Positions 1 to 50,662 of a DNA stretch of 50,662 nucleotides are shown piece by piece; within the stretch, counting starts at the first letter, position 1, and each line of letters starts with the position of its first letter. Location of the stretch: NCBI GenBank assembly GCA_964437615.1, contig CAYTHL010000003.1, positions 1 to 50,662 of the forward strand. Direction: 5' to 3'. The DNA comes from an uncultured Lachnospiraceae bacterium (GTDB lineage: Bacteria > Bacillota > Clostridia > Christensenellales > UBA1242). Under the pieces are notes generated by a model. The model was not told where the DNA came from. It worked only from the letters and a program-made list of their open reading frames with translations, and did no database searches. Position numbers and translations under genes: made by a program.

Positions 1-3000
1 TACAGTGCCACTTGGCGTGCTATTGCTGCTTGGATTGTTGCCATTGTATACAATAACAAAGGTGTTTGCGGTGTAGTTAGCCAAAATTGTTATGTTTCCG
101 TAAACATTTGCGCCAATAGTTAGAGTGTTACCACTAATGCTTGGTAGTGTTTCGCCATGAGCCTCGGTGCTATTTGCATCCCAATCAATAGTCCATTTAT
201 CAAAAGTGTAGCCTGTTTTGGTTGGCTCAGTTAAAGTAATCTCTGTGCTACCTACGCTTGTTGTGTAGCTACCAGTGTTAGCACTCTCTACTTCCCCACC
301 AGCGTAATCGTAAGTAATATCGTAAGAGTTGCCAGTGTAAACAGCATATAATGTAATTGTGTCATTATCTGTTTTTGTCCAGTTGTATACAGTTGCGCCG
401 TCTGTGTACTTGGCTGCCACTGTTAAGCTTGCTGGCTTAGTTTCTGACCAACCGGCAAAACCATAACCGTTTACAACAAGTGCATTATCGTTAGCTGTAT
501 TAATTTTGTTTGCGGTAAGCAGAGTTCCTTCTGTGTCATAGATGTATGTGCTTGTGGTTATTGGGCTGGTGCCGTTATATGTGTAGTACTCAACAGTGTA
601 AGTGTTGGCATGGCCAGTTACAGATATATTATAGGTGCTGCCAGCAGTAAGAGCCTCTACTGTAAAGCTGCTGCTTGTGCCAGAAATTGTGCAATTATCG
701 CCATTTGCTGTAATTACGTCTAAGGTGTAGCCGTCTGCGCTAGTGATTGTTATGGTTACGCTTGCCCCATAAGCCACAGTGTAGCCAGCCGATGCGCTGC
801 CAGTTACCCCTGTGCCACTTAAGGCTATGCTTATCTTGTCCAAAATTGCTGCATTGTAAGAAATATTAACACTATATGTCAACCTCTGGAAGTATAGATA
901 AACAACAGTTTGTCCGCTGCCTTCTATTGTAAAGCTTGTTGCATCTTCTAGATTTGCTGCCGTTGTAGACAACTCTTTAGACCAGCCTATGTAGGTAAAG
1001 CCATCACGCGGCGTAACTAGTGTAGACACAGTTACCGCAGAATCAGTTGCGCCGTTGCTGCCAGTTGCTGCGCCACTTTTTGCGTAGTAGCCGTCCAATC
1101 CTTGAACTACATTTACATACTGGTATGGAGTATTTGCATAGCTCTTGGTCTCAAATGTAATTTCTAGTGGGCTTGTTGTGTATTTGTTAGTAAATACATA
1201 TTTGTATGTGTACACAAGTTTGTTTTCAGATATACCTATATTTTCAAATTCTGTTATAGGGCTGCCACCATTAAAGCTGATGCTTTGTAGTTGGTAACCG
1301 CTTTGAGTGGTTATAACTATGGTAACTTCCACACCATAAGGAACAGTGTAGTATACCGTTTGCGTGTTTGTCTGGCTATATGTAGATGCCATTGGAGTAA
1401 CCAGTTTTATGCCACCAAAAAGCCTTGTGGCACTGGTTGAAACGCCACTATTGGTGTTCTCTACAACCCCGGCGCCAGTAACAACTATGCTGTCTATGTA
1501 ACTACTATCATACTCAATTTCTACATTTATGGTAGTTCTTGTAAATAGCGCATAGATAGTTTGCCCGCTTAAACTAGATGTAATGGTTGTTTCGGTTATC
1601 TTTACAAAGTTACCGCTTGCGTCTAGAGTGTAAAGCCCGTCTACCATTACAAATCCGTCATAAGCCTCTGCAGTTATAATGTCTGCAATTGTCATGCCGT
1701 AGTAGTAGGTAGTTACGCTGCTAGAAATTGTGCCGCCAACGCCGTTTGAAACTTCTAGGTCATAAACACTAGAGGTTAATGTTGTTTTGCCAGCATTTTC
1801 GCCGCTTTGTGTGCGTCCAGCTAGGCTAATTGTGTATACATCTCGGTTAAATAGCGCGTAAACTGTTACTGCCTTTGCTGGCATGCTAGCTGTATATGTG
1901 CCGTCTGTATCGGATAGTTTGTTAGCCTCGGTAAATGTGGTGCTGCTGTAATAACCAACAAAGCTAAAGCTAGTATTTGCTTTTGCAGTTAGTGTATAGC
2001 TGTCGCCATACATAACATTGTTGCCGCTTAATGTGCTTGCAGAAATATCTACGCTGCCGCCAGCTGGGTCTGCAACATAGTTGCCACTGGTATTTTGAGT
2101 ATAAATGTTTACAGTTATTGCGCTAACAATTCTGTTGTAAGTAATGGTTACTTTTGCTTCGCCGTCGCCCGTTACGGTTGCGCTCTTAAAAGTTTCCTCG
2201 GTGGTAACTATCTGATAGCCAGTTAGGTCTATGACATCATTTTTAATTGCATTAAGAATTACATTAAGCGCCATAGTGTAAGTGATTGTGCTATCGGTAT
2301 TTGCCGTGTCGGTTAATGTTTTTTCTTCATAACTATTAGTTAGAGTTTGCAATTTTACTATAACTGTATATGTAGAGGCCTCTGTGCTCCATACAGCATA
2401 CAAGGTTTTAGTTAAGTTGGCTTCGTATACGCCGCCATTATCTGCTACTAAGCCTTTGTACCATTGGTTAATGGTGTCTGCAGATATGGTTATGCTTTCT
2501 GTATACTCACTTACTGTAGCGTCTGCTGTGGTAGCCCAGCCTGAGAATGCATATCCGTCTAGGTTGTATTTGCTGCCGTCAAGGGTTAAAGATTTGTCAT
2601 ATTCTGCGGTTACGTCATTTACAGTGCCGCTTATTGTGCCAGTTGTGTTTGTTGGTTTGTTGTCATCAAATTTTATAGTAAAGGTATTTGCAGACCACGA
2701 CGCGGTTGCAGTAATATCACCATAAGCATTTGCCGATATAGTTACAACATTATTGTTGTAGCTAAACCCAGTTTGGCTTTCAAATACAACTGTCCAGCCA
2801 GTAAAAGTGTGACCCTCATAAGTAGGTGTTACAAGAGTAACTTTTTGTGTTTCTTCTTTTACAGTGTAATTGCCGGCACTAATAGCGTCCCCGCCACTTA
2901 CATTGTAGGTAATGGTACATTGTTTGCCCTTGTATGCAGCATATAGCTTGACAGCTACAGTTACATCGGTGTAAATGTCTGTTATAGATTGTCCGTCTGC

Positions 3001-6000
3001 ATACTCTATGCTTGCCGCATCAACAATCTTGGTGGCGTTTGCCGATGTTGTCCAGCCAGCAAATTCAAACCCACCTATATTAATGCTGGAGCCGCCTTCT
3101 TCACTAGCTATAACACTAGCAGAAGTAAGTGGAGTTTCGGTGCCAACATAAATTGTTTGAGAATATAGTTTGGTATCGCCGTTATAAGAATAGTATTCTA
3201 CAACATAAGAATATTCAGAAATTATGTAAATAAGTGGTATTGTGCCGCTATTAGATAGAGTTTTTAATAACTCGTAATATTCTTCGGTTAGGGTTATTTT
3301 TGCAGAAGTGTAAATATTATCAGCGCCTGTAAAGGTAATTGAGGTGCCGCCTGTTACCACTTCGCTGCTAAGCGTGCCGCCTATATATAGCCCGCTTAGT
3401 GCGTAGCCAGTTTTAACTGCAATTTGAACAACTATTTCTTGACCATATCTTACGCTTGTAACGCTAGTTTTGCTTGTGTCGTCAGCAATATATATAACAA
3501 AACTATTTAGCCCAGCTCGGCTATTGTTGCTTGCAGTTTGAGAAAATCCGTATGTATACAAATTGTAGTATAAGTAAATTTTGGTAGAGCCGTCTGCCGC
3601 AACAGTAAATTGAGTAGTGCTGCTTAGGCTTGCTGCAGTTGCGTCTGTTGCCCAGCGGTAGTAGCTATAGTAAGACTGCAGCCCGGTGCTAGAAAACGTG
3701 CTAATTGTAACACTGCTGCCCGATGTAGCCTGATAGGTGTTGCCAAACACTGCATCATCGCCATAGCTGCCGTCAGGGTTTTGGTAAACATAGTAAACAT
3801 TGTAGTCTACCTCGGCTTCGGCTAGGGTTAAGGCAATTGTTAAATAGGTATAGGTAAGGTTTTCTGCGCTGGTATAGCTGTAGCTATATTTAAATTTGTT
3901 TCCGCTATTGCCTTCCTCGGTAGTAGTAAGTGGTATTGTATTGCCATTTTCTTTTGCCACAGAAATTGTATAGCCGCTTATTGTGGTTATTTTTAGTGTA
4001 TATTGCTCGCCATAATACAAGTTGTATTTTGTAGTAGTAGTATATGTTGTGTCTTTTATTGTAACGCTGCTTAGTTTATCAGTATTTGTTATGTTTACAG
4101 TAAAATAGTTGCGAGAGAATACTACATAAATGGTTACATCTGCAGTTATAGTTTCTGTGCTAAGCTCATTGCCTAATGTATAGCCCTTTTCTCCGTTGCT
4201 TAGTGATGTGTAGTAGCCAACTAGGCTAAAGCCTGTCTTTTTGGTAGCAGACAATAAGTCAGATATAGTTAAGCCATAGTAGTAGCTGCCCGCGCCCGTT
4301 ACTGTGCCAGCAGCTTTTTCTGTGTCCTTACTGTAAACGCCGTCTTTTGCATTGTCTACCGTCTGATAGTACTGCTCTACTGTTATTGTATATTTGTTTC
4401 TTCTAAACTTAGTAGTAATTGTAATATTGCTGCTTAAAATATCATTGTCGCCAATGGCATCGCCAACTACGCCGTCTGTGGTGTAGTAATACCCCTCTAG
4501 GGTAAATTCGGCTTTTTGGCTGTCTGTTTGGCTATAGCTTAGCAGACCAAGCACATTTACGCCATAGCGCAAGTCTTCGCTTAGTGTAAAGGTTGCAGAA
4601 CTAAAGCTTAATGTACCCTCTTGTGCGGTAGCAGAGGTATAGGTGCCGTCAGTGCCTTGTTCTTGCACTGCCAAACTTACAGTGTAAGATTTTCTTTTAT
4701 AGTTTAATGTAACTTTTGTAGTGCCGTCGGCAGCAATAACAACTGCACCAATTGCACTATCTGTTAAATCTAGATTAAAGTATGTGGCTAAGTCTAGGTT
4801 GCCATATGTTTCGGTGTTAAATGCATTTTCGGCGGCAGCTTTTACAGTATCTGCAACTAAGTTGTCGCCTGTTGTGCCTTCTAGTGTTATGGTTTGGGTA
4901 GCAGTAGTGTTTTCTAACATTTCTACATTAACCACTACACTATATCGTGTGTTTGTATTTGGGTTAAAGTATGCATAAAGAGTGATGCTGCCGCTAGTTG
5001 TTTTGCCATACAAGGTGTTTACTTGCGTTTCTGTTAGGCTGCCATTATCTGTGCTGTTTACAAATAGTTCTGTAGATTCTGCAGATAGTGTCCAGCCGTT
5101 AAAGTAGTAGCCTGTTTTGCTTGGGTTTTGGGCCAATTTGCCATCTTCTGTACTATATAGGCTGCCTGCTTGCCCATAGGTTAGGCTAGCAGAGTACGTT
5201 GTGTCGTCTACATTTAGTGTAATATTAAATTTGTCGCCAGACCAAACGGCATAAACTGTAGGGGTGCCGTTTTTAGCCCCATTGTTGTAGTATTGCGCGT
5301 AAAGGTCTGCTAGGCTAATTTCTGCCCCGTCTTGTGTAGCCCAACCGCCAAAGGTGTAGCCATAGCGTGATATGTTATCACTTGTTGGCAAACTAACTGA
5401 GGTTTGTGTATATGTTACCTTTACGGTTGTAGAAATACCTTCTGCCCAAGTTCCGCCATTAGAATCTAGGCTAACTTCATATTCGTCTTCTTTCCACATT
5501 GCAGTAAATGTTAATCCATTATAGCCATAATCGGTATAATCCCCATAATAGCTACAAATATCGCTTGCCGATATTGTATCTCCTGCATGGAATTTTTTAT
5601 CTGCATCTATATTCAGTTTCCAGTAATCAAAGGTGTAACCGAAAGTTTTTTCTACATTTTCTATGCCTTTTATAATTAAAGCTGTATTATACTTAGCGTC
5701 GCTTTCGGTTGGTGCCACTAAGGATACCTGTTTTTTTGTTGTATCATCATAGTAGGTGTAGCTTCCGCCAAGAGAATAAGATACATTAATTGAAATTGGC
5801 TCGGCACTAATAGAAAATTCGTTATTAAGCCCAATTGTATATTTTTGAATAGTTGCACTGCCGCCAGGAAGAAGTGTCCAGCCGTCGTTAGTTAGGTTTA
5901 TAAATTGGTAGCCAGTTTTTGTAGTGGCTGTTAAACTAACAATTGTGCCGTAATCAAACCATGCAATGTAAATTCCACCATCAGTGCTATCCCAACTAAT

Positions 6001-9000
6001 TTCACTATATTCTGTATCGCTTTCATATTTAACGCCAGATATTTCTATACGAGATGGGTCGGTAGTTACTTGTAGTTTATACTGATTAATGCTATATTTA
6101 GCAGTTAAGGCTAAATTTTCTGCCTCAGAATATGGGGTAATTAACTCGCTGCTATCTGCACTAATTTTTACTGTTTCTCCACTATAAAGGCCTAGAGGTG
6201 TATAACCCTCTTTTGTTATAGTAATATTTGTTACTTCATAAACGCTTACACCATCACCTTTGTAGGCAGGGCTAGTTTGTGCGTAATACAAGTTAGATGT
6301 TCCGTATAGCACATAAATTGCGCCAGTCTGCTCAGCTTGTCCTACAACAAAGGTGCCGCCTTCATAGGTAAATTCTACCTCGCCGCCGTCTGCCTCTATC
6401 GATACTAGGTAGTAATTAGCAGCCCAAACTGCATACAAATTCTTTGTGCCGTTCTTGCCAACGCCAGTTTCGCCATACCAAGTGTTTACAGTGGCAGAAG
6501 AAATCTTGGCGTTTAGAGTATAATCAGCAGTCTCTTTGCCCGCATCTGTTGCCCAGCCAGTTAGGGTGTAGCCCGAATTTTCAAAGGCTGTGGTTTTAAT
6601 ATTGTATTCTGTATCGTAAGTAGCCACATCTTCTTCTGTGCTGCTGCCAAAGTTGTATACTACCTTAAAGGTATCCTTTTGCCATGCTAGATATACAGTT
6701 GTTGCCGAGGTAATAAGCTGGTCTTCGGCTAATTCTATTAGCTCGTCACTGCTATTTTTAACAAAGTATGTGTCTGCTAGCAAATTGTAGCCCGTTTTAG
6801 TGGCGGCAAAGGTTGTACCCGCCAATAAATTATATAGTTTTGCACCATAAACGCCCGTAATGGTGGAAGTGTCTGCGCTGTCAAATTTTCCGCCATTTGC
6901 GTCTACTGTTATATTGTAGGAATTTCGCACTAGGTAAACATTAATTACAACAGGTTCTTCGTCGTGCTCTTTGGTGCAAAAGAAATCAGTTTCTTTTAAA
7001 TTATCTTTTGTTTTTAAATCGCCAGTTTTGTACTCGCTAATAGCATAAATTGTGTAGTTAGACAGAATGTCTTCGCTTATTTCTTTCTCAACAAAATTTA
7101 ATAGGTCTAAGTAATGAATATTGCTATCACTAGTGTAACTGCTATTATCGCTAACCGACAGGGTTAATGAAGAATAACTATCTTTGCTTGTAGCATCTTT
7201 TGCGCTATATTCATCTTGGCTAATGTCTTGACCATATAAATCTAGTTGTATTGTTATGGTTTGAGCTTTCCAAGTCATACACAAAGAGAGATTGTCGCCA
7301 TAAGTGGTGTATGTATTATATAAAGTTCGGCTATCTGAGCTGCTCCAACCAGTTGCACCAAAAGTGCCACCCTTAATAGATGTACTAATATAAAGTTGCC
7401 ACCCGTTTGCCGTATAGCCACCCTTTGTTGGTGTAGGAATTGTTACAAAATAAGGGCTTGTAGCTAGGTCTACATAATATGTTAAGGTGCCAAGGTTCTC
7501 TGCAAAGGTAATATCCCTATATAGTGTTACTGTATATGTTTTGGCTTGCCAAATTGTGTAAAGGGTAAGCGTTTTACCCTCCCCCACACTAGTATAAAGA
7601 GCATAAACATCATCTGCGCTAAGCTGGGTGCCGGTTATATATTTAATATCTAGCGCATTACTACTAAATCTAGTGTCTTCTGTTATGCCAGTTGTTTCTA
7701 ATCCGCCTACTAGTGTAGACCAGCCTGCAAAGGTGTAGCCGTCTAGCGTCCATTTTGGGTCTGCAAAGGTATAGGTTGTGCCAACTGTTAAGGTTTCAGT
7801 TTGTGCACTGGCAGCCTCGTTATTTTCTGCCAATACATTTATGCTTTCTGGCACACTAAATTCAACTGGGAAATATTCGCCAGAGTTGGATATTTCTAAT
7901 AATCCGTAAACAGTTGTGTTTGGAGTTAGTGCAATATAAATATTTTTGCCGGCTATTGTTAGCTCAACACTTATCTCCGATTGCGCTGTAAAGCTAGAAG
8001 ATACATAGGCGCTGTTATTTTCAGTAAATGTTGTTTCTGTTAAATTTATTGTTATTTTGGTTACTTTGTAGCCGTCTTGAACAGTACTATAAACAACTAC
8101 GCAAGAGCCATATTGCACCTTGCCCTCGGCTATATAACCAACGCCAGAAGATATAGTTTCGTCCAAAACTGTGCTTGCTTGTGTGTTATATAATTTTAGT
8201 TCATTATTGCTAGATGCCTGCGCGCTATCTTGAGAGGCTGCTATACTATATGCCACCATTTTTCTGGTGTAATATAGATAGATTTTTGTGCCACTGCCAG
8301 CAGCAACAACAAAGCTATCCGTGCCAAACGAACCGCTTAGGGCAGTTACAAGGTTTATTCCGTCTAGGCTGTATGCATAAATTTCAAAGCCCTCGGTAAG
8401 ATGTCCGCCGCCAATAATATCATTAATAGTTATTTCTGCATCGGTGTAGCTAGTTATAGCATCAGTGGTTTCTGTGTATGTATTAGTGTTGGTTGCCTCG
8501 TTGGTGCCAAGCTTTTGGTTTTCTACATAAACTGTATATGTAGCCGCGTCTGGCGTTGCAGAAATGGTCAATTTTCCGTCAGCAAGATAGGTATAGCTTA
8601 CACTAACACTAGCATTAGTAATTGTAAGTGCGTAATCAGTTTCTGCAATAGTTATTTTTGCGCCTGATATACTGTAGCCGTCAGACAATGTAAAGGTAAA
8701 GGTACCGGTTGCGCCATAATAAACTTTGTATATGCCGTCCCCGCTAGATATAATGCCGTTTGCATTAGTTAGGGTTAGGTTGTTTACACCCTTGCTGATT
8801 TCTATTGTTAATGTATTGCTCTTTAAGGTATATCTTACATAAACTACTTGGTTTTCTGCTAGGTCTGCTAGTGTAACAATGTAGGTGCCGTCTGTTAAAG
8901 TATAATTTAAACTAGAATTTTCGGCAAAATCTGGGCTTGTAAAGAAGCCGTCAAAAGTGTAGCCAACTTCATCTTTGGCTGTTATAGTTGCCGTTGTTTC

Positions 9001-12000
9001 ATACAAATATGTGCCAGTGCCAGTTAGCGTGCCAAAATTTTCGGTAGCGGCAGAATACTCATCTGCCTCGGCATCGGCAAAGGTTTGATAGTATCCGTTT
9101 ACCTGTACGCTAATTTCTATGCGGCTAAATACCACATAAAGTGTTGCAGCGCTTATAACAGTGTATGGGCTAGTAATTTGGTCGCCAAATTTTTCGCTAG
9201 TGTAGTTTGCATACCAAACAGCAGTTTTATAGCCTGTTTTATCTGCTGCGCTAAGCTCAATTTGTGCACCATATTGGTAATCTCTATCAAAAGTTGTGCC
9301 TACTACTGTGCTAGCATCGGCTGTATCTGCAACAAAATTGCCCTCTGTGTTTTGAAGATAAACTACTACGCTTATCTTGTATTCTATGCGGTTATAATAC
9401 ACATAAACAACAGTTGTGCCGTCGCCGCTTAAAGTTGTAGGTGTAAAATTAGTTGCATCTAAACTAAATCCGGTTATTGTTGGCAATGCTTTGCCTGCCT
9501 CGGTTAGTTTTGTTTGCAAATAGGTGTAATCTATTGTTGTGTCTGTGGTGCCAGTTAGAGTTATGTTGTACTGCTCGTCTATTGTATAGGTTTCTTGCCC
9601 AAGGTCTTGCAGTTTAATAGAAACGGTAAAGTTTATATTAGTTTTTGCAATATAGGTTATTTTTGCACTAGTTGTTTCTGTTTGATAATCTGCCCAATTA
9701 TCTTTAAGGTAGACATAAAGTTCATTACTACTATTTACATCTACAATTTGAGTTGAAGTTTCTCCGCTTATTTTGTTAATGCCAGTAACTTTATAGCCAA
9801 CTTTGCTTGCAGAAATTGACGATATTTCATAATAAACATCGCCGGCGTTGTAGAATAGCTTATTTGTATTAAATTGAGCATAAAGTGTTATATTGTTGTC
9901 AGTTACTGTCTGCGTGCCACTATTGTATTTAACAGTTATTGTTCCGCCATTGCCGTCAATAGATAGCGCATAGTATCTAGCCTCTGTGGCAACGACTATT
10001 TTGTTGCCGCCTGCCGCAATTTCTACTGTGCCGGTATAGGTGGTGGTTTGGCTGCCAATAGTGTCTACCGCGCCGGTTACAGCTGTAATTCTGTAGCCGT
10101 CTGTAGCTACTATAGAAAGGCTTACGCTTTCACCATATGTTGCGCTAAAGGTATAAGTGCCGTTATTTGCAGTGCCTGCTACACCATTTGCGCTAACGCT
10201 TGCAATATTAGCCCCGCTAACATCAACCGTTAAGGTGTATGATGCAGCCTCAGAGTTGATTGTAATATTATTTGCAGTTTCCCCAGCTTTTATAGTATAT
10301 GTAAAAGTAGCTGTTTGTTTATAATTTTGGGTTTCTGCCTCAAATGTTTGTTCTGTGCCATTAACCAAAATTTTGCTAAATACAAAGCCGGTATTTGTTG
10401 TTGCAACAATTGTTACTGAAGTTTTGTAAGGTATGCTAAAGGTATAAATATTGCCGCTATCAATATTTGTATAAGATGTTTCTCCTGCAGCAACAGTAAC
10501 GCTAGCAATGTTGCTATCTGCAGTAATTACAAGGTTGTAATTGTTCTTTGTGTACTGAGCATAGACGGTAACTGTACTTTCGGCATAATATGTCCACTTT
10601 GCATCTCCGTCTGTGTAGTTAGAAAGGCCATTAACAGCGTTATTTATTAAGGCTCCGTTTTCATCAAACAAGAATGACTTGCCCTCTTTGTCTATAGAGT
10701 AGCCTAAAAATTTATAACCAGTTAGTGTGCTTATATAGTTGCCAGTAAGAGTTTCGCCAAATACAATATCTTTGCTATCTTTGGTCTGCTCTGCATCGTT
10801 TTCGTCTGTTGGCAGATTTTTGTTGAAATATATAGTGTATGTGTTTGGAGAGTACACAGCCCAAAGAGAGATTTTTAGTGAGCCTGTGTATGCCCCGCCG
10901 CCCAAAGCTGTTGTGTACAAATTGTTAATTACACTAGCTTTAAGCTCCACGCTTTGGTTTTTGTATTCTAAGTTTTCGTCTGCAACTGCAGATTCTTTGC
11001 TCTGAGACCAGCCTGTAAAGGTGTATCCATTTTTACTAGGGATAGCCACAAACTGCCCATCAGTGTCGTAATAGTAGGTGCTCTCTGTTGGGTTTTGCCC
11101 GTCATCAAAAGCGCCACCATTAGCATAGTAGCTTATAGTTATGCTATTTTTCTGCCATACAGCATACAAGTTTTTGGTAAGGCTTGTGTATTCTGCACCT
11201 CCAAGCAAAGTAGAGTACCAAGTGTTTACGCTAGTTGCGTCAACTGTTTGGCCAAGCACAGTTACGTCCGCGATAGAAATAACTGCGCTGGTAATAGTTT
11301 CTGCCCAGCCTACAAAAGAGTATCCATACAAGGTGTACTTACTAGTTGTTAGATTAAATGCCACATTGTAAGTTGCGGTGTCATTTGATATAGTTTCTTC
11401 TGTGGTGCTAGAAGTGTCGGTTGGCACATTTGCATTGTAAACTACTGTTATGGTGTTGGCTTTAAATGCTGCATAGTATGTTATTGTGCCATTATTAGTG
11501 CTGATTAGGTTAATAAGTTGGTCGCCGGCCTGTATAGATGCCGTTGTTGCATTGGCTGTAGCCGACCACCCAGCAAAGGTATAGCCATACAGCGTGTAAA
11601 TATCAGGGTAACTTGCAGCAACATCATAGGTATAGCCCATGCTGTAACCGATAACATTATTGTTGACATCATAAACTGCTGTCATGCCAGAAACAGCACT
11701 TTCTATTACCCCACAATTGCCTAGTTCGCCGCTTGGCTTACTCATTAAATATTCTACTGTATAGGTATTTTGTTTCCATACAGCGTAAAGTGTTATGGCT
11801 AGGTTGGTGTCAGCCGCGTTATAAAGAGCGTCTATATTTGTAGCCGTCATTGTTGCGCTATAGTTAAAGTCGGCAGTAGTTGCTTCTCTAGAAATTGCCC
11901 AGCCTGTTAAGGTGTAGCCAGTTTTGGTAAATATAATGCCATAGAACTCGCTTTCGCTGTTGCCACTTTCTATGTATGTAACATTTTGAGTTTGGCTTGC

Positions 12001-15000
12001 GCCGTTGCCGCCATTATTGTTATAAGTAATTTCAATGGTTTGAGCTTGCCACTGCGCCGTAATCTGGGCTGTTCCGCCGTTTTCGGCTGTTAAATTGGTA
12101 ACCGAGTAATTGCTTAAAACTTCTTTGTCGGCATCTGTTGTGCCAGCAAAATTAACACTGCTACCAAAGCCAACCAAAGTATGCCCTTTGCGCTCTACTT
12201 TGCTAATTAATTTATCTAAGGTGTAAGTTTGGTCGTAAGTTAAGGTAAATTGTAAGCTTGTGCCGCTTGTTGTGCTGCCCACAATTAGCGCGCTATCAGC
12301 TGCCGTTAATGTAGCATTTTCACTGCCAGAAGATATGGTTAAAGTGTATGTATTTGCTGTAAAGTTTGCAGTTAATTCTACTACTCTGCCGTCAATTACG
12401 GTAGTATTTGTAGAGTAATTACTAAACAAGTTGTTAATTTGGGTTTTGTTTATAGTAATTGCATTGCTTTCTACATTTAAGGTAATTTTTGTTTCGCCAA
12501 TTTTAGTGGTGTAGCCAGTTAGTGTATAACCTGTTTTTGTTACAAGTGTTAAGGTTGCAGTCTCTTGATTGTATTGTAATTTATCTGTACCAAGGACATC
12601 TTCTCCGCCCATATACTGCATGGTAAACGACTGCACGGCAGTTGCAATATTAATTCCGCCGTCAGCTAGGTACTCATATTTAATTGTGGTAGCAATAGTT
12701 GTTTCGTCTTCTTCGCCAGATAATTTTAGTGTGTAGCCAGTAATTTTGTAGCCTTCGGCAGCCTCTGCGTTTACTGTAACAGTAGCACCGTAATACACTT
12801 TGTAGGTGCCGTCATCATTTTTAGTTACGCCAACAATATTCTCTTGCGTGTTTGTGGTAAGGCTAGCCTCGCCGTTAGATATATTGACGCTTACAGTGTT
12901 GTATTTTCTTGCATAAACAAGGGTTAGCACTAGGTTACTTGTGATATTTGTGCCGCCACTTGTGTAAAAATTATCGCCAACATAGTATCCATAGAACTCA
13001 AAACCAGTAATATTGCCGCCAAGCGCTGCTATTGTGCTCCAAGACAATTCGGTATCTATCTCACCAGTACCTGTGCCGTTTTGTATATAGTATTCTGTTT
13101 CCTCTGCGCCAGTTAAATCTTGCAACTTAACATTGTAGGTGTAGGTAACATTTCCGCTCTCAAAGTTGGTGTAAAGAACAACCGTGCCATTGTTTGTTGC
13201 AGTTAAATTGGTTATGGTTTGGCTAGCAACAATTTTGTCATATGCTGTTCCCTCTTGTGGTATCCAATAAGTAAAGGTGTAGCCAGCAAGTGTGTAGCCG
13301 TAGCTGCCGCTAGTTAGGTCTACCAAGGTTATAGCAACATCATAGGTGCAACCAATATAGTAGTAGTCGCCATAGGTTTGGTCTGTTGCCTTTGTTGCAA
13401 CAATATCTTTGTTGTTTGCATCTTTAGCAACCACCAAGCTGCTATCCGTTGGCCATTTTAAAACAATCGTGCTGCTTGCGCCATCTGCCTTGCCTACAAA
13501 GAGTATTGTATAGGTGTTTGCAGTGTAGTTGGCAACTAGGGTTATAGACTTACCTTGTGTGTAATTTTCTGCGTTTTCTTCTCCAAATAATTGTGCATAC
13601 AAAGCATTTACAGTGGTTTTTCCGCCTGCTGTAATTAAATTATCTTGGCTTGAAGCCTCGGTGTCTATGCTAAAACCAGCAAAGGTGTAGCCCGTTTTTG
13701 TATAGCCTGTAGCAAGGCTAAACAAATCGTCGTTGTAGGTTGCAGTAACTGTTTGGCTAGTGCCCGTACCAGAACCTGGGGCAAAAATAACATCAAAGGT
13801 ATTTGCCGTGTAAGAAGCTTTTAAAGTAATGGTTTTTTGTTCGTAATTATCTTCTCCAAATACTAAATAGTACAGACCATTTACCGAATTTGCTGTGGTT
13901 TTATCGCCGGCAGATAGTGTTGTGCCAGCTGCGTAATTGTAGGTAGTTTCGCCCTTTGTGTAAACCCAATTGGTTAGGGTGTAGCCGTATTTATGGAATG
14001 TTTCTGCGCCTTGCAAAACAAAGCTATTGTCGTAAGTTAAGGTAGTATTAAACTGCGCATCAACCGTTCCCTCTTCGGTTGCATATTGTACTTGTATAGT
14101 GTTTTGTTGCCAAACTGCATAAAGGGTGCGGTTTGTAACAATTGCGCCGCTAACTGTAAATAGCGCATTTGTTTGGTCTACAGTTAGGCTAATTTTGCTA
14201 TCATTAATAGCATATTCGGCAGATGCTGCATCGATTGTTGTTGCCCAACCCATAAAGGTGTAGCCGTATCTTGCACCAATTAGGCTAACATCTAGTGTGC
14301 TAGTTGCATTGTAGGTAATATAGCCATTTGCAGGGTCTGCAACTGCCCCGTTTGAGTTGCTATTATAATATATAGTAAGGTCTTTTGGCAAAGCTTTGGC
14401 AACAATGGTTACCTCGCTTGTAATGGTTAGGTTGGTTGGGTTGTTGCTGCTAAATTCAGTGGTTTCCCCACTATAATACCAGCCAACAAAACGGTACCCT
14501 TCTGCAATTGTGGCCGAAAGATTTACAATTGCCTCGTATTTTACATAATATACATTTTGGTCTTCTTCGTTCGAGTTGTCTTTTACATAGCCTTGCTCGG
14601 TGCCAGTTAAAACTGCACTGGTTATGCCGGCATTTTGACTATCTATATTTACTGTTACTTTAATATAGTCGCGCGCGTAGTAAACGGTAATTTCTAAACT
14701 TCCATCTGCCGCTATTTCTAAAGAATTGTTTTCTAGATTTGTGCTATAACTGCTAAATACAAAACCTTGCAAGCTAAAGTTTGCATTTTTTAGCAATTTT
14801 GCTATACTTCCACTTTCTTCTTCTATATCTTGCTTTAAAGCGTCTTGAGAATCATAGGCAGCAGACGCTGTTGTGCCTTGAAAACTTAAAGTTAGGCTAT
14901 CGCTAGCATAAGTGCCGTCTAAGTTTTCACGAATAATTGTAACTTTATAATCTGTTGTGTCGTTAGCTTTCCAAACGGCAGTAAATTTAAAGTATTTTTC

Positions 15001-18000
15001 ATTTTGGGCATCGTACAAAGATAGGTTGTTAACAATATAGCTATACAAGTCGGCTGTGTTTTTAATTGTTACGCTGTTTTCACTAGTATCTGTAGCTGTG
15101 TAACACTCAAAACTATAACCTACCCTTTCTGGCTCAATCAATTCGGTTACATTATAGGTATAGTAATTAATTGTAGAGCCATAGACTAAATCTACATTTA
15201 CAACATAGGTTATAGGTTTCCAAATAGCATATAGTGTTAGAGCAGTAATAGAACTATCTGTCTCTTTTGCCTTTAAGTATTCTGCGTATAATTCATTATG
15301 ATTTTTTTCTAGGTAAACATTTTCTCCGTCTTGTGTTAAAGACCAGCCCTCAAAGGTATATGCATCTCTATAAAATTCTGGTAGAGAACTTTGTCCGTCA
15401 TCAAATGTATAGGTTTGGGTAATAGTGGTTTCGTTATTAGAAGATTTGCCACCGTTACCATTAAATGTTACATTGTATGCTACTTTTTCCCATTTTGCAT
15501 ACACAGTTATGTCATAATCTTTTACTTGTATATTATCACTATTGCCTACACTTTGGCCTTCTTTAACCTTTTTAGAAAGACCTGTGTCGTAAAACCAACC
15601 ACCAAACACATAACCATGACGGCTAGGCTCTGCCCACACTCCTATTGTGTCTAGATATTTGTAGGTATAGGTTTTTTCTCTGTTTTCTGGGTCGTCATCA
15701 TAGTAAGCAAGTGTAGACCCAGAGTCTTGCACATCGTTAAGATCTAATGATATAGAATATGTATTTCTAATATAATATAACTTTATAGTATTGTTGCCGT
15801 CTCCGTACAATCTTGCATCACTAACTAAATATTCTCCGCTAGAATATAGTGTATCGTCATTAAATTCAACCTTATATAATGTGTAGCCATATAAAGTTGT
15901 GTCGTTTGCTTTTTGTTTACTCTCTTCGGACAAATATACTTGGTTTACAAGATCGTCAGCATAGTATATAGTGCTTCCGTTATACCAAGTGGTGCCCTCA
16001 CCAAACGAATATTCTTCTAAAGATGCGTCTTCAGTAGTCGTGTTCTCTCTGTAAGCTATTACTTCAACATTTACCTTATTTGCTTGCCAAATTGCATACA
16101 GGGTTATATCATTGTCGTAATTGTAAGTTAGCCCGCTTGTGTTAGTAATTGTAGCCTCTCCGATGCTAGAGGTACTCCACCCAAGCAGATTATAACCACT
16201 ACGCACTATTGAAGGCATGTCTGTTTCGCTTAAAACGCTGCCATAGTACACTTGCTTGCTATAAATAGTTACTCCGTCTACACTATCGGTTTCTACCTCT
16301 TTAAATTCTGCTTTATTTACTGTGTTGGTGCTGTCGTTACTATTAAACGATAGCGTATAAGCGTTTCTTAAATAATATACAGCAAAGTATGATTTTGTAG
16401 TGTCTGTAGCACCGGCATGTGCTAAGGTGTTTGTACCGGTAAGTGTAGATTTTGTGGTGTCTAGGGTAAACCCTTTTACTGCGCTTAACGCCCCTTCTAC
16501 CAAGTTTAAGTCTACATCACTATTTGGAGCCGCATAGAAAGTTTTAGTATATTCACTATACTCGCTTATAGGAGTATTGTTTTCACCCAATTTTTGTTCG
16601 TAATAAACAATTATATAGGCGCGATCGGCAATAACATTCCATTTTGCGTATAAGGTCCTTTCTGCCCAGTCTGCATTCATTATTGTGCTTTCTTCTAACT
16701 TATTTGTGCAATTTTCATCTAAATACCAGCCGGCAAATTCCCAACAAACATCAAGACCATAATCTTTGTTTAGTTTGCCCTCGGTAGTAAAGCCCTCACT
16801 TTCTAGCACACTAAATATTGTTGCCCCAACCGAAATTTCTACATTTGTGTTAAGTATATTGTTAATACTTCCCAACTCGTCTGTGCTAGGTTTTGTTGTA
16901 GATTCTATAGCCGTATTTGCATCCAATTTAATATAGTAAGACCCTATGGTTTCTTGACCGTTATAAGATTTACGCATATAAAAGTCGCCACTGGTCATAT
17001 TAAACTGCTTGTAGACGGCGCTTGTTGCGTTTGTTGGACCTTCTACAGCCAAAACTCCGTCTATATAATTTTGGTTAAATGCATCGGCGGCAACAGATGT
17101 AATTTTGCTATTTTTGCCAAAGTTTATATATTCTAGGTTTTCAAATTTTTTAAAAGCCTCGTTGCCAATGCTAACAATATTTTCTGACAAGGTAACACTG
17201 GTTACTTTAGAATCGTCAAACAAGGCTAAGAAATCTGCATTTACAACGCCAGCGCCCGTTATATTTAGCTCTATTTCGTCTGCTATAGTGCCGTCTTCCC
17301 ATGTATTGCCGTCTTGGTAAAAGGTAAATATCGATTTATTGTAATTGTCAATTTTGCCGCCAATGCCGCCAATGCTGCCAAGAACATCTAGGTTTATATT
17401 GGTGCCATTAGCCACATTTACTATAGCAAGATTGTCAAAAGCACTTAGTGCGCCATCATCTAAGTTGGATATATTTGCAGCAACATTTACATATTTTAAA
17501 CTAGTAGAAAGAGCCTGAAATTTGTTCATAAAGTCTTTTGTTAAGGTTTCTTCGGCAAAATATATGTTTAAGGTGTCTATTTTGGATACTTTTTCTCCGT
17601 CAGCGTCGGTAGTATAAAAGTTGCTCTCGTCAATTTCTAGGTTGGAATAATTGTATACACTTAATGTTGACAAATTGGTTAAGCCAATTAGGGCAGAACC
17701 TTCGATAGTGATATCTCCAGCAGCGCTAATTTCTACATTTGTAACTGTGTCGCTATTTAGCCCAAGACTGTTAGAAACTTCGCCAGAGGCACCAGCTATA
17801 TTTATAGTGGTTAGGTTATCTGCTCCGCTAAGCGCATCTGACTTAAGAGTAAGTTTGCTAGCGTCTTCTACAACAAGAGTGGTTACACCCGAACCAGCAA
17901 AAGCCGTTGCACCAACACTTGTTACCGATGATGGAATTGTTAAATTTGACAAACTTTCGCAACCAGCAAAAACACTATCTCCTATGGTTACAAGATTAGA

Positions 18001-18417
18001 ATATGTTACCCCGTCGCTGTTGGTTACCTTTTCTATAACAATGCTCTCTATAAGTTTGTTAGACTCCATAATGCTAGCATCAAAAGCGTTGTCTAAGATT
18101 GCCGTTACTGGTATACCATTTTTAGATGCCGGTACAACAACTTCTGTTTTTACCGTGCCGTCTTGAGCACCAAGATAACGAATAATTTCGTAATGTTCAT
18201 CTCCGCCATTATTTACATAGCGCATCAAAAACTCGCCTACAACCACATCCTCGGTGTAAACACTGTTTGAACATCGTGATAGAAAAATAGCTATTGGAAC
18301 AACAGCCGCTGTTAGAAAAAACAAAATACTAAAAACCAACATGGTTATTTTAGTACCTTTTTTCATACCATGATTCTTTTTTTGAATGTCGTTTTGTGTT
18401 TGAGATAAATTATCCAT
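1..18417 (-). CDS. Giant cell-surface repeat protein, partial (N-terminal 6,139 codons; the stop codon lies beyond the left window edge). N-terminal signal/membrane anchor, BspA-type leucine-rich repeats, then dozens of Listeria-Bacteroides (InlB B-repeat / Flg_new-type) modules
   Basis: The minus-strand frame with codons on + positions 3k+1..3k+3 has no in-frame tta/cta/tca wherever I hand-checked it (1-240, 6901-7320, 9001-9180, about 15000-18417). The track lists no complete minus-strand ORF in 1-18400, as expected for an ORF open at the window edge. ATG at 18417 is preceded by AAGGGTGG; alternative in-frame ATGs are at 18468 and 18366. My translation begins MDNLSQTQNDIQKKNHGMKKGTKITMLVFSILFFLTAAVVPIAIFLS (basic n-region plus hydrophobic helix). 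It continues with LRR-like units (..LVTIGDSVFAGCESLSNLTIPSSVTSVGATAFAGSGVTTLVV..). Repeated GYxFxGW...LYAxW modules follow (CWEFAGWYLDENC..TLYAKW; RSGYNLLGWSTS..ITLYAIW; RHGYVFGGWFYDT..ITVYAKW; TKTGYTFDKWT at the left edge). Confidence 0.85.
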   Translation of the reverse strand, partial: MDNLSQTQNDIQKKNHGMKKGTKITMLVFSILFFLTAAVVPIAIFLSRCSNSVYTEDVVVGEFLMRYVNNGGDEHYEIIRYLGAQDGTVKTEVVVPASKNGIPVTAILDNAFDASIMESNKLIESIVIEKVTNSDGVTYSNLVTIGDSVFAGCESLSNLTIPSSVTSVGATAFAGSGVTTLVVEDASKLTLKSDALSGADNLTTINIAGASGEVSNSLGLNSDTVTNVEISAAGDITIEGSALIGLTNLSTLSVYNYSNLEIDESNFYTTDADGEKVSKIDTLNIYFAEETLTKDFMNKFQALSTSLKYVNVAANISNLDDGALSAFDNLAIVNVANGTNINLDVLGSIGGIGGKIDNYNKSIFTFYQDGNTWEDGTIADEIELNITGAGVVNADFLALFDDSKVTSVTLSENIVSIGNEAFKKFENLEYINFGKNSKITSVAADAFNQNYIDGVLAVEGPTNATSAVYKQFNMTSGDFYMRKSYNGQETIGSYYIKLDANTAIESTTKPSTDELGSINNILNTNVEISVGATIFSVLESEGFTTEGKLNKDYGLDVCWEFAGWYLDENCTNKLEESTIMNADWAERTLYAKWNVIADRAYIIVYYEQKLGENNTPISEYSEYTKTFYAAPNSDVDLNLVEGALSAVKGFTLDTTKSTLTGTNTLAHAGATDTTKSYFAVYYLRNAYTLSFNSNDSTNTVNKAEFKEVETDSVDGVTIYSKQVYYGSVLSETDMPSIVRSGYNLLGWSTSSIGEATITNTSGLTYNYDNDITLYAIWQANKVNVEVIAYRENTTTEDASLEEYSFGEGTTWYNGSTIYYADDLVNQVYLSEESKQKANDTTLYGYTLYKVEFNDDTLYSSGEYLVSDARLYGDGNNTIKLYYIRNTYSISLDLNDVQDSGSTLAYYDDDPENREKTYTYKYLDTIGVWAEPSRHGYVFGGWFYDTGLSKKVKEGQSVGNSDNIQVKDYDITVYAKWEKVAYNVTFNGNGGKSSNNETTITQTYTFDDGQSSLPEFYRDAYTFEGWSLTQDGENVYLEKNHNELYAEYLKAKETDSSITALTLYAIWKPITYVVNVDLVYGSTINYYTYNVTELIEPERVGYSFECYTATDTSENSVTIKNTADLYSYIVNNLSLYDAQNEKYFKFTAVWKANDTTDYKVTIIRENLDGTYASDSLTLSFQGTTASAAYDSQDALKQDIEEESGSIAKLLKNANFSLQGFVFSSYSTNLENNSLEIAADGSLEITVYYARDYIKVTVNIDSQNAGITSAVLTGTEQGYVKDNSNEEDQNVYYVKYEAIVNLSATIAEGYRFVGWYYSGETTEFSSNNPTNLTITSEVTIVAKALPKDLTIYYNSNSNGAVADPANGYITYNATSTLDVSLIGARYGYTFMGWATTIDAASAEYAINDSKISLTVDQTNALFTVSGAIVTNRTLYAVWQQNTIQVQYATEEGTVDAQFNTTLTYDNSFVLQGAETFHKYGYTLTNWVYTKGETTYNYAAGTTLSAGDKTTANSVNGLYYLVFGEDNYEQKTITLKASYTANTFDVIFAPGSGTGTSQTVTATYNDDLFSLATGYTKTGYTFAGFSIDTEASSQDNLITAGGKTTVNALYAQLFGEENAENYTQGKSITLVANYTANTYTILFVGKADGASSTIVLKWPTDSSLVVAKDANNKDIVATKATDQTYGDYYYIGCTYDVAITLVDLTSGSYGYTLAGYTFTYWIPQEGTAYDKIVASQTITNLTATNNGTVVLYTNFESGNVTYTYNVKLQDLTGAEETEYYIQNGTGTGEIDTELSWSTIAALGGNITGFEFYGYYVGDNFYTSGGTNITSNLVLTLVYARKYNTVSVNISNGEASLTTNTQENIVGVTKNDDGTYKVYYGATVTVNAEAAEGYKITGYTLKLSGEEDETTIATTIKYEYLADGGINIATAVQSFTMQYMGGEDVLGTDKLQYNQETATLTLVTKTGYTLTGYTTKIGETKITLNVESNAITINKTQINNLFSNYSTNTTVIDGRVVELTANFTANTYTLTISSGSENATLTAADSALIVGSTTSGTSLQFTLTYDQTYTLDKLISKVERKGHTLVGFGSSVNFAGTTDADKEVLSNYSVTNLTAENGGTAQITAQWQAQTIEITYNNNGGNGASQTQNVTYIESGNSESEFYGIIFTKTGYTLTGWAISREATTADFNYSATMTATNIDALYNAADTNLAITLYAVWKQNTYTVEYLMSKPSGELGNCGVIESAVSGMTAVYDVNNNVIGYSMGYTYDVAASYPDIYTLYGYTFAGWSATANATTASIQAGDQLINLISTNNGTITYYAAFKANTITVVYNANVPTDTSSTTEETISNDTATYNVAFNLTTSKYTLYGYSFVGWAETITSAVISIADVTVLGQTVDATSVNTWYSTLLGGAEYTSLTKNLYAVWQKNSITISYYANGGAFDDGQNPTESTYYYDTDGQFVAIPSKNGYTFTGWSQSKESAVADENLEYKNQSVELKASVINNLYTTALGGGAYTGSLKISLWAVYSPNTYTIYFNKNLPTDENDAEQTKDSKDIVFGETLTGNYISTLTGYKFLGYSIDKEGKSFLFDENGALINNAVNGLSNYTDGDAKWTYYAESTVTVYAQYTKNNYNLVITADSNIASVTVAAGETSYTNIDSGNIYTFSIPYKTSVTIVATTNTGFVFSKILVNGTEQTFEAETQNYKQTATFTYTIKAGETANNITINSEAASYTLTVDVSGANIASVSANGVAGTANNGTYTFSATYGESVSLSIVATDGYRITAVTGAVDTIGSQTTTYTGTVEIAAGGNKIVVATEARYYALSIDGNGGTITVKYNSGTQTVTDNNITLYAQFNTNKLFYNAGDVYYEISSISASKVGYKVTGINKISGETSTQIVDVNSSNELYVYLKDNWADYQTETTSAKITYIAKTNINFTVSIKLQDLGQETYTIDEQYNITLTGTTDTTIDYTYLQTKLTEAGKALPTITGFSLDATNFTPTTLSGDGTTVVYVYYNRIEYKISVVVYLQNTEGNFVADTADASTVVGTTFDRDYQYGAQIELSAADKTGYKTAVWYANYTSEKFGDQITSPYTVISAATLYVVFSRIEISVQVNGYYQTFADAEADEYSAATENFGTLTGTGTYLYETTATITAKDEVGYTFDGFFTSPDFAENSSLNYTLTDGTYIVTLADLAENQVVYVRYTLKSNTLTIEISKGVNNLTLTNANGIISSGDGIYKVYYGATGTFTFTLSDGYSISGAKITIAETDYALTITNASVSVSYTYLADGKLTISATPDAATYTVYVENQKLGTNEATNTNTYTETTDAITSYTDAEITINDIIGGGHLTEGFEIYAYSLDGINLVTALSGSFGTDSFVVAAGSGTKIYLYYTRKMVAYSIAASQDSAQASSNNELKLYNTQASTVLDETISSGVGYIAEGKVQYGSCVVVYSTVQDGYKVTKITINLTETTFTENNSAYVSSSFTAQSEISVELTIAGKNIYIALTPNTTVYGLLEISNSGEYFPVEFSVPESINVLAENNEAASAQTETLTVGTTYTFADPKWTLDGYTFAGWSTLVGGLETTGITEDTRFSSNALDIKYITGTQLSADDVYALYTSVGEGKTLTLYTIWQAKTYTVTLYRDITFAENLGTLTYYVDLATSPYFVTIPTPTKGGYTANGWQLYISTSIKGGTFGATGWSSSDSRTLYNTYTTYGDNLSLCMTWKAQTITIQLDLYGQDISQDEYSAKDATSKDSYSSLTLSVSDNSSYTSDSNIHYLDLLNFVEKEISEDILSNYTIYAISEYKTGDLKTKDNLKETDFFCTKEHDEEPVVINVYLVRNSYNITVDANGGKFDSADTSTITGVYGAKLYNLLAGTTFAATKTGYNLLADTYFVKNSSDELIELAEDQLITSATTVYLAWQKDTFKVVYNFGSSTEEDVATYDTEYNIKTTAFENSGYTLTGWATDAGKETADYTLNAKISSATVNTWYGETGVGKNGTKNLYAVWAANYYLVSIEADGGEVEFTYEGGTFVVGQAEQTGAIYVLYGTSNLYYAQTSPAYKGDGVSVYEVTNITITKEGYTPLGLYSGETVKISADSSELITPYSEAENLALTAKYSINQYKLQVTTDPSRIEISGVKYESDTEYSEISWDSTDGGIYIAWFDYGTIVSLTATTKTGYQFINLTNDGWTLLPGGSATIQKYTIGLNNEFSISAEPISINVSYSLGGSYTYYDDTTKKQVSLVAPTESDAKYNTALIIKGIENVEKTFGYTFDYWKLNIDADKKFHAGDTISASDICSYYGDYTDYGYNGLTFTAMWKEDEYEVSLDSNGGTWAEGISTTVKVTYTQTSVSLPTSDNISRYGYTFGGWATQDGAEISLADLYAQYYNNGAKNGTPTVYAVWSGDKFNITLNVDDTTYSASLTYGQAGSLYSTEDGKLAQNPSKTGYYFNGWTLSAESTELFVNSTDNGSLTETQVNTLYGKTTSGSITLYAYFNPNTNTRYSVVVNVEMLENTTATQTITLEGTTGDNLVADTVKAAAENAFNTETYGNLDLATYFNLDLTDSAIGAVVIAADGTTKVTLNYKRKSYTVSLAVQEQGTDGTYTSATAQEGTLSFSSATFTLSEDLRYGVNVLGLLSYSQTDSQKAEFTLEGYYYTTDGVVGDAIGDNDILSSNITITTKFRRNKYTITVEQYYQTVDNAKDGVYSKDTEKAAGTVTGAGSYYYGLTISDLLSATKKTGFSLVGYYTSLSNGEKGYTLGNELSTETITADVTIYVVFSRNYFTVNITNTDKLSSVTIKDTTYTTTTKYNLYYGEQYTLKITTISGYTISVAKENGNTIPLTTTEEGNSGNKFKYSYSYTSAENLTYTYLTIALTLAEAEVDYNVYYVYQNPDGSYGDDAVFGNTYQATSGSSVTISTFSSTGLQSYYSYYRWATDATAASLSSTTQFTVAADGSTKIYLYYNLYTYGFSQTASNNSRAGLNSFVIYIADDTSKTSVTSVRYGQEIVVQIAVKTGYALSGLYIGGTLSSEVVTGGTSITFTGADNIYTSAKITLTEEYYELLKTLSNSGTIPLIYIISEYSYVVEYYSYNGDTKLYSQTIYVGTETPLTSASVIASEEGGSSINIGGFEFAGWTTSANATKIVDAASIEYADGQSITDIYTDVTVAVKLYAAYKGKQCTITYNVSGGDAISAGNYTVKEETQKVTLVTPTYEGHTFTGWTVVFESQTGFSYNNNVVTISANAYGDITATASWSANTFTIKFDDNKPTNTTGTISGTVNDVTAEYDKSLTLDGSKYNLDGYAFSGWATTADATVSEYTESITISADTINQWYKGLVADNGGVYEANLTKTLYAVWSTEASTYTVIVKLQTLTNSYEEKTLTDTANTDSTITYTMALNVILNAIKNDVIDLTGYQIVTTEETFKSATVTGDGEAKVTITYNRIVSAITVNIYTQNTSGNYVADPAGGSVDISASTLSGNNVMYGDSYTLTAKANTSFSFVGYYSSTTFTEANKLSDTDGTYTASMPAKAVTVYALFNRDVYTISLAGRTQSGENAGKTTLTSSVYDLEVSNGVGGTISSSVTTYYYGMTIADIITAEAYDGFVMVDGLYTLDASGNFVKITETTITSSLSGQTIYALFTRTTINVEIEYDSSYIDSIVVTGAGVVENTNSGVSTSATRLFGGIKLVTPMASTYSQTNTQTVYYTVPYGVEVTIVITTQSGYQLQSISFNGGSPITEFENIGISENKLVYTYKYVFTNKYTTSPLEITFETKSYANTPYQYVNVVQGLDGYYAKSGAATGSNGATDSAVTVSTLVTPRDGFTYIGWSKELSTTAANLEDATSFTIEGSGQTVVYLYFQRLTYSVNISYNAAILDKISIALSGTGVTGSASAGYTVAYGASVTITITSADGYTLDVITANGDNCTISGTSSSFTVEALTAGSTYNISVTGHANTYTVEYYTYNGTSPITTSTYIYDTEGTLLTANKINTANDNALVVNGYGFAGWSETKPASLTVAAKYTDGATVYNWTKTDNDTITLYAVYTGNSYDITYDYAGGEVESANTGSYTTSVGSTEITLTEPTKTGYTFDKWTIDWDANSTEAHGETLPSISGNTLTIGANVYGNITILANYTANTFVIVYNGNNPSSNSTPSGTV

Positions 18418-18647
18418 AATCCACCCTTTTAGATAGTTTTTGCCGTTAGATTTGCTATTATTTACCATCTGACATGCTAATTTTGTAGTTTTTAGCCGAA
18501 TTTAGGCACAGAATACCCAAAATGCGCGCGAAAAACCGCATATTTTGTAAGTGAGACTGTAAATTATTGTGTTTTTACGCTATTTTTTGAAAAATTTTGT
18601 TTCAAAAATATTAGTTAATTTGTGTTTTTTGCCTCACTTATGTTCAT

Positions 18648-18676
18648 ATTTTAACAAATTAGCGTATTTTTGTCAA
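18648..18676 (-). promoter_or_regulatory. Candidate sigma-70-type promoter for the giant gene (TTGACA-17 nt-TAAAAT)
   Basis: The minus strand reads TTGACA (18676-18671), a 17-nt spacer aaaatacgctaatttgt, then TAAAAT (18653-18648). This implies a leader of about 220 nt before the ATG at 18417. Confidence 0.45.
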
Positions 18677-18710
18677 TTATTTACAGCAATTTTTAAAATA
18701 TTTTTATATA

Positions 18711-18738
18711 ATAAAAAATAACCCCTGCAAGGGGTTTT
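18711..18738 (-). terminator. Rho-independent terminator downstream of the VanW-domain gene
   Basis: Hairpin AACCCCT-TGCA-GGGGTT (aacccctgcaaggggtt on +) is followed on the minus strand by ATTTTTTATTAT. Confidence 0.6.
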
Positions 18739-18948
18739 ATGTCTGTAAATAAAGTTTTTAAAAATAGAGGGCGAAAAGTTTATACACTTGCCTAATACTT
18801 CTAAAACAAGTATAGGTTGGTTTAGGCATCAGCTTTTGGCAAAAAACACAAAGCCTCATTGTGTGATATAAAAAAGTTGTGGCGGAGACATCAGCTTTGG
18901 GCTAAACCGGCCAAAAAATATATTTGCAATCTTTTAAGCGCTAACAAA

Positions 18949-20214
18949 CTAATCTAAATGCAAAACTACACCTTTTTTGGGATTGTATGTGTTGTCGCGG
19001 ATTTTTACCGTTTTTATTAATGTGTCGCCCTCGTAATAATCTAAATACCCGTATGCCCTATATCCGTCTATGCCGTAACTAACCCTTATATCTCCAGTTA
19101 AATTGTTTTGCAAAAGGTCTATATTGGGATATTTATTTGCGTCGCACTCCACCAAATCTTCACCAGCGGGCAAATCTTGATATTTTTGGTATCGGCGCAC
19201 TAGTTTGTATTTAGGAGTTTTGCCATATACACATACCTTGCATATGTCGCCTATGCAAGCTGCGGCAATTATACAGTCGCCGCCGGTATTGTTGGTTATT
19301 TTTAGGTCGCTAGTGCCAAAATTAACCATGGCGTCAAAGCACGGCATTACATAACTTGCTGGCAAACTATGGTTATGAACTTCGGAAATATCTAGCCCAG
19401 CGAGCAAGCAGGCGTTATACATGGTGGTACTAACCTGGCATACGCCACCACCCACGCCTTCTGTGTACCTTCCCCCCACAATTATTTTTGCTGTTTGATA
19501 GTCATTTTCTTGGTTGCGCTCGCCTGTAAGTTTATTAAAACTAATAGTTTCGCCCGCTTTTATTATTGTTCCATTTATGGCATTAATGGCTGTTTGAATA
19601 TTGTGCCGCCTTTGAGCCCCACTGCTAGAAAAAGATGTGTAAAAACTTCCGGCAAGTTTAAATTTGTCTTTAATATCTTTTTTACAAACTTTAGCATAAT
19701 CCACAACAGTTTTTACATTTATTTTTTCAATTTTATTTAAAGATAAATTGTTAAAAATTTGATTATATAAACCATTTTTGTCAATTTTATAGCCATTTTT
19801 CATTTCTTTAAAGGCAATTTTGCAGTTATTTTGCATAGCATACGGCATAGCATCTTGGGGAGTAACATTTATTTTTGTTGCAAGATTATTTAAAAAATTT
19901 TCAAGCCCGGGGTATAGATAATTTATCGCTTGCTCTAAGGAAAAACCCATAGATAATATATTATTAATTATTTTGTATTTGTTTATAGAACTCTCATTTG
20001 CTATGCTTAGCCTAATTTTACTTACACCACTTGTATCTGGAAAATATGTAAACGTTTGGTCATTATAGAAAAAGTCTAGACTGTTATTTGTACAACTTGT
20101 GGCGTAACTTTGCTTAATATTAGTTTGACTATAAATAAAATTTAAAGCAAATAAATTTGCAATTGCAAAAACTGCCACCATACATATAGCAGACTTAAAA
20201 CAAAAAGTTTTCAT
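18949..20214 (-). CDS. VanW-domain protein with N-terminal membrane anchor
   Basis: 421-aa ORF. Hydrophobic N-terminus (AICMVAVFAIANLFALNFIY). C-terminal region has the VanW-like core ..YTEGVGGGVCQVSTTMYNACLLAGL.. Confidence 0.7.
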   Translation of the reverse strand: MKTFCFKSAICMVAVFAIANLFALNFIYSQTNIKQSYATSCTNNSLDFFYNDQTFTYFPDTSGVSKIRLSIANESSINKYKIINNILSMGFSLEQAINYLYPGLENFLNNLATKINVTPQDAMPYAMQNNCKIAFKEMKNGYKIDKNGLYNQIFNNLSLNKIEKINVKTVVDYAKVCKKDIKDKFKLAGSFYTSFSSSGAQRRHNIQTAINAINGTIIKAGETISFNKLTGERNQENDYQTAKIIVGGRYTEGVGGGVCQVSTTMYNACLLAGLDISEVHNHSLPASYVMPCFDAMVNFGTSDLKITNNTGGDCIIAAACIGDICKVCVYGKTPKYKLVRRYQKYQDLPAGEDLVECDANKYPNIDLLQNNLTGDIRVSYGIDGYRAYGYLDYYEGDTLIKTVKIRDNTYNPKKGVVLHLD

Positions 20215-20378
20215 ATTTGTAGTATGTCAAAATTCGACAAAATTATTAATATTTGGTGCTTTAAAATTAAAGCAAATTTTTTATTAAAATAATTTAATTT
20301 ACATATTTTGATATATAAATTTTAATAAAGTGCAGTTTTTATTATTAAAACACAATATAAAAAATTAAAAATATATTA

Positions 20379-20423
20379 AAAAGTGCAAAAGTTGTAAAAT
20401 TTACTTTAACTTTTGCACTTTTA
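20379..20423 (-). terminator. Rho-independent terminator after cca
   Basis: Perfect 14-bp inverted repeat aaagtgcaaaagtt / aacttttgcacttt with T-runs on both sides, 20 nt downstream of the cca stop (20442). Confidence 0.7.
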
Positions 20424-20441
20424 TACAATTTATACAAATTT

Positions 20442-21842
20442 TTATTCAAAATATTTGCTTGGGTTTTTAAGTATTTTCTTTTTGGCAAGTTCTAGCAAAA
20501 AATTTTTATTATTTGCTGACGGATGACGCAAACAATAATCTAATAAATAATTTAAAATATTTCCAATTTGGTCTAATTTTATTTCTGGCACAATATCTAT
20601 TATATCACTACCATTTATATCTAACTCTGATAAGTTTAGTGGGGTGTTTTGGGCTTTCATATTTTTATATATATTTTTCCACCTGGCGGCAATTTTGCTC
20701 TTTCTTGTAAAATCTGTATTTTCTAGGGCTATTGCATCTTTTAGGTCGCATATTTGGTCAAATATATCTAAATTTTCTCTAATAAATTTTTTAACATTTA
20801 TTTTTAGTTCTATTCCATGCTTGTCAAAATCTAGATTGCTTACAATTCGTTTTGTTTGTTCAATTGTCTTTTTAGAATAACACAAACCCTCTATTCCTAA
20901 ATTTTTTTCTATTATAATGTTTGCCCAATCTACACTAAAATTAAAGTTGTTTTTCTTTGTTTTAGTATAGAGTTTGCCTACATCATGAAGCAAGCAAGCA
21001 AGCCTAGAGTTTGGCGCGCAAACACTAAAAGTGTTTATAACGTGGCTGTAAAGATTTTCGCCCTTTTCATCTTTAATAGAACTTTTTTTAATTTCTTCAA
21101 GCGCCGGCATAATGTATGGCCACAAATTTAACTCGCCAATGAGCAACATACATTTAGCATGTGCATACTTAGAACTATCATAATTAGGGTAATACTTGTC
21201 GCAAACTATCATTCGATCTAGTTCGGCGCGCAAGCGCTGCTTACTAATTTTGCTAACTCCAGCAGCGCTTTCGTAAGCTGCAAGCAGTGTTTTTTGTTCA
21301 ATTTCCAAATTTAGGCTACAAGCAAGCCTTATCATCCTTAATATTCGCTCTGAGTCTTCTTTAAAACGCTCAGACGCCTTGCCAATACAAACTAAAAGTT
21401 TCTTTTTTAAGTCGCTCACCCCATGTTCAGGGTCCAAAATTTCGTCCTCTGTAATGTTATAATATATAGCGTTTATCGAAAAATCGCGCCTTTGGGAATC
21501 TGTTTCTACTTTTTTTACAAACTCTATTGTTACTGGATTATGTTCTCCATTATTATTATAATTTTCTTTTCTAAAGGTGGTATATTCATATCTTTTTTTG
21601 CCGGTAATAATAACTGTGCCGTACTTAGCTAGGCTTTCGTCTGTTGCAAAACTTGTTCCATTTAAAATTTTTGCTACTTTTTCTGGTTTACAAGAGGAGC
21701 ACAAATCTATGTCGTTAAATTTGTTAATCTTGAGATTAAGCAAACTATCTCTAACATATCCGCCTACTACATAGAGTGTTTCGCCGTTTCTTTCAAAAAT
21801 TTCAGCTAAAGATTTAAGTTCTTCACTAATGTTAATTTTCAT
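20442..21842 (-). CDS. cca: CCA-adding tRNA nucleotidyltransferase (class II, with HD domain)
   Basis: Motifs YVVGGYVRDSLL, DIDL, RRDFSINAIYY and HD-type LLHDVGK. I place the start at ATG 21842 (MKINISEE), preceded by GAGG (gcatagaggttattATG), rather than at the track's longer 21902 start. Confidence 0.8.
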   Translation of the reverse strand: MKINISEELKSLAEIFERNGETLYVVGGYVRDSLLNLKINKFNDIDLCSSCKPEKVAKILNGTSFATDESLAKYGTVIITGKKRYEYTTFRKENYNNNGEHNPVTIEFVKKVETDSQRRDFSINAIYYNITEDEILDPEHGVSDLKKKLLVCIGKASERFKEDSERILRMIRLACSLNLEIEQKTLLAAYESAAGVSKISKQRLRAELDRMIVCDKYYPNYDSSKYAHAKCMLLIGELNLWPYIMPALEEIKKSSIKDEKGENLYSHVINTFSVCAPNSRLACLLHDVGKLYTKTKKNNFNFSVDWANIIIEKNLGIEGLCYSKKTIEQTKRIVSNLDFDKHGIELKINVKKFIRENLDIFDQICDLKDAIALENTDFTRKSKIAARWKNIYKNMKAQNTPLNLSELDINGSDIIDIVPEIKLDQIGNILNYLLDYCLRHPSANNKNFLLELAKKKILKNPSKYFE

Positions 21843-21991
21843 AATAACCTCTATGCTAATTTTATCAAAAAAATAATGCAAAGTGCAACAAATTTTAACC
21901 AATTATTAATAATAATTAAGAAGATTGTTTAATTTTTGTTTAATTTAAATATATTTTACATAATTGTTTATCTTTTATATAAAATAAACTT

Positions 21992-22873
21992 ATGAAAAAA
22001 TTTAATTTTTTATTATTATTGTTTGCTATAACTTTTGTTTTTATAATGCCTCTTAATGGATGCAAAAGCCAAGAAACTATTAAATTGTACGACGTAAATT
22101 TAAATAAAATAGTAACTCTTGCGCTAGAAGACTATGTTGCCGGCGCAACCGCTGCCGAAATGGATGAAAATTTTTCTAGCACAGCCCTAGAAACTCAAGC
22201 AATTTTATGCCGAACATATGCTTACTACTTTAAAGAAAATAATTTAAGCAAATATGCCGGTGCAGATATTTCCAACGATATAACCGAAGCTCAAGCATAT
22301 ACCACTAGCATTCCGGATAAAATTAAAACTGCCGTTAAAAACACCAAGGGTAAAGTTATTAAAAGCAACGGCAAATATATTTTGCCATATTATTGCAGTA
22401 ATTGCGGTGGGGCAAGTAGCCTAGCTAGTGATGTTTTTAATATAACAGCCAACTATTTACAACAAGTAGAAACATTAGAAAATGAGGATAATAGCAAAAA
22501 TTATTATTGGCAAGCAGAAATATCTAAATTTGATATTTTGTATGCACTAAGCAACATAGGTATAAGCCTTGCTAGCGTAAATTCCTTTATAGTAGATTCT
22601 TGTGATGCATCAAACAGAGCCTTAACTTTTAATATAGGTGGCAAAATTGTAGACGCCAATAGTTTTAGACTAGCAATTGGCAACACTATATTAAAAAGTT
22701 GCCTAATTACCAACATAACTGTTAATAGCCAAAGCATATCCTTTGAAGGCCTCGGATATGGGCACGGCGTGGGATTAAGCCAATGGGGTGCCAATATTTT
22801 AGCTAGCCAAAACTACACATCTAGCCAAATTATAAATTATTTTTATAAAAATTGCGAAATTGTAGCAAATTGA
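21992..22873 (+). CDS. spoIID: SpoIID/LytB-domain protein (stage II sporulation protein D-like), probable lipoprotein
   Basis: ALETQAILCRTYAYY, YYCSNCGG and GYGHGVGLSQWGAN match the SpoIID amidase-enhancer/lytic transglycosylase family signature. The N-terminus MKKFNFLLLLFAITFVFIMPLNGC has a signal peptide and a lipobox-like Cys. Confidence 0.75.
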   Translation: MKKFNFLLLLFAITFVFIMPLNGCKSQETIKLYDVNLNKIVTLALEDYVAGATAAEMDENFSSTALETQAILCRTYAYYFKENNLSKYAGADISNDITEAQAYTTSIPDKIKTAVKNTKGKVIKSNGKYILPYYCSNCGGASSLASDVFNITANYLQQVETLENEDNSKNYYWQAEISKFDILYALSNIGISLASVNSFIVDSCDASNRALTFNIGGKIVDANSFRLAIGNTILKSCLITNITVNSQSISFEGLGYGHGVGLSQWGANILASQNYTSSQIINYFYKNCEIVAN

Positions 22874-23114
22874 TAATAATTGTTAAAAATTTACCTTTTT
22901 GGTTATTTTTGTTATAAAATGTTTATAGTTATTAACGTGTTTATTACTTATTTTTTCTAATAGAAAAGGAGTTATTAACATATTAACACTCCCTATTACT
23001 AATACTACTAAAAATAACTATAATTATCTAAATGAATGTGCATACAAAAAATAATTTTTCGTTCTAACATTATTATAGTCTAATAAGTAGATAATTATAC
23101 CTAAAAATAAATTA

Positions 23115-24929
23115 TTATATCTTTTCAAATTGGCTGTTGTATAGGTTTGCATAGAAACCTTTTTTGGCAAGTAATTCTTCATGCTTGCCCTGTTCGATAA
23201 TATGCCCCTTAGTCATAACCAAAATCATGTCGGCATTGGTTATTGTGCTAAGTCTGTGTGCAACAATAAAGTTTGTGCGACCTTTCATTATGGCGTTAAA
23301 GGCCTCTTGAATGCGCATTTCGGTGCGAGTATCTATATTACTTGTGGCCTCGTCTAAAATTAGCATAGGTGGTTTTAATAGCATAATTCTAGCTATACAA
23401 ATTAGTTGTTTTTCGCCTTGGCTAAGGTTGCTTCCGCCTTCGCTAACAATGGTATCATATTGCTGCGGCATTTTTTGAATAAACTCGTCTATGCCTGCAA
23501 GTTTGGCAGCCTCTATAACCTCTTCTAGTGGAACATTTGGGTTGCCATATGCAATATTATCTCGAATACTGGCGTTAAATAGCCATGTTTCTTGTAATAC
23601 CATACCATACTTGCTGCGCAAACTATGCCTAGTTATTTCTCTTATATCACACCCAGAAACTTTTATTGTTCCACTAGTTACATCATAAAAGCGCATAAGA
23701 AGATTAATAAGAGTACTTTTGCCGCAGCCCGTTGGACCAACTATGGCTATTTTTTGACCGCTTTCTACATTTAAATTAAGGTTTTCTATAAGTTTAACCT
23801 TAGGAATATAACTAAAATAAACATTTTGTAATTTTACAGTGCCGTCGCAGTCTATTAAGTCTGGGTTATCTACATCACTAATTTCATCAGGTTCGTCAAA
23901 AACTACAAACACTCTGGCTGCAGCCGCAAACGCCGATTGAATATCGCTAATATTTTCGCTAATTTCACTAAAAGGTTTGCCAAAGTTATTTGCGTAAGTT
24001 AAAAAACTAGAAATTGTGCCAATAGATATGCCTCCATGCAAGGCTTGCAAAGCTCCAAACAAACCAACTACACCATAAACTATGCCATTAATAAACCTAG
24101 TTGTAGGGTTAGATAATGCGCCGTAAAAACTTGATTTTTTGCAAATTTCGTAGTATTTGTTATTTACATTGCCAAAGTCTTTTATACTATCATTTTCGTG
24201 ATTAAAAGCCAAAACTACTTGCTGACCGCCAATATATTCTTCCAAATAACCCGAAAGTTCGCCCTGCGATGATACCTCGGCTTGATAGTATTTTTTTGCG
24301 CGTTTTACAAAATATAAAGTAAGAAGAACACTCATAGGTGTAAGAATTATAATTATTATAGCAAGATTAACATTTAGTAATAGCATAGAAATTATGGTTC
24401 CTACAATAGTCATTAAACCCGAAATAAAACTAGCTAGGCTCTCTAAAAAACCATCTGTCATAGTATCTATATCGTTTATCATGCGGCTAAGTAGGTCTCC
24501 GTGACTGGACGTGTCTATGTAACTTAGCGGCAAAGAGTTAAATTTTTTAAATAGCATGTCCCTAATTTTATAGGTGGCCTTGTAGTTGTAATTGTTTATG
24601 GTTATAGAGCCAAGCAAATTTGCCACTTGTGCAATAATTACAAATGCTATTAATATAAATACATACTTAGTTAGCATTCCAAAATCTACATTTCCAGCAG
24701 AGATTATGCAGTTTATGCACTTACCTAAATAAATAGGAATAAGTATTTCAAACACAGTGTTAATAAGGTCAAACAAAAAGGTTAAGTACAAATAAAATCG
24801 ATATTCTTTTGTGTACTTAAAAACTTTGGCAACAGTAGAAATTGCCGAGTGCCGCTTGTTTATTTTTTTTGCAAGATGGTCTTCGGCGGCTGCACGCATT
24901 TGATTAGATGACGCATTTGCCTTTGCCAC
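23115..24929 (-). CDS. ABC exporter permease/ATPase fusion, subunit B of a heterodimeric multidrug-type exporter (canonical NBD)
   Basis: Six-TM domain followed by Walker A GPTGCGKST, signature LSQGEKQ, Walker B MLILDEATS and H-loop VAHRLSTI. GTG start at 24929 with AAGGAG 9 nt upstream, 4 nt after the stop of the upstream partner. Confidence 0.85.
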   Translation of the reverse strand: MAKANASSNQMRAAAEDHLAKKINKRHSAISTVAKVFKYTKEYRFYLYLTFLFDLINTVFEILIPIYLGKCINCIISAGNVDFGMLTKYVFILIAFVIIAQVANLLGSITINNYNYKATYKIRDMLFKKFNSLPLSYIDTSSHGDLLSRMINDIDTMTDGFLESLASFISGLMTIVGTIISMLLLNVNLAIIIIILTPMSVLLTLYFVKRAKKYYQAEVSSQGELSGYLEEYIGGQQVVLAFNHENDSIKDFGNVNNKYYEICKKSSFYGALSNPTTRFINGIVYGVVGLFGALQALHGGISIGTISSFLTYANNFGKPFSEISENISDIQSAFAAAARVFVVFDEPDEISDVDNPDLIDCDGTVKLQNVYFSYIPKVKLIENLNLNVESGQKIAIVGPTGCGKSTLINLLMRFYDVTSGTIKVSGCDIREITRHSLRSKYGMVLQETWLFNASIRDNIAYGNPNVPLEEVIEAAKLAGIDEFIQKMPQQYDTIVSEGGSNLSQGEKQLICIARIMLLKPPMLILDEATSNIDTRTEMRIQEAFNAIMKGRTNFIVAHRLSTITNADMILVMTKGHIIEQGKHEELLAKKGFYANLYNSQFEKI

Positions 24930-24932
24930 GTG

Positions 24933-26696
24933 TTAATTCTCCTTTTTATTTTGTGAATAATGTATTTCTTGATAAACGCTGCACCTATCCAGCAACTCTT
25001 TATGTGTGCCAATATCTACAATATTGCCGGCGTCAACAACAATAATTTTGTCGGCGTCCTTAATAGAGTTTGTGCGCTGAGTGACTATAAAGGTGGTGGT
25101 GTTTTTCATAAACTGCTTTATAGACTTTCTTAGTTTGGCGTCAGTGGCAAAGTCTAGCGCACTAGAACTGTCGTCCATAATAAGTATAGACGGGTTGTCC
25201 ACAAGGGCTCTTGCAATGGTTAACCTCTGTTTTTGACCGCCAGAAAAGTTTGTGCCGCCACGATTTACCTTGTGTTTCAAAAAGTCTGGGTATTCTTTAA
25301 CAAAATCGTAACTTTGGCTTATTTTTAAGGCTTTTATCATGTCTTCTTGGGTAGCCTCTTGATTGCGCCATTTTAAATTGCTCTCTATTGTGCCATCAAA
25401 AAGAGTAGGGTTCTGCGGCACTATGCTGACAATTCGCCTAAGGTCTTCAACCCTATAATTTTTGACATTTTGATCTCCAACCAAAACCTCGCCCTCGGTG
25501 GCATCATAAAACCTAGGTATAAGGTTGGTTATGCTGCTTTTTCCACTGCCTGTTCCGCCAATTATGCCAACCATTTCGCCCGGATTTATAGTTATGGTAA
25601 GACCACTTACGGCATTTTTGATATTGTTGTAGCTAAATGACACATTTTTGTATTCCACTTTGCCCAAATTTATGTTGGTGCGGTCAATTTCAATAGGTGT
25701 TTCGGGGTCGGTAATGCTGTTTTGCAAACAGAAAATATCATTTATACGGTTGCTAGAAGTGCCCATACGCGTGTATATGGTTATCATTCTGGCAAGTGAC
25801 ACAAGAGAACTTGCTATCTGCGAAAAATAGTTGATAAAGGATATTAATTTACCTTGCTCCATGCCGCCAATATTAATTTCTATGCCGCCAAAATACAAAA
25901 TTGCCACAATTGCAAAGTTGGTTATAGTGTATATCATAGGAACAAGTGCCGCACCCCATGTGCCAAGTTTTAATTGTACATCTATAAGTTCGTAATTTGC
26001 ATTTTGAAATCTTTCGGCTTCGTAATTTTGTTTGTTAAAAGCTCTAACAACTCTTACCCCTGTCAAGTTTTCGCGAGTGATGTTGCTAGTTTTGTCTAGT
26101 TTTTGCTTACTTTCGGTAAGTAGCGGTGAAATTTTTGCGCGTACCCATAATACAACAGCAATAAGTAGCGGTGCAACTACAATAAATATAAGGCTAAGTT
26201 TTAAATTTATACTCAGCGCCATTACAAGCGAGCCAATCAATATAAATGGAATTCTAACAGCTGTTCTTAGTAAACTGCCAGTACCGCTTTTAATGTGGTA
26301 AACATCATGCACAGTGCGGTTTAAAAGTTCGGTTGTTGTAAAGGTATCTAATTCGGCATGGCTTAGGCTGTTTATATGAGTGTAAATGGCATTTCGCATC
26401 TCTTTGCCCATACCCTCTATTGCGTTGGCAGAAAATTTTTGACCAATTATTGCGCAGACAATGCCAACAACATTAAGTGCAAGTATAAGCAGTGCCATTT
26501 GCCAAATGTAAGTTGTGTCATTATTTTTTATACCTATATCTATAATATTGCCCATAAGATACGGAACAAAAACTTCGGTGGCGGCCTCTATCCCTTTAAA
26601 CACCGGAGCACCTATCGCAAATAACTTATAATTTGCCAAATAGGTTATTGGCTTAAAAATTTTAGGTTTTTTAGGCTGTTTTTGCGATTTTTTCAT
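24933..26696 (-). CDS. ABC exporter permease/ATPase fusion, subunit A (degenerate-site partner)
   Basis: Walker A GGTGSGKSS, signature FSGGQKQR, Walker B ILIMDDSSS (D instead of the catalytic E) and VTQRT in place of the H-loop. This is the classic asymmetric heterodimer arrangement. I place the start at ATG 26696 (MKKSQKQPKK). The track's TTG at 26732 coincides with a -35 hexamer. Confidence 0.8.
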   Translation of the reverse strand: MKKSQKQPKKPKIFKPITYLANYKLFAIGAPVFKGIEAATEVFVPYLMGNIIDIGIKNNDTTYIWQMALLILALNVVGIVCAIIGQKFSANAIEGMGKEMRNAIYTHINSLSHAELDTFTTTELLNRTVHDVYHIKSGTGSLLRTAVRIPFILIGSLVMALSINLKLSLIFIVVAPLLIAVVLWVRAKISPLLTESKQKLDKTSNITRENLTGVRVVRAFNKQNYEAERFQNANYELIDVQLKLGTWGAALVPMIYTITNFAIVAILYFGGIEINIGGMEQGKLISFINYFSQIASSLVSLARMITIYTRMGTSSNRINDIFCLQNSITDPETPIEIDRTNINLGKVEYKNVSFSYNNIKNAVSGLTITINPGEMVGIIGGTGSGKSSITNLIPRFYDATEGEVLVGDQNVKNYRVEDLRRIVSIVPQNPTLFDGTIESNLKWRNQEATQEDMIKALKISQSYDFVKEYPDFLKHKVNRGGTNFSGGQKQRLTIARALVDNPSILIMDDSSSALDFATDAKLRKSIKQFMKNTTTFIVTQRTNSIKDADKIIVVDAGNIVDIGTHKELLDRCSVYQEIHYSQNKKEN

Positions 26697-26703
26697 ATCG
26701 TCT

Positions 26704-26732
26704 ATTATATATTTTGTAAAAATAGTTGTCAA
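26704..26732 (-). promoter_or_regulatory. Consensus sigma-70 promoter (TTGACA-17-TATAAT) abutting the ABC operon start codon
   Basis: The minus strand reads TTGACA (26732-26727), a 17-nt spacer actatttttacaaaata, TATAAT (26709-26704), then agacgat, then ATG (26696). No Shine-Dalgarno sequence lies between them. Confidence 0.55.
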
Positions 26733-26906
26733 ATAATAATTGCAAAAAACTTTAATAAAATTTAAGTTTTTAAGAATAATTTTTGCAATAAATAAGTAAA
26801 ATTTGTGTATAATTTAATAGTTAAGTTGCAGTTTTTTGCAAAAATAAGGTTATAAAAAGCAAAATATGTTATAAAATTGTAAAATTTGCAAATTTTAATT
26901 TAATAT

Positions 26907-26928
26907 TTATTGAATAATTATTAATTTA
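26907..26928. promoter_or_regulatory. Candidate Fur-family (PerR-like) operator upstream of rubrerythrin
   Basis: TGAATAATTATTAA (26911-26924) matches 13 of 14 positions of the perfect palindrome TTAATAATTATTAA and lies about 40 nt upstream of the rbr start. AT-rich context makes chance matches likely. Confidence 0.3.
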
Positions 26929-26962
26929 CTGGCAACAATTTATCTAATTATTGGAGGTAATT

Positions 26963-27634
26963 ATGGATTTTGACAACTCTCAAACTTTACAAAACTGCAC
27001 CCGCGCATTTTCTGCCGAATGCGCAGACGGAGCAAAATATCAGTATATGGCAGACGAGGCAACACAGCAAAAACTTAGCTATGTGTCCTCTCTTTTAAAG
27101 CAACTTGCCACCAACGAAATGGCACACGCAAAAATTTTTTTCGATTATATTGGTAAAAACACAAAAGTTCAAGACTTAAATGTAGACATAAAGGCATCTT
27201 TTCCTATGGCTCATGCTCCGTTAGAAGAAATGCTTAATATAAAGGCTCAAAACGAACTTAAACAGGCCGAAGTTGTTTATCCTGCATTTGAAAAAGTTGC
27301 AAGAAAGGAGGGTTTTAACGACATTGCGGACAAAATGGAACAAATATCAAAAATAGAAGCTGTGCACGAAAAAATTTTAAACCAAATTTATAAAGGTTTA
27401 AAGAACAAAAGTTTGTATCAATCAAATGTTCTTGTTTGTTGGAAGTGTAATAATTGCGGCTATGAGCAAAACTCAAAAAAAGCATGGACTAAATGTCCAC
27501 TATGTCAAAAAGACCAAGGCTATGTAAGATTAAAATTTAATGGTCAAACTGACGCTACAAAGGCAAGTAGTGCAGATTTAGCGTCATGTAACTGTAAGAC
27601 ATGTGTTACAAAACCTCAAAAACCGCAAAAATAA
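26963..27634 (+). CDS. rbr: Rubrerythrin (ferritin-like di-iron domain plus C-terminal rubredoxin-like CxxC pairs)
   Basis: ExxH motifs NEMAHAKIF and EAVHEKIL. C-terminal CWKCNNCGY...CPLCQ. ATG at 26963 is preceded by GGAGG (ttggaggtaattATG). Confidence 0.8.
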   Translation: MDFDNSQTLQNCTRAFSAECADGAKYQYMADEATQQKLSYVSSLLKQLATNEMAHAKIFFDYIGKNTKVQDLNVDIKASFPMAHAPLEEMLNIKAQNELKQAEVVYPAFEKVARKEGFNDIADKMEQISKIEAVHEKILNQIYKGLKNKSLYQSNVLVCWKCNNCGYEQNSKKAWTKCPLCQKDQGYVRLKFNGQTDATKASSADLASCNCKTCVTKPQKPQK

Positions 27635-27910
27635 CCAAATAAAGATGTAAATAATAGTAAATTTTTGTAAAAATAAGTCAAAATGCACAATTTTTAAATT
27701 TAAAAAACAAATTTTACAACTTTACTATTTTTTTTGTTTAAAATATTTTTAATATTTTACGAATAGATTTTTTATTTTTTAAATTATTGTTTTGTGCTAT
27801 GCTGGCACATTATTTTGTCTATGCAAAAAATCATCAAAAATTGTCATAAATAATTGATTTTTTTGTTTATTTATATTATTATAAAAAAAGTAATTATTAT
27901 AGGAGTTTTT

Positions 27911-28720
27911 ATGAGCAAAATTATAGCTTTTGCAAACCAAAAAGGCGGTGTTGGTAAAACAACAACCTGCTTAAATGTTTCTGCATATATGGCACTCATG
28001 GGCAAAAAAGTGTTACTTGTAGATATAGACCCGCAAGGAAACGCCACAAGCGGCCTAGGCAAAGAAAAATCTAACGAGTACAATTCTATTTATCAAGTTA
28101 TGTCTGGCGATTGCACAATAACCGAGGCTGTTATTAAAACGCCGGTAGAAAAATTAGACCTATTGCCAGCTAATTTAGACTTGGCTGGTGTAGAAGTAGA
28201 ACTTGTTGGCAAGCAAAATCGTGAAAAAATATTAAAAGGAATTTTAGATAATATCAAAAATAGTTATGATTACATAACTATTGATTGTCCTCCGTCTTTG
28301 GGGTTAATAACCGTAAATGCGCTAACGGCTGCCGACAGTGTTTGTATACCTATTCAATGTGAATTTTTTGCTCTAGAGGGCTTAACGCAGCTAATGAACA
28401 GTATAAGGCTAATTAAAAAAAATGGATTAAACACTGGGTTGCAAATAGAAGGTGTTGTATTAACTATGCGTGATACCCGCAGCAACCTTGGCAAGCAAGT
28501 GGCAGAAGAAATTACAAAATTTTTTGGAGAGGCTGTGTTTAAAACAGCAATTCCACGCAATGTACGGCTTGCCGAGTCGCCTAGTTACGGGCTGCCCGTC
28601 TATTTGTATGACAAATCTTGTGCTGGCGCACAATGTTATTTAAAACTAACCGAAGAAATTTTAACCAAAAACCATGATAAATTTAAAAAGATAAAAACTA
28701 CAAAAAGAGGAGTAAAATAG
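27911..28720 (+). CDS. soj: Chromosome partitioning ATPase ParA/Soj
   Basis: MSKIIAFANQKGGVGKTTT deviant Walker A and VLLVDIDPQGNAT. ATG at 27911 has AGGAG 5 nt upstream. The track's longer N-terminus (27854) is hydrophobic junk. Confidence 0.9.
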   Translation: MSKIIAFANQKGGVGKTTTCLNVSAYMALMGKKVLLVDIDPQGNATSGLGKEKSNEYNSIYQVMSGDCTITEAVIKTPVEKLDLLPANLDLAGVEVELVGKQNREKILKGILDNIKNSYDYITIDCPPSLGLITVNALTAADSVCIPIQCEFFALEGLTQLMNSIRLIKKNGLNTGLQIEGVVLTMRDTRSNLGKQVAEEITKFFGEAVFKTAIPRNVRLAESPSYGLPVYLYDKSCAGAQCYLKLTEEILTKNHDKFKKIKTTKRGVK

Positions 28721-28721
28721 T

Positions 28722-29636
28722 ATGGAAAAAAGAGGATTAGGTAGAGGATTAAACAGCCTTTTTGGAAACTTTAATTTAGATGATGATAACCTAGCAGAAA
28801 CGCCAAAAGAGAAGTCTGCAATATCATCTACAAAAGAAAAAGTAGATAGAGAAAGTATTTCATCAACAGGTGCTATACAAGTAGATGTTGGTAAAATAGA
28901 CCGCAATCCAAACCAGCCACGCACTAATTTTGACGAAAAAGCACTTAACGAACTGGCGCAATCTATAAAAACACATGGCATTGTGCAACCATTAATAGTT
29001 GTAGCCAACGGCGATAGATATACACTAGTTGCTGGCGAGCGTAGGTGGCGCGCCGCAATAAAGGCAAATTTAAAAACCGTGCCAGTGTTAGTTAAGGAAT
29101 ACACAGAGCAGCAAATTGCCGAAATTGCAATTATAGAAAATTTGCAACGCGAAGATTTAAACCCAATTGAGAGTGCAAGGGCAATAAAAGAGTTGATGAC
29201 AAAATTTAACATGACGCAAGAAAGAGTTGCAGACAAAATAGGCAAAAGTCGCCCAGCCGTTGCAAACACTTTAAGACTGCTAACCTTGCCAGAAACTATA
29301 GTAAATTTGGTATCGGCAAACAAACTGTCTGCTGGCCATGCCCGAGCCTTGCTTGCCATAGAAGATGAAAATTTACAAAAAGAGCTAGCATTAAAAGTAG
29401 TAGAAAAAAAACTATCAGTTAGAGATTTAGAACAACTAATTAAAAAACTTCAAAAAACGCAAAAAGGACTGTTAAAAGATGAAAAAAGCGTAGAATTACG
29501 CAGTTTTATAGAAGATATGAATAAAATATTGGCCACAAAAGTAAGTGTACTTGGTAACGATAAAAAGGGCAGAATTATAATTAATTACTATTCCGCCGAA
29601 GATTTGCAAAGAATATATGATATTCTAAACAAATAA
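28722..29636 (+). CDS. spo0J: Chromosome partitioning protein ParB/Spo0J
   Basis: MEKRGLGRGLNSLF N-terminus, the arginine patch LVAGERRWRAA, and an HTH region MTQERVADKIGKSRPAVANTLRLL. It starts 1 nt after the parA stop. Confidence 0.9.
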   Translation: MEKRGLGRGLNSLFGNFNLDDDNLAETPKEKSAISSTKEKVDRESISSTGAIQVDVGKIDRNPNQPRTNFDEKALNELAQSIKTHGIVQPLIVVANGDRYTLVAGERRWRAAIKANLKTVPVLVKEYTEQQIAEIAIIENLQREDLNPIESARAIKELMTKFNMTQERVADKIGKSRPAVANTLRLLTLPETIVNLVSANKLSAGHARALLAIEDENLQKELALKVVEKKLSVRDLEQLIKKLQKTQKGLLKDEKSVELRSFIEDMNKILATKVSVLGNDKKGRIIINYYSAEDLQRIYDILNK

Positions 29637-29663
29637 ATTAGTTTTTAATTATACTGTTTTACA

Positions 29664-29700
29664 AAAAGTCGCAAATTTAATGCGACTTTTATGTTTTTTA
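29664..29700 (+). terminator. Rho-independent terminator after parB
   Basis: AAAGTCGCA-aatttaa-TGCGACTTT followed by TTATGTTTTTT. Confidence 0.7.
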
Positions 29701-29704
29701 TTAA

Positions 29705-29720
29705 TGTTTCACGCGAAACA
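29705..29720. promoter_or_regulatory. parS: parS centromere-like site (one mismatch)
   Basis: TGTTTCACGCGAAACA versus the Firmicute parS consensus TGTTNCACGTGAAACA. Confidence 0.75.
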
Positions 29721-29814
29721 TTATTTAAAATTTTTTTCGGCAACAGAATTTTAATAATTTAATTAATAAAAATTATAATAAGTTCTATTATAAAAAACAA
29801 TTGAAATTATAAAT

Positions 29815-29830
29815 TGTTTCACGTGAAACA
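29815..29830. promoter_or_regulatory. parS: parS centromere-like site (perfect)
   Basis: TGTTTCACGTGAAACA, a perfect 16-bp palindrome matching the parS consensus. Confidence 0.85.
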
Positions 29831-29990
29831 TTATAAACATATTAGATAAATAATTATAGGCGTGGCGAATAAAATTTTTGTAAACAATTTTACACAAAAT
29901 TTATTTTTAAAACGAATAATTGGTTGTTAAATAATACAAAAGTTCAAATAAAAAATTAAAGTTTGTTTTACTTAAATTCAAAATAAAAAA

Positions 29991-30006
29991 TGTTTCACGT
30001 GAAACA
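29991..30006. promoter_or_regulatory. parS: parS centromere-like site (perfect), flanked by A6/T6
   Basis: aaaaaaTGTTTCACGTGAAACAtttttt, 24 nt downstream of the cvpA stop. Confidence 0.85.
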
Positions 30007-30029
30007 TTTTTTATTTGTCATATGTAAAC

Positions 30030-30782
30030 TTACAATGCTTGTAAGAAATCTATTAAAAACTGTTTAATATTTACATATTCTATCATAAAGTTATTTACGC
30101 TAGTTCTTAGCCAACCACCTATTGCAGATTGATTAATATAACTAAACATTCCGCTAAGCAGTCCGTTATCTGAGAAGAAGGAAAGTACTGCAAATATTAG
30201 CACTAGCACCATAAACCCTTTAACTAAGCCAAAGCATGCACCAAAAATTCTATCAAACACATTAATAAATTTAGATTGTTTAAGCTTTTTAGATATAAGC
30301 TTTAAAATAAGTAGCAAAACATAAATTAATACAAATGCAATAACAAATGCGGTAACCACGGTTATAAACTGCGCTAAAGATTTGCTTATAGTATCTGCTA
30401 AAGTTACACTATCTGCAGTGCTTTCTGCAAGTTTTGTAGATAAATGATTGTTTATTGTGCCGTTGAACAGTTTTTTACCAAATCCGCTCATTCCGCTATT
30501 ATTTAGGGTGTTAGTAACAAAACTAGATGCGTTTTCCATTCCTTTAAGGTTGGTTGTAAATCCGCTAAAAGCAGAGTAGTGCTTATATAGCCCGCCAGTA
30601 ATTGAACTTTCCATGCCCATAAGATTAAGCAAACTGCGCAGTGGCTGTGTTAAAAACAATGCTATTACAAAGTTTACAAAGACGCCAAAAAGGTCTATAA
30701 CCGAAAACATAAAACCCTTTTTTATGCCCACAGCTACAAAAATTAATAAAAATACTATAATTATTGCATCAAACCAGTTCAA
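30030..30782 (-). CDS. cvpA: CvpA-family membrane protein
   Basis: MNWFDAIIIVFLLIFVAVGIKKGF.. is a typical CvpA N-terminus, followed by multiple hydrophobic helices. TTG start at 30782 with GGAGG 6 nt upstream (ggaggaatggcTTG). Confidence 0.65.
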   Translation of the reverse strand: MNWFDAIIIVFLLIFVAVGIKKGFMFSVIDLFGVFVNFVIALFLTQPLRSLLNLMGMESSITGGLYKHYSAFSGFTTNLKGMENASSFVTNTLNNSGMSGFGKKLFNGTINNHLSTKLAESTADSVTLADTISKSLAQFITVVTAFVIAFVLIYVLLLILKLISKKLKQSKFINVFDRIFGACFGLVKGFMVLVLIFAVLSFFSDNGLLSGMFSYINQSAIGGWLRTSVNNFMIEYVNIKQFLIDFLQAL

Positions 30783-31028
30783 GCCATTCCTCCATTATAG
30801 AACATAAGTTCGATATAATATTTTAATGATGTACAATATAATTATATAACAAAGTTTAAAATAATGCAAAGAAAAAACGCAAAATTTACTAAATTTATAC
30901 CGAAATTCTGCTTCAAAATTGCAAAAACTAACAAAACTGTTTGCAAAAAGGATAAAAAATAGCAAAAATTAACGCAAAATAATATAATAAATAATAATTA
31001 AAATGTTAAATTTTGAAAATAATTTTGT

Positions 31029-31547
31029 ATGGAAAATTTAAATTATAAAAATTTATATAGCAAATTAGTTCTACTTTTAAACGAATACAGTGGCAGAGAG
31101 GTTGTTTTTTTCTGTGTGGGCAACCACAAAGTTTGGTTTGACTGTTTTGCCCCGTTTTTGGCTGAGTGTTTGCGCAAGTTTAGCCTTAATAAATGTTTTG
31201 TTTATGGTGGCATCAACTTTTCTATTACTCCCGAAAATTTACAAAAATACGCCGCGTTTGTTAAAAATAAACACCCGTCGGCATGCATAATTGTTGTTGA
31301 TAACTGTCTAACTGCAAATTTAGCCGAAAGCGGCAAAATAGTTCTTGCAAAGCGCTGTACCAACCTTGCAGGGTTAATGGGCGGTTATTTATTTGGAGAT
31401 ATATCATTATTATTAAAAACTTTCCCAATGCAAAACAGTTTTAGTTTTTTACGCGTTGTAGAAAACTTACTTTTGCCCGTTACCTCTGCAATAATTTCCG
31501 CAATAAATTGTCAGCCGCAAGAAAACCTTAAAATATGCTATAGTTAG
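31029..31547 (+). CDS. YyaC-like (spore protease GPR/HybD-fold family) protein, divergent
   Basis: Pattern EVVFFCVGNHKVWFDCFAPFLAECL ... VYGG ... IIVVDNCL resembles the YyaC layout (IVCIGTDRSTGD..GPLVG ... VYGT ... IAVDACLG, recalled from memory). Its position next to parB matches Bacillus synteny. The Asp-containing GTDRSTGD-type motif is not conserved here. No obvious SD. Confidence 0.45.
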   Translation: MENLNYKNLYSKLVLLLNEYSGREVVFFCVGNHKVWFDCFAPFLAECLRKFSLNKCFVYGGINFSITPENLQKYAAFVKNKHPSACIIVVDNCLTANLAESGKIVLAKRCTNLAGLMGGYLFGDISLLLKTFPMQNSFSFLRVVENLLLPVTSAIISAINCQPQENLKICYS

Positions 31548-31653
31548 TAGCATAAATTTATATTACAAAACAAGTAAGAAATATGTTTAATATATAAAAA
31601 GTGTAAATATAATATATAATATCATTATTTTGTCGCAGTATTGTAAATTTTGA

Positions 31654-31682
31654 TTGAAATATTTTTTTTGTTGTGGTATTAT
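31654..31682 (+). promoter_or_regulatory. Candidate sigma-70 promoter for ftsH (TTGAAA-17-TATTAT)
   Basis: TTGAAA (31654-31659), a 17-nt spacer tattttttttgttgtgg, then TATTAT (31677-31682). Confidence 0.45.
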
Positions 31683-31798
31683 ATAATATTATTATGTGTC
31701 TTGTTGCAAAATTTTTGTGGCAAAACTGCATGATAATTTGCTTAAAAATCTAAACTAATACAAAACAAATATATTAAATTAAATTTTGGAGGACGAAT

Positions 31799-34297
31799 TT
31801 GGAACAACCACAAAACCAATCAAATAACAAACAAGAAGCGCAAATGCCAAAGTCTAATTTGGTTAGAAATCTGCTTATTTGCATAGGATTATTACTAATT
31901 GTAATGCTAATTTTTTGGGCGTTTAACACGGCATCGCGTGGCACCGAAACCACCTACGACAACATGATAAGCCAAATAGAAACGCACAATGTGTCTGAAC
32001 TAGAAATTGGAAGCAAATACATAGTTGCGCAAACTAATGACGGCAAACAATACTGGATTTACAACAGCAACAATATTGGAGAGCTTTGGCTAGACTATTT
32101 TGCCGACGACACAAACACAACCTTTGATCGCAGCGAAATTAAAGTTATAGTTGGGTCTAGCACAACTTTTAGCATTTTAAACATATTGTACCCTATTTTA
32201 ATGATTGTGGTGCTGTTTATTGTGTTTAGAATGATAATTAAACAGATAGGCAACAGCAACAATAAAACTTTTGATTTTGTTAAAAACCGCGCGCGCATAA
32301 CGCCAAGCAATGTCAAATTTTCCGATGTTGCCGGTGCAGACGAAGAAAAAGCTGAGCTAGAAGAAATTATCGAATTTTTAAAGTCGCCAGACAGGTTTAT
32401 TAAAATGGGCGCGCGCATACCAAAGGGCGTGTTGCTTGTTGGCCCTCCAGGCACTGGCAAAACATTGCTTGCCAAAGCCTGCGCGGGCGAAGCAAATGTG
32501 CCATTTTTTACCATAAGCGGCTCAGATTTTATGGAGCTTTTTGTTGGTGTTGGTGCATCGCGCGTGCGCGACCTATTTGAAACAGCAAAAAAATCTAAGC
32601 CATGCATAATATTTATTGACGAAATTGACGCCGTTGGTCGTCAGCGTGGTGCTGGCATGGGTGGCGGCAACGACGAGCGCGAGCAAACGCTAAACCAGTT
32701 GCTTGTGCAAATGGACGGCTTTGAAAGTAACGAGGGCATTATTGTTATTGCCGCAACCAACCGCGTAGATATTCTAGACCCCGCTCTTTTAAGACCGGGC
32801 AGATTTGATAGGCGAGTATTTATCAATGTTCCAGATGTAAAGGGCAGAGAAGAAATTCTAAAAATTCATGCTAAAAACAAGCCTCTTGCAGAAGATGTCA
32901 ATCTAAAACAAATTGCAAGAATTACTAGCGGTTTTACTGGCGCAGACATAGAAAATATGCTTAACGAGGCGGCGCTGCTGGCGGCAAAATCTAAGTCTAG
33001 CACTATAACTATGGAAGATTTGTCTAACGCCATTGCAAAGGTAACCATGGGCCCACAAAAACGCAGTTATGTGCGTACCGAAAAGGACATCAAAATTACC
33101 GCCGTGCATGAATCAGGCCATGCAGTTATTGCCAAAGTTGTTAAAAATGGAGATACTGTACACGAGGTGTCGGTGGTTCCACGTGGAAACGCTGGTGGCT
33201 ACACCCTTTCTAGACCAGAAACCGACGACAAGTATGTTCAAAAGCAAAAACTGCTAGACATGATTACCATGCTGCTTGGGGGGCGCACTGCCGAAAAGCT
33301 GTTTTTGGACGATATTTCCACGGGTGCCAGCAACGATATAGAGCGTGCCACAAGCCTTGCTAGAAGCATGGTAACCGAGTGGGGCATGAGTGATGCTGTG
33401 GGCTTAATGACCCTTGGCAGCGAAAACGACCAAGTATTTTTGGGTAGAGATTACGCAACGCGCGCCAATTACAGCGAGCAAGCGGCAGCTCTTATAGACA
33501 AAGAAGTTCACAAAATTATTGAGGGTTGTGCAAAACACGCCGAGCAAATTTTGTCCGAAAACAAGAAAAAGGTTAATACTATGGTAGATATCTTGCTAGA
33601 AAAGGAAACTATTTATCAAGATGAAATAGACCTTATTATGCAAGGCAAGTCTAAAAAAGAAATTTTAGAAACCATTAAGCAAAAAACGGCAGCCGAAGCC
33701 GAGGCAAAGGCGCAAAAAGAAACTCTAAAACTTGTAGCTAGTAGTGCTAGCGACAAAGAAAATGCTACCGAAAAAAATGACAACACAAACGGCACAGCAG
33801 CAAAAGCAAATACTTCTGCTAACAATGCGGCACCAAGAAAAACTGCCGAAAAAATTGACATAGACGAACTTATTGCCATAGCCGAAAAACGCGCCGCTGA
33901 GCAACTGCCAGCAGAAAATTCTGCGGAAAACAGCCAAGTTAGCACAAAGACAGATAGCGACAAAACTATTACAGCGGCAGCCAAGCAAGAAAATGCCATA
34001 AATCAAGAAGGCGCTGGCAAAGACAGACAAACAAGCGCAGCCAAAACTAATGCGCACGCCAAGACGGCAACCAAAAGCGCTGCTAGCAATACTGCCCAAA
34101 CAGCCAAAAAATCTACTGCAAAAAGTGCAACAAACAAAACGGCAACAATGGGCAAAAAATCTGCCAGCGCAAAATCTACAAACTCGGGCGCCAAAAGTGC
34201 GGCAAGCAAAACCACAAAAAAAGCAGATAGAGTCAGCACTAAAACAGCGTCTAAGCAGACAAACTCCAAAAATTCTGGTACCGACGAAGATAATTAG
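31799..34297 (+). CDS. ftsH: ATP-dependent zinc metalloprotease FtsH with a long low-complexity C-terminal extension
   Basis: Walker [14 protein letters not shown], Walker [33 protein letters not shown] and zinc motif HESGHAV. TTG start at 31799 with GGAGGA 7 nt upstream. The last roughly 200 aa are K/A/S/T-rich. Confidence 0.9.
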
Positions 34298-34341
34298 CTT
34301 ACCTTTTGCGCAGCTTAAAATTACCTAACTAGGGGGAACAC

Positions 34342-34971
34342 ATGAAAAAACTTTGTATAATTACGGCTGTTTATGCGGCAGTGGTAATTGCAATAATTAC
34401 AAGCCTATGCTTTATAAAGCCAAAGGCTGCATTTAGTTTTGCCGATGCCAGCTATATTGTACCCTACAATGGATCTGATGCAGTAGGGCTAAATACGGGG
34501 GTAGGGTATGGTTTATCTACTACTCAAAAAGGCGACACAAGCGGCGAATATTATACAAAGTCTGAAGAGGCGGTATATAAAAATTTAAATAAACTTATTG
34601 CAGAAATGTTTACCCAAACTGCTATTACAACAATTTACAAAAATGGCACTTTTGGAACCACCGTAAGCCAAGATGTTAATAACAAATATAATTCAATGAA
34701 CGACAAATTAATTATGGGATACTACGCTGTGCAAGTTAGGTTTGATGCAGACCATAAGCAACGCCAAATTGTCTATGTGGATGGCGACAGCAAAATTATA
34801 GAGTATTTTGGCATAATTATATTGCTTAGCGTTGGCAAGGGCTATCAGCAGGTGCTTATCTATTTTGTTACAAGTACCGACGATACACAACTAACAGACT
34901 ATGGCGACTCTCCAATGCTTGCGTGGGCAAACACTACAAAACTTATAAAATATATTCAGTCAATATCTTAG
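34342..34971 (+). CDS. Hypothetical membrane-anchored/secreted protein
   Basis: 209-aa ORF with GGGGGA 6 nt upstream of the ATG. N-terminal hydrophobic helix (LCIITAVYAAVVIAIITSLCFI). No family recognised. Confidence 0.6.
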   Translation: MKKLCIITAVYAAVVIAIITSLCFIKPKAAFSFADASYIVPYNGSDAVGLNTGVGYGLSTTQKGDTSGEYYTKSEEAVYKNLNKLIAEMFTQTAITTIYKNGTFGTTVSQDVNNKYNSMNDKLIMGYYAVQVRFDADHKQRQIVYVDGDSKIIEYFGIIILLSVGKGYQQVLIYFVTSTDDTQLTDYGDSPMLAWANTTKLIKYIQSIS

Positions 34972-34989
34972 GTTGATAAAACAGAGAAC

Positions 34990-35016
34990 AAAAGAGGGTT
35001 TACACCCTCTTTTAAA
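34990..35016 (+). terminator. Rho-independent terminator
   Basis: AGAGGGT-ttac-ACCCTCT followed by TTTTAAATTT, 20 nt after the 34971 stop. Confidence 0.7.
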
Positions 35017-35256
35017 TTTACAAATTTAGTTAAATTTTATTAAATTTAAGTTACTAATTTTTAGCGCTTTACACTTTAATATCTATCATTTGCAAAAATT
35101 TAATATATTGTTTTGCGAGGGGTAGAGTGGTCTATACCATTTTTTTGCGCGTGGCCATGACACAAAAAAGTATGCTATCCTTGGATGCAAAGGAAATACC
35201 CTCTTTGGGTATATTTGCAAACTTAGCGTCTATCAGTTTGCTTACTAAATGATATT

Positions 35257-36051
35257 TTATAACAAATTGCCAGTGCAAGACGCAAAGATAATTATTGCGG
35301 CGGCAAACAAGAATAGATATCCAGCAAACCATAGCCATTTGTTTTTATGCACAAGTTTAAGCATCCATTTTAGGGTTAGCGCTGCGCTTATAAATGCCAC
35401 AACAAAGCCAATAATCATAGGTCCAATATCGGCAGAATTAAAGCCAAAACCGTGCTTTACGCCGCCATAAATTTCGTATGCCACGCTGCAAATGATAACG
35501 GGTATAGACAGTAAAAAGCTATACCTTGCGCTCTGCACTTGCCCACTGCCACAAAGTACGCCAGCAGTAAGGGTGCTGCCGCTGCGCGAAAGCCCCGGCA
35601 GTACTGCAATACCTTGCACAACACCAATTATTACCGATTGCTTGTAACCAATTTCGCCAAGCGCGTTGTATTTTGCGCTTTTTTGATAGCAGTTTAGCAC
35701 AACCATAAGTACGCCAGTTATTGCAAAACCAATAGCTACAACCAGCAAACTGCCCTCTGCGCCAATAAGTAAGTCTATGCAAATGCCAAGCACGCCAGTA
35801 ATTATGGTGCTAAGCAGCAGCATTCGCATATATTTGCTTAGCGGGTGTTTTATAAGGTCTACAATATCCCGCCACATAACTATGCAGAGTGCCAAAAGGG
35901 TAGCCACATGCAAAATTACATTATACAGCACGCTGCCCTCGCCCAAACCAAAAACTATTTCAAAAAATGTCAAATGTCCACTACTAGAAACGGGCAAAAA
36001 CTCGGTCAGTCCCTGCACCAAACCCAAAATTATAGCAAGCCAATAAGTCAT
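35257..36051 (-). CDS. uppP: Undecaprenyl-diphosphate phosphatase (BacA/UppP)
   Basis: LTEFLPVSSSGHL and LPGLSRSGSTLTAG motifs. I place the start at ATG 36051 (MTYWLAIILG), preceded by GGGGGA, rather than at the track's 36141. Confidence 0.85.
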   Translation of the reverse strand: MTYWLAIILGLVQGLTEFLPVSSSGHLTFFEIVFGLGEGSVLYNVILHVATLLALCIVMWRDIVDLIKHPLSKYMRMLLLSTIITGVLGICIDLLIGAEGSLLVVAIGFAITGVLMVVLNCYQKSAKYNALGEIGYKQSVIIGVVQGIAVLPGLSRSGSTLTAGVLCGSGQVQSARYSFLLSIPVIICSVAYEIYGGVKHGFGFNSADIGPMIIGFVVAFISAALTLKWMLKLVHKNKWLWFAGYLFLFAAAIIIFASCTGNLL

Positions 36052-36268
36052 AAATCCCCCAATTGCACGCAAAATATAATAGATGATAATAGTATAATTG
36101 TATGAAAAATATTTTGCAAGCATAATTAAAAGTTTAAACAAAATTTGTTTTTGGCAGATAATAAAATTTTGGCATACTTTTTAGCGCAAAATTAAGTTAT
36201 ATTATGGTAAAAAACACTTTATTTTTGCCTTTAAATTATGTATAATTAGCATAAAAAGGAGCAAAAAT

Positions 36269-37366
36269 ATGGAACTAGGAGTTGTTGGTTTGCCCAATGT
36301 TGGCAAAAGTACACTTTTTAACGCTATAACCAAGGCGGGAGCCGAAAGCGCAAACTATCCCTTTTGCACAATAGAGCCAAATGTTGGCGTGGTTGCCGTG
36401 CCAGACGAAAGGCTAACCGTTTTGGGCAAAATGTATAACACCCAAAAAATCACCTCGGCAAGTTTAAAATTTGTAGATATTGCCGGGCTTGTAAAAGGCG
36501 CATCAAAGGGCGAAGGCCTTGGTAATAAATTTTTGGCAAGCATTAGGGAGTGCGAGGCCATTGTGCATGTGGTGCGCCTTTTTGCCGACCCAAATGTAAC
36601 CCATGTTGACGGCAGTGTCAACCCACTGCGAGATATAGAAACTATAAACCTAGAGCTAAGCCTTGCCGACCTAGAAAGCGTAGCTAAGCAGCTAGAAAAA
36701 GTTAGTAAAAAGGCAAAGCAGAACGACAAAGAGGCCATTTTTGAGCAGAATGTGCTTGTAAAGTTGCAAGAGGCGCTAAACGACGGCAAATTGGCAAAGA
36801 CTGTGCCGCTAACGGCCGAAGAAAAGGAATACGCAAACAGTTTGTTTTTAATTACAACCAAGCCAGTAATTTACGCGTGCAACATTTCCGAAAGTGACAT
36901 CGGCAAGCCAGAAGACGAAATTTCTGGCGTAAAAGAGGTAAAACAACTTGCCGCAGCCGAGGGTAGTGAAGTTTTGGTTATAAGTGCCAAGGTTGAGCAG
37001 GAATTAACCGAGCTAGAAGACGACGAACGAGAAATGTTTTTGGCAGAACTTGGTCTGCAAGAAAGCGGACTTAATAAAATAATTAAACTTGGCTACAAAT
37101 TGCTTGGTCAAATTAGTTTTTTAACAGCCGGCGAAAAGGAAGTTCGGGCGTGGACAATAATAAAAGGCACCAAAGCGCCGGGGGCGGCGGGCAAAATTCA
37201 TACCGATTTTGAGCGTGGCTTTATAAAGGCCGAAGTTGTTAGCTATCAAGACCTAATTAGCGCCGGCAGCTACCTTGCCGCCAAAGAGCACGGCAAAGTG
37301 CGCATAGAGGGCAAAGACTACACAGTTTCCGACGGCGACATCATGCTCTTTAAATTTAATGTGTAG
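36269..37366 (+). CDS. ychF: Ribosome-binding ATPase YchF (OLA1 family GTPase-like)
   Basis: [25 protein letters not shown], and a C-terminal TGS-like [19 protein letters not shown] lies upstream of the ATG. Confidence 0.9.
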
Positions 37367-37481
37367 ATGCGGGCAACAATATTTAAATTTTTATTACATA
37401 ACAGTACTATTTGTAAATTTGGAGGCATGTTGTTTTAGTATCCATTCTACGCGGCGTCACAACCCTTGCCTAACCACCGGC

Positions 37482-37630
37482 GGCGGCCTGTCACCTTGTC
37501 ATTTCAAGCGCGGCACAAGCGATGGGATGACACATAAAAAAGGCTTGCGGCGGCCTGCCACTATGTCATTTCAAGCGCGGCACAAGCGATGGGATGACAC
37601 ATAAAAAGGGCTTGCGGCGGCCTGCATATG
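37482..37630. repeat. GC-rich 67-bp tandem repeat, 2.2 copies, in the convergent ychF/cls intergenic region
   Basis: Units 37482-37548 and 37549-37615 differ at 4 of 67 positions (ggcggcctg[t/c]cac[ct/ta]tgtcatttcaagcgcggcacaagcgatgggatgacacataaaaa[a/g]ggcttgc). A third partial unit ggcggcctgca follows. Confidence 0.9.
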
Positions 37631-37652
37631 GCGCAAAAGGGGCTGCTATTAA

Positions 37653-39295
37653 TTACAGTAGCGGGGCAAAAACACGCACAAGGCTGCATATAAAACGCTG
37701 AAATGGGTTTTGCCTGCAGTCGGCAGGGGATATGTACTTGCACACGCTTAACGTCTTGGCAAAATCGGCCTCAATGTCTACAACTGCCGAAGTTTTGTAC
37801 ATCCAAATACCGTTTTCAAAGTGGTGAACAAAGCTGCGATAATCCAAATTAATTGTGCCAACTATTGCAATTTTGTCATCTGCCACAATACCCTTTGCGT
37901 GGATAAATCCCGGCAGATATTCAAAAATTTGCACGCCACGTTTAATTAGCCTTGGATAATAACTGCGGCTAATTAACTGAACAACCTTTTTATCTGGCCT
38001 ATACGGAGTAATTATCTTTACTTCTACGCCGCGTTGTGCCGCACTCTCTAGGGCGCTAGCAATCTCGTTGTCTATAATTAGGTACGGTGAAGTTATGTGC
38101 ACGTAGTTTTGTGCCTGATTTATTATATTTAAAAAAGCCGTTTTTGCCACCGCTGTTGGGTATATTGGGCTTGGTCCGTCGCTAAATGGTACAACAAATC
38201 CGTTGTTTACGCAATTTTCGGCGGAAGCAACCACAGGAGCGGTTAAAGCTTTTATGTTTTTAGTTTTTTGGACTCTTTCTACTAATGCTTGTGGGCAATT
38301 GTCTGCTATGCTATTTTCGAAGTCCAAATTTAAATATGCCGAAAAATCGGAAATTGGGGCAAGGCTGTTAAATTCGTAGTCGGACAAAAACAAATAAGTT
38401 AATTCTTTTACGGCATCGCCAGTTATTCTAATGCCGCTATCTTTCCAATGCCCAAATCTGTTAATTTTGTTAATATACTCGTCGGCAATATTTACTCCGC
38501 CAGTGTAACCAATTTCGCCGTCAACAATTGTCATTTTTCGGTGGCTTCTATTGTTAAATTCGCTGCTGGCAGTGCCCCTTAAAATGGCAAAAGGCACAGC
38601 TTTAATGCCGCGTTTGCGCAAAGTTTTAAAATACAAACTTGGCAGAGTGGTCATGCAGCCAATGTCGTCATAAACAACCCTAACTTCTACGCCTTGACCT
38701 ACTTTTTGTTCTAAGATTTTTAAAATTGTGTTCCAAAATTCGCCTTTTTGGATAATAAATATTCAATAAAAATAAACTTTTTGGCTTTTTGCAGGTCTTC
38801 TACCATGCTTTTAAACATGTCTTCGCCGCTGCTAAAATAAGTAGTTGTGCAGTTTGTGTACACATGCGTTCCTGTGCTTGCCACCAAAAAAGAGGCTTGA
38901 CCCGCCGCCAAACTATCTGCAGAAAGAGCATCAAAGGCTGCATTATTGTCATATTTTATTACTTGCTTAGCAATCTGTCTAAGCCGCTTACTTTGTCTGC
39001 GAGATAGCTTGCGTGAATAAAAAATAAAATATAGCATAAATCCGGCAATCGGCAAAACCAAAATAACCAGCAGCCACGGCGCTTTGTAATCGGGGTTGTC
39101 GTCACTATTAATAACCCGCAAAACGCACCAAATTTGAGTAAGTGCAACCAGAATATAAAAGTATGGCACATAGACGCACAGTGCCATAACACCCACCACA
39201 ATAGCTAGCGTTTCGGCAAGTGCCAAAAGTATAGCCAGTGAGTATCTTAGCGGAATATATTTTAGTTTTTTTGGTGCAGATGACTTTTGTTTCAT
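37653..39295 (-). pseudogene. cls: Cardiolipin synthase interrupted by a single -1 frameshift (or a homopolymer sequencing error)
   Basis: The N-terminal ORF (38720-39295) ends ..FIFIEYLLSKKANFGTQF*. Re-reading one base at the T3 run (plus-strand aaa, 38757-38759) gives ..FIFIEYFIIQKGEFWNTILKILEQKVGQGVEVRVVYDDIGCMTTLPSLYF.., which joins seamlessly to ORF 37653-38654. Both HKD motifs (HRKMTIVDGE, IHAKGIVADD) are intact. Confidence 0.8.
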
Positions 39296-39690
39296 AATGC
39301 TCCTAAGTTGCAGATATATTTTTAACCATATTTTGTTGTAATTATGTTTGCAACCCCAATATACTTGTCAGTTTTTTATATTTGCTGTTATTTGTTTTTT
39401 ATATTTTCTCACCACCTTTAGTATAATTTATAGGATGGCCTAATAACTAGGCACTTTAAAAATTTTTGTTAGCAAAATCAGCAATATTGAGTAGTATTAT
39501 TTTGGTGTGCAAAAGTAGTATAGCACTAAAGAATGTCCGTTGTCAAAACTGCTGCACAAATAAGAATATAAATTTTTATTGAAAAATCTATATTCTACTA
39601 CAAAACAATATTAATTTATTAAAATATAAACAAAAAAACCTATGGTTTTGCACCAAACCTTGCAGGGCTAAATACATCAGTTTTTTTGTT

Positions 39691-39722
39691 TTAAAAAATC
39701 TAGGCATTTGCCTAGATTTTTA
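39691..39722 (-). terminator. Rho-independent terminator after the Cys-rich peptide gene
   Basis: Perfect inverted repeat aaaatctaggca-tt-tgcctagatttt. On the minus strand the hairpin is followed by TTTTTTAA. It lies 30 nt downstream of the stop at 39752. Confidence 0.75.
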
Positions 39723-39751
39723 GATAATTATAGCGCATATTTGGCTACAAG

Positions 39752-39874
39752 TTATCTAGCGCAAGAAGAACCGCAATCAGATTCTTTGCTGCTGCGATGA
39801 GTGTCACATGCAGATGCTTTGCCGCTCTTACTGCCGCAGCACTTAGACGATTTGCAATTTTTGTCTTTCTTCAT
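39752..39874 (-). CDS. 40-aa Cys/Ser/Lys-rich peptide (MKKDKNCKSSKCCGSKSGKASACDTHRSSKESDCGSSCAR), function unknown
   Basis: Hand-translated; it falls below the ORF-track cut-off. AAGGAGG lies 5 nt upstream of ATG 39874. Terminator hairpins sit both upstream (39990-40015) and downstream (39691-39722). Six Cys, one His, ten Ser and eight Lys, with no hydrophobic core. Confidence 0.6.
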   Translation of the reverse strand: MKKDKNCKSSKCCGSKSGKASACDTHRSSKESDCGSSCAR

Positions 39875-39989
39875 ATCTTCCTCCTTGACTAATGCTAGTA
39901 TGTGCACTTTTGGGCAAGGTATTCACAAAAATTCAAATTTCGCGCAAATTTTTTGTATAAACTGCAAGTTGTAAAGTTAACTATACAAC

Positions 39990-40015
39990 AAAAAAGGTGC
40001 GGGGTAGCCACACCT
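39990..40015 (-). terminator. Rho-independent terminator after the second ABC-like gene
   Basis: The minus strand reads AGGTGTGG-ctacc-CCGCACCT followed by TTTTTTG. The stem is fully paired only in the minus-strand RNA (a U-G wobble, which would be a C-A mismatch on the + strand). It lies 11 nt after the stop at 40026. Confidence 0.65.
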
Positions 40016-40025
40016 AATGTCTGGG

Positions 40026-41693
40026 TTATTTGCTGTTTTGTTTATTGTGCAGAGTTCCCTTTTCGGCAAAGCAAATGTTTTTGCAGATAGGTTTTAGCCA
40101 GTCGGCGTAGCTAAACAAAATTAGGGTATGCTCTTTGCCAATCTTTTTAAATATATCTAAAAGTTCTTTCTTTTGGTTGTCAGAAAGTGTTTTAGGCGTT
40201 TCGTAAATCATAATAACTTCGGAGTTTGTGCAAATTGCACGGGCTATACCCAGCAAATATTTGTCGTAATCGGTAAATAATTCTGGCTCTTTAACAAGAT
40301 TACTTTTGTATGCAAGCTGTGTTTTTACAATTTTATCGTGCAATCCAAGGTCTTTGCAGACTTTGTACACTTGTTGCTTACTGGCGCCGCTAGTTAACAT
40401 GTTGTTCATAATTGTGTCGCTGTAAAAATATGGTTTGCTTGTCGTGTAGGTTATATTGTGCCTAAAGGTTTCTTTGTCAAAGTCAAAAATGTTAATATTA
40501 TCTAGGGTTATCGTTCCGGTTGTTGGCCTAACTGCACGGCGAAGCATGTAAAATATGGCTCTTTTGCCGCTACCGTGCGCCCCGTAAATTAGGTTGCAGC
40601 TTTTAGGATTAATTTTTAAATTAAATTTATCTATGTGGCTGGCAATTTCTTCATCTTTGCCCAAGTAGCTTACATTTGTAAATACAAGGCTGCCGCTTAC
40701 ATCGTCCACCAGATTGTTGCCGTACTCCATAATGTCGTCTTGGTCCATGTCTAGTATATTTTTTATACGCAAGGTAGAAACATATAGGTCTTGCACATAA
40801 TCCATGATGGTATACGAGCCAACCATTTGGGTTATTGCCTTAGTTAAGTATTTGCTAAGCACTAAGTAAAGAGTTAGTGTAAAAATATTACTTTTGGTTA
40901 AAATTACCATATATATGCAGCAAAGGACAATAATTGCTTGGTAGATAAAAGGAATCCAATTGTATGTAAAGGAGTAATATTTTCCGCATCTAGTTTTGTA
41001 GTCGCAACTCTTTTCCATATTTGCCATAAACTTTTGCTTAATTTGACTATTTAGGTTTAAGTCTTTTGTAAGTTCGCGATTGTTTATGCTATCACTAATG
41101 TCTTCTAGCGCGTAATCTTTATACTCTTGCATTTTGTCGTTGTAAAGGGCAATCCGCTTGTTTGCAAAGTTTGCCAAAAAGAATATTATTACGCACATTA
41201 CTATAATTACGCTGCCAATATAAAAGTTGTAGGTAAGCAAAATTACAATACTAACAACGGCTTGAACAAAATAACTTGCATAAAGGCTAGAATACTCCGG
41301 AAAGTCTGCAAAAATGCCAATGTTGTTGTAAATTATGTTTAAAATCTTTTCCTTGCCCGTTTTGGCAAAACTTTGGGTAGACGCATGATTAAGTTTATCG
41401 TAAATTTTGCCGTGCGCAGTAAGATATGTTTTGCGCATGTTTACATAATATAGCCTGTCTTTAATAAAATACAAAATTCTTTGAACAACTATAATGCCAA
41501 GGGTAACAAGCAGCCAAAAGATAGTTCCGTTAAGGTCTAGCACAGTAATGCTTGTTATTGCCTTTGCACTAGGAATAGCCGCATACAAACTAAGCAAATA
41601 GATGCCAACATAGCACAAAAAGTGAAACAACCAAACAAACATGTTAGGCCTTGCAAGTTTAATATACATTTTTATGGAAGAAAATATATTCAT
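40026..41693 (-). CDS. ABC-exporter-like permease/NBD fusion with degenerate ATPase motifs (second subunit)
   Basis: 555 aa. N-terminal six-helix type-I exporter-like region plus a C-terminal NBD-like domain. Walker A GAHGSGKRA. No Q-loop Gln (TTSKPYFYSDTI). DYDKYLLGIARA stands in place of LSGGQ..IARA. IMIYETP stands in place of ILLDEAT. FSYAD stands in place of the H-loop. The ATG abuts the TAG of the upstream gene. Confidence 0.75.
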   Translation of the reverse strand: MNIFSSIKMYIKLARPNMFVWLFHFLCYVGIYLLSLYAAIPSAKAITSITVLDLNGTIFWLLVTLGIIVVQRILYFIKDRLYYVNMRKTYLTAHGKIYDKLNHASTQSFAKTGKEKILNIIYNNIGIFADFPEYSSLYASYFVQAVVSIVILLTYNFYIGSVIIVMCVIIFFLANFANKRIALYNDKMQEYKDYALEDISDSINNRELTKDLNLNSQIKQKFMANMEKSCDYKTRCGKYYSFTYNWIPFIYQAIIVLCCIYMVILTKSNIFTLTLYLVLSKYLTKAITQMVGSYTIMDYVQDLYVSTLRIKNILDMDQDDIMEYGNNLVDDVSGSLVFTNVSYLGKDEEIASHIDKFNLKINPKSCNLIYGAHGSGKRAIFYMLRRAVRPTTGTITLDNINIFDFDKETFRHNITYTTSKPYFYSDTIMNNMLTSGASKQQVYKVCKDLGLHDKIVKTQLAYKSNLVKEPELFTDYDKYLLGIARAICTNSEVIMIYETPKTLSDNQKKELLDIFKKIGKEHTLILFSYADWLKPICKNICFAEKGTLHNKQNSK

Positions 41694-43367
41694 CTATTTT
41701 ACCCCCACATTATTAATTTTGCCGGCTTGCACAATAAAGCAGTCGTCGCAGACTTTTTTGGCTACATCGCTTGCGCTAAATATTAGCACGGCACGTTCCT
41801 GCTTAATTTTTTTGATTGCGTCAAGCACACCTTGCTGCTCTTTAGCGGTGAGGGATATAGGGAACTCGTATATACACAAAAATTCGGCACGGCTAAGCAT
41901 CGCCCGGGCTAGACCTATCATAAATAGTAAGTATGAGCTAAAACTCTCTTTTTCTCGCCCCATGTTTGTAGAGTAGCCGTGCGGAAGAGATTTTATAAGC
42001 TCGTCTATGCCAAGTTCTTTGCAAACCCTGCTAATCTCTTTACGGCTAGAACAAGCATATCTTAAGTTTTCTAAAACTGTTTCGCTATAAAAATAGGGTT
42101 TGCTGGTAGCGTAAGAAAAGTGATGCTTGTAGGTGTCTTTGTCAAAGTCAAAAATGTTTATGCCGTCCATGGTTATTGTACCAGTTGTTGGAGTTATTAC
42201 CCGCCTAAGAAGATAAAATATGGCGCGCTTGCCGCACTTTTTAACGCCTCTAAACAGTACGGCTGTTCTTGGTTTAATTGCAAAGTTTACATTAAAAATG
42301 TTGCCGCACCCAGCCTCTTTGCCCTCTAAATCTAGATAATTTATGTTGTTAAAGGTTAGGTTGCCAGAAATTTTATTGGTAGTGTTGTTGCTGTAGGCAA
42401 TAACATCGGCGTCTGCCATGTTTAGTATAGTTTCTATACGCTGCACATTTACGCTGCAAGACTGTAAATCGTTAATAAGTCCGTAGCCCGACACAGCTTG
42501 GTCTATGGCGCTTATAAAATAAGGTGCAAGCACCAAGTATGCGGTTACCGAAACCAGCCCATTTTTTGTAATTACAGCTAGCCAAATAGTTAGGGCGGTT
42601 ATAATTGTGTAAAGAACTATGTATGTCCAATATTTGCGCGTGCAGTTAAGTAGTCCTCGTTTAGAATAGTTGTTTACAGTAACATTAACCTTATCTAGGT
42701 AAACTTGTCTATTTTGTTCTTCCAAATTTTGTTCGGTTGTGTAATCTCTGCCGTCTATATAGTTAGAAAGCGTTTCGCTAACGGCATCGCGCGCGGCATA
42801 AATTTTTTGCGTCTTAATTTGTGTAAGATTATTTATAAACACATACCAAAAGTACATAAGCACTACTATTGCGGCAAGTATTAGCGCCATATATATGTTG
42901 TAATAAGCCACAATACATATAATTATTAGGCTTTGCACTAGGTAGCTTAGTTTGTAACTAAGGTAGTCGGCAAAGTTTTGCACAGTGTTAATGCTGCTAG
43001 AAAAAATATTGAGCATCTTTTCCATGCTTTGACCGCTTAAACCTTGGCTTGTCACTTTTTCCAGCTTGTCATAAAGCCTTTCGCTAAGGTTCATGGTTAT
43101 GTATTTGCTGCTTTTGTAAAAATACTTATAGTTTAGGTGCCAAGTATAGAAATAAACCAAGTATCCAATTAAGGTAAACACTAGCCACAAAATAGCCAAA
43201 TTGTAGTTGCTGCTAGTTATACTAGTGACAACTTTTGCCTCGGCAAGAGTAAAAAATATGCTAACAATACATGGCAAGGTAGAAGTAAGCAGCATCAAAA
43301 AGAATAGCCACCAGTTTGGTTTAGCTACTCTTGCCCAGCGTTTAATTTTTTTAAAAGTACTTTCCAT
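41694..43367 (-). CDS. ABC-exporter-like permease/NBD fusion with degenerate ATPase motifs (first subunit)
   Basis: 557 aa. Walker A-like GVKKCGKRA. ATSKPYFYSETV in place of the Q-loop. ESFSSYLLFMIGLARAM in place of the LSGGQ signature. FLCIYEFP in place of Walker B. FSASD in place of the H-loop. Overall collinear with the canonical ABC exporters at 23115-26696. Confidence 0.75.
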   Translation of the reverse strand: MESTFKKIKRWARVAKPNWWLFFLMLLTSTLPCIVSIFFTLAEAKVVTSITSSNYNLAILWLVFTLIGYLVYFYTWHLNYKYFYKSSKYITMNLSERLYDKLEKVTSQGLSGQSMEKMLNIFSSSINTVQNFADYLSYKLSYLVQSLIIICIVAYYNIYMALILAAIVVLMYFWYVFINNLTQIKTQKIYAARDAVSETLSNYIDGRDYTTEQNLEEQNRQVYLDKVNVTVNNYSKRGLLNCTRKYWTYIVLYTIITALTIWLAVITKNGLVSVTAYLVLAPYFISAIDQAVSGYGLINDLQSCSVNVQRIETILNMADADVIAYSNNTTNKISGNLTFNNINYLDLEGKEAGCGNIFNVNFAIKPRTAVLFRGVKKCGKRAIFYLLRRVITPTTGTITMDGINIFDFDKDTYKHHFSYATSKPYFYSETVLENLRYACSSRKEISRVCKELGIDELIKSLPHGYSTNMGREKESFSSYLLFMIGLARAMLSRAEFLCIYEFPISLTAKEQQGVLDAIKKIKQERAVLIFSASDVAKKVCDDCFIVQAGKINNVGVK

Positions 43368-43481
43368 TAGTCAAAACAAAGTTTAATATAAAAAATATCT
43401 ATTTGTCAAATATTTAAAAGCAAACTTATAAATATACATTTTGATTAATTAACTAAATACTCAAATAATTGCTACTAATTG

Positions 43482-43511
43482 TTGACAATAGGGATATCTT
43501 TGTGCTATTAT
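43482..43511 (+). promoter_or_regulatory. Candidate extended -10 promoter for the 1,931-aa surface protein gene
   Basis: TTGACA (43482-43487), an 18-nt spacer ending in TGc, then TATTAT (43506-43511). This implies a leader of about 170 nt. Confidence 0.5.
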
Positions 43512-43687
43512 ACACTTGTAAAATATGTCTTTCTGGCATACACAAAGCAGTAATGGAATAAAATTTAAGTAATAAAATTTGTCAAAAGTTGTCAGAAATA
43601 GTATGTGGTAAAGCCACAAAACGCTAAGCTATCACCATAAAATTATGCGCTCATTAAGGGCGCTTGCCCAAAAATAAGGAATTTTTA

Positions 43688-46600
43688 ATGAAAAAATTTT
43701 TATCATATTTATTTACTTTTGTGTTTTTGTTTATAATAAGCACAACAATTACCATAAAGTTAAATTCTACCAATCAGGATGCAACAAATCAACTTGTTAG
43801 CACCAATGCGGGCGTGCAAAAAAGCTTGCTTGGCGGCATTATGGATAGCCTAGACGCCAACCCTAAGCAAGAAATAGTTGGCAATATAAACCTAGTTGTT
43901 GACGGCAAGCCAATGGCTATAAGTTTATCTGCGCAAGTAGACTTTACTACGCTAACCAACCCAGATGTTAGTGGCTTTGTTAGTGTGCAGTACGATCAAA
44001 TGCAATTATCGGCGTTTGTGGCATATGTAGATAGCACCCTTTTTGTTAGTTGCAACAACATAAAAATAAAGGCGACAATATCTAGCATAAAAGATATTGT
44101 AGAAATATTTAAAAACTTAATAGACCAAAATTCTGAGGAAACACTAGAGGACACCAAAGAAGACGAGACTATTGCAGATGTTGAAGAAAGCAGCAATACA
44201 GACACTTCTACCGAAGACGCAGAAATTTTGCAATCTGGTGACCAGACGGCAGAGCCAGAGCAACAAGAAAATAGCGCAGAAGAAGACAACGCCGAAAGTT
44301 CAAGTTTTTTAGACGGCATTAGTTTGGACGATATAATAGCGGCACTGACTAATCCGCAAAAGCAAATAGTAGATAATCAGATGTTCTTTAACTTAAATAT
44401 AGACGGCATCTGCCAAGCTATGCTTGTAACCGACCTAAACTATAATATTCAAACCTTGCAAATTAATTCGTTTGAGCTTTTGCCACAACTAGAACTAACA
44501 GCAAGTGTAAATATGGTTGCAGATGAAAATTTAATTATAGAGCAGCCCGAAACTGACGACAGTTATCTAGATATAGAGGCCGTTAAAACCGGCATAGAGC
44601 AGCTATTTGCCGAAGACTATATAACGGCAAACATTTGGGCGGCGGTTTATAAAGACAGCATTTTGCAGGAGCAACTAGATAGTTTTGCGCGCCTAAATTT
44701 TGTTACGGATACCTATTATCTAAGCGCCAATTTATCCGGCACGCTAAACTGCTATGCAGCCCTAGGATACAAAAATAATACCATTTATGCAATTTTAAAT
44801 GATATGTATGTAAAGGCCTCTGCCGACACAGTAGACAATATATATGGATTAGTTGCCGAAAATATTAGCGACTTAGAATTAAGCCTAGATTTGTCTGACC
44901 AAGTTGACGCAATTCTTTCTTGGCTTGCAGATAACTACAACAGCGTGCTAAATAGTGCAGTTGTGTCCTCTAGCCAAATAATGTTTACATCAGATTTGTC
45001 TGGCATATTGGGTCAAACTGGGGTTGTTACCTTTACCCTTGGGCTAAGAAACGGCGCCATTTATAGTCTAAAACTTAGCGGCGTAAGCGTCATGGGTTAT
45101 ACAGCAAACTTGTCTGTTAGCCTTGGAACGCCTAGCAGCCTAGATATAAATATTAATGACAGCCTATACTATGACGCTGCCAAGGTGCTACAAGTTGTCG
45201 ACCTTGTGCAAAACACGCAGTATACGGCATCGGCAGACCTAACAATTGGCTTTGACGAAACTGAGCTAAACTTAACATTGTCTGCGCTTGCAGATATAAA
45301 AAACGGCAATTACAAACTAACTATTGGTGGGCTTGTTAGTAAAAAAGATATAGTTGTAACCTATGTTGGCGGGGCTGCTTATGTAAGCATTGATGACGTT
45401 TGCATATCTGCTGGCAGCGCAACCATCAGCGAAATAATAGATATAATAGCTAACCAATTTGGGCTAGATACAGACATTTCTGCAAAACTGCAAAGTTACA
45501 AAGAAATATTTGCGGACATGAGCCTGCAAGACTTGTTAGATTTATTTAACATAAGTGTTGGCGGCAGCGGGATAACCCTTGCAACCGACCTATCTAGCAT
45601 ACTGGAAAAGACTTTTGCCGTAGACATTTGGGCAGACTACATAGTTACCGACCAATTTACTGGCATAAGCGCGGTAATTAATAACCTTTCTATTGGCGGC
45701 ATAACAATTAGTGGCAGCCTAAAAATTGCCAGCGGAGCAGAAAATATTTCTGCGCCACAAAATGTAACCCTAAACCTAGATAGCCTAGATGTAACTAATG
45801 TTGTAAATAGCATAATCAACCTTGCCCAAAGCAAAACCTTTAGTGGTGCAATTAGCGTTAGCTATGATGGACTAGAAATTTCTGGCAACTATGTTTTGGA
45901 TATTTCTAGCGGCATAGCAATATCTGCCAACTTAAATGTCTGTGGGCTAGATGCTAGCATATATTTTGATGGCAACACCATTTATGCTAATGTTGTTGGC
46001 TTAAAAGTTTATGTGCCAATTAACCAAATTGAAGACTTGGTAGACTACTTTAACTACCTATCCCAAAAGTTTAGCACAACCACTAGCAACGAGGAAGTTC
46101 AAACGGCTGCAGAAACTTCCACCGAAGAAAATACGGGGCTAACCCTAGAGTGGTTAGTTGACCAAATTAAAACTAGCCAAAACCTAGATGTTATTAACCT
46201 TATTTGCACAATTTTAGCAGACGATAGCACAGAAATAACTCTATCTGGCAGCAGCATTATGGCAAAACTGCTTGGATTAGACCTAAGTGTAAATATTGGC
46301 GGCAACTCCACCAACCCAACTTGCAGCGCAACTGTTGGCTACGAAAAATTATCTGCTAGCCTAAACCTTTCTGCCGGTGGAGAATTATCTACAATTAACG
46401 CAGCAGAATATGCAAGCTATACCGAGGTTATAGATATTATTAATGCCGTCATTGCGCTTATAGACGGGCAAAAGATTAGCCTAACCGCAACTGCAACCAT
46501 TTACGAGGGCGAAGATGTGCATTACTATGCCACTTGCGAGGCGCAAGTAGAGTTTACTAGCCAAAACTTTGCCTTTTATGCAGATATATCTGTTATAGAC

Positions 46601-49483
46601 TACACCTCTACCGATAAGTCGCCTATGGACTTTATGCTGGCCTATCAAAATGGCAAGTGGTATGCAGACTACAACAATCTAAAACTAAAAATAGACGCAA
46701 GTGACCTAGCCGAAATTGTAGTTATGCTACTGGGCGTTTTAGGCATAGATGTTCCTGCGGCGCTAACAGGCGTACTGCAAAACGCAACTCTTGGCGTGAT
46801 AGATGTAGATACAAGTGTATTCTCAGCCTTAGTGCCAAACATTAACCTAGATAGCCCACTAACCATGCTAAAATATATCTATGGGCTAGATTTGCAAAAC
46901 GGCACATTAACAGTAAAAATAGACAACGCCCTTATAACCAATAACGCTGCCGGCAAGGATATGGTTATTAGTGTAGTAACCACCAAAGATAGCAGCGGCA
47001 ATGTTACCCTTAGCGGGCTAAATTTAAGCAATGTCTACACCGGCGTTACCGAAACCGAAAGGTTTAATTTAAATATTTCGGTTGCCCAATTTAGCGCAGT
47101 AACAGCGCCACCTAGCGGCAACTATATAGACCTTTCTGGTTGCAACAACCTAATAAAGGCTGTTATAAACACTGCTGAACTAAATTATTTCCACATTACC
47201 GGCAATTTAGATGTTACTATTCTTGGCATCAACCTTGGCGAAGTTCCAGTAGACATAAAAATTAAACTAGACGAAAACCGTCTACCAGAAATTTTAATTA
47301 GCTTGCCAGATATTCCGGTTGTAGTTGGTGTAAATAAGGATACCGAACTTACATCAACTAATAGTAGGGCGGCTTATATTTACTACTATCAAGGTTATGT
47401 ATACTTTTACAGAGTAGATAGCGGCTTGTATTGGTTCTCAAGCCGTACAATAGAGCAGACCACAAAGGTTTACTATACCGAAGTATTTGATAACATTTTG
47501 TATTATTTGCAGTGGGTAACCGGATTTTCAGACAGTATTATGGAGGCCATAGAAGAGAGCCTATCTATAGAGCACGAAACCGATTTGGGTAATGTAATAA
47601 CATCGTTTACCGCAAGCGATAGCAAAACAGACTTTAAAATTGTGCTTAACATGTACGAAATCACCGGCGACTCTAACATGGGCGACATGACCATTAGCTT
47701 AACCGTTGTTAACAACGAAAGCACAAACAATAAAGACTATATAGGCTACGCAACATTCAACCTAGAAATGCCATTTACTAGCGCAATAGTTATGCAACTA
47801 GACTGTGACGACCTTGCACTTGAAGACATAGGCAAAGAACTCGACTTTAGCAGCTTTTATGACTTTATAAATAGCTATAGCTATGCCGAAAACGAGGAAT
47901 GGACCGGCACTAATGGCAGTTGGTCACTTTCTAGCACTAAACTTTATACAATCACCTTTGATATCAACTTAGATGGTTACACTGGCAGCGCACCCGCAGA
48001 TATAGAGGGCACTTACGATAGCCCAATAAGTTTGCCAACTTATAGCACATTTAATTACTATTACAATAATAATCAAAACTTAGATGTATACACCTTTGCG
48101 GGTTGGTACACAACTGCAAAATGCGAAGACGGCACTGAGTTTACCTCATCAACAATGCCTCGCGGCGGTGCAACCTTGTATGCAAAGTGGGTGCTAACGG
48201 AAAGTTACCGCACAGCAACATTTGTAGACTACTACGGCAACACCATAGATACTCAGTTTAGTTTAATTGGCACAGCGCTTAAAAGTGTAGAAGTGGCAGA
48301 AACACTTACAATTTACTCTAACTCTAACGCTGTAAAATCTATTTTGCAATACAACGGCTACTTTGTAGACGCCAGCGGCAATAGGGTAACCGAAGTTACC
48401 GAAACTACAACACTCTATCCAAGTTATAGCACTACTACAACATACAATCAATATACCCTATATATAAACACCGGCGTAGCTAATCAAGACTTGTCTACCG
48501 TGGCCTACGAGCAGCATGATGTTACTAGCCTCTTGCCACAACTAGACGCGCAAATAGACATATTTGATAGCCTAGCAGGCACAACCACAACTTACAGTTT
48601 TGGTGGCTGGTACACAGATAGCAACTTTACAACCCAGTTTGACGGAACCATGCCAAGCGCAAACACCTCAGTTTACGCAAAATGGACGGTTGAAAGAGTA
48701 ATTTATCAAAGGCAGCTAAGCGTTTACGATAACGAGCAACTAGTTTATCAAGATTTGTATGCCGTAGAAGACCAAATTAGTCTGCCAAGTAGTGTAATTG
48801 TAAATAATAATACCCAATGGTACCTAGATGCCAACTACTCATCAGCTTACAATTATACCGGCATAATGCCAGATAACGACCTAACTTTATATGTCCGCAA
48901 TTTGTATACTTTAACCTACACTTATTATGTAAAGAGCGGCAGCACTTATGTGCAAACCACTGCAAGTGTAAATATTTATCAAGGTCAAACAATTTCTTTG
49001 CCTAGCCAGGCAGACGACATTATAGAGTTTGGCTCGGGCGATAGCTATTACAGAATGGTTTACACATTTGGCGGTTGGTTTACAGACAGCACCTACACAA
49101 GCGAGTATACTAGCGCCACTATGCCAAACGCAAACACCACCGTTTACAGCAAATTCACCGCCCAAAAACAATACAGAATAACCTTTGACACAACTTGGGT
49201 TAAACCAACTATGTGGGTATCAGACGGCAAAATAGTGCAAAAAGGCACGGTAGAGTCTGTTTATGTAAATGAGGGAGAAACATTTAACGCTGATGCGGCA
49301 AATTATACCACTACTGCACAATATAAATACATGGGTGTAACATATTCCTTTAATGTTGTTGCATGGAATACAACAGGCTGCTCAACCGTTACTACTGGCG
49401 CAACAAATACTAAATCTTACAGTCAATTAAGCCCATTTACAGTTAACAAAAGTATAACATTATATGCAATTTGGGGAAAATAG
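43688..49483 (+). CDS. Large secreted/surface protein: signal/anchor, acidic low-complexity linker, about five copies of an uncharacterised 200-245-aa module, and C-terminal Listeria-Bacteroides (InlB B-repeat) modules
   Basis: ATG 43688 (MKKFLSYLFTFVFLFIISTT) with AAGGA 7 nt upstream; the track's TTG at 43664 is less likely. C-terminal modules include YTFAGWYTTAKCEDG..ATLYAKW, YSFGGWYTDSNFTTQ..TSVYAKW and YTFGGWFTDSTYTSE..TTVYSKF. Terminator at 49494-49521. Confidence 0.85.
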   Translation: MKKFLSYLFTFVFLFIISTTITIKLNSTNQDATNQLVSTNAGVQKSLLGGIMDSLDANPKQEIVGNINLVVDGKPMAISLSAQVDFTTLTNPDVSGFVSVQYDQMQLSAFVAYVDSTLFVSCNNIKIKATISSIKDIVEIFKNLIDQNSEETLEDTKEDETIADVEESSNTDTSTEDAEILQSGDQTAEPEQQENSAEEDNAESSSFLDGISLDDIIAALTNPQKQIVDNQMFFNLNIDGICQAMLVTDLNYNIQTLQINSFELLPQLELTASVNMVADENLIIEQPETDDSYLDIEAVKTGIEQLFAEDYITANIWAAVYKDSILQEQLDSFARLNFVTDTYYLSANLSGTLNCYAALGYKNNTIYAILNDMYVKASADTVDNIYGLVAENISDLELSLDLSDQVDAILSWLADNYNSVLNSAVVSSSQIMFTSDLSGILGQTGVVTFTLGLRNGAIYSLKLSGVSVMGYTANLSVSLGTPSSLDININDSLYYDAAKVLQVVDLVQNTQYTASADLTIGFDETELNLTLSALADIKNGNYKLTIGGLVSKKDIVVTYVGGAAYVSIDDVCISAGSATISEIIDIIANQFGLDTDISAKLQSYKEIFADMSLQDLLDLFNISVGGSGITLATDLSSILEKTFAVDIWADYIVTDQFTGISAVINNLSIGGITISGSLKIASGAENISAPQNVTLNLDSLDVTNVVNSIINLAQSKTFSGAISVSYDGLEISGNYVLDISSGIAISANLNVCGLDASIYFDGNTIYANVVGLKVYVPINQIEDLVDYFNYLSQKFSTTTSNEEVQTAAETSTEENTGLTLEWLVDQIKTSQNLDVINLICTILADDSTEITLSGSSIMAKLLGLDLSVNIGGNSTNPTCSATVGYEKLSASLNLSAGGELSTINAAEYASYTEVIDIINAVIALIDGQKISLTATATIYEGEDVHYYATCEAQVEFTSQNFAFYADISVIDYTSTDKSPMDFMLAYQNGKWYADYNNLKLKIDASDLAEIVVMLLGVLGIDVPAALTGVLQNATLGVIDVDTSVFSALVPNINLDSPLTMLKYIYGLDLQNGTLTVKIDNALITNNAAGKDMVISVVTTKDSSGNVTLSGLNLSNVYTGVTETERFNLNISVAQFSAVTAPPSGNYIDLSGCNNLIKAVINTAELNYFHITGNLDVTILGINLGEVPVDIKIKLDENRLPEILISLPDIPVVVGVNKDTELTSTNSRAAYIYYYQGYVYFYRVDSGLYWFSSRTIEQTTKVYYTEVFDNILYYLQWVTGFSDSIMEAIEESLSIEHETDLGNVITSFTASDSKTDFKIVLNMYEITGDSNMGDMTISLTVVNNESTNNKDYIGYATFNLEMPFTSAIVMQLDCDDLALEDIGKELDFSSFYDFINSYSYAENEEWTGTNGSWSLSSTKLYTITFDINLDGYTGSAPADIEGTYDSPISLPTYSTFNYYYNNNQNLDVYTFAGWYTTAKCEDGTEFTSSTMPRGGATLYAKWVLTESYRTATFVDYYGNTIDTQFSLIGTALKSVEVAETLTIYSNSNAVKSILQYNGYFVDASGNRVTEVTETTTLYPSYSTTTTYNQYTLYINTGVANQDLSTVAYEQHDVTSLLPQLDAQIDIFDSLAGTTTTYSFGGWYTDSNFTTQFDGTMPSANTSVYAKWTVERVIYQRQLSVYDNEQLVYQDLYAVEDQISLPSSVIVNNNTQWYLDANYSSAYNYTGIMPDNDLTLYVRNLYTLTYTYYVKSGSTYVQTTASVNIYQGQTISLPSQADDIIEFGSGDSYYRMVYTFGGWFTDSTYTSEYTSATMPNANTTVYSKFTAQKQYRITFDTTWVKPTMWVSDGKIVQKGTVESVYVNEGETFNADAANYTTTAQYKYMGVTYSFNVVAWNTTGCSTVTTGATNTKSYSQLSPFTVNKSITLYAIWGK

Positions 49484-49493
49484 GATCACAACC

Positions 49494-49521
49494 AAAAAAG
49501 ACGGCTCTGCCGTCTTTTTTG
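49494..49521 (+). terminator. Rho-independent terminator
   Basis: AAGACGGC-tct-GCCGTCTT followed by TTTT, 11 nt after the stop. Confidence 0.8.
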
Positions 49522-49571
49522 TACTATCAAAATTTTTGTAACGCAAAACTGAGTGTTAGGATTTTGCTAAT

Positions 49572-49732
49572 GGGGTCCCCATAGGTTTCTATCAAAAACC
49601 GTATGGGGCAAGGAATATGCTTGCCAACAAATGGAGTTTTGGCATTTAGCCAAAACGACTTATATTTGGCAAGTATGTGACGCAGTAAGGGGGCTGTCTG
49701 CCATGCGGCAAATCTTTGCGGCAGACTGAGGG
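49572..49732 (+). repeat. GC-rich structured repeat element, copy 1 (161 nt), possible ncRNA or miniature repeat element
   Basis: Near-identical to 50463-50620. Contains several strong stems: CCCCATAGGTTT/AAACC(G)TATGGGG, GGCAAG/CTTGCC, CTTGCCAA/TTGGCAAG, GTTTTGGC/GCCAAAAC and GTCTGCC/GGCAGAC. Confidence 0.85.
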
Positions 49733-50007
49733 TTGTTCGGCTTGATTTTGCTCTTTATTTGCTTTAAAAGATTAAACAAAATAACACCCAATGCCCAATT
49801 GTACAACCCCCTTGTCCGCTCCGCGCCCACCCCCCTTATTATGGGGGAATAACGAGAACTAAATTTTAGCGTTCTTGAATAAGGTTTTTAAGTTTATTAT
49901 ATTTTATTATTGCATTCTTTATAATTGGTGATGCAATGTATGTTATATAATATTATCAATCTTAGTAATGTTTGCACTAAATTTCATTGTTTTTAATTAT
50001 CTGTTAG

Positions 50008-50364
50008 TTATTTTAATCTTTCGTCAACAATATTGTAAATGTCTTGACACACTCCGTCTAGATTTTCTAATATGTCACAATTAAAATATCTAACCACTTT
50101 AATCCCTCTTTGATTAAAATAGTCTGTACGAAGTTTGTCATAATTTATGCTAGGGCTTTCTGTATGTTGTCCACCATCAATTTCTACCACAAGTTTAGCT
50201 TTGGCACAATAAAAATCTGCTATGTAATTACCTATCATATGTTGTCTATAAAATTTTGGCTCAAAAGATATTAGATATTTATACCATAATATGGACTCAT
50301 ATCGTGTCATTTTCTTACGCAACGCATTAGCTAAAGGTTTATTTTTCTTGCGGTAATAATACAT
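50008..50364 (-). CDS. DUF559 (Vsr/restriction-endonuclease-like fold) domain protein
   Basis: 118 aa. ..ESILWYKYL..FYRQHMIGNYIADFYCAKAKLVVEIDGGQH..D..R..YFNQRGIKVVRY.. matches the DUF559 endonuclease-like pattern. GGAG lies 8 nt upstream of the ATG. Confidence 0.75.
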   Translation of the reverse strand: MYYYRKKNKPLANALRKKMTRYESILWYKYLISFEPKFYRQHMIGNYIADFYCAKAKLVVEIDGGQHTESPSINYDKLRTDYFNQRGIKVVRYFNCDILENLDGVCQDIYNIVDERLK

Positions 50365-50462
50365 GAATATACTCCAATATGTACATATTTTTTACTCAGC
50401 TTACGGCTAGTTTTTTACTATGTAACGACAACCATTAGAAATGTGCCAGTTAGTTGTAATTT

Positions 50463-50620
50463 GGGCCCATAGGTTTTTATCAAAAACCGTATGGGGCAAG
50501 GAATATGCTTGCCAACAAATGGAGTTTTAGCATTTAGCCAAAACGACTTATATTTGGCAAGTATGTGACGCAGTAAGGGGGCTGTCTGCCATGCGGCAAA
50601 TCTTTGCGGCAGACTGAGGG
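50463..50620 (+). repeat. GC-rich structured repeat element, copy 2 (158 nt)
   Basis: Same orientation as copy 1. Differences are limited to ggggtcccc versus gggccc at the 5' end, tttctat versus tttttat, and ttttggc versus ttttagc. Confidence 0.85.
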
Positions 50621-50662
50621 CTTTAACAAATATAATTATTTTTAAGAACGCAAAACAGAGTG

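Follow-up and report, generated by a model that had tools for sequence, protein, structure and literature searches.

Two adjacent genes, designated A and B, in the window analysed here (50,662 nucleotides of DNA from an uncultured Lachnospiraceae bacterium) encode proteins built like the two halves of an ABC exporter, with nucleotide-site motifs that deviate from the canonical ones in both halves. ABC exporters are the textbook case of ATP-driven transport.

Organization of the locus

Gene A (41694..43367, minus strand) is the first gene of a bicistron and encodes a half-transporter of 557 amino acids, with six transmembrane (TM) helices followed by a pseudo-nucleotide-binding domain (pseudo-NBD). 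Gene B (40026..41693, minus strand) encodes a paralogous half-transporter of 555 amino acids. Both ORFs are intact, and the TAG of A abuts the ATG of B, with a G-rich, Shine-Dalgarno-like GGGGG positioned ~9 nt upstream of the B start codon. The ORF list and the sequence are thus in agreement with the translational coupling described in the earlier note. The two proteins are 33% identical and have identical motif substitutions in common. A consensus scan located a promoter-like site, TTGACA-18-TAAACT (43380..43409, minus strand), immediately 5′ of the A start codon, although this is a consensus match only. There is no obvious Shine-Dalgarno sequence for A, and the leader may therefore be short or absent. 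Directly 3′ of the B stop codon, a terminator-like hairpin followed by a T-run (39995..40015, minus strand) closes the bicistron ahead of a small ORF that encodes a Cys-rich peptide. An Rfam scan of the window returned no match.

Domain architecture and fold

A type IV exporter is expected to have an N-terminal six-helix ABC_membrane domain (PF00664) followed by an ABC_tran NBD (PF00005) in one polypeptide, and A and B both meet this test, with six hydrophobic segments predicted. The Pfam matches are only just above the gathering score, with ABC_membrane and ABC_tran bit scores of 29.4 and 33.1 for A, where the domains span residues 23-284 and 359-498, respectively, and of 41.4 and 44.5 for B. 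An AlphaFold2 model of A, the only subunit modelled, has a pLDDT of 89.2 with a confident NBD. When this model was used in a Foldseek search, the top 50 matches were all type IV exporters, with E-values down to 9e-25 and with TM287/288, TmrAB and MsbA as the best fold matches. Judged from the model, A has the type IV ABC-exporter fold of Sav1866, MsbA or TM287/288, and the TMD-NBD layout first read from the letters holds for both proteins by Pfam and for A also by its modelled fold. The proteins do not, however, belong to a named NCBIfam exporter family, as the best 25 matches listed for each protein all fall far under the curated equivalog cutoffs. The best of these, to CydD, reaches 129.8 bits where the cutoff is 435, and that to MsbA reaches 108.7 bits where it is 602. 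The SbmA_BacA Pfam domain is not matched by A or B and, as a full NBD is present, the criterion for a SLiPT is not met.

Motifs at the nucleotide sites

Motifs were placed by residue-by-residue HMMER alignment to ABCB1 and BSEP and by MAFFT motif tables, and three independent alignments put the motifs of A and B at identical positions. In A (all minus strand), the Walker A sequence GVKKCGKRA (42222..42248) keeps GxxxxGK with the Ser/Thr replaced by Arg381, the Q-loop equivalent is T-S-K-P (42096..42107) with Ser422 in place of the canonical Gln, and FSSYL (41928..41942) aligns with the LSGGQ signature that it replaces. The Walker B equivalent, FLCIYEFP (41859..41882), has Tyr500 in place of the Asp, with Glu501 kept and a family-specific Pro503, and the H-loop equivalent, FSASD (41766..41780), has Ala532 in place of the His. 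In B (also minus strand), the corresponding sequences are a Walker A of GAHGSGKRA (40557..40583), with the Lys kept and Arg at the Ser/Thr position, T-S-K-P (40431..40442), in which Ser again aligns with the Gln, FTDYD (40263..40277) instead of LSGGQ, VIMIYETP (40194..40217), in which Tyr replaces the Walker B Asp and the catalytic Glu is retained, and FSYAD (40101..40115), in which the switch His is Tyr.

The replacements in Walker A, Walker B and the H-loop were all foreseen in the earlier note and are confirmed in both proteins by alignment. Its claim that the Q-loop Gln is lost also stands, but the Lys that follows is not distinctive, being found in ordinary relatives too. Lys423 was considered as a novel Mg substitute and dropped, as it is present in 18 of 56 ordinary relatives and Ser422 is the residue that lines up with the canonical Gln. 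Signature loss is likewise confirmed in both subunits, with FSSYL correctly identified in A, but the DYDKYL proposed for B is out of register by two residues, the true equivalent being FTDYD. Three further features had gone unremarked: A and B have no aromatic residue at the canonical A-loop position, the D-loop Asp is replaced by Thr or Ser, and the Walker A Lys and catalytic Glu are retained in both. A mis-alignment concealing canonical motifs at shifted positions, looked for as a possible refutation, was ruled out by the profile alignments and by the confident NBD model of A.

A competent NBD requires a Walker A GxxxxGK(S/T), a Walker B hhhhD-Glu, LSGGQ and the canonical Q-, H-, D- and A-loop residues, and neither protein satisfies these criteria. 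Nor do A and B qualify as a heterodimer with a single degenerate site, which would need one consensus site, as in neither protein is the Walker side or the signature canonical. The window itself contains a pair that does, a canonical heterodimeric exporter (24933..26732 and 23115..24929) with one classical degenerate site. One subunit of this pair has Walker B D-D and TQ replacing AH, together with FSGGQ, and in the other LSQGE accompanies Walker motifs that are canonical, a motif table that bears out the use of the pair as an internal control.

Conservation of the substitutions across a family

In a neighbour-joining tree, the substitutions mark one monophyletic clade of at least 105 representatives, separate from 56 sister and outgroup relatives with canonical motifs. 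Arg381 is present in 93 of the 105 family members and in none of the 56 sister sequences; Tyr500 (95/105) and Pro503 (102/105) are similarly family-specific, each of the three being found in 0-1 of the 56. Gln is absent from the Q-loop position, and an aromatic residue from the A-loop position, in all 105; the D-loop Asp is replaced by Thr or Ser in 86, and the position of the second Gly of LSGGQ is occupied by Tyr or Phe in 59. The conserved replacements specific to the family are an Arg, a Ser, Tyr-Glu-Phe-Pro and aromatic residues. Gly374, Gly379 and Lys380 (98/105) are conserved across the clade at 92-93%, and Glu501 is kept in 92 of 105 (88%).

The closest relatives outside the family are half-transporters of a sister clade (e.g. 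P0102/P0103, P0163-P0166 and P0172) from similar metagenomes, which score ~230-330 bits against the family profile. They share with the family an INIYDF..Y.HN segment and often a Lys after the Q-loop Gln but, unlike the family, they keep GK[ST], the Gln, an SGGQ-like signature, Asp-Glu or Asp-Asp and a His or Lys, so that their sites are canonical or have the ordinary one-degenerate-site pattern.

Estimates of dN/dS are ~0.10-0.16 for A, for B and for the NBDs alone and, on these sequence-based values, the clade is under purifying selection. Together with the presence of the same replacement residues across the clade, this argues against decay. The random substitutions expected of pseudogenes were sought in homologs, and GK-R and Tyr-Glu-x-Pro were instead found conserved throughout the clade, consistent with the suggestion in the earlier note of a conserved family. 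The family, as sampled here, comprises 29 species-level MAG loci and, in a collection of 1.84 billion representatives, 60 or more clusters at 50% identity. It was found only in uncultured gut Bacillota, its members being known solely from MAGs or metagenomes, without evidence of expression. No source in the protein collection searched names any member, and automated annotation would probably label them generically as ABC transporters. In the favoured reading, A and B belong to a vertically inherited, previously unnamed family.

Gene duplication and loss of the P-loop

Most genomes, including a circular genome of 1.2 Mb, have one family copy, implying a homodimer with two identical dead sites. 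A/B pairs are limited to the lineage of the window, where A orthologs (45-68% identity) and B orthologs (41-65%) are encoded on the same contigs and the coupling is conserved at their junctions. The ancestral state is a single gene, and A/B is an old tandem duplication in which tight translational coupling has been kept. Some positional orthologs are intact genes that lack the whole P-loop and also the Tyr-Glu pair, and these occupy the same locus, with the same neighbours (a gene for a giant surface protein, then the family gene, YchF and UppP). The single-copy genomes and P-loop-less orthologs both lend support to the ATP-independent module proposed in the earlier note, although the absence of ATPase activity remains an inference.

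Gene neighbourhood and a possible partner

Neighbour clustering revealed no conserved operon partner, but rather two lineage-specific syntenies and several unrelated contexts. The Clostridia-type order is giant protein, dCMP deaminase, family gene, UppP, YchF, c4, FtsH and CvpA, and the Bacilli-type order is EF-P, family gene, CDF transporter, MurC, MraZ, RsmH, FtsL and PBP2B. Neighbourhoods that differ in this way between clades look like housekeeping synteny rather than an operon, and the envelope flavour of the neighbours (UppP, the dcw cluster) is suggestive only.

The conserved neighbour in the Clostridia-type clade, a possible functional partner by inference alone, is the giant gene, which in the window (43688..49483, plus strand) is divergent to A and encodes a surface protein of ~1930 amino acids with an N-terminal TM anchor and C-terminal Listeria-Bacteroides repeats (Pfam Flg_new). 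A and B might then not transport at all, but act as a scaffold or receptor that, for example, binds the conserved TM anchor and so positions, retains or assembles the giant protein. The divergent arrangement recurs at 12 distinct loci, including those at which family identity is only ~25-35%. Conservation within the giant protein is highest over its N-terminal 25 residues (MKKFLSYxLTFxxxFxIS..T), with a mean column identity of 0.71 versus 0.36 elsewhere, and this N-terminal motif was found solely in genes that adjoin the family. Against this, the dCMP-deaminase gene lies between the giant and family genes in most loci, family genes of the Bacilli-type clade and at several Clostridia-type loci have no giant gene nearby and, as the region (UppP, YchF, FtsH, CvpA) is wholly syntenic, the adjacency may reflect inheritance only. 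For the giant protein itself, a homolog search identified a single distant relative, a profile search of the PDB gave no match, and a two-sequence model is poor (pLDDT 28.8). A scaffolding role without transport is considered unlikely, without being implausible.

Less likely readings: residual activity, a peptide cargo or decay

The conservation of the Walker A Gly and Lys residues and of the catalytic Glu indicates that some feature of the former active site remains under selection, so that unusual chemistry is possible. A and B could still be an ATP-driven exporter, in which the P-loop Lys and Walker B Glu catalyse and Arg381, nearly invariant at a Mg-ligand position, takes over the charge role of Mg2+ in a metal-independent or low-rate ATPase. 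Conservation along the protein is highest in the NBD, above that of the TMD, which would fit such an activity. It would have to survive, however, the replacement in one polypeptide of the A-loop aromatic residue, Q-loop Gln, Walker B Asp, signature, D-loop Asp and switch His. In canonical exporters, single mutations at several of these motif residues abolish ATPase activity. The persistence of intact positional orthologs with neither the P-loop nor the Tyr-Glu pair also counts against it, and we regard continued ATP-driven export as rather improbable.

The Cys-rich ORF downstream (39752-39874, minus strand; 40 amino acids) lies 150 nt beyond B, with AAGGAGG as ribosome-binding site and a terminator of its own. 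Its position, and a weak, sub-cutoff NCBIfam similarity of A and B to peptide-export ABC families, might point to a bacteriocin-type cassette in which A/B export the peptide or give immunity to it. A terminator nevertheless separates it from B, and the co-occurrence of peptide and degenerate pair that the earlier note had envisaged fails: among 33 other family loci, a comparable small Cys-rich ORF was found only on another contig of the same organism. The peptide has no match in Pfam or NCBIfam, A and B have no C39 peptidase domain by Pfam, there is no maturase, and scores against the peptidase-containing and bacteriocin exporter families (PCAT; TIGR01193, TIGR03796) are 87 bits against cutoffs of 524-853. 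A role in peptide export or immunity is largely refuted, and is given very little weight. Decaying pseudogenes or mis-aligned motifs, for which only the barely sufficient Pfam scores and split copies in one related MAG (312 aa; 213 + 342 aa) could be adduced, are hardly credible given intact full-length ORFs with identical replacement residues in more than 100 representative clusters, dN/dS values of ~0.1-0.16, the confident model of A and three agreeing alignments, a conservation that refutes both.

A probable pseudo-ABC complex without an ATP-hydrolysis cycle

A membrane module independent of ATP hydrolysis is the most likely reading, by inference. We consider it probable that A and B form a heterodimeric, type IV-fold complex of a pseudo-ABC family with a membrane function that does not involve an ATP-hydrolysis cycle, although there are no biochemical data. 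The near-complete and uniform replacement of Mg-ATP residues family-wide is the reason for thinking, from sequence, that A and B probably work without the usual ATP cycle. What the alignments show is that, across the family, replacements affect the Mg2+ holders (Walker A Ser/Thr, Q-loop Gln and Walker B Asp), the A-loop Tyr that stacks adenine, the LSGGQ and D-loop Asp that clamp ATP across the dimer and the switch His that supports hydrolysis. With the Walker half and the signature half both lost from each polypeptide, no canonical ATP-hydrolysis site should be formed by A with B, by a homodimer or with any other partner, and the complex would not run a normal ATP switch cycle, ATPase loss being deduced from the motifs alone. 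The conserved TMDs may translocate an envelope-related substrate, by facilitation or by coupling to an ion gradient, may scramble it, or may hold a membrane partner, with the NBDs persisting as a structural dimerisation and coupling module. In the absence of a dimer model, it can only be surmised that the former Mg-ATP pocket is filled by an Arg381-Glu501 pair and an aromatic cluster of Tyr500, Phe426 and Phe530. The P-loop Gly and Lys residues that remain may still provide a regulatory input by binding, in the absence of Mg2+, a ligand that carries phosphate, but some orthologs have no P-loop and such binding is therefore not essential to the family.

Heterodimers with one degenerate site (TM287/288, TmrAB, BmrCD, PatAB, MsRv1273c/72c) resemble A/B in being encoded by two adjacent TMD(6 TM)-NBD genes with deviant motifs (PMC7756269), and TM287/288-type heterodimers are the best Foldseek matches to A (E ~1e-24). 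In these, one subunit has lost the Walker B Glu and H-loop and the other its signature, leaving one site fully canonical, whereas both sides are lost from each subunit of A/B, as are the Mg ligands and A-loop, and no canonical site is left. A review of degenerate sites covers only transporters with one such site (PMC7756269). No exporter with both sites degenerate was found in the literature searched, but coverage was incomplete and this absence is no proof. To our knowledge, all degenerate exporters described retain one working site. In Pdr5, almost every motif of NBS1 is altered and this is tolerated (PMC7756269). Pdr5, CFTR and SUR exemplify heavy degeneration of one site in an ABC protein, or re-use as a channel or regulator. 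These are, however, eukaryotic full-length proteins of other subfamilies that retain one hydrolytically competent site and Mg ligands. Precedents for exporter TMDs that function without ATP hydrolysis, driven by ion gradients, are provided by SbmA/BacA, a proton-driven TM dimer of the ABC-exporter type (PMC8442886), and by LmrA-MD, an LmrA without its NBD that is a secondary-active translocator (PMC6155054). SbmA/BacA has a glutamate ladder and no NBD or coupling helices, whereas A/B have a full, conserved NBD and ICLs; no conserved acidic ladder was found in the A/B membrane core.

More tentatively, and with somewhat less than even confidence, we suggest that this is the first family found in nature of ABC exporters that are full-length, with TMD and NBD both retained, and in which both sites are conserved pseudo-sites, with a series that leads from ordinary sites through GK-R/Tyr-Glu-x-Pro to P-loop loss. 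Its members might be passive or ion-coupled translocators that do not hydrolyse ATP, scramblases or partners of the giant protein, and be intermediate between ABC pumps and SbmA-type transporters. A widespread, selected clade in which the whole NBD is kept, with its catalytic and ATP-sandwich elements re-engineered, would show that the scaffold of an exporter remains usable when the ATP switch is gone, and would offer a natural series for roles of the NBD besides hydrolysis, in dimerisation, coupling and ligand sensing. It would also open to direct test the evolutionary link that has been proposed between ABC pumps and the proton-driven transporters of the SbmA type. The family also draws attention to a conserved membrane protein, apparently part of the core set of gut Bacillota that are poorly known.

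Two half-transporters with degenerate nucleotide-binding domains

Gene A (41694-43367, - strand; 557 aa) and gene B (40026-41693, - strand; 555 aa) are both called as intact ORFs. The abutting junction described in the earlier note is present, with the ATG of B immediately after the TAG stop codon of A and a G-rich Shine-Dalgarno-like run within A, ~9 nt before this ATG. A promoter-like site that matches the consensus is located directly 5′ of A and a strong hairpin with a T-run 3′ of the stop codon of B, and A and B therefore form a separate bicistron. Pfam ABC_membrane and ABC_tran domains are matched in both proteins, with scores barely over threshold, and many NCBIfam exporter families are matched far under their cutoffs, the top match being CydD (130 bits versus a cutoff of 435). 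Six hydrophobic segments are predicted, and an AlphaFold2 model of A, for which 64 sequences were aligned, has high confidence (pLDDT 89.2) and TM287/288, TmrAB and MsbA as its top PDB matches. Taken together, these results identify A and B as half-transporters whose domains are laid out as in type IV exporters; only for A was the fold itself modelled.

The motif positions assigned by HMMER alignments to ABCB1 and BSEP agree with those in three MAFFT alignments and bear out the initial proposal that the catalytic motifs are degenerate in both proteins. In Walker A (GVKKCGKRA in A, GAHGSGKRA in B) Arg takes the place of the Mg-ligand Ser/Thr next to a retained Lys, and Walker B (FLCIYE and VIMIYE, respectively) has Tyr instead of the Asp and keeps the catalytic Glu. 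Most catalytic signatures are lost, as claimed, but this Lys and Glu survive. The Q-loop Gln is also gone; by alignment, the change is a Gln to Ser substitution within T-S-K-P. The signature LSGGQ is replaced by FSSYL in A, as reported, but the equivalent in B aligns as FTDYD and not as DYDKYL. At the position of the switch His, A has Ala and B has Tyr. Two further losses had been overlooked, namely that of the D-loop Asp, for which A has Thr and B has Ser, and that of the A-loop, where the canonical aromatic position is taken by Asp (A) or Gly (B). The exporter pair used as an internal control (24933-26732 and 23115-24929, - strand) is indeed an ordinary heterodimer with a textbook single degenerate site, with D-D and TQ in one subunit and LSQGE in the other.

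A conserved family without a name

When A and B were each searched against 5.8 billion proteins, their relatives formed a compact set of unnamed, metagenomic sequences with 28-68% identity. Beyond this family, the matches are generic ABC exporters (E ~1e-19 or weaker), preceded in the search with B by two intermediates with canonical motifs, P0102 (E 1e-34) and P0103 (1e-29). At least 60 clusters (50% identity) with the same motif pattern emerged when 1.84 billion representatives were searched with a profile and the motifs extracted, and this pattern corresponds to one clade (n=105) in a neighbour-joining tree built from 161 representatives. When a single genome of each GTDB species was scanned, the family was located in ~29 MAGs of gut origin (rabbit, ruminant, mouse and human), variously labelled as Clostridia, Christensenellales-type, Bacilli, 'Tenericutes' or Erysipelotrichaceae; one of these genomes is circular and 1.2-Mb.

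Arg381, Tyr500 and Pro503 (numbered as in A) are present in 93, 95 and 102 of the 105 family sequences but in only 0, 1 and 0, respectively, of the 56 sister and outgroup sequences in the tree. For Lys380 the counts are 98/105 versus 55/56, and for Glu501 92/105 versus 39/56. Neither Gln at the Q position nor an aromatic residue at the A-loop position is among the common residues of the family, and the D-loop Asp is replaced by Thr or Ser in 86 of the 105. P17, E116, F132, E198, Y277, L278, L284, F426, G485 and F530 are also conserved and family-specific. The NBD is better conserved than the TMD (mean column identity 0.57 versus 0.47), and comparison with the orthologous pair in locus L058 gave dN/dS values of ~0.10-0.15 for A and B and ~0.15-0.16 for the NBDs alone, rough estimates as dS is saturated. 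The clade, its shared residues and these ratios uphold the earlier suggestion of a conserved family and, to judge from the sequences, replacement of the motifs is neither chance nor decay. On one MAG contig (72,936 nt; P0013/P0079 cluster, members P0258, P0261 and P0262), the A-type and B-type genes are truncated or split (products of 312 aa, and of 213 and 342 aa), which may reflect either pseudogenisation at this locus or a faulty assembly.

Family members are unnamed in every source searched, none of the curated families in Pfam and NCBIfam covers them, and full-text searches of the available literature and a specialist review (PMC7756269) yielded only exporters with one degenerate site. 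The family is filed here as proteins with an ABC exporter fold and two conserved pseudo-sites, their physiological role being open.

Copy number and loss of the P-loop

The nearest outgroup differs in consisting of ordinary half-transporters with GK[ST], the Gln, an SGGQ-like signature and Asp-Glu or Asp-Asp. Most family genomes have a single copy, equidistant from A and B, and the ancestral protein was therefore presumably a homodimer in which the two pseudo-sites were identical. Tandem A/B pairs are confined to the lineage of the window (the window, L001, L002, L057/58 and at least eight contigs with both types), and all of the A/B junctions examined abut or overlap, each preceded by a G-rich Shine-Dalgarno sequence.

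Several family lineages (P0148, P0156, P0158, P0160, P0167 and others) have lost the Tyr-Glu pair as well as the entire P-loop. P0148 is encoded at L062 1745-3397, flanked by the divergent giant gene described below, YchF and UppP, the same chromosomal position as the window pair, and is thus a positional ortholog in which nucleotide binding has been wholly dispensed with. These five proteins and P0168 have no Walker A (FDNETSKIAF, for example) and have shortened C-termini; they retain the 'LRR..PT.GTIT.D.INI.DF' segment and the locus.

Gene neighbourhood

No conserved operon partner of the family is apparent across the loci compared. In the Clostridia-type block, the neighbours are a divergent gene for a giant Flg_new surface protein, dCMP deaminase, the family gene, UppP, YchF, an unknown gene, FtsH and CvpA. 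In the Bacilli-type, the family gene is located between EF-P and a CDF transporter, adjoining MurC and the mraZ-rsmH-ftsL-PBP2B cluster. The remaining contexts are unrelated, and the recurrence of envelope genes is only suggestive.

The most specific functional lead is the giant protein (43688-49483, + strand; also in L001-L015, L057 and L062), which has ~1,900-2,400 aa and C-terminal Listeria-Bacteroides repeats. Its divergent pairing with the family gene is kept in 12 loci. It evolves rapidly (17-39% identity across genomes), and by far its most conserved part is an almost invariant N-terminal 25-residue membrane anchor (MKKFLSYxLTFxxxFxIS..T). A homolog search, a PDB profile search and modelling provided no usable structure prediction. 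In the window and all of the loci listed, the giant gene is always divergent from the family gene. A reading frame of >6,100 codons at 1-18501 (- strand) continues past the window start and so is another giant protein gene, far larger than the first; being open-ended, it is missing from the ORF lists.

In L009 and L010, the family gene is immediately preceded by a gene of the same orientation for a conserved 447-aa protein (cluster c24); in L026 this gene is more distant and on the opposite strand. The protein ends in the motif ..DGATIID..GGGRLAAA.., which we take to be reminiscent of a diadenylate-cyclase-like domain.

Downstream of B, a Cys-rich, Lys/Ser-rich ORF of 40 aa (MKKDKNCKSSKCCGSKSGKASACDTHRSSKESDCGSSCAR; 39752-39874, - strand) is preceded at a distance of 5 nt by an AAGGAGG ribosome-binding site and has a terminator-like hairpin of its own. 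It has the appearance of a genuine small gene and no match in Pfam or NCBIfam. A terminator separates it from B. Co-occurrence of such a peptide with the family, which the earlier note suggested testing, is not supported, as the ORF was not found beside any other family member in the loci compared. The cardiolipin synthase gene (37653-39295, - strand) is split into two ORFs of 191 and 333 aa by a frameshift near 38700-38790; either it has become a pseudogene or the sequence contains an error, and its ortholog in L057 is intact (505 aa).

A possible role for the pseudo-sites

With both halves of the site missing in each family member, a canonical ATP site would be impossible in a dimer of any composition, a strong inference but one drawn from motifs. 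Retention of Gly-x4-Gly-Lys and the Glu shows that the old nucleotide pocket remains under constraint. We propose, without a dimer model or coordinates and as yet untested, that Arg381 would pair with Glu501, that Tyr500, Phe426 and Phe530 would fill the Mg/gamma-phosphate space, and that the outcome would be a self-stabilised pseudo-site. Binding of a phosphate-bearing ligand in the absence of Mg2+ may still be possible at such a site. The TMD is conserved, particularly TM6 (L-Y-L-x-L-x-P-Y-L), which argues for a continuing membrane function, and SbmA/BacA (PMC8442886) and NBD-less LmrA (PMC6155054) provide precedents for ATP-independent work by such a TMD.
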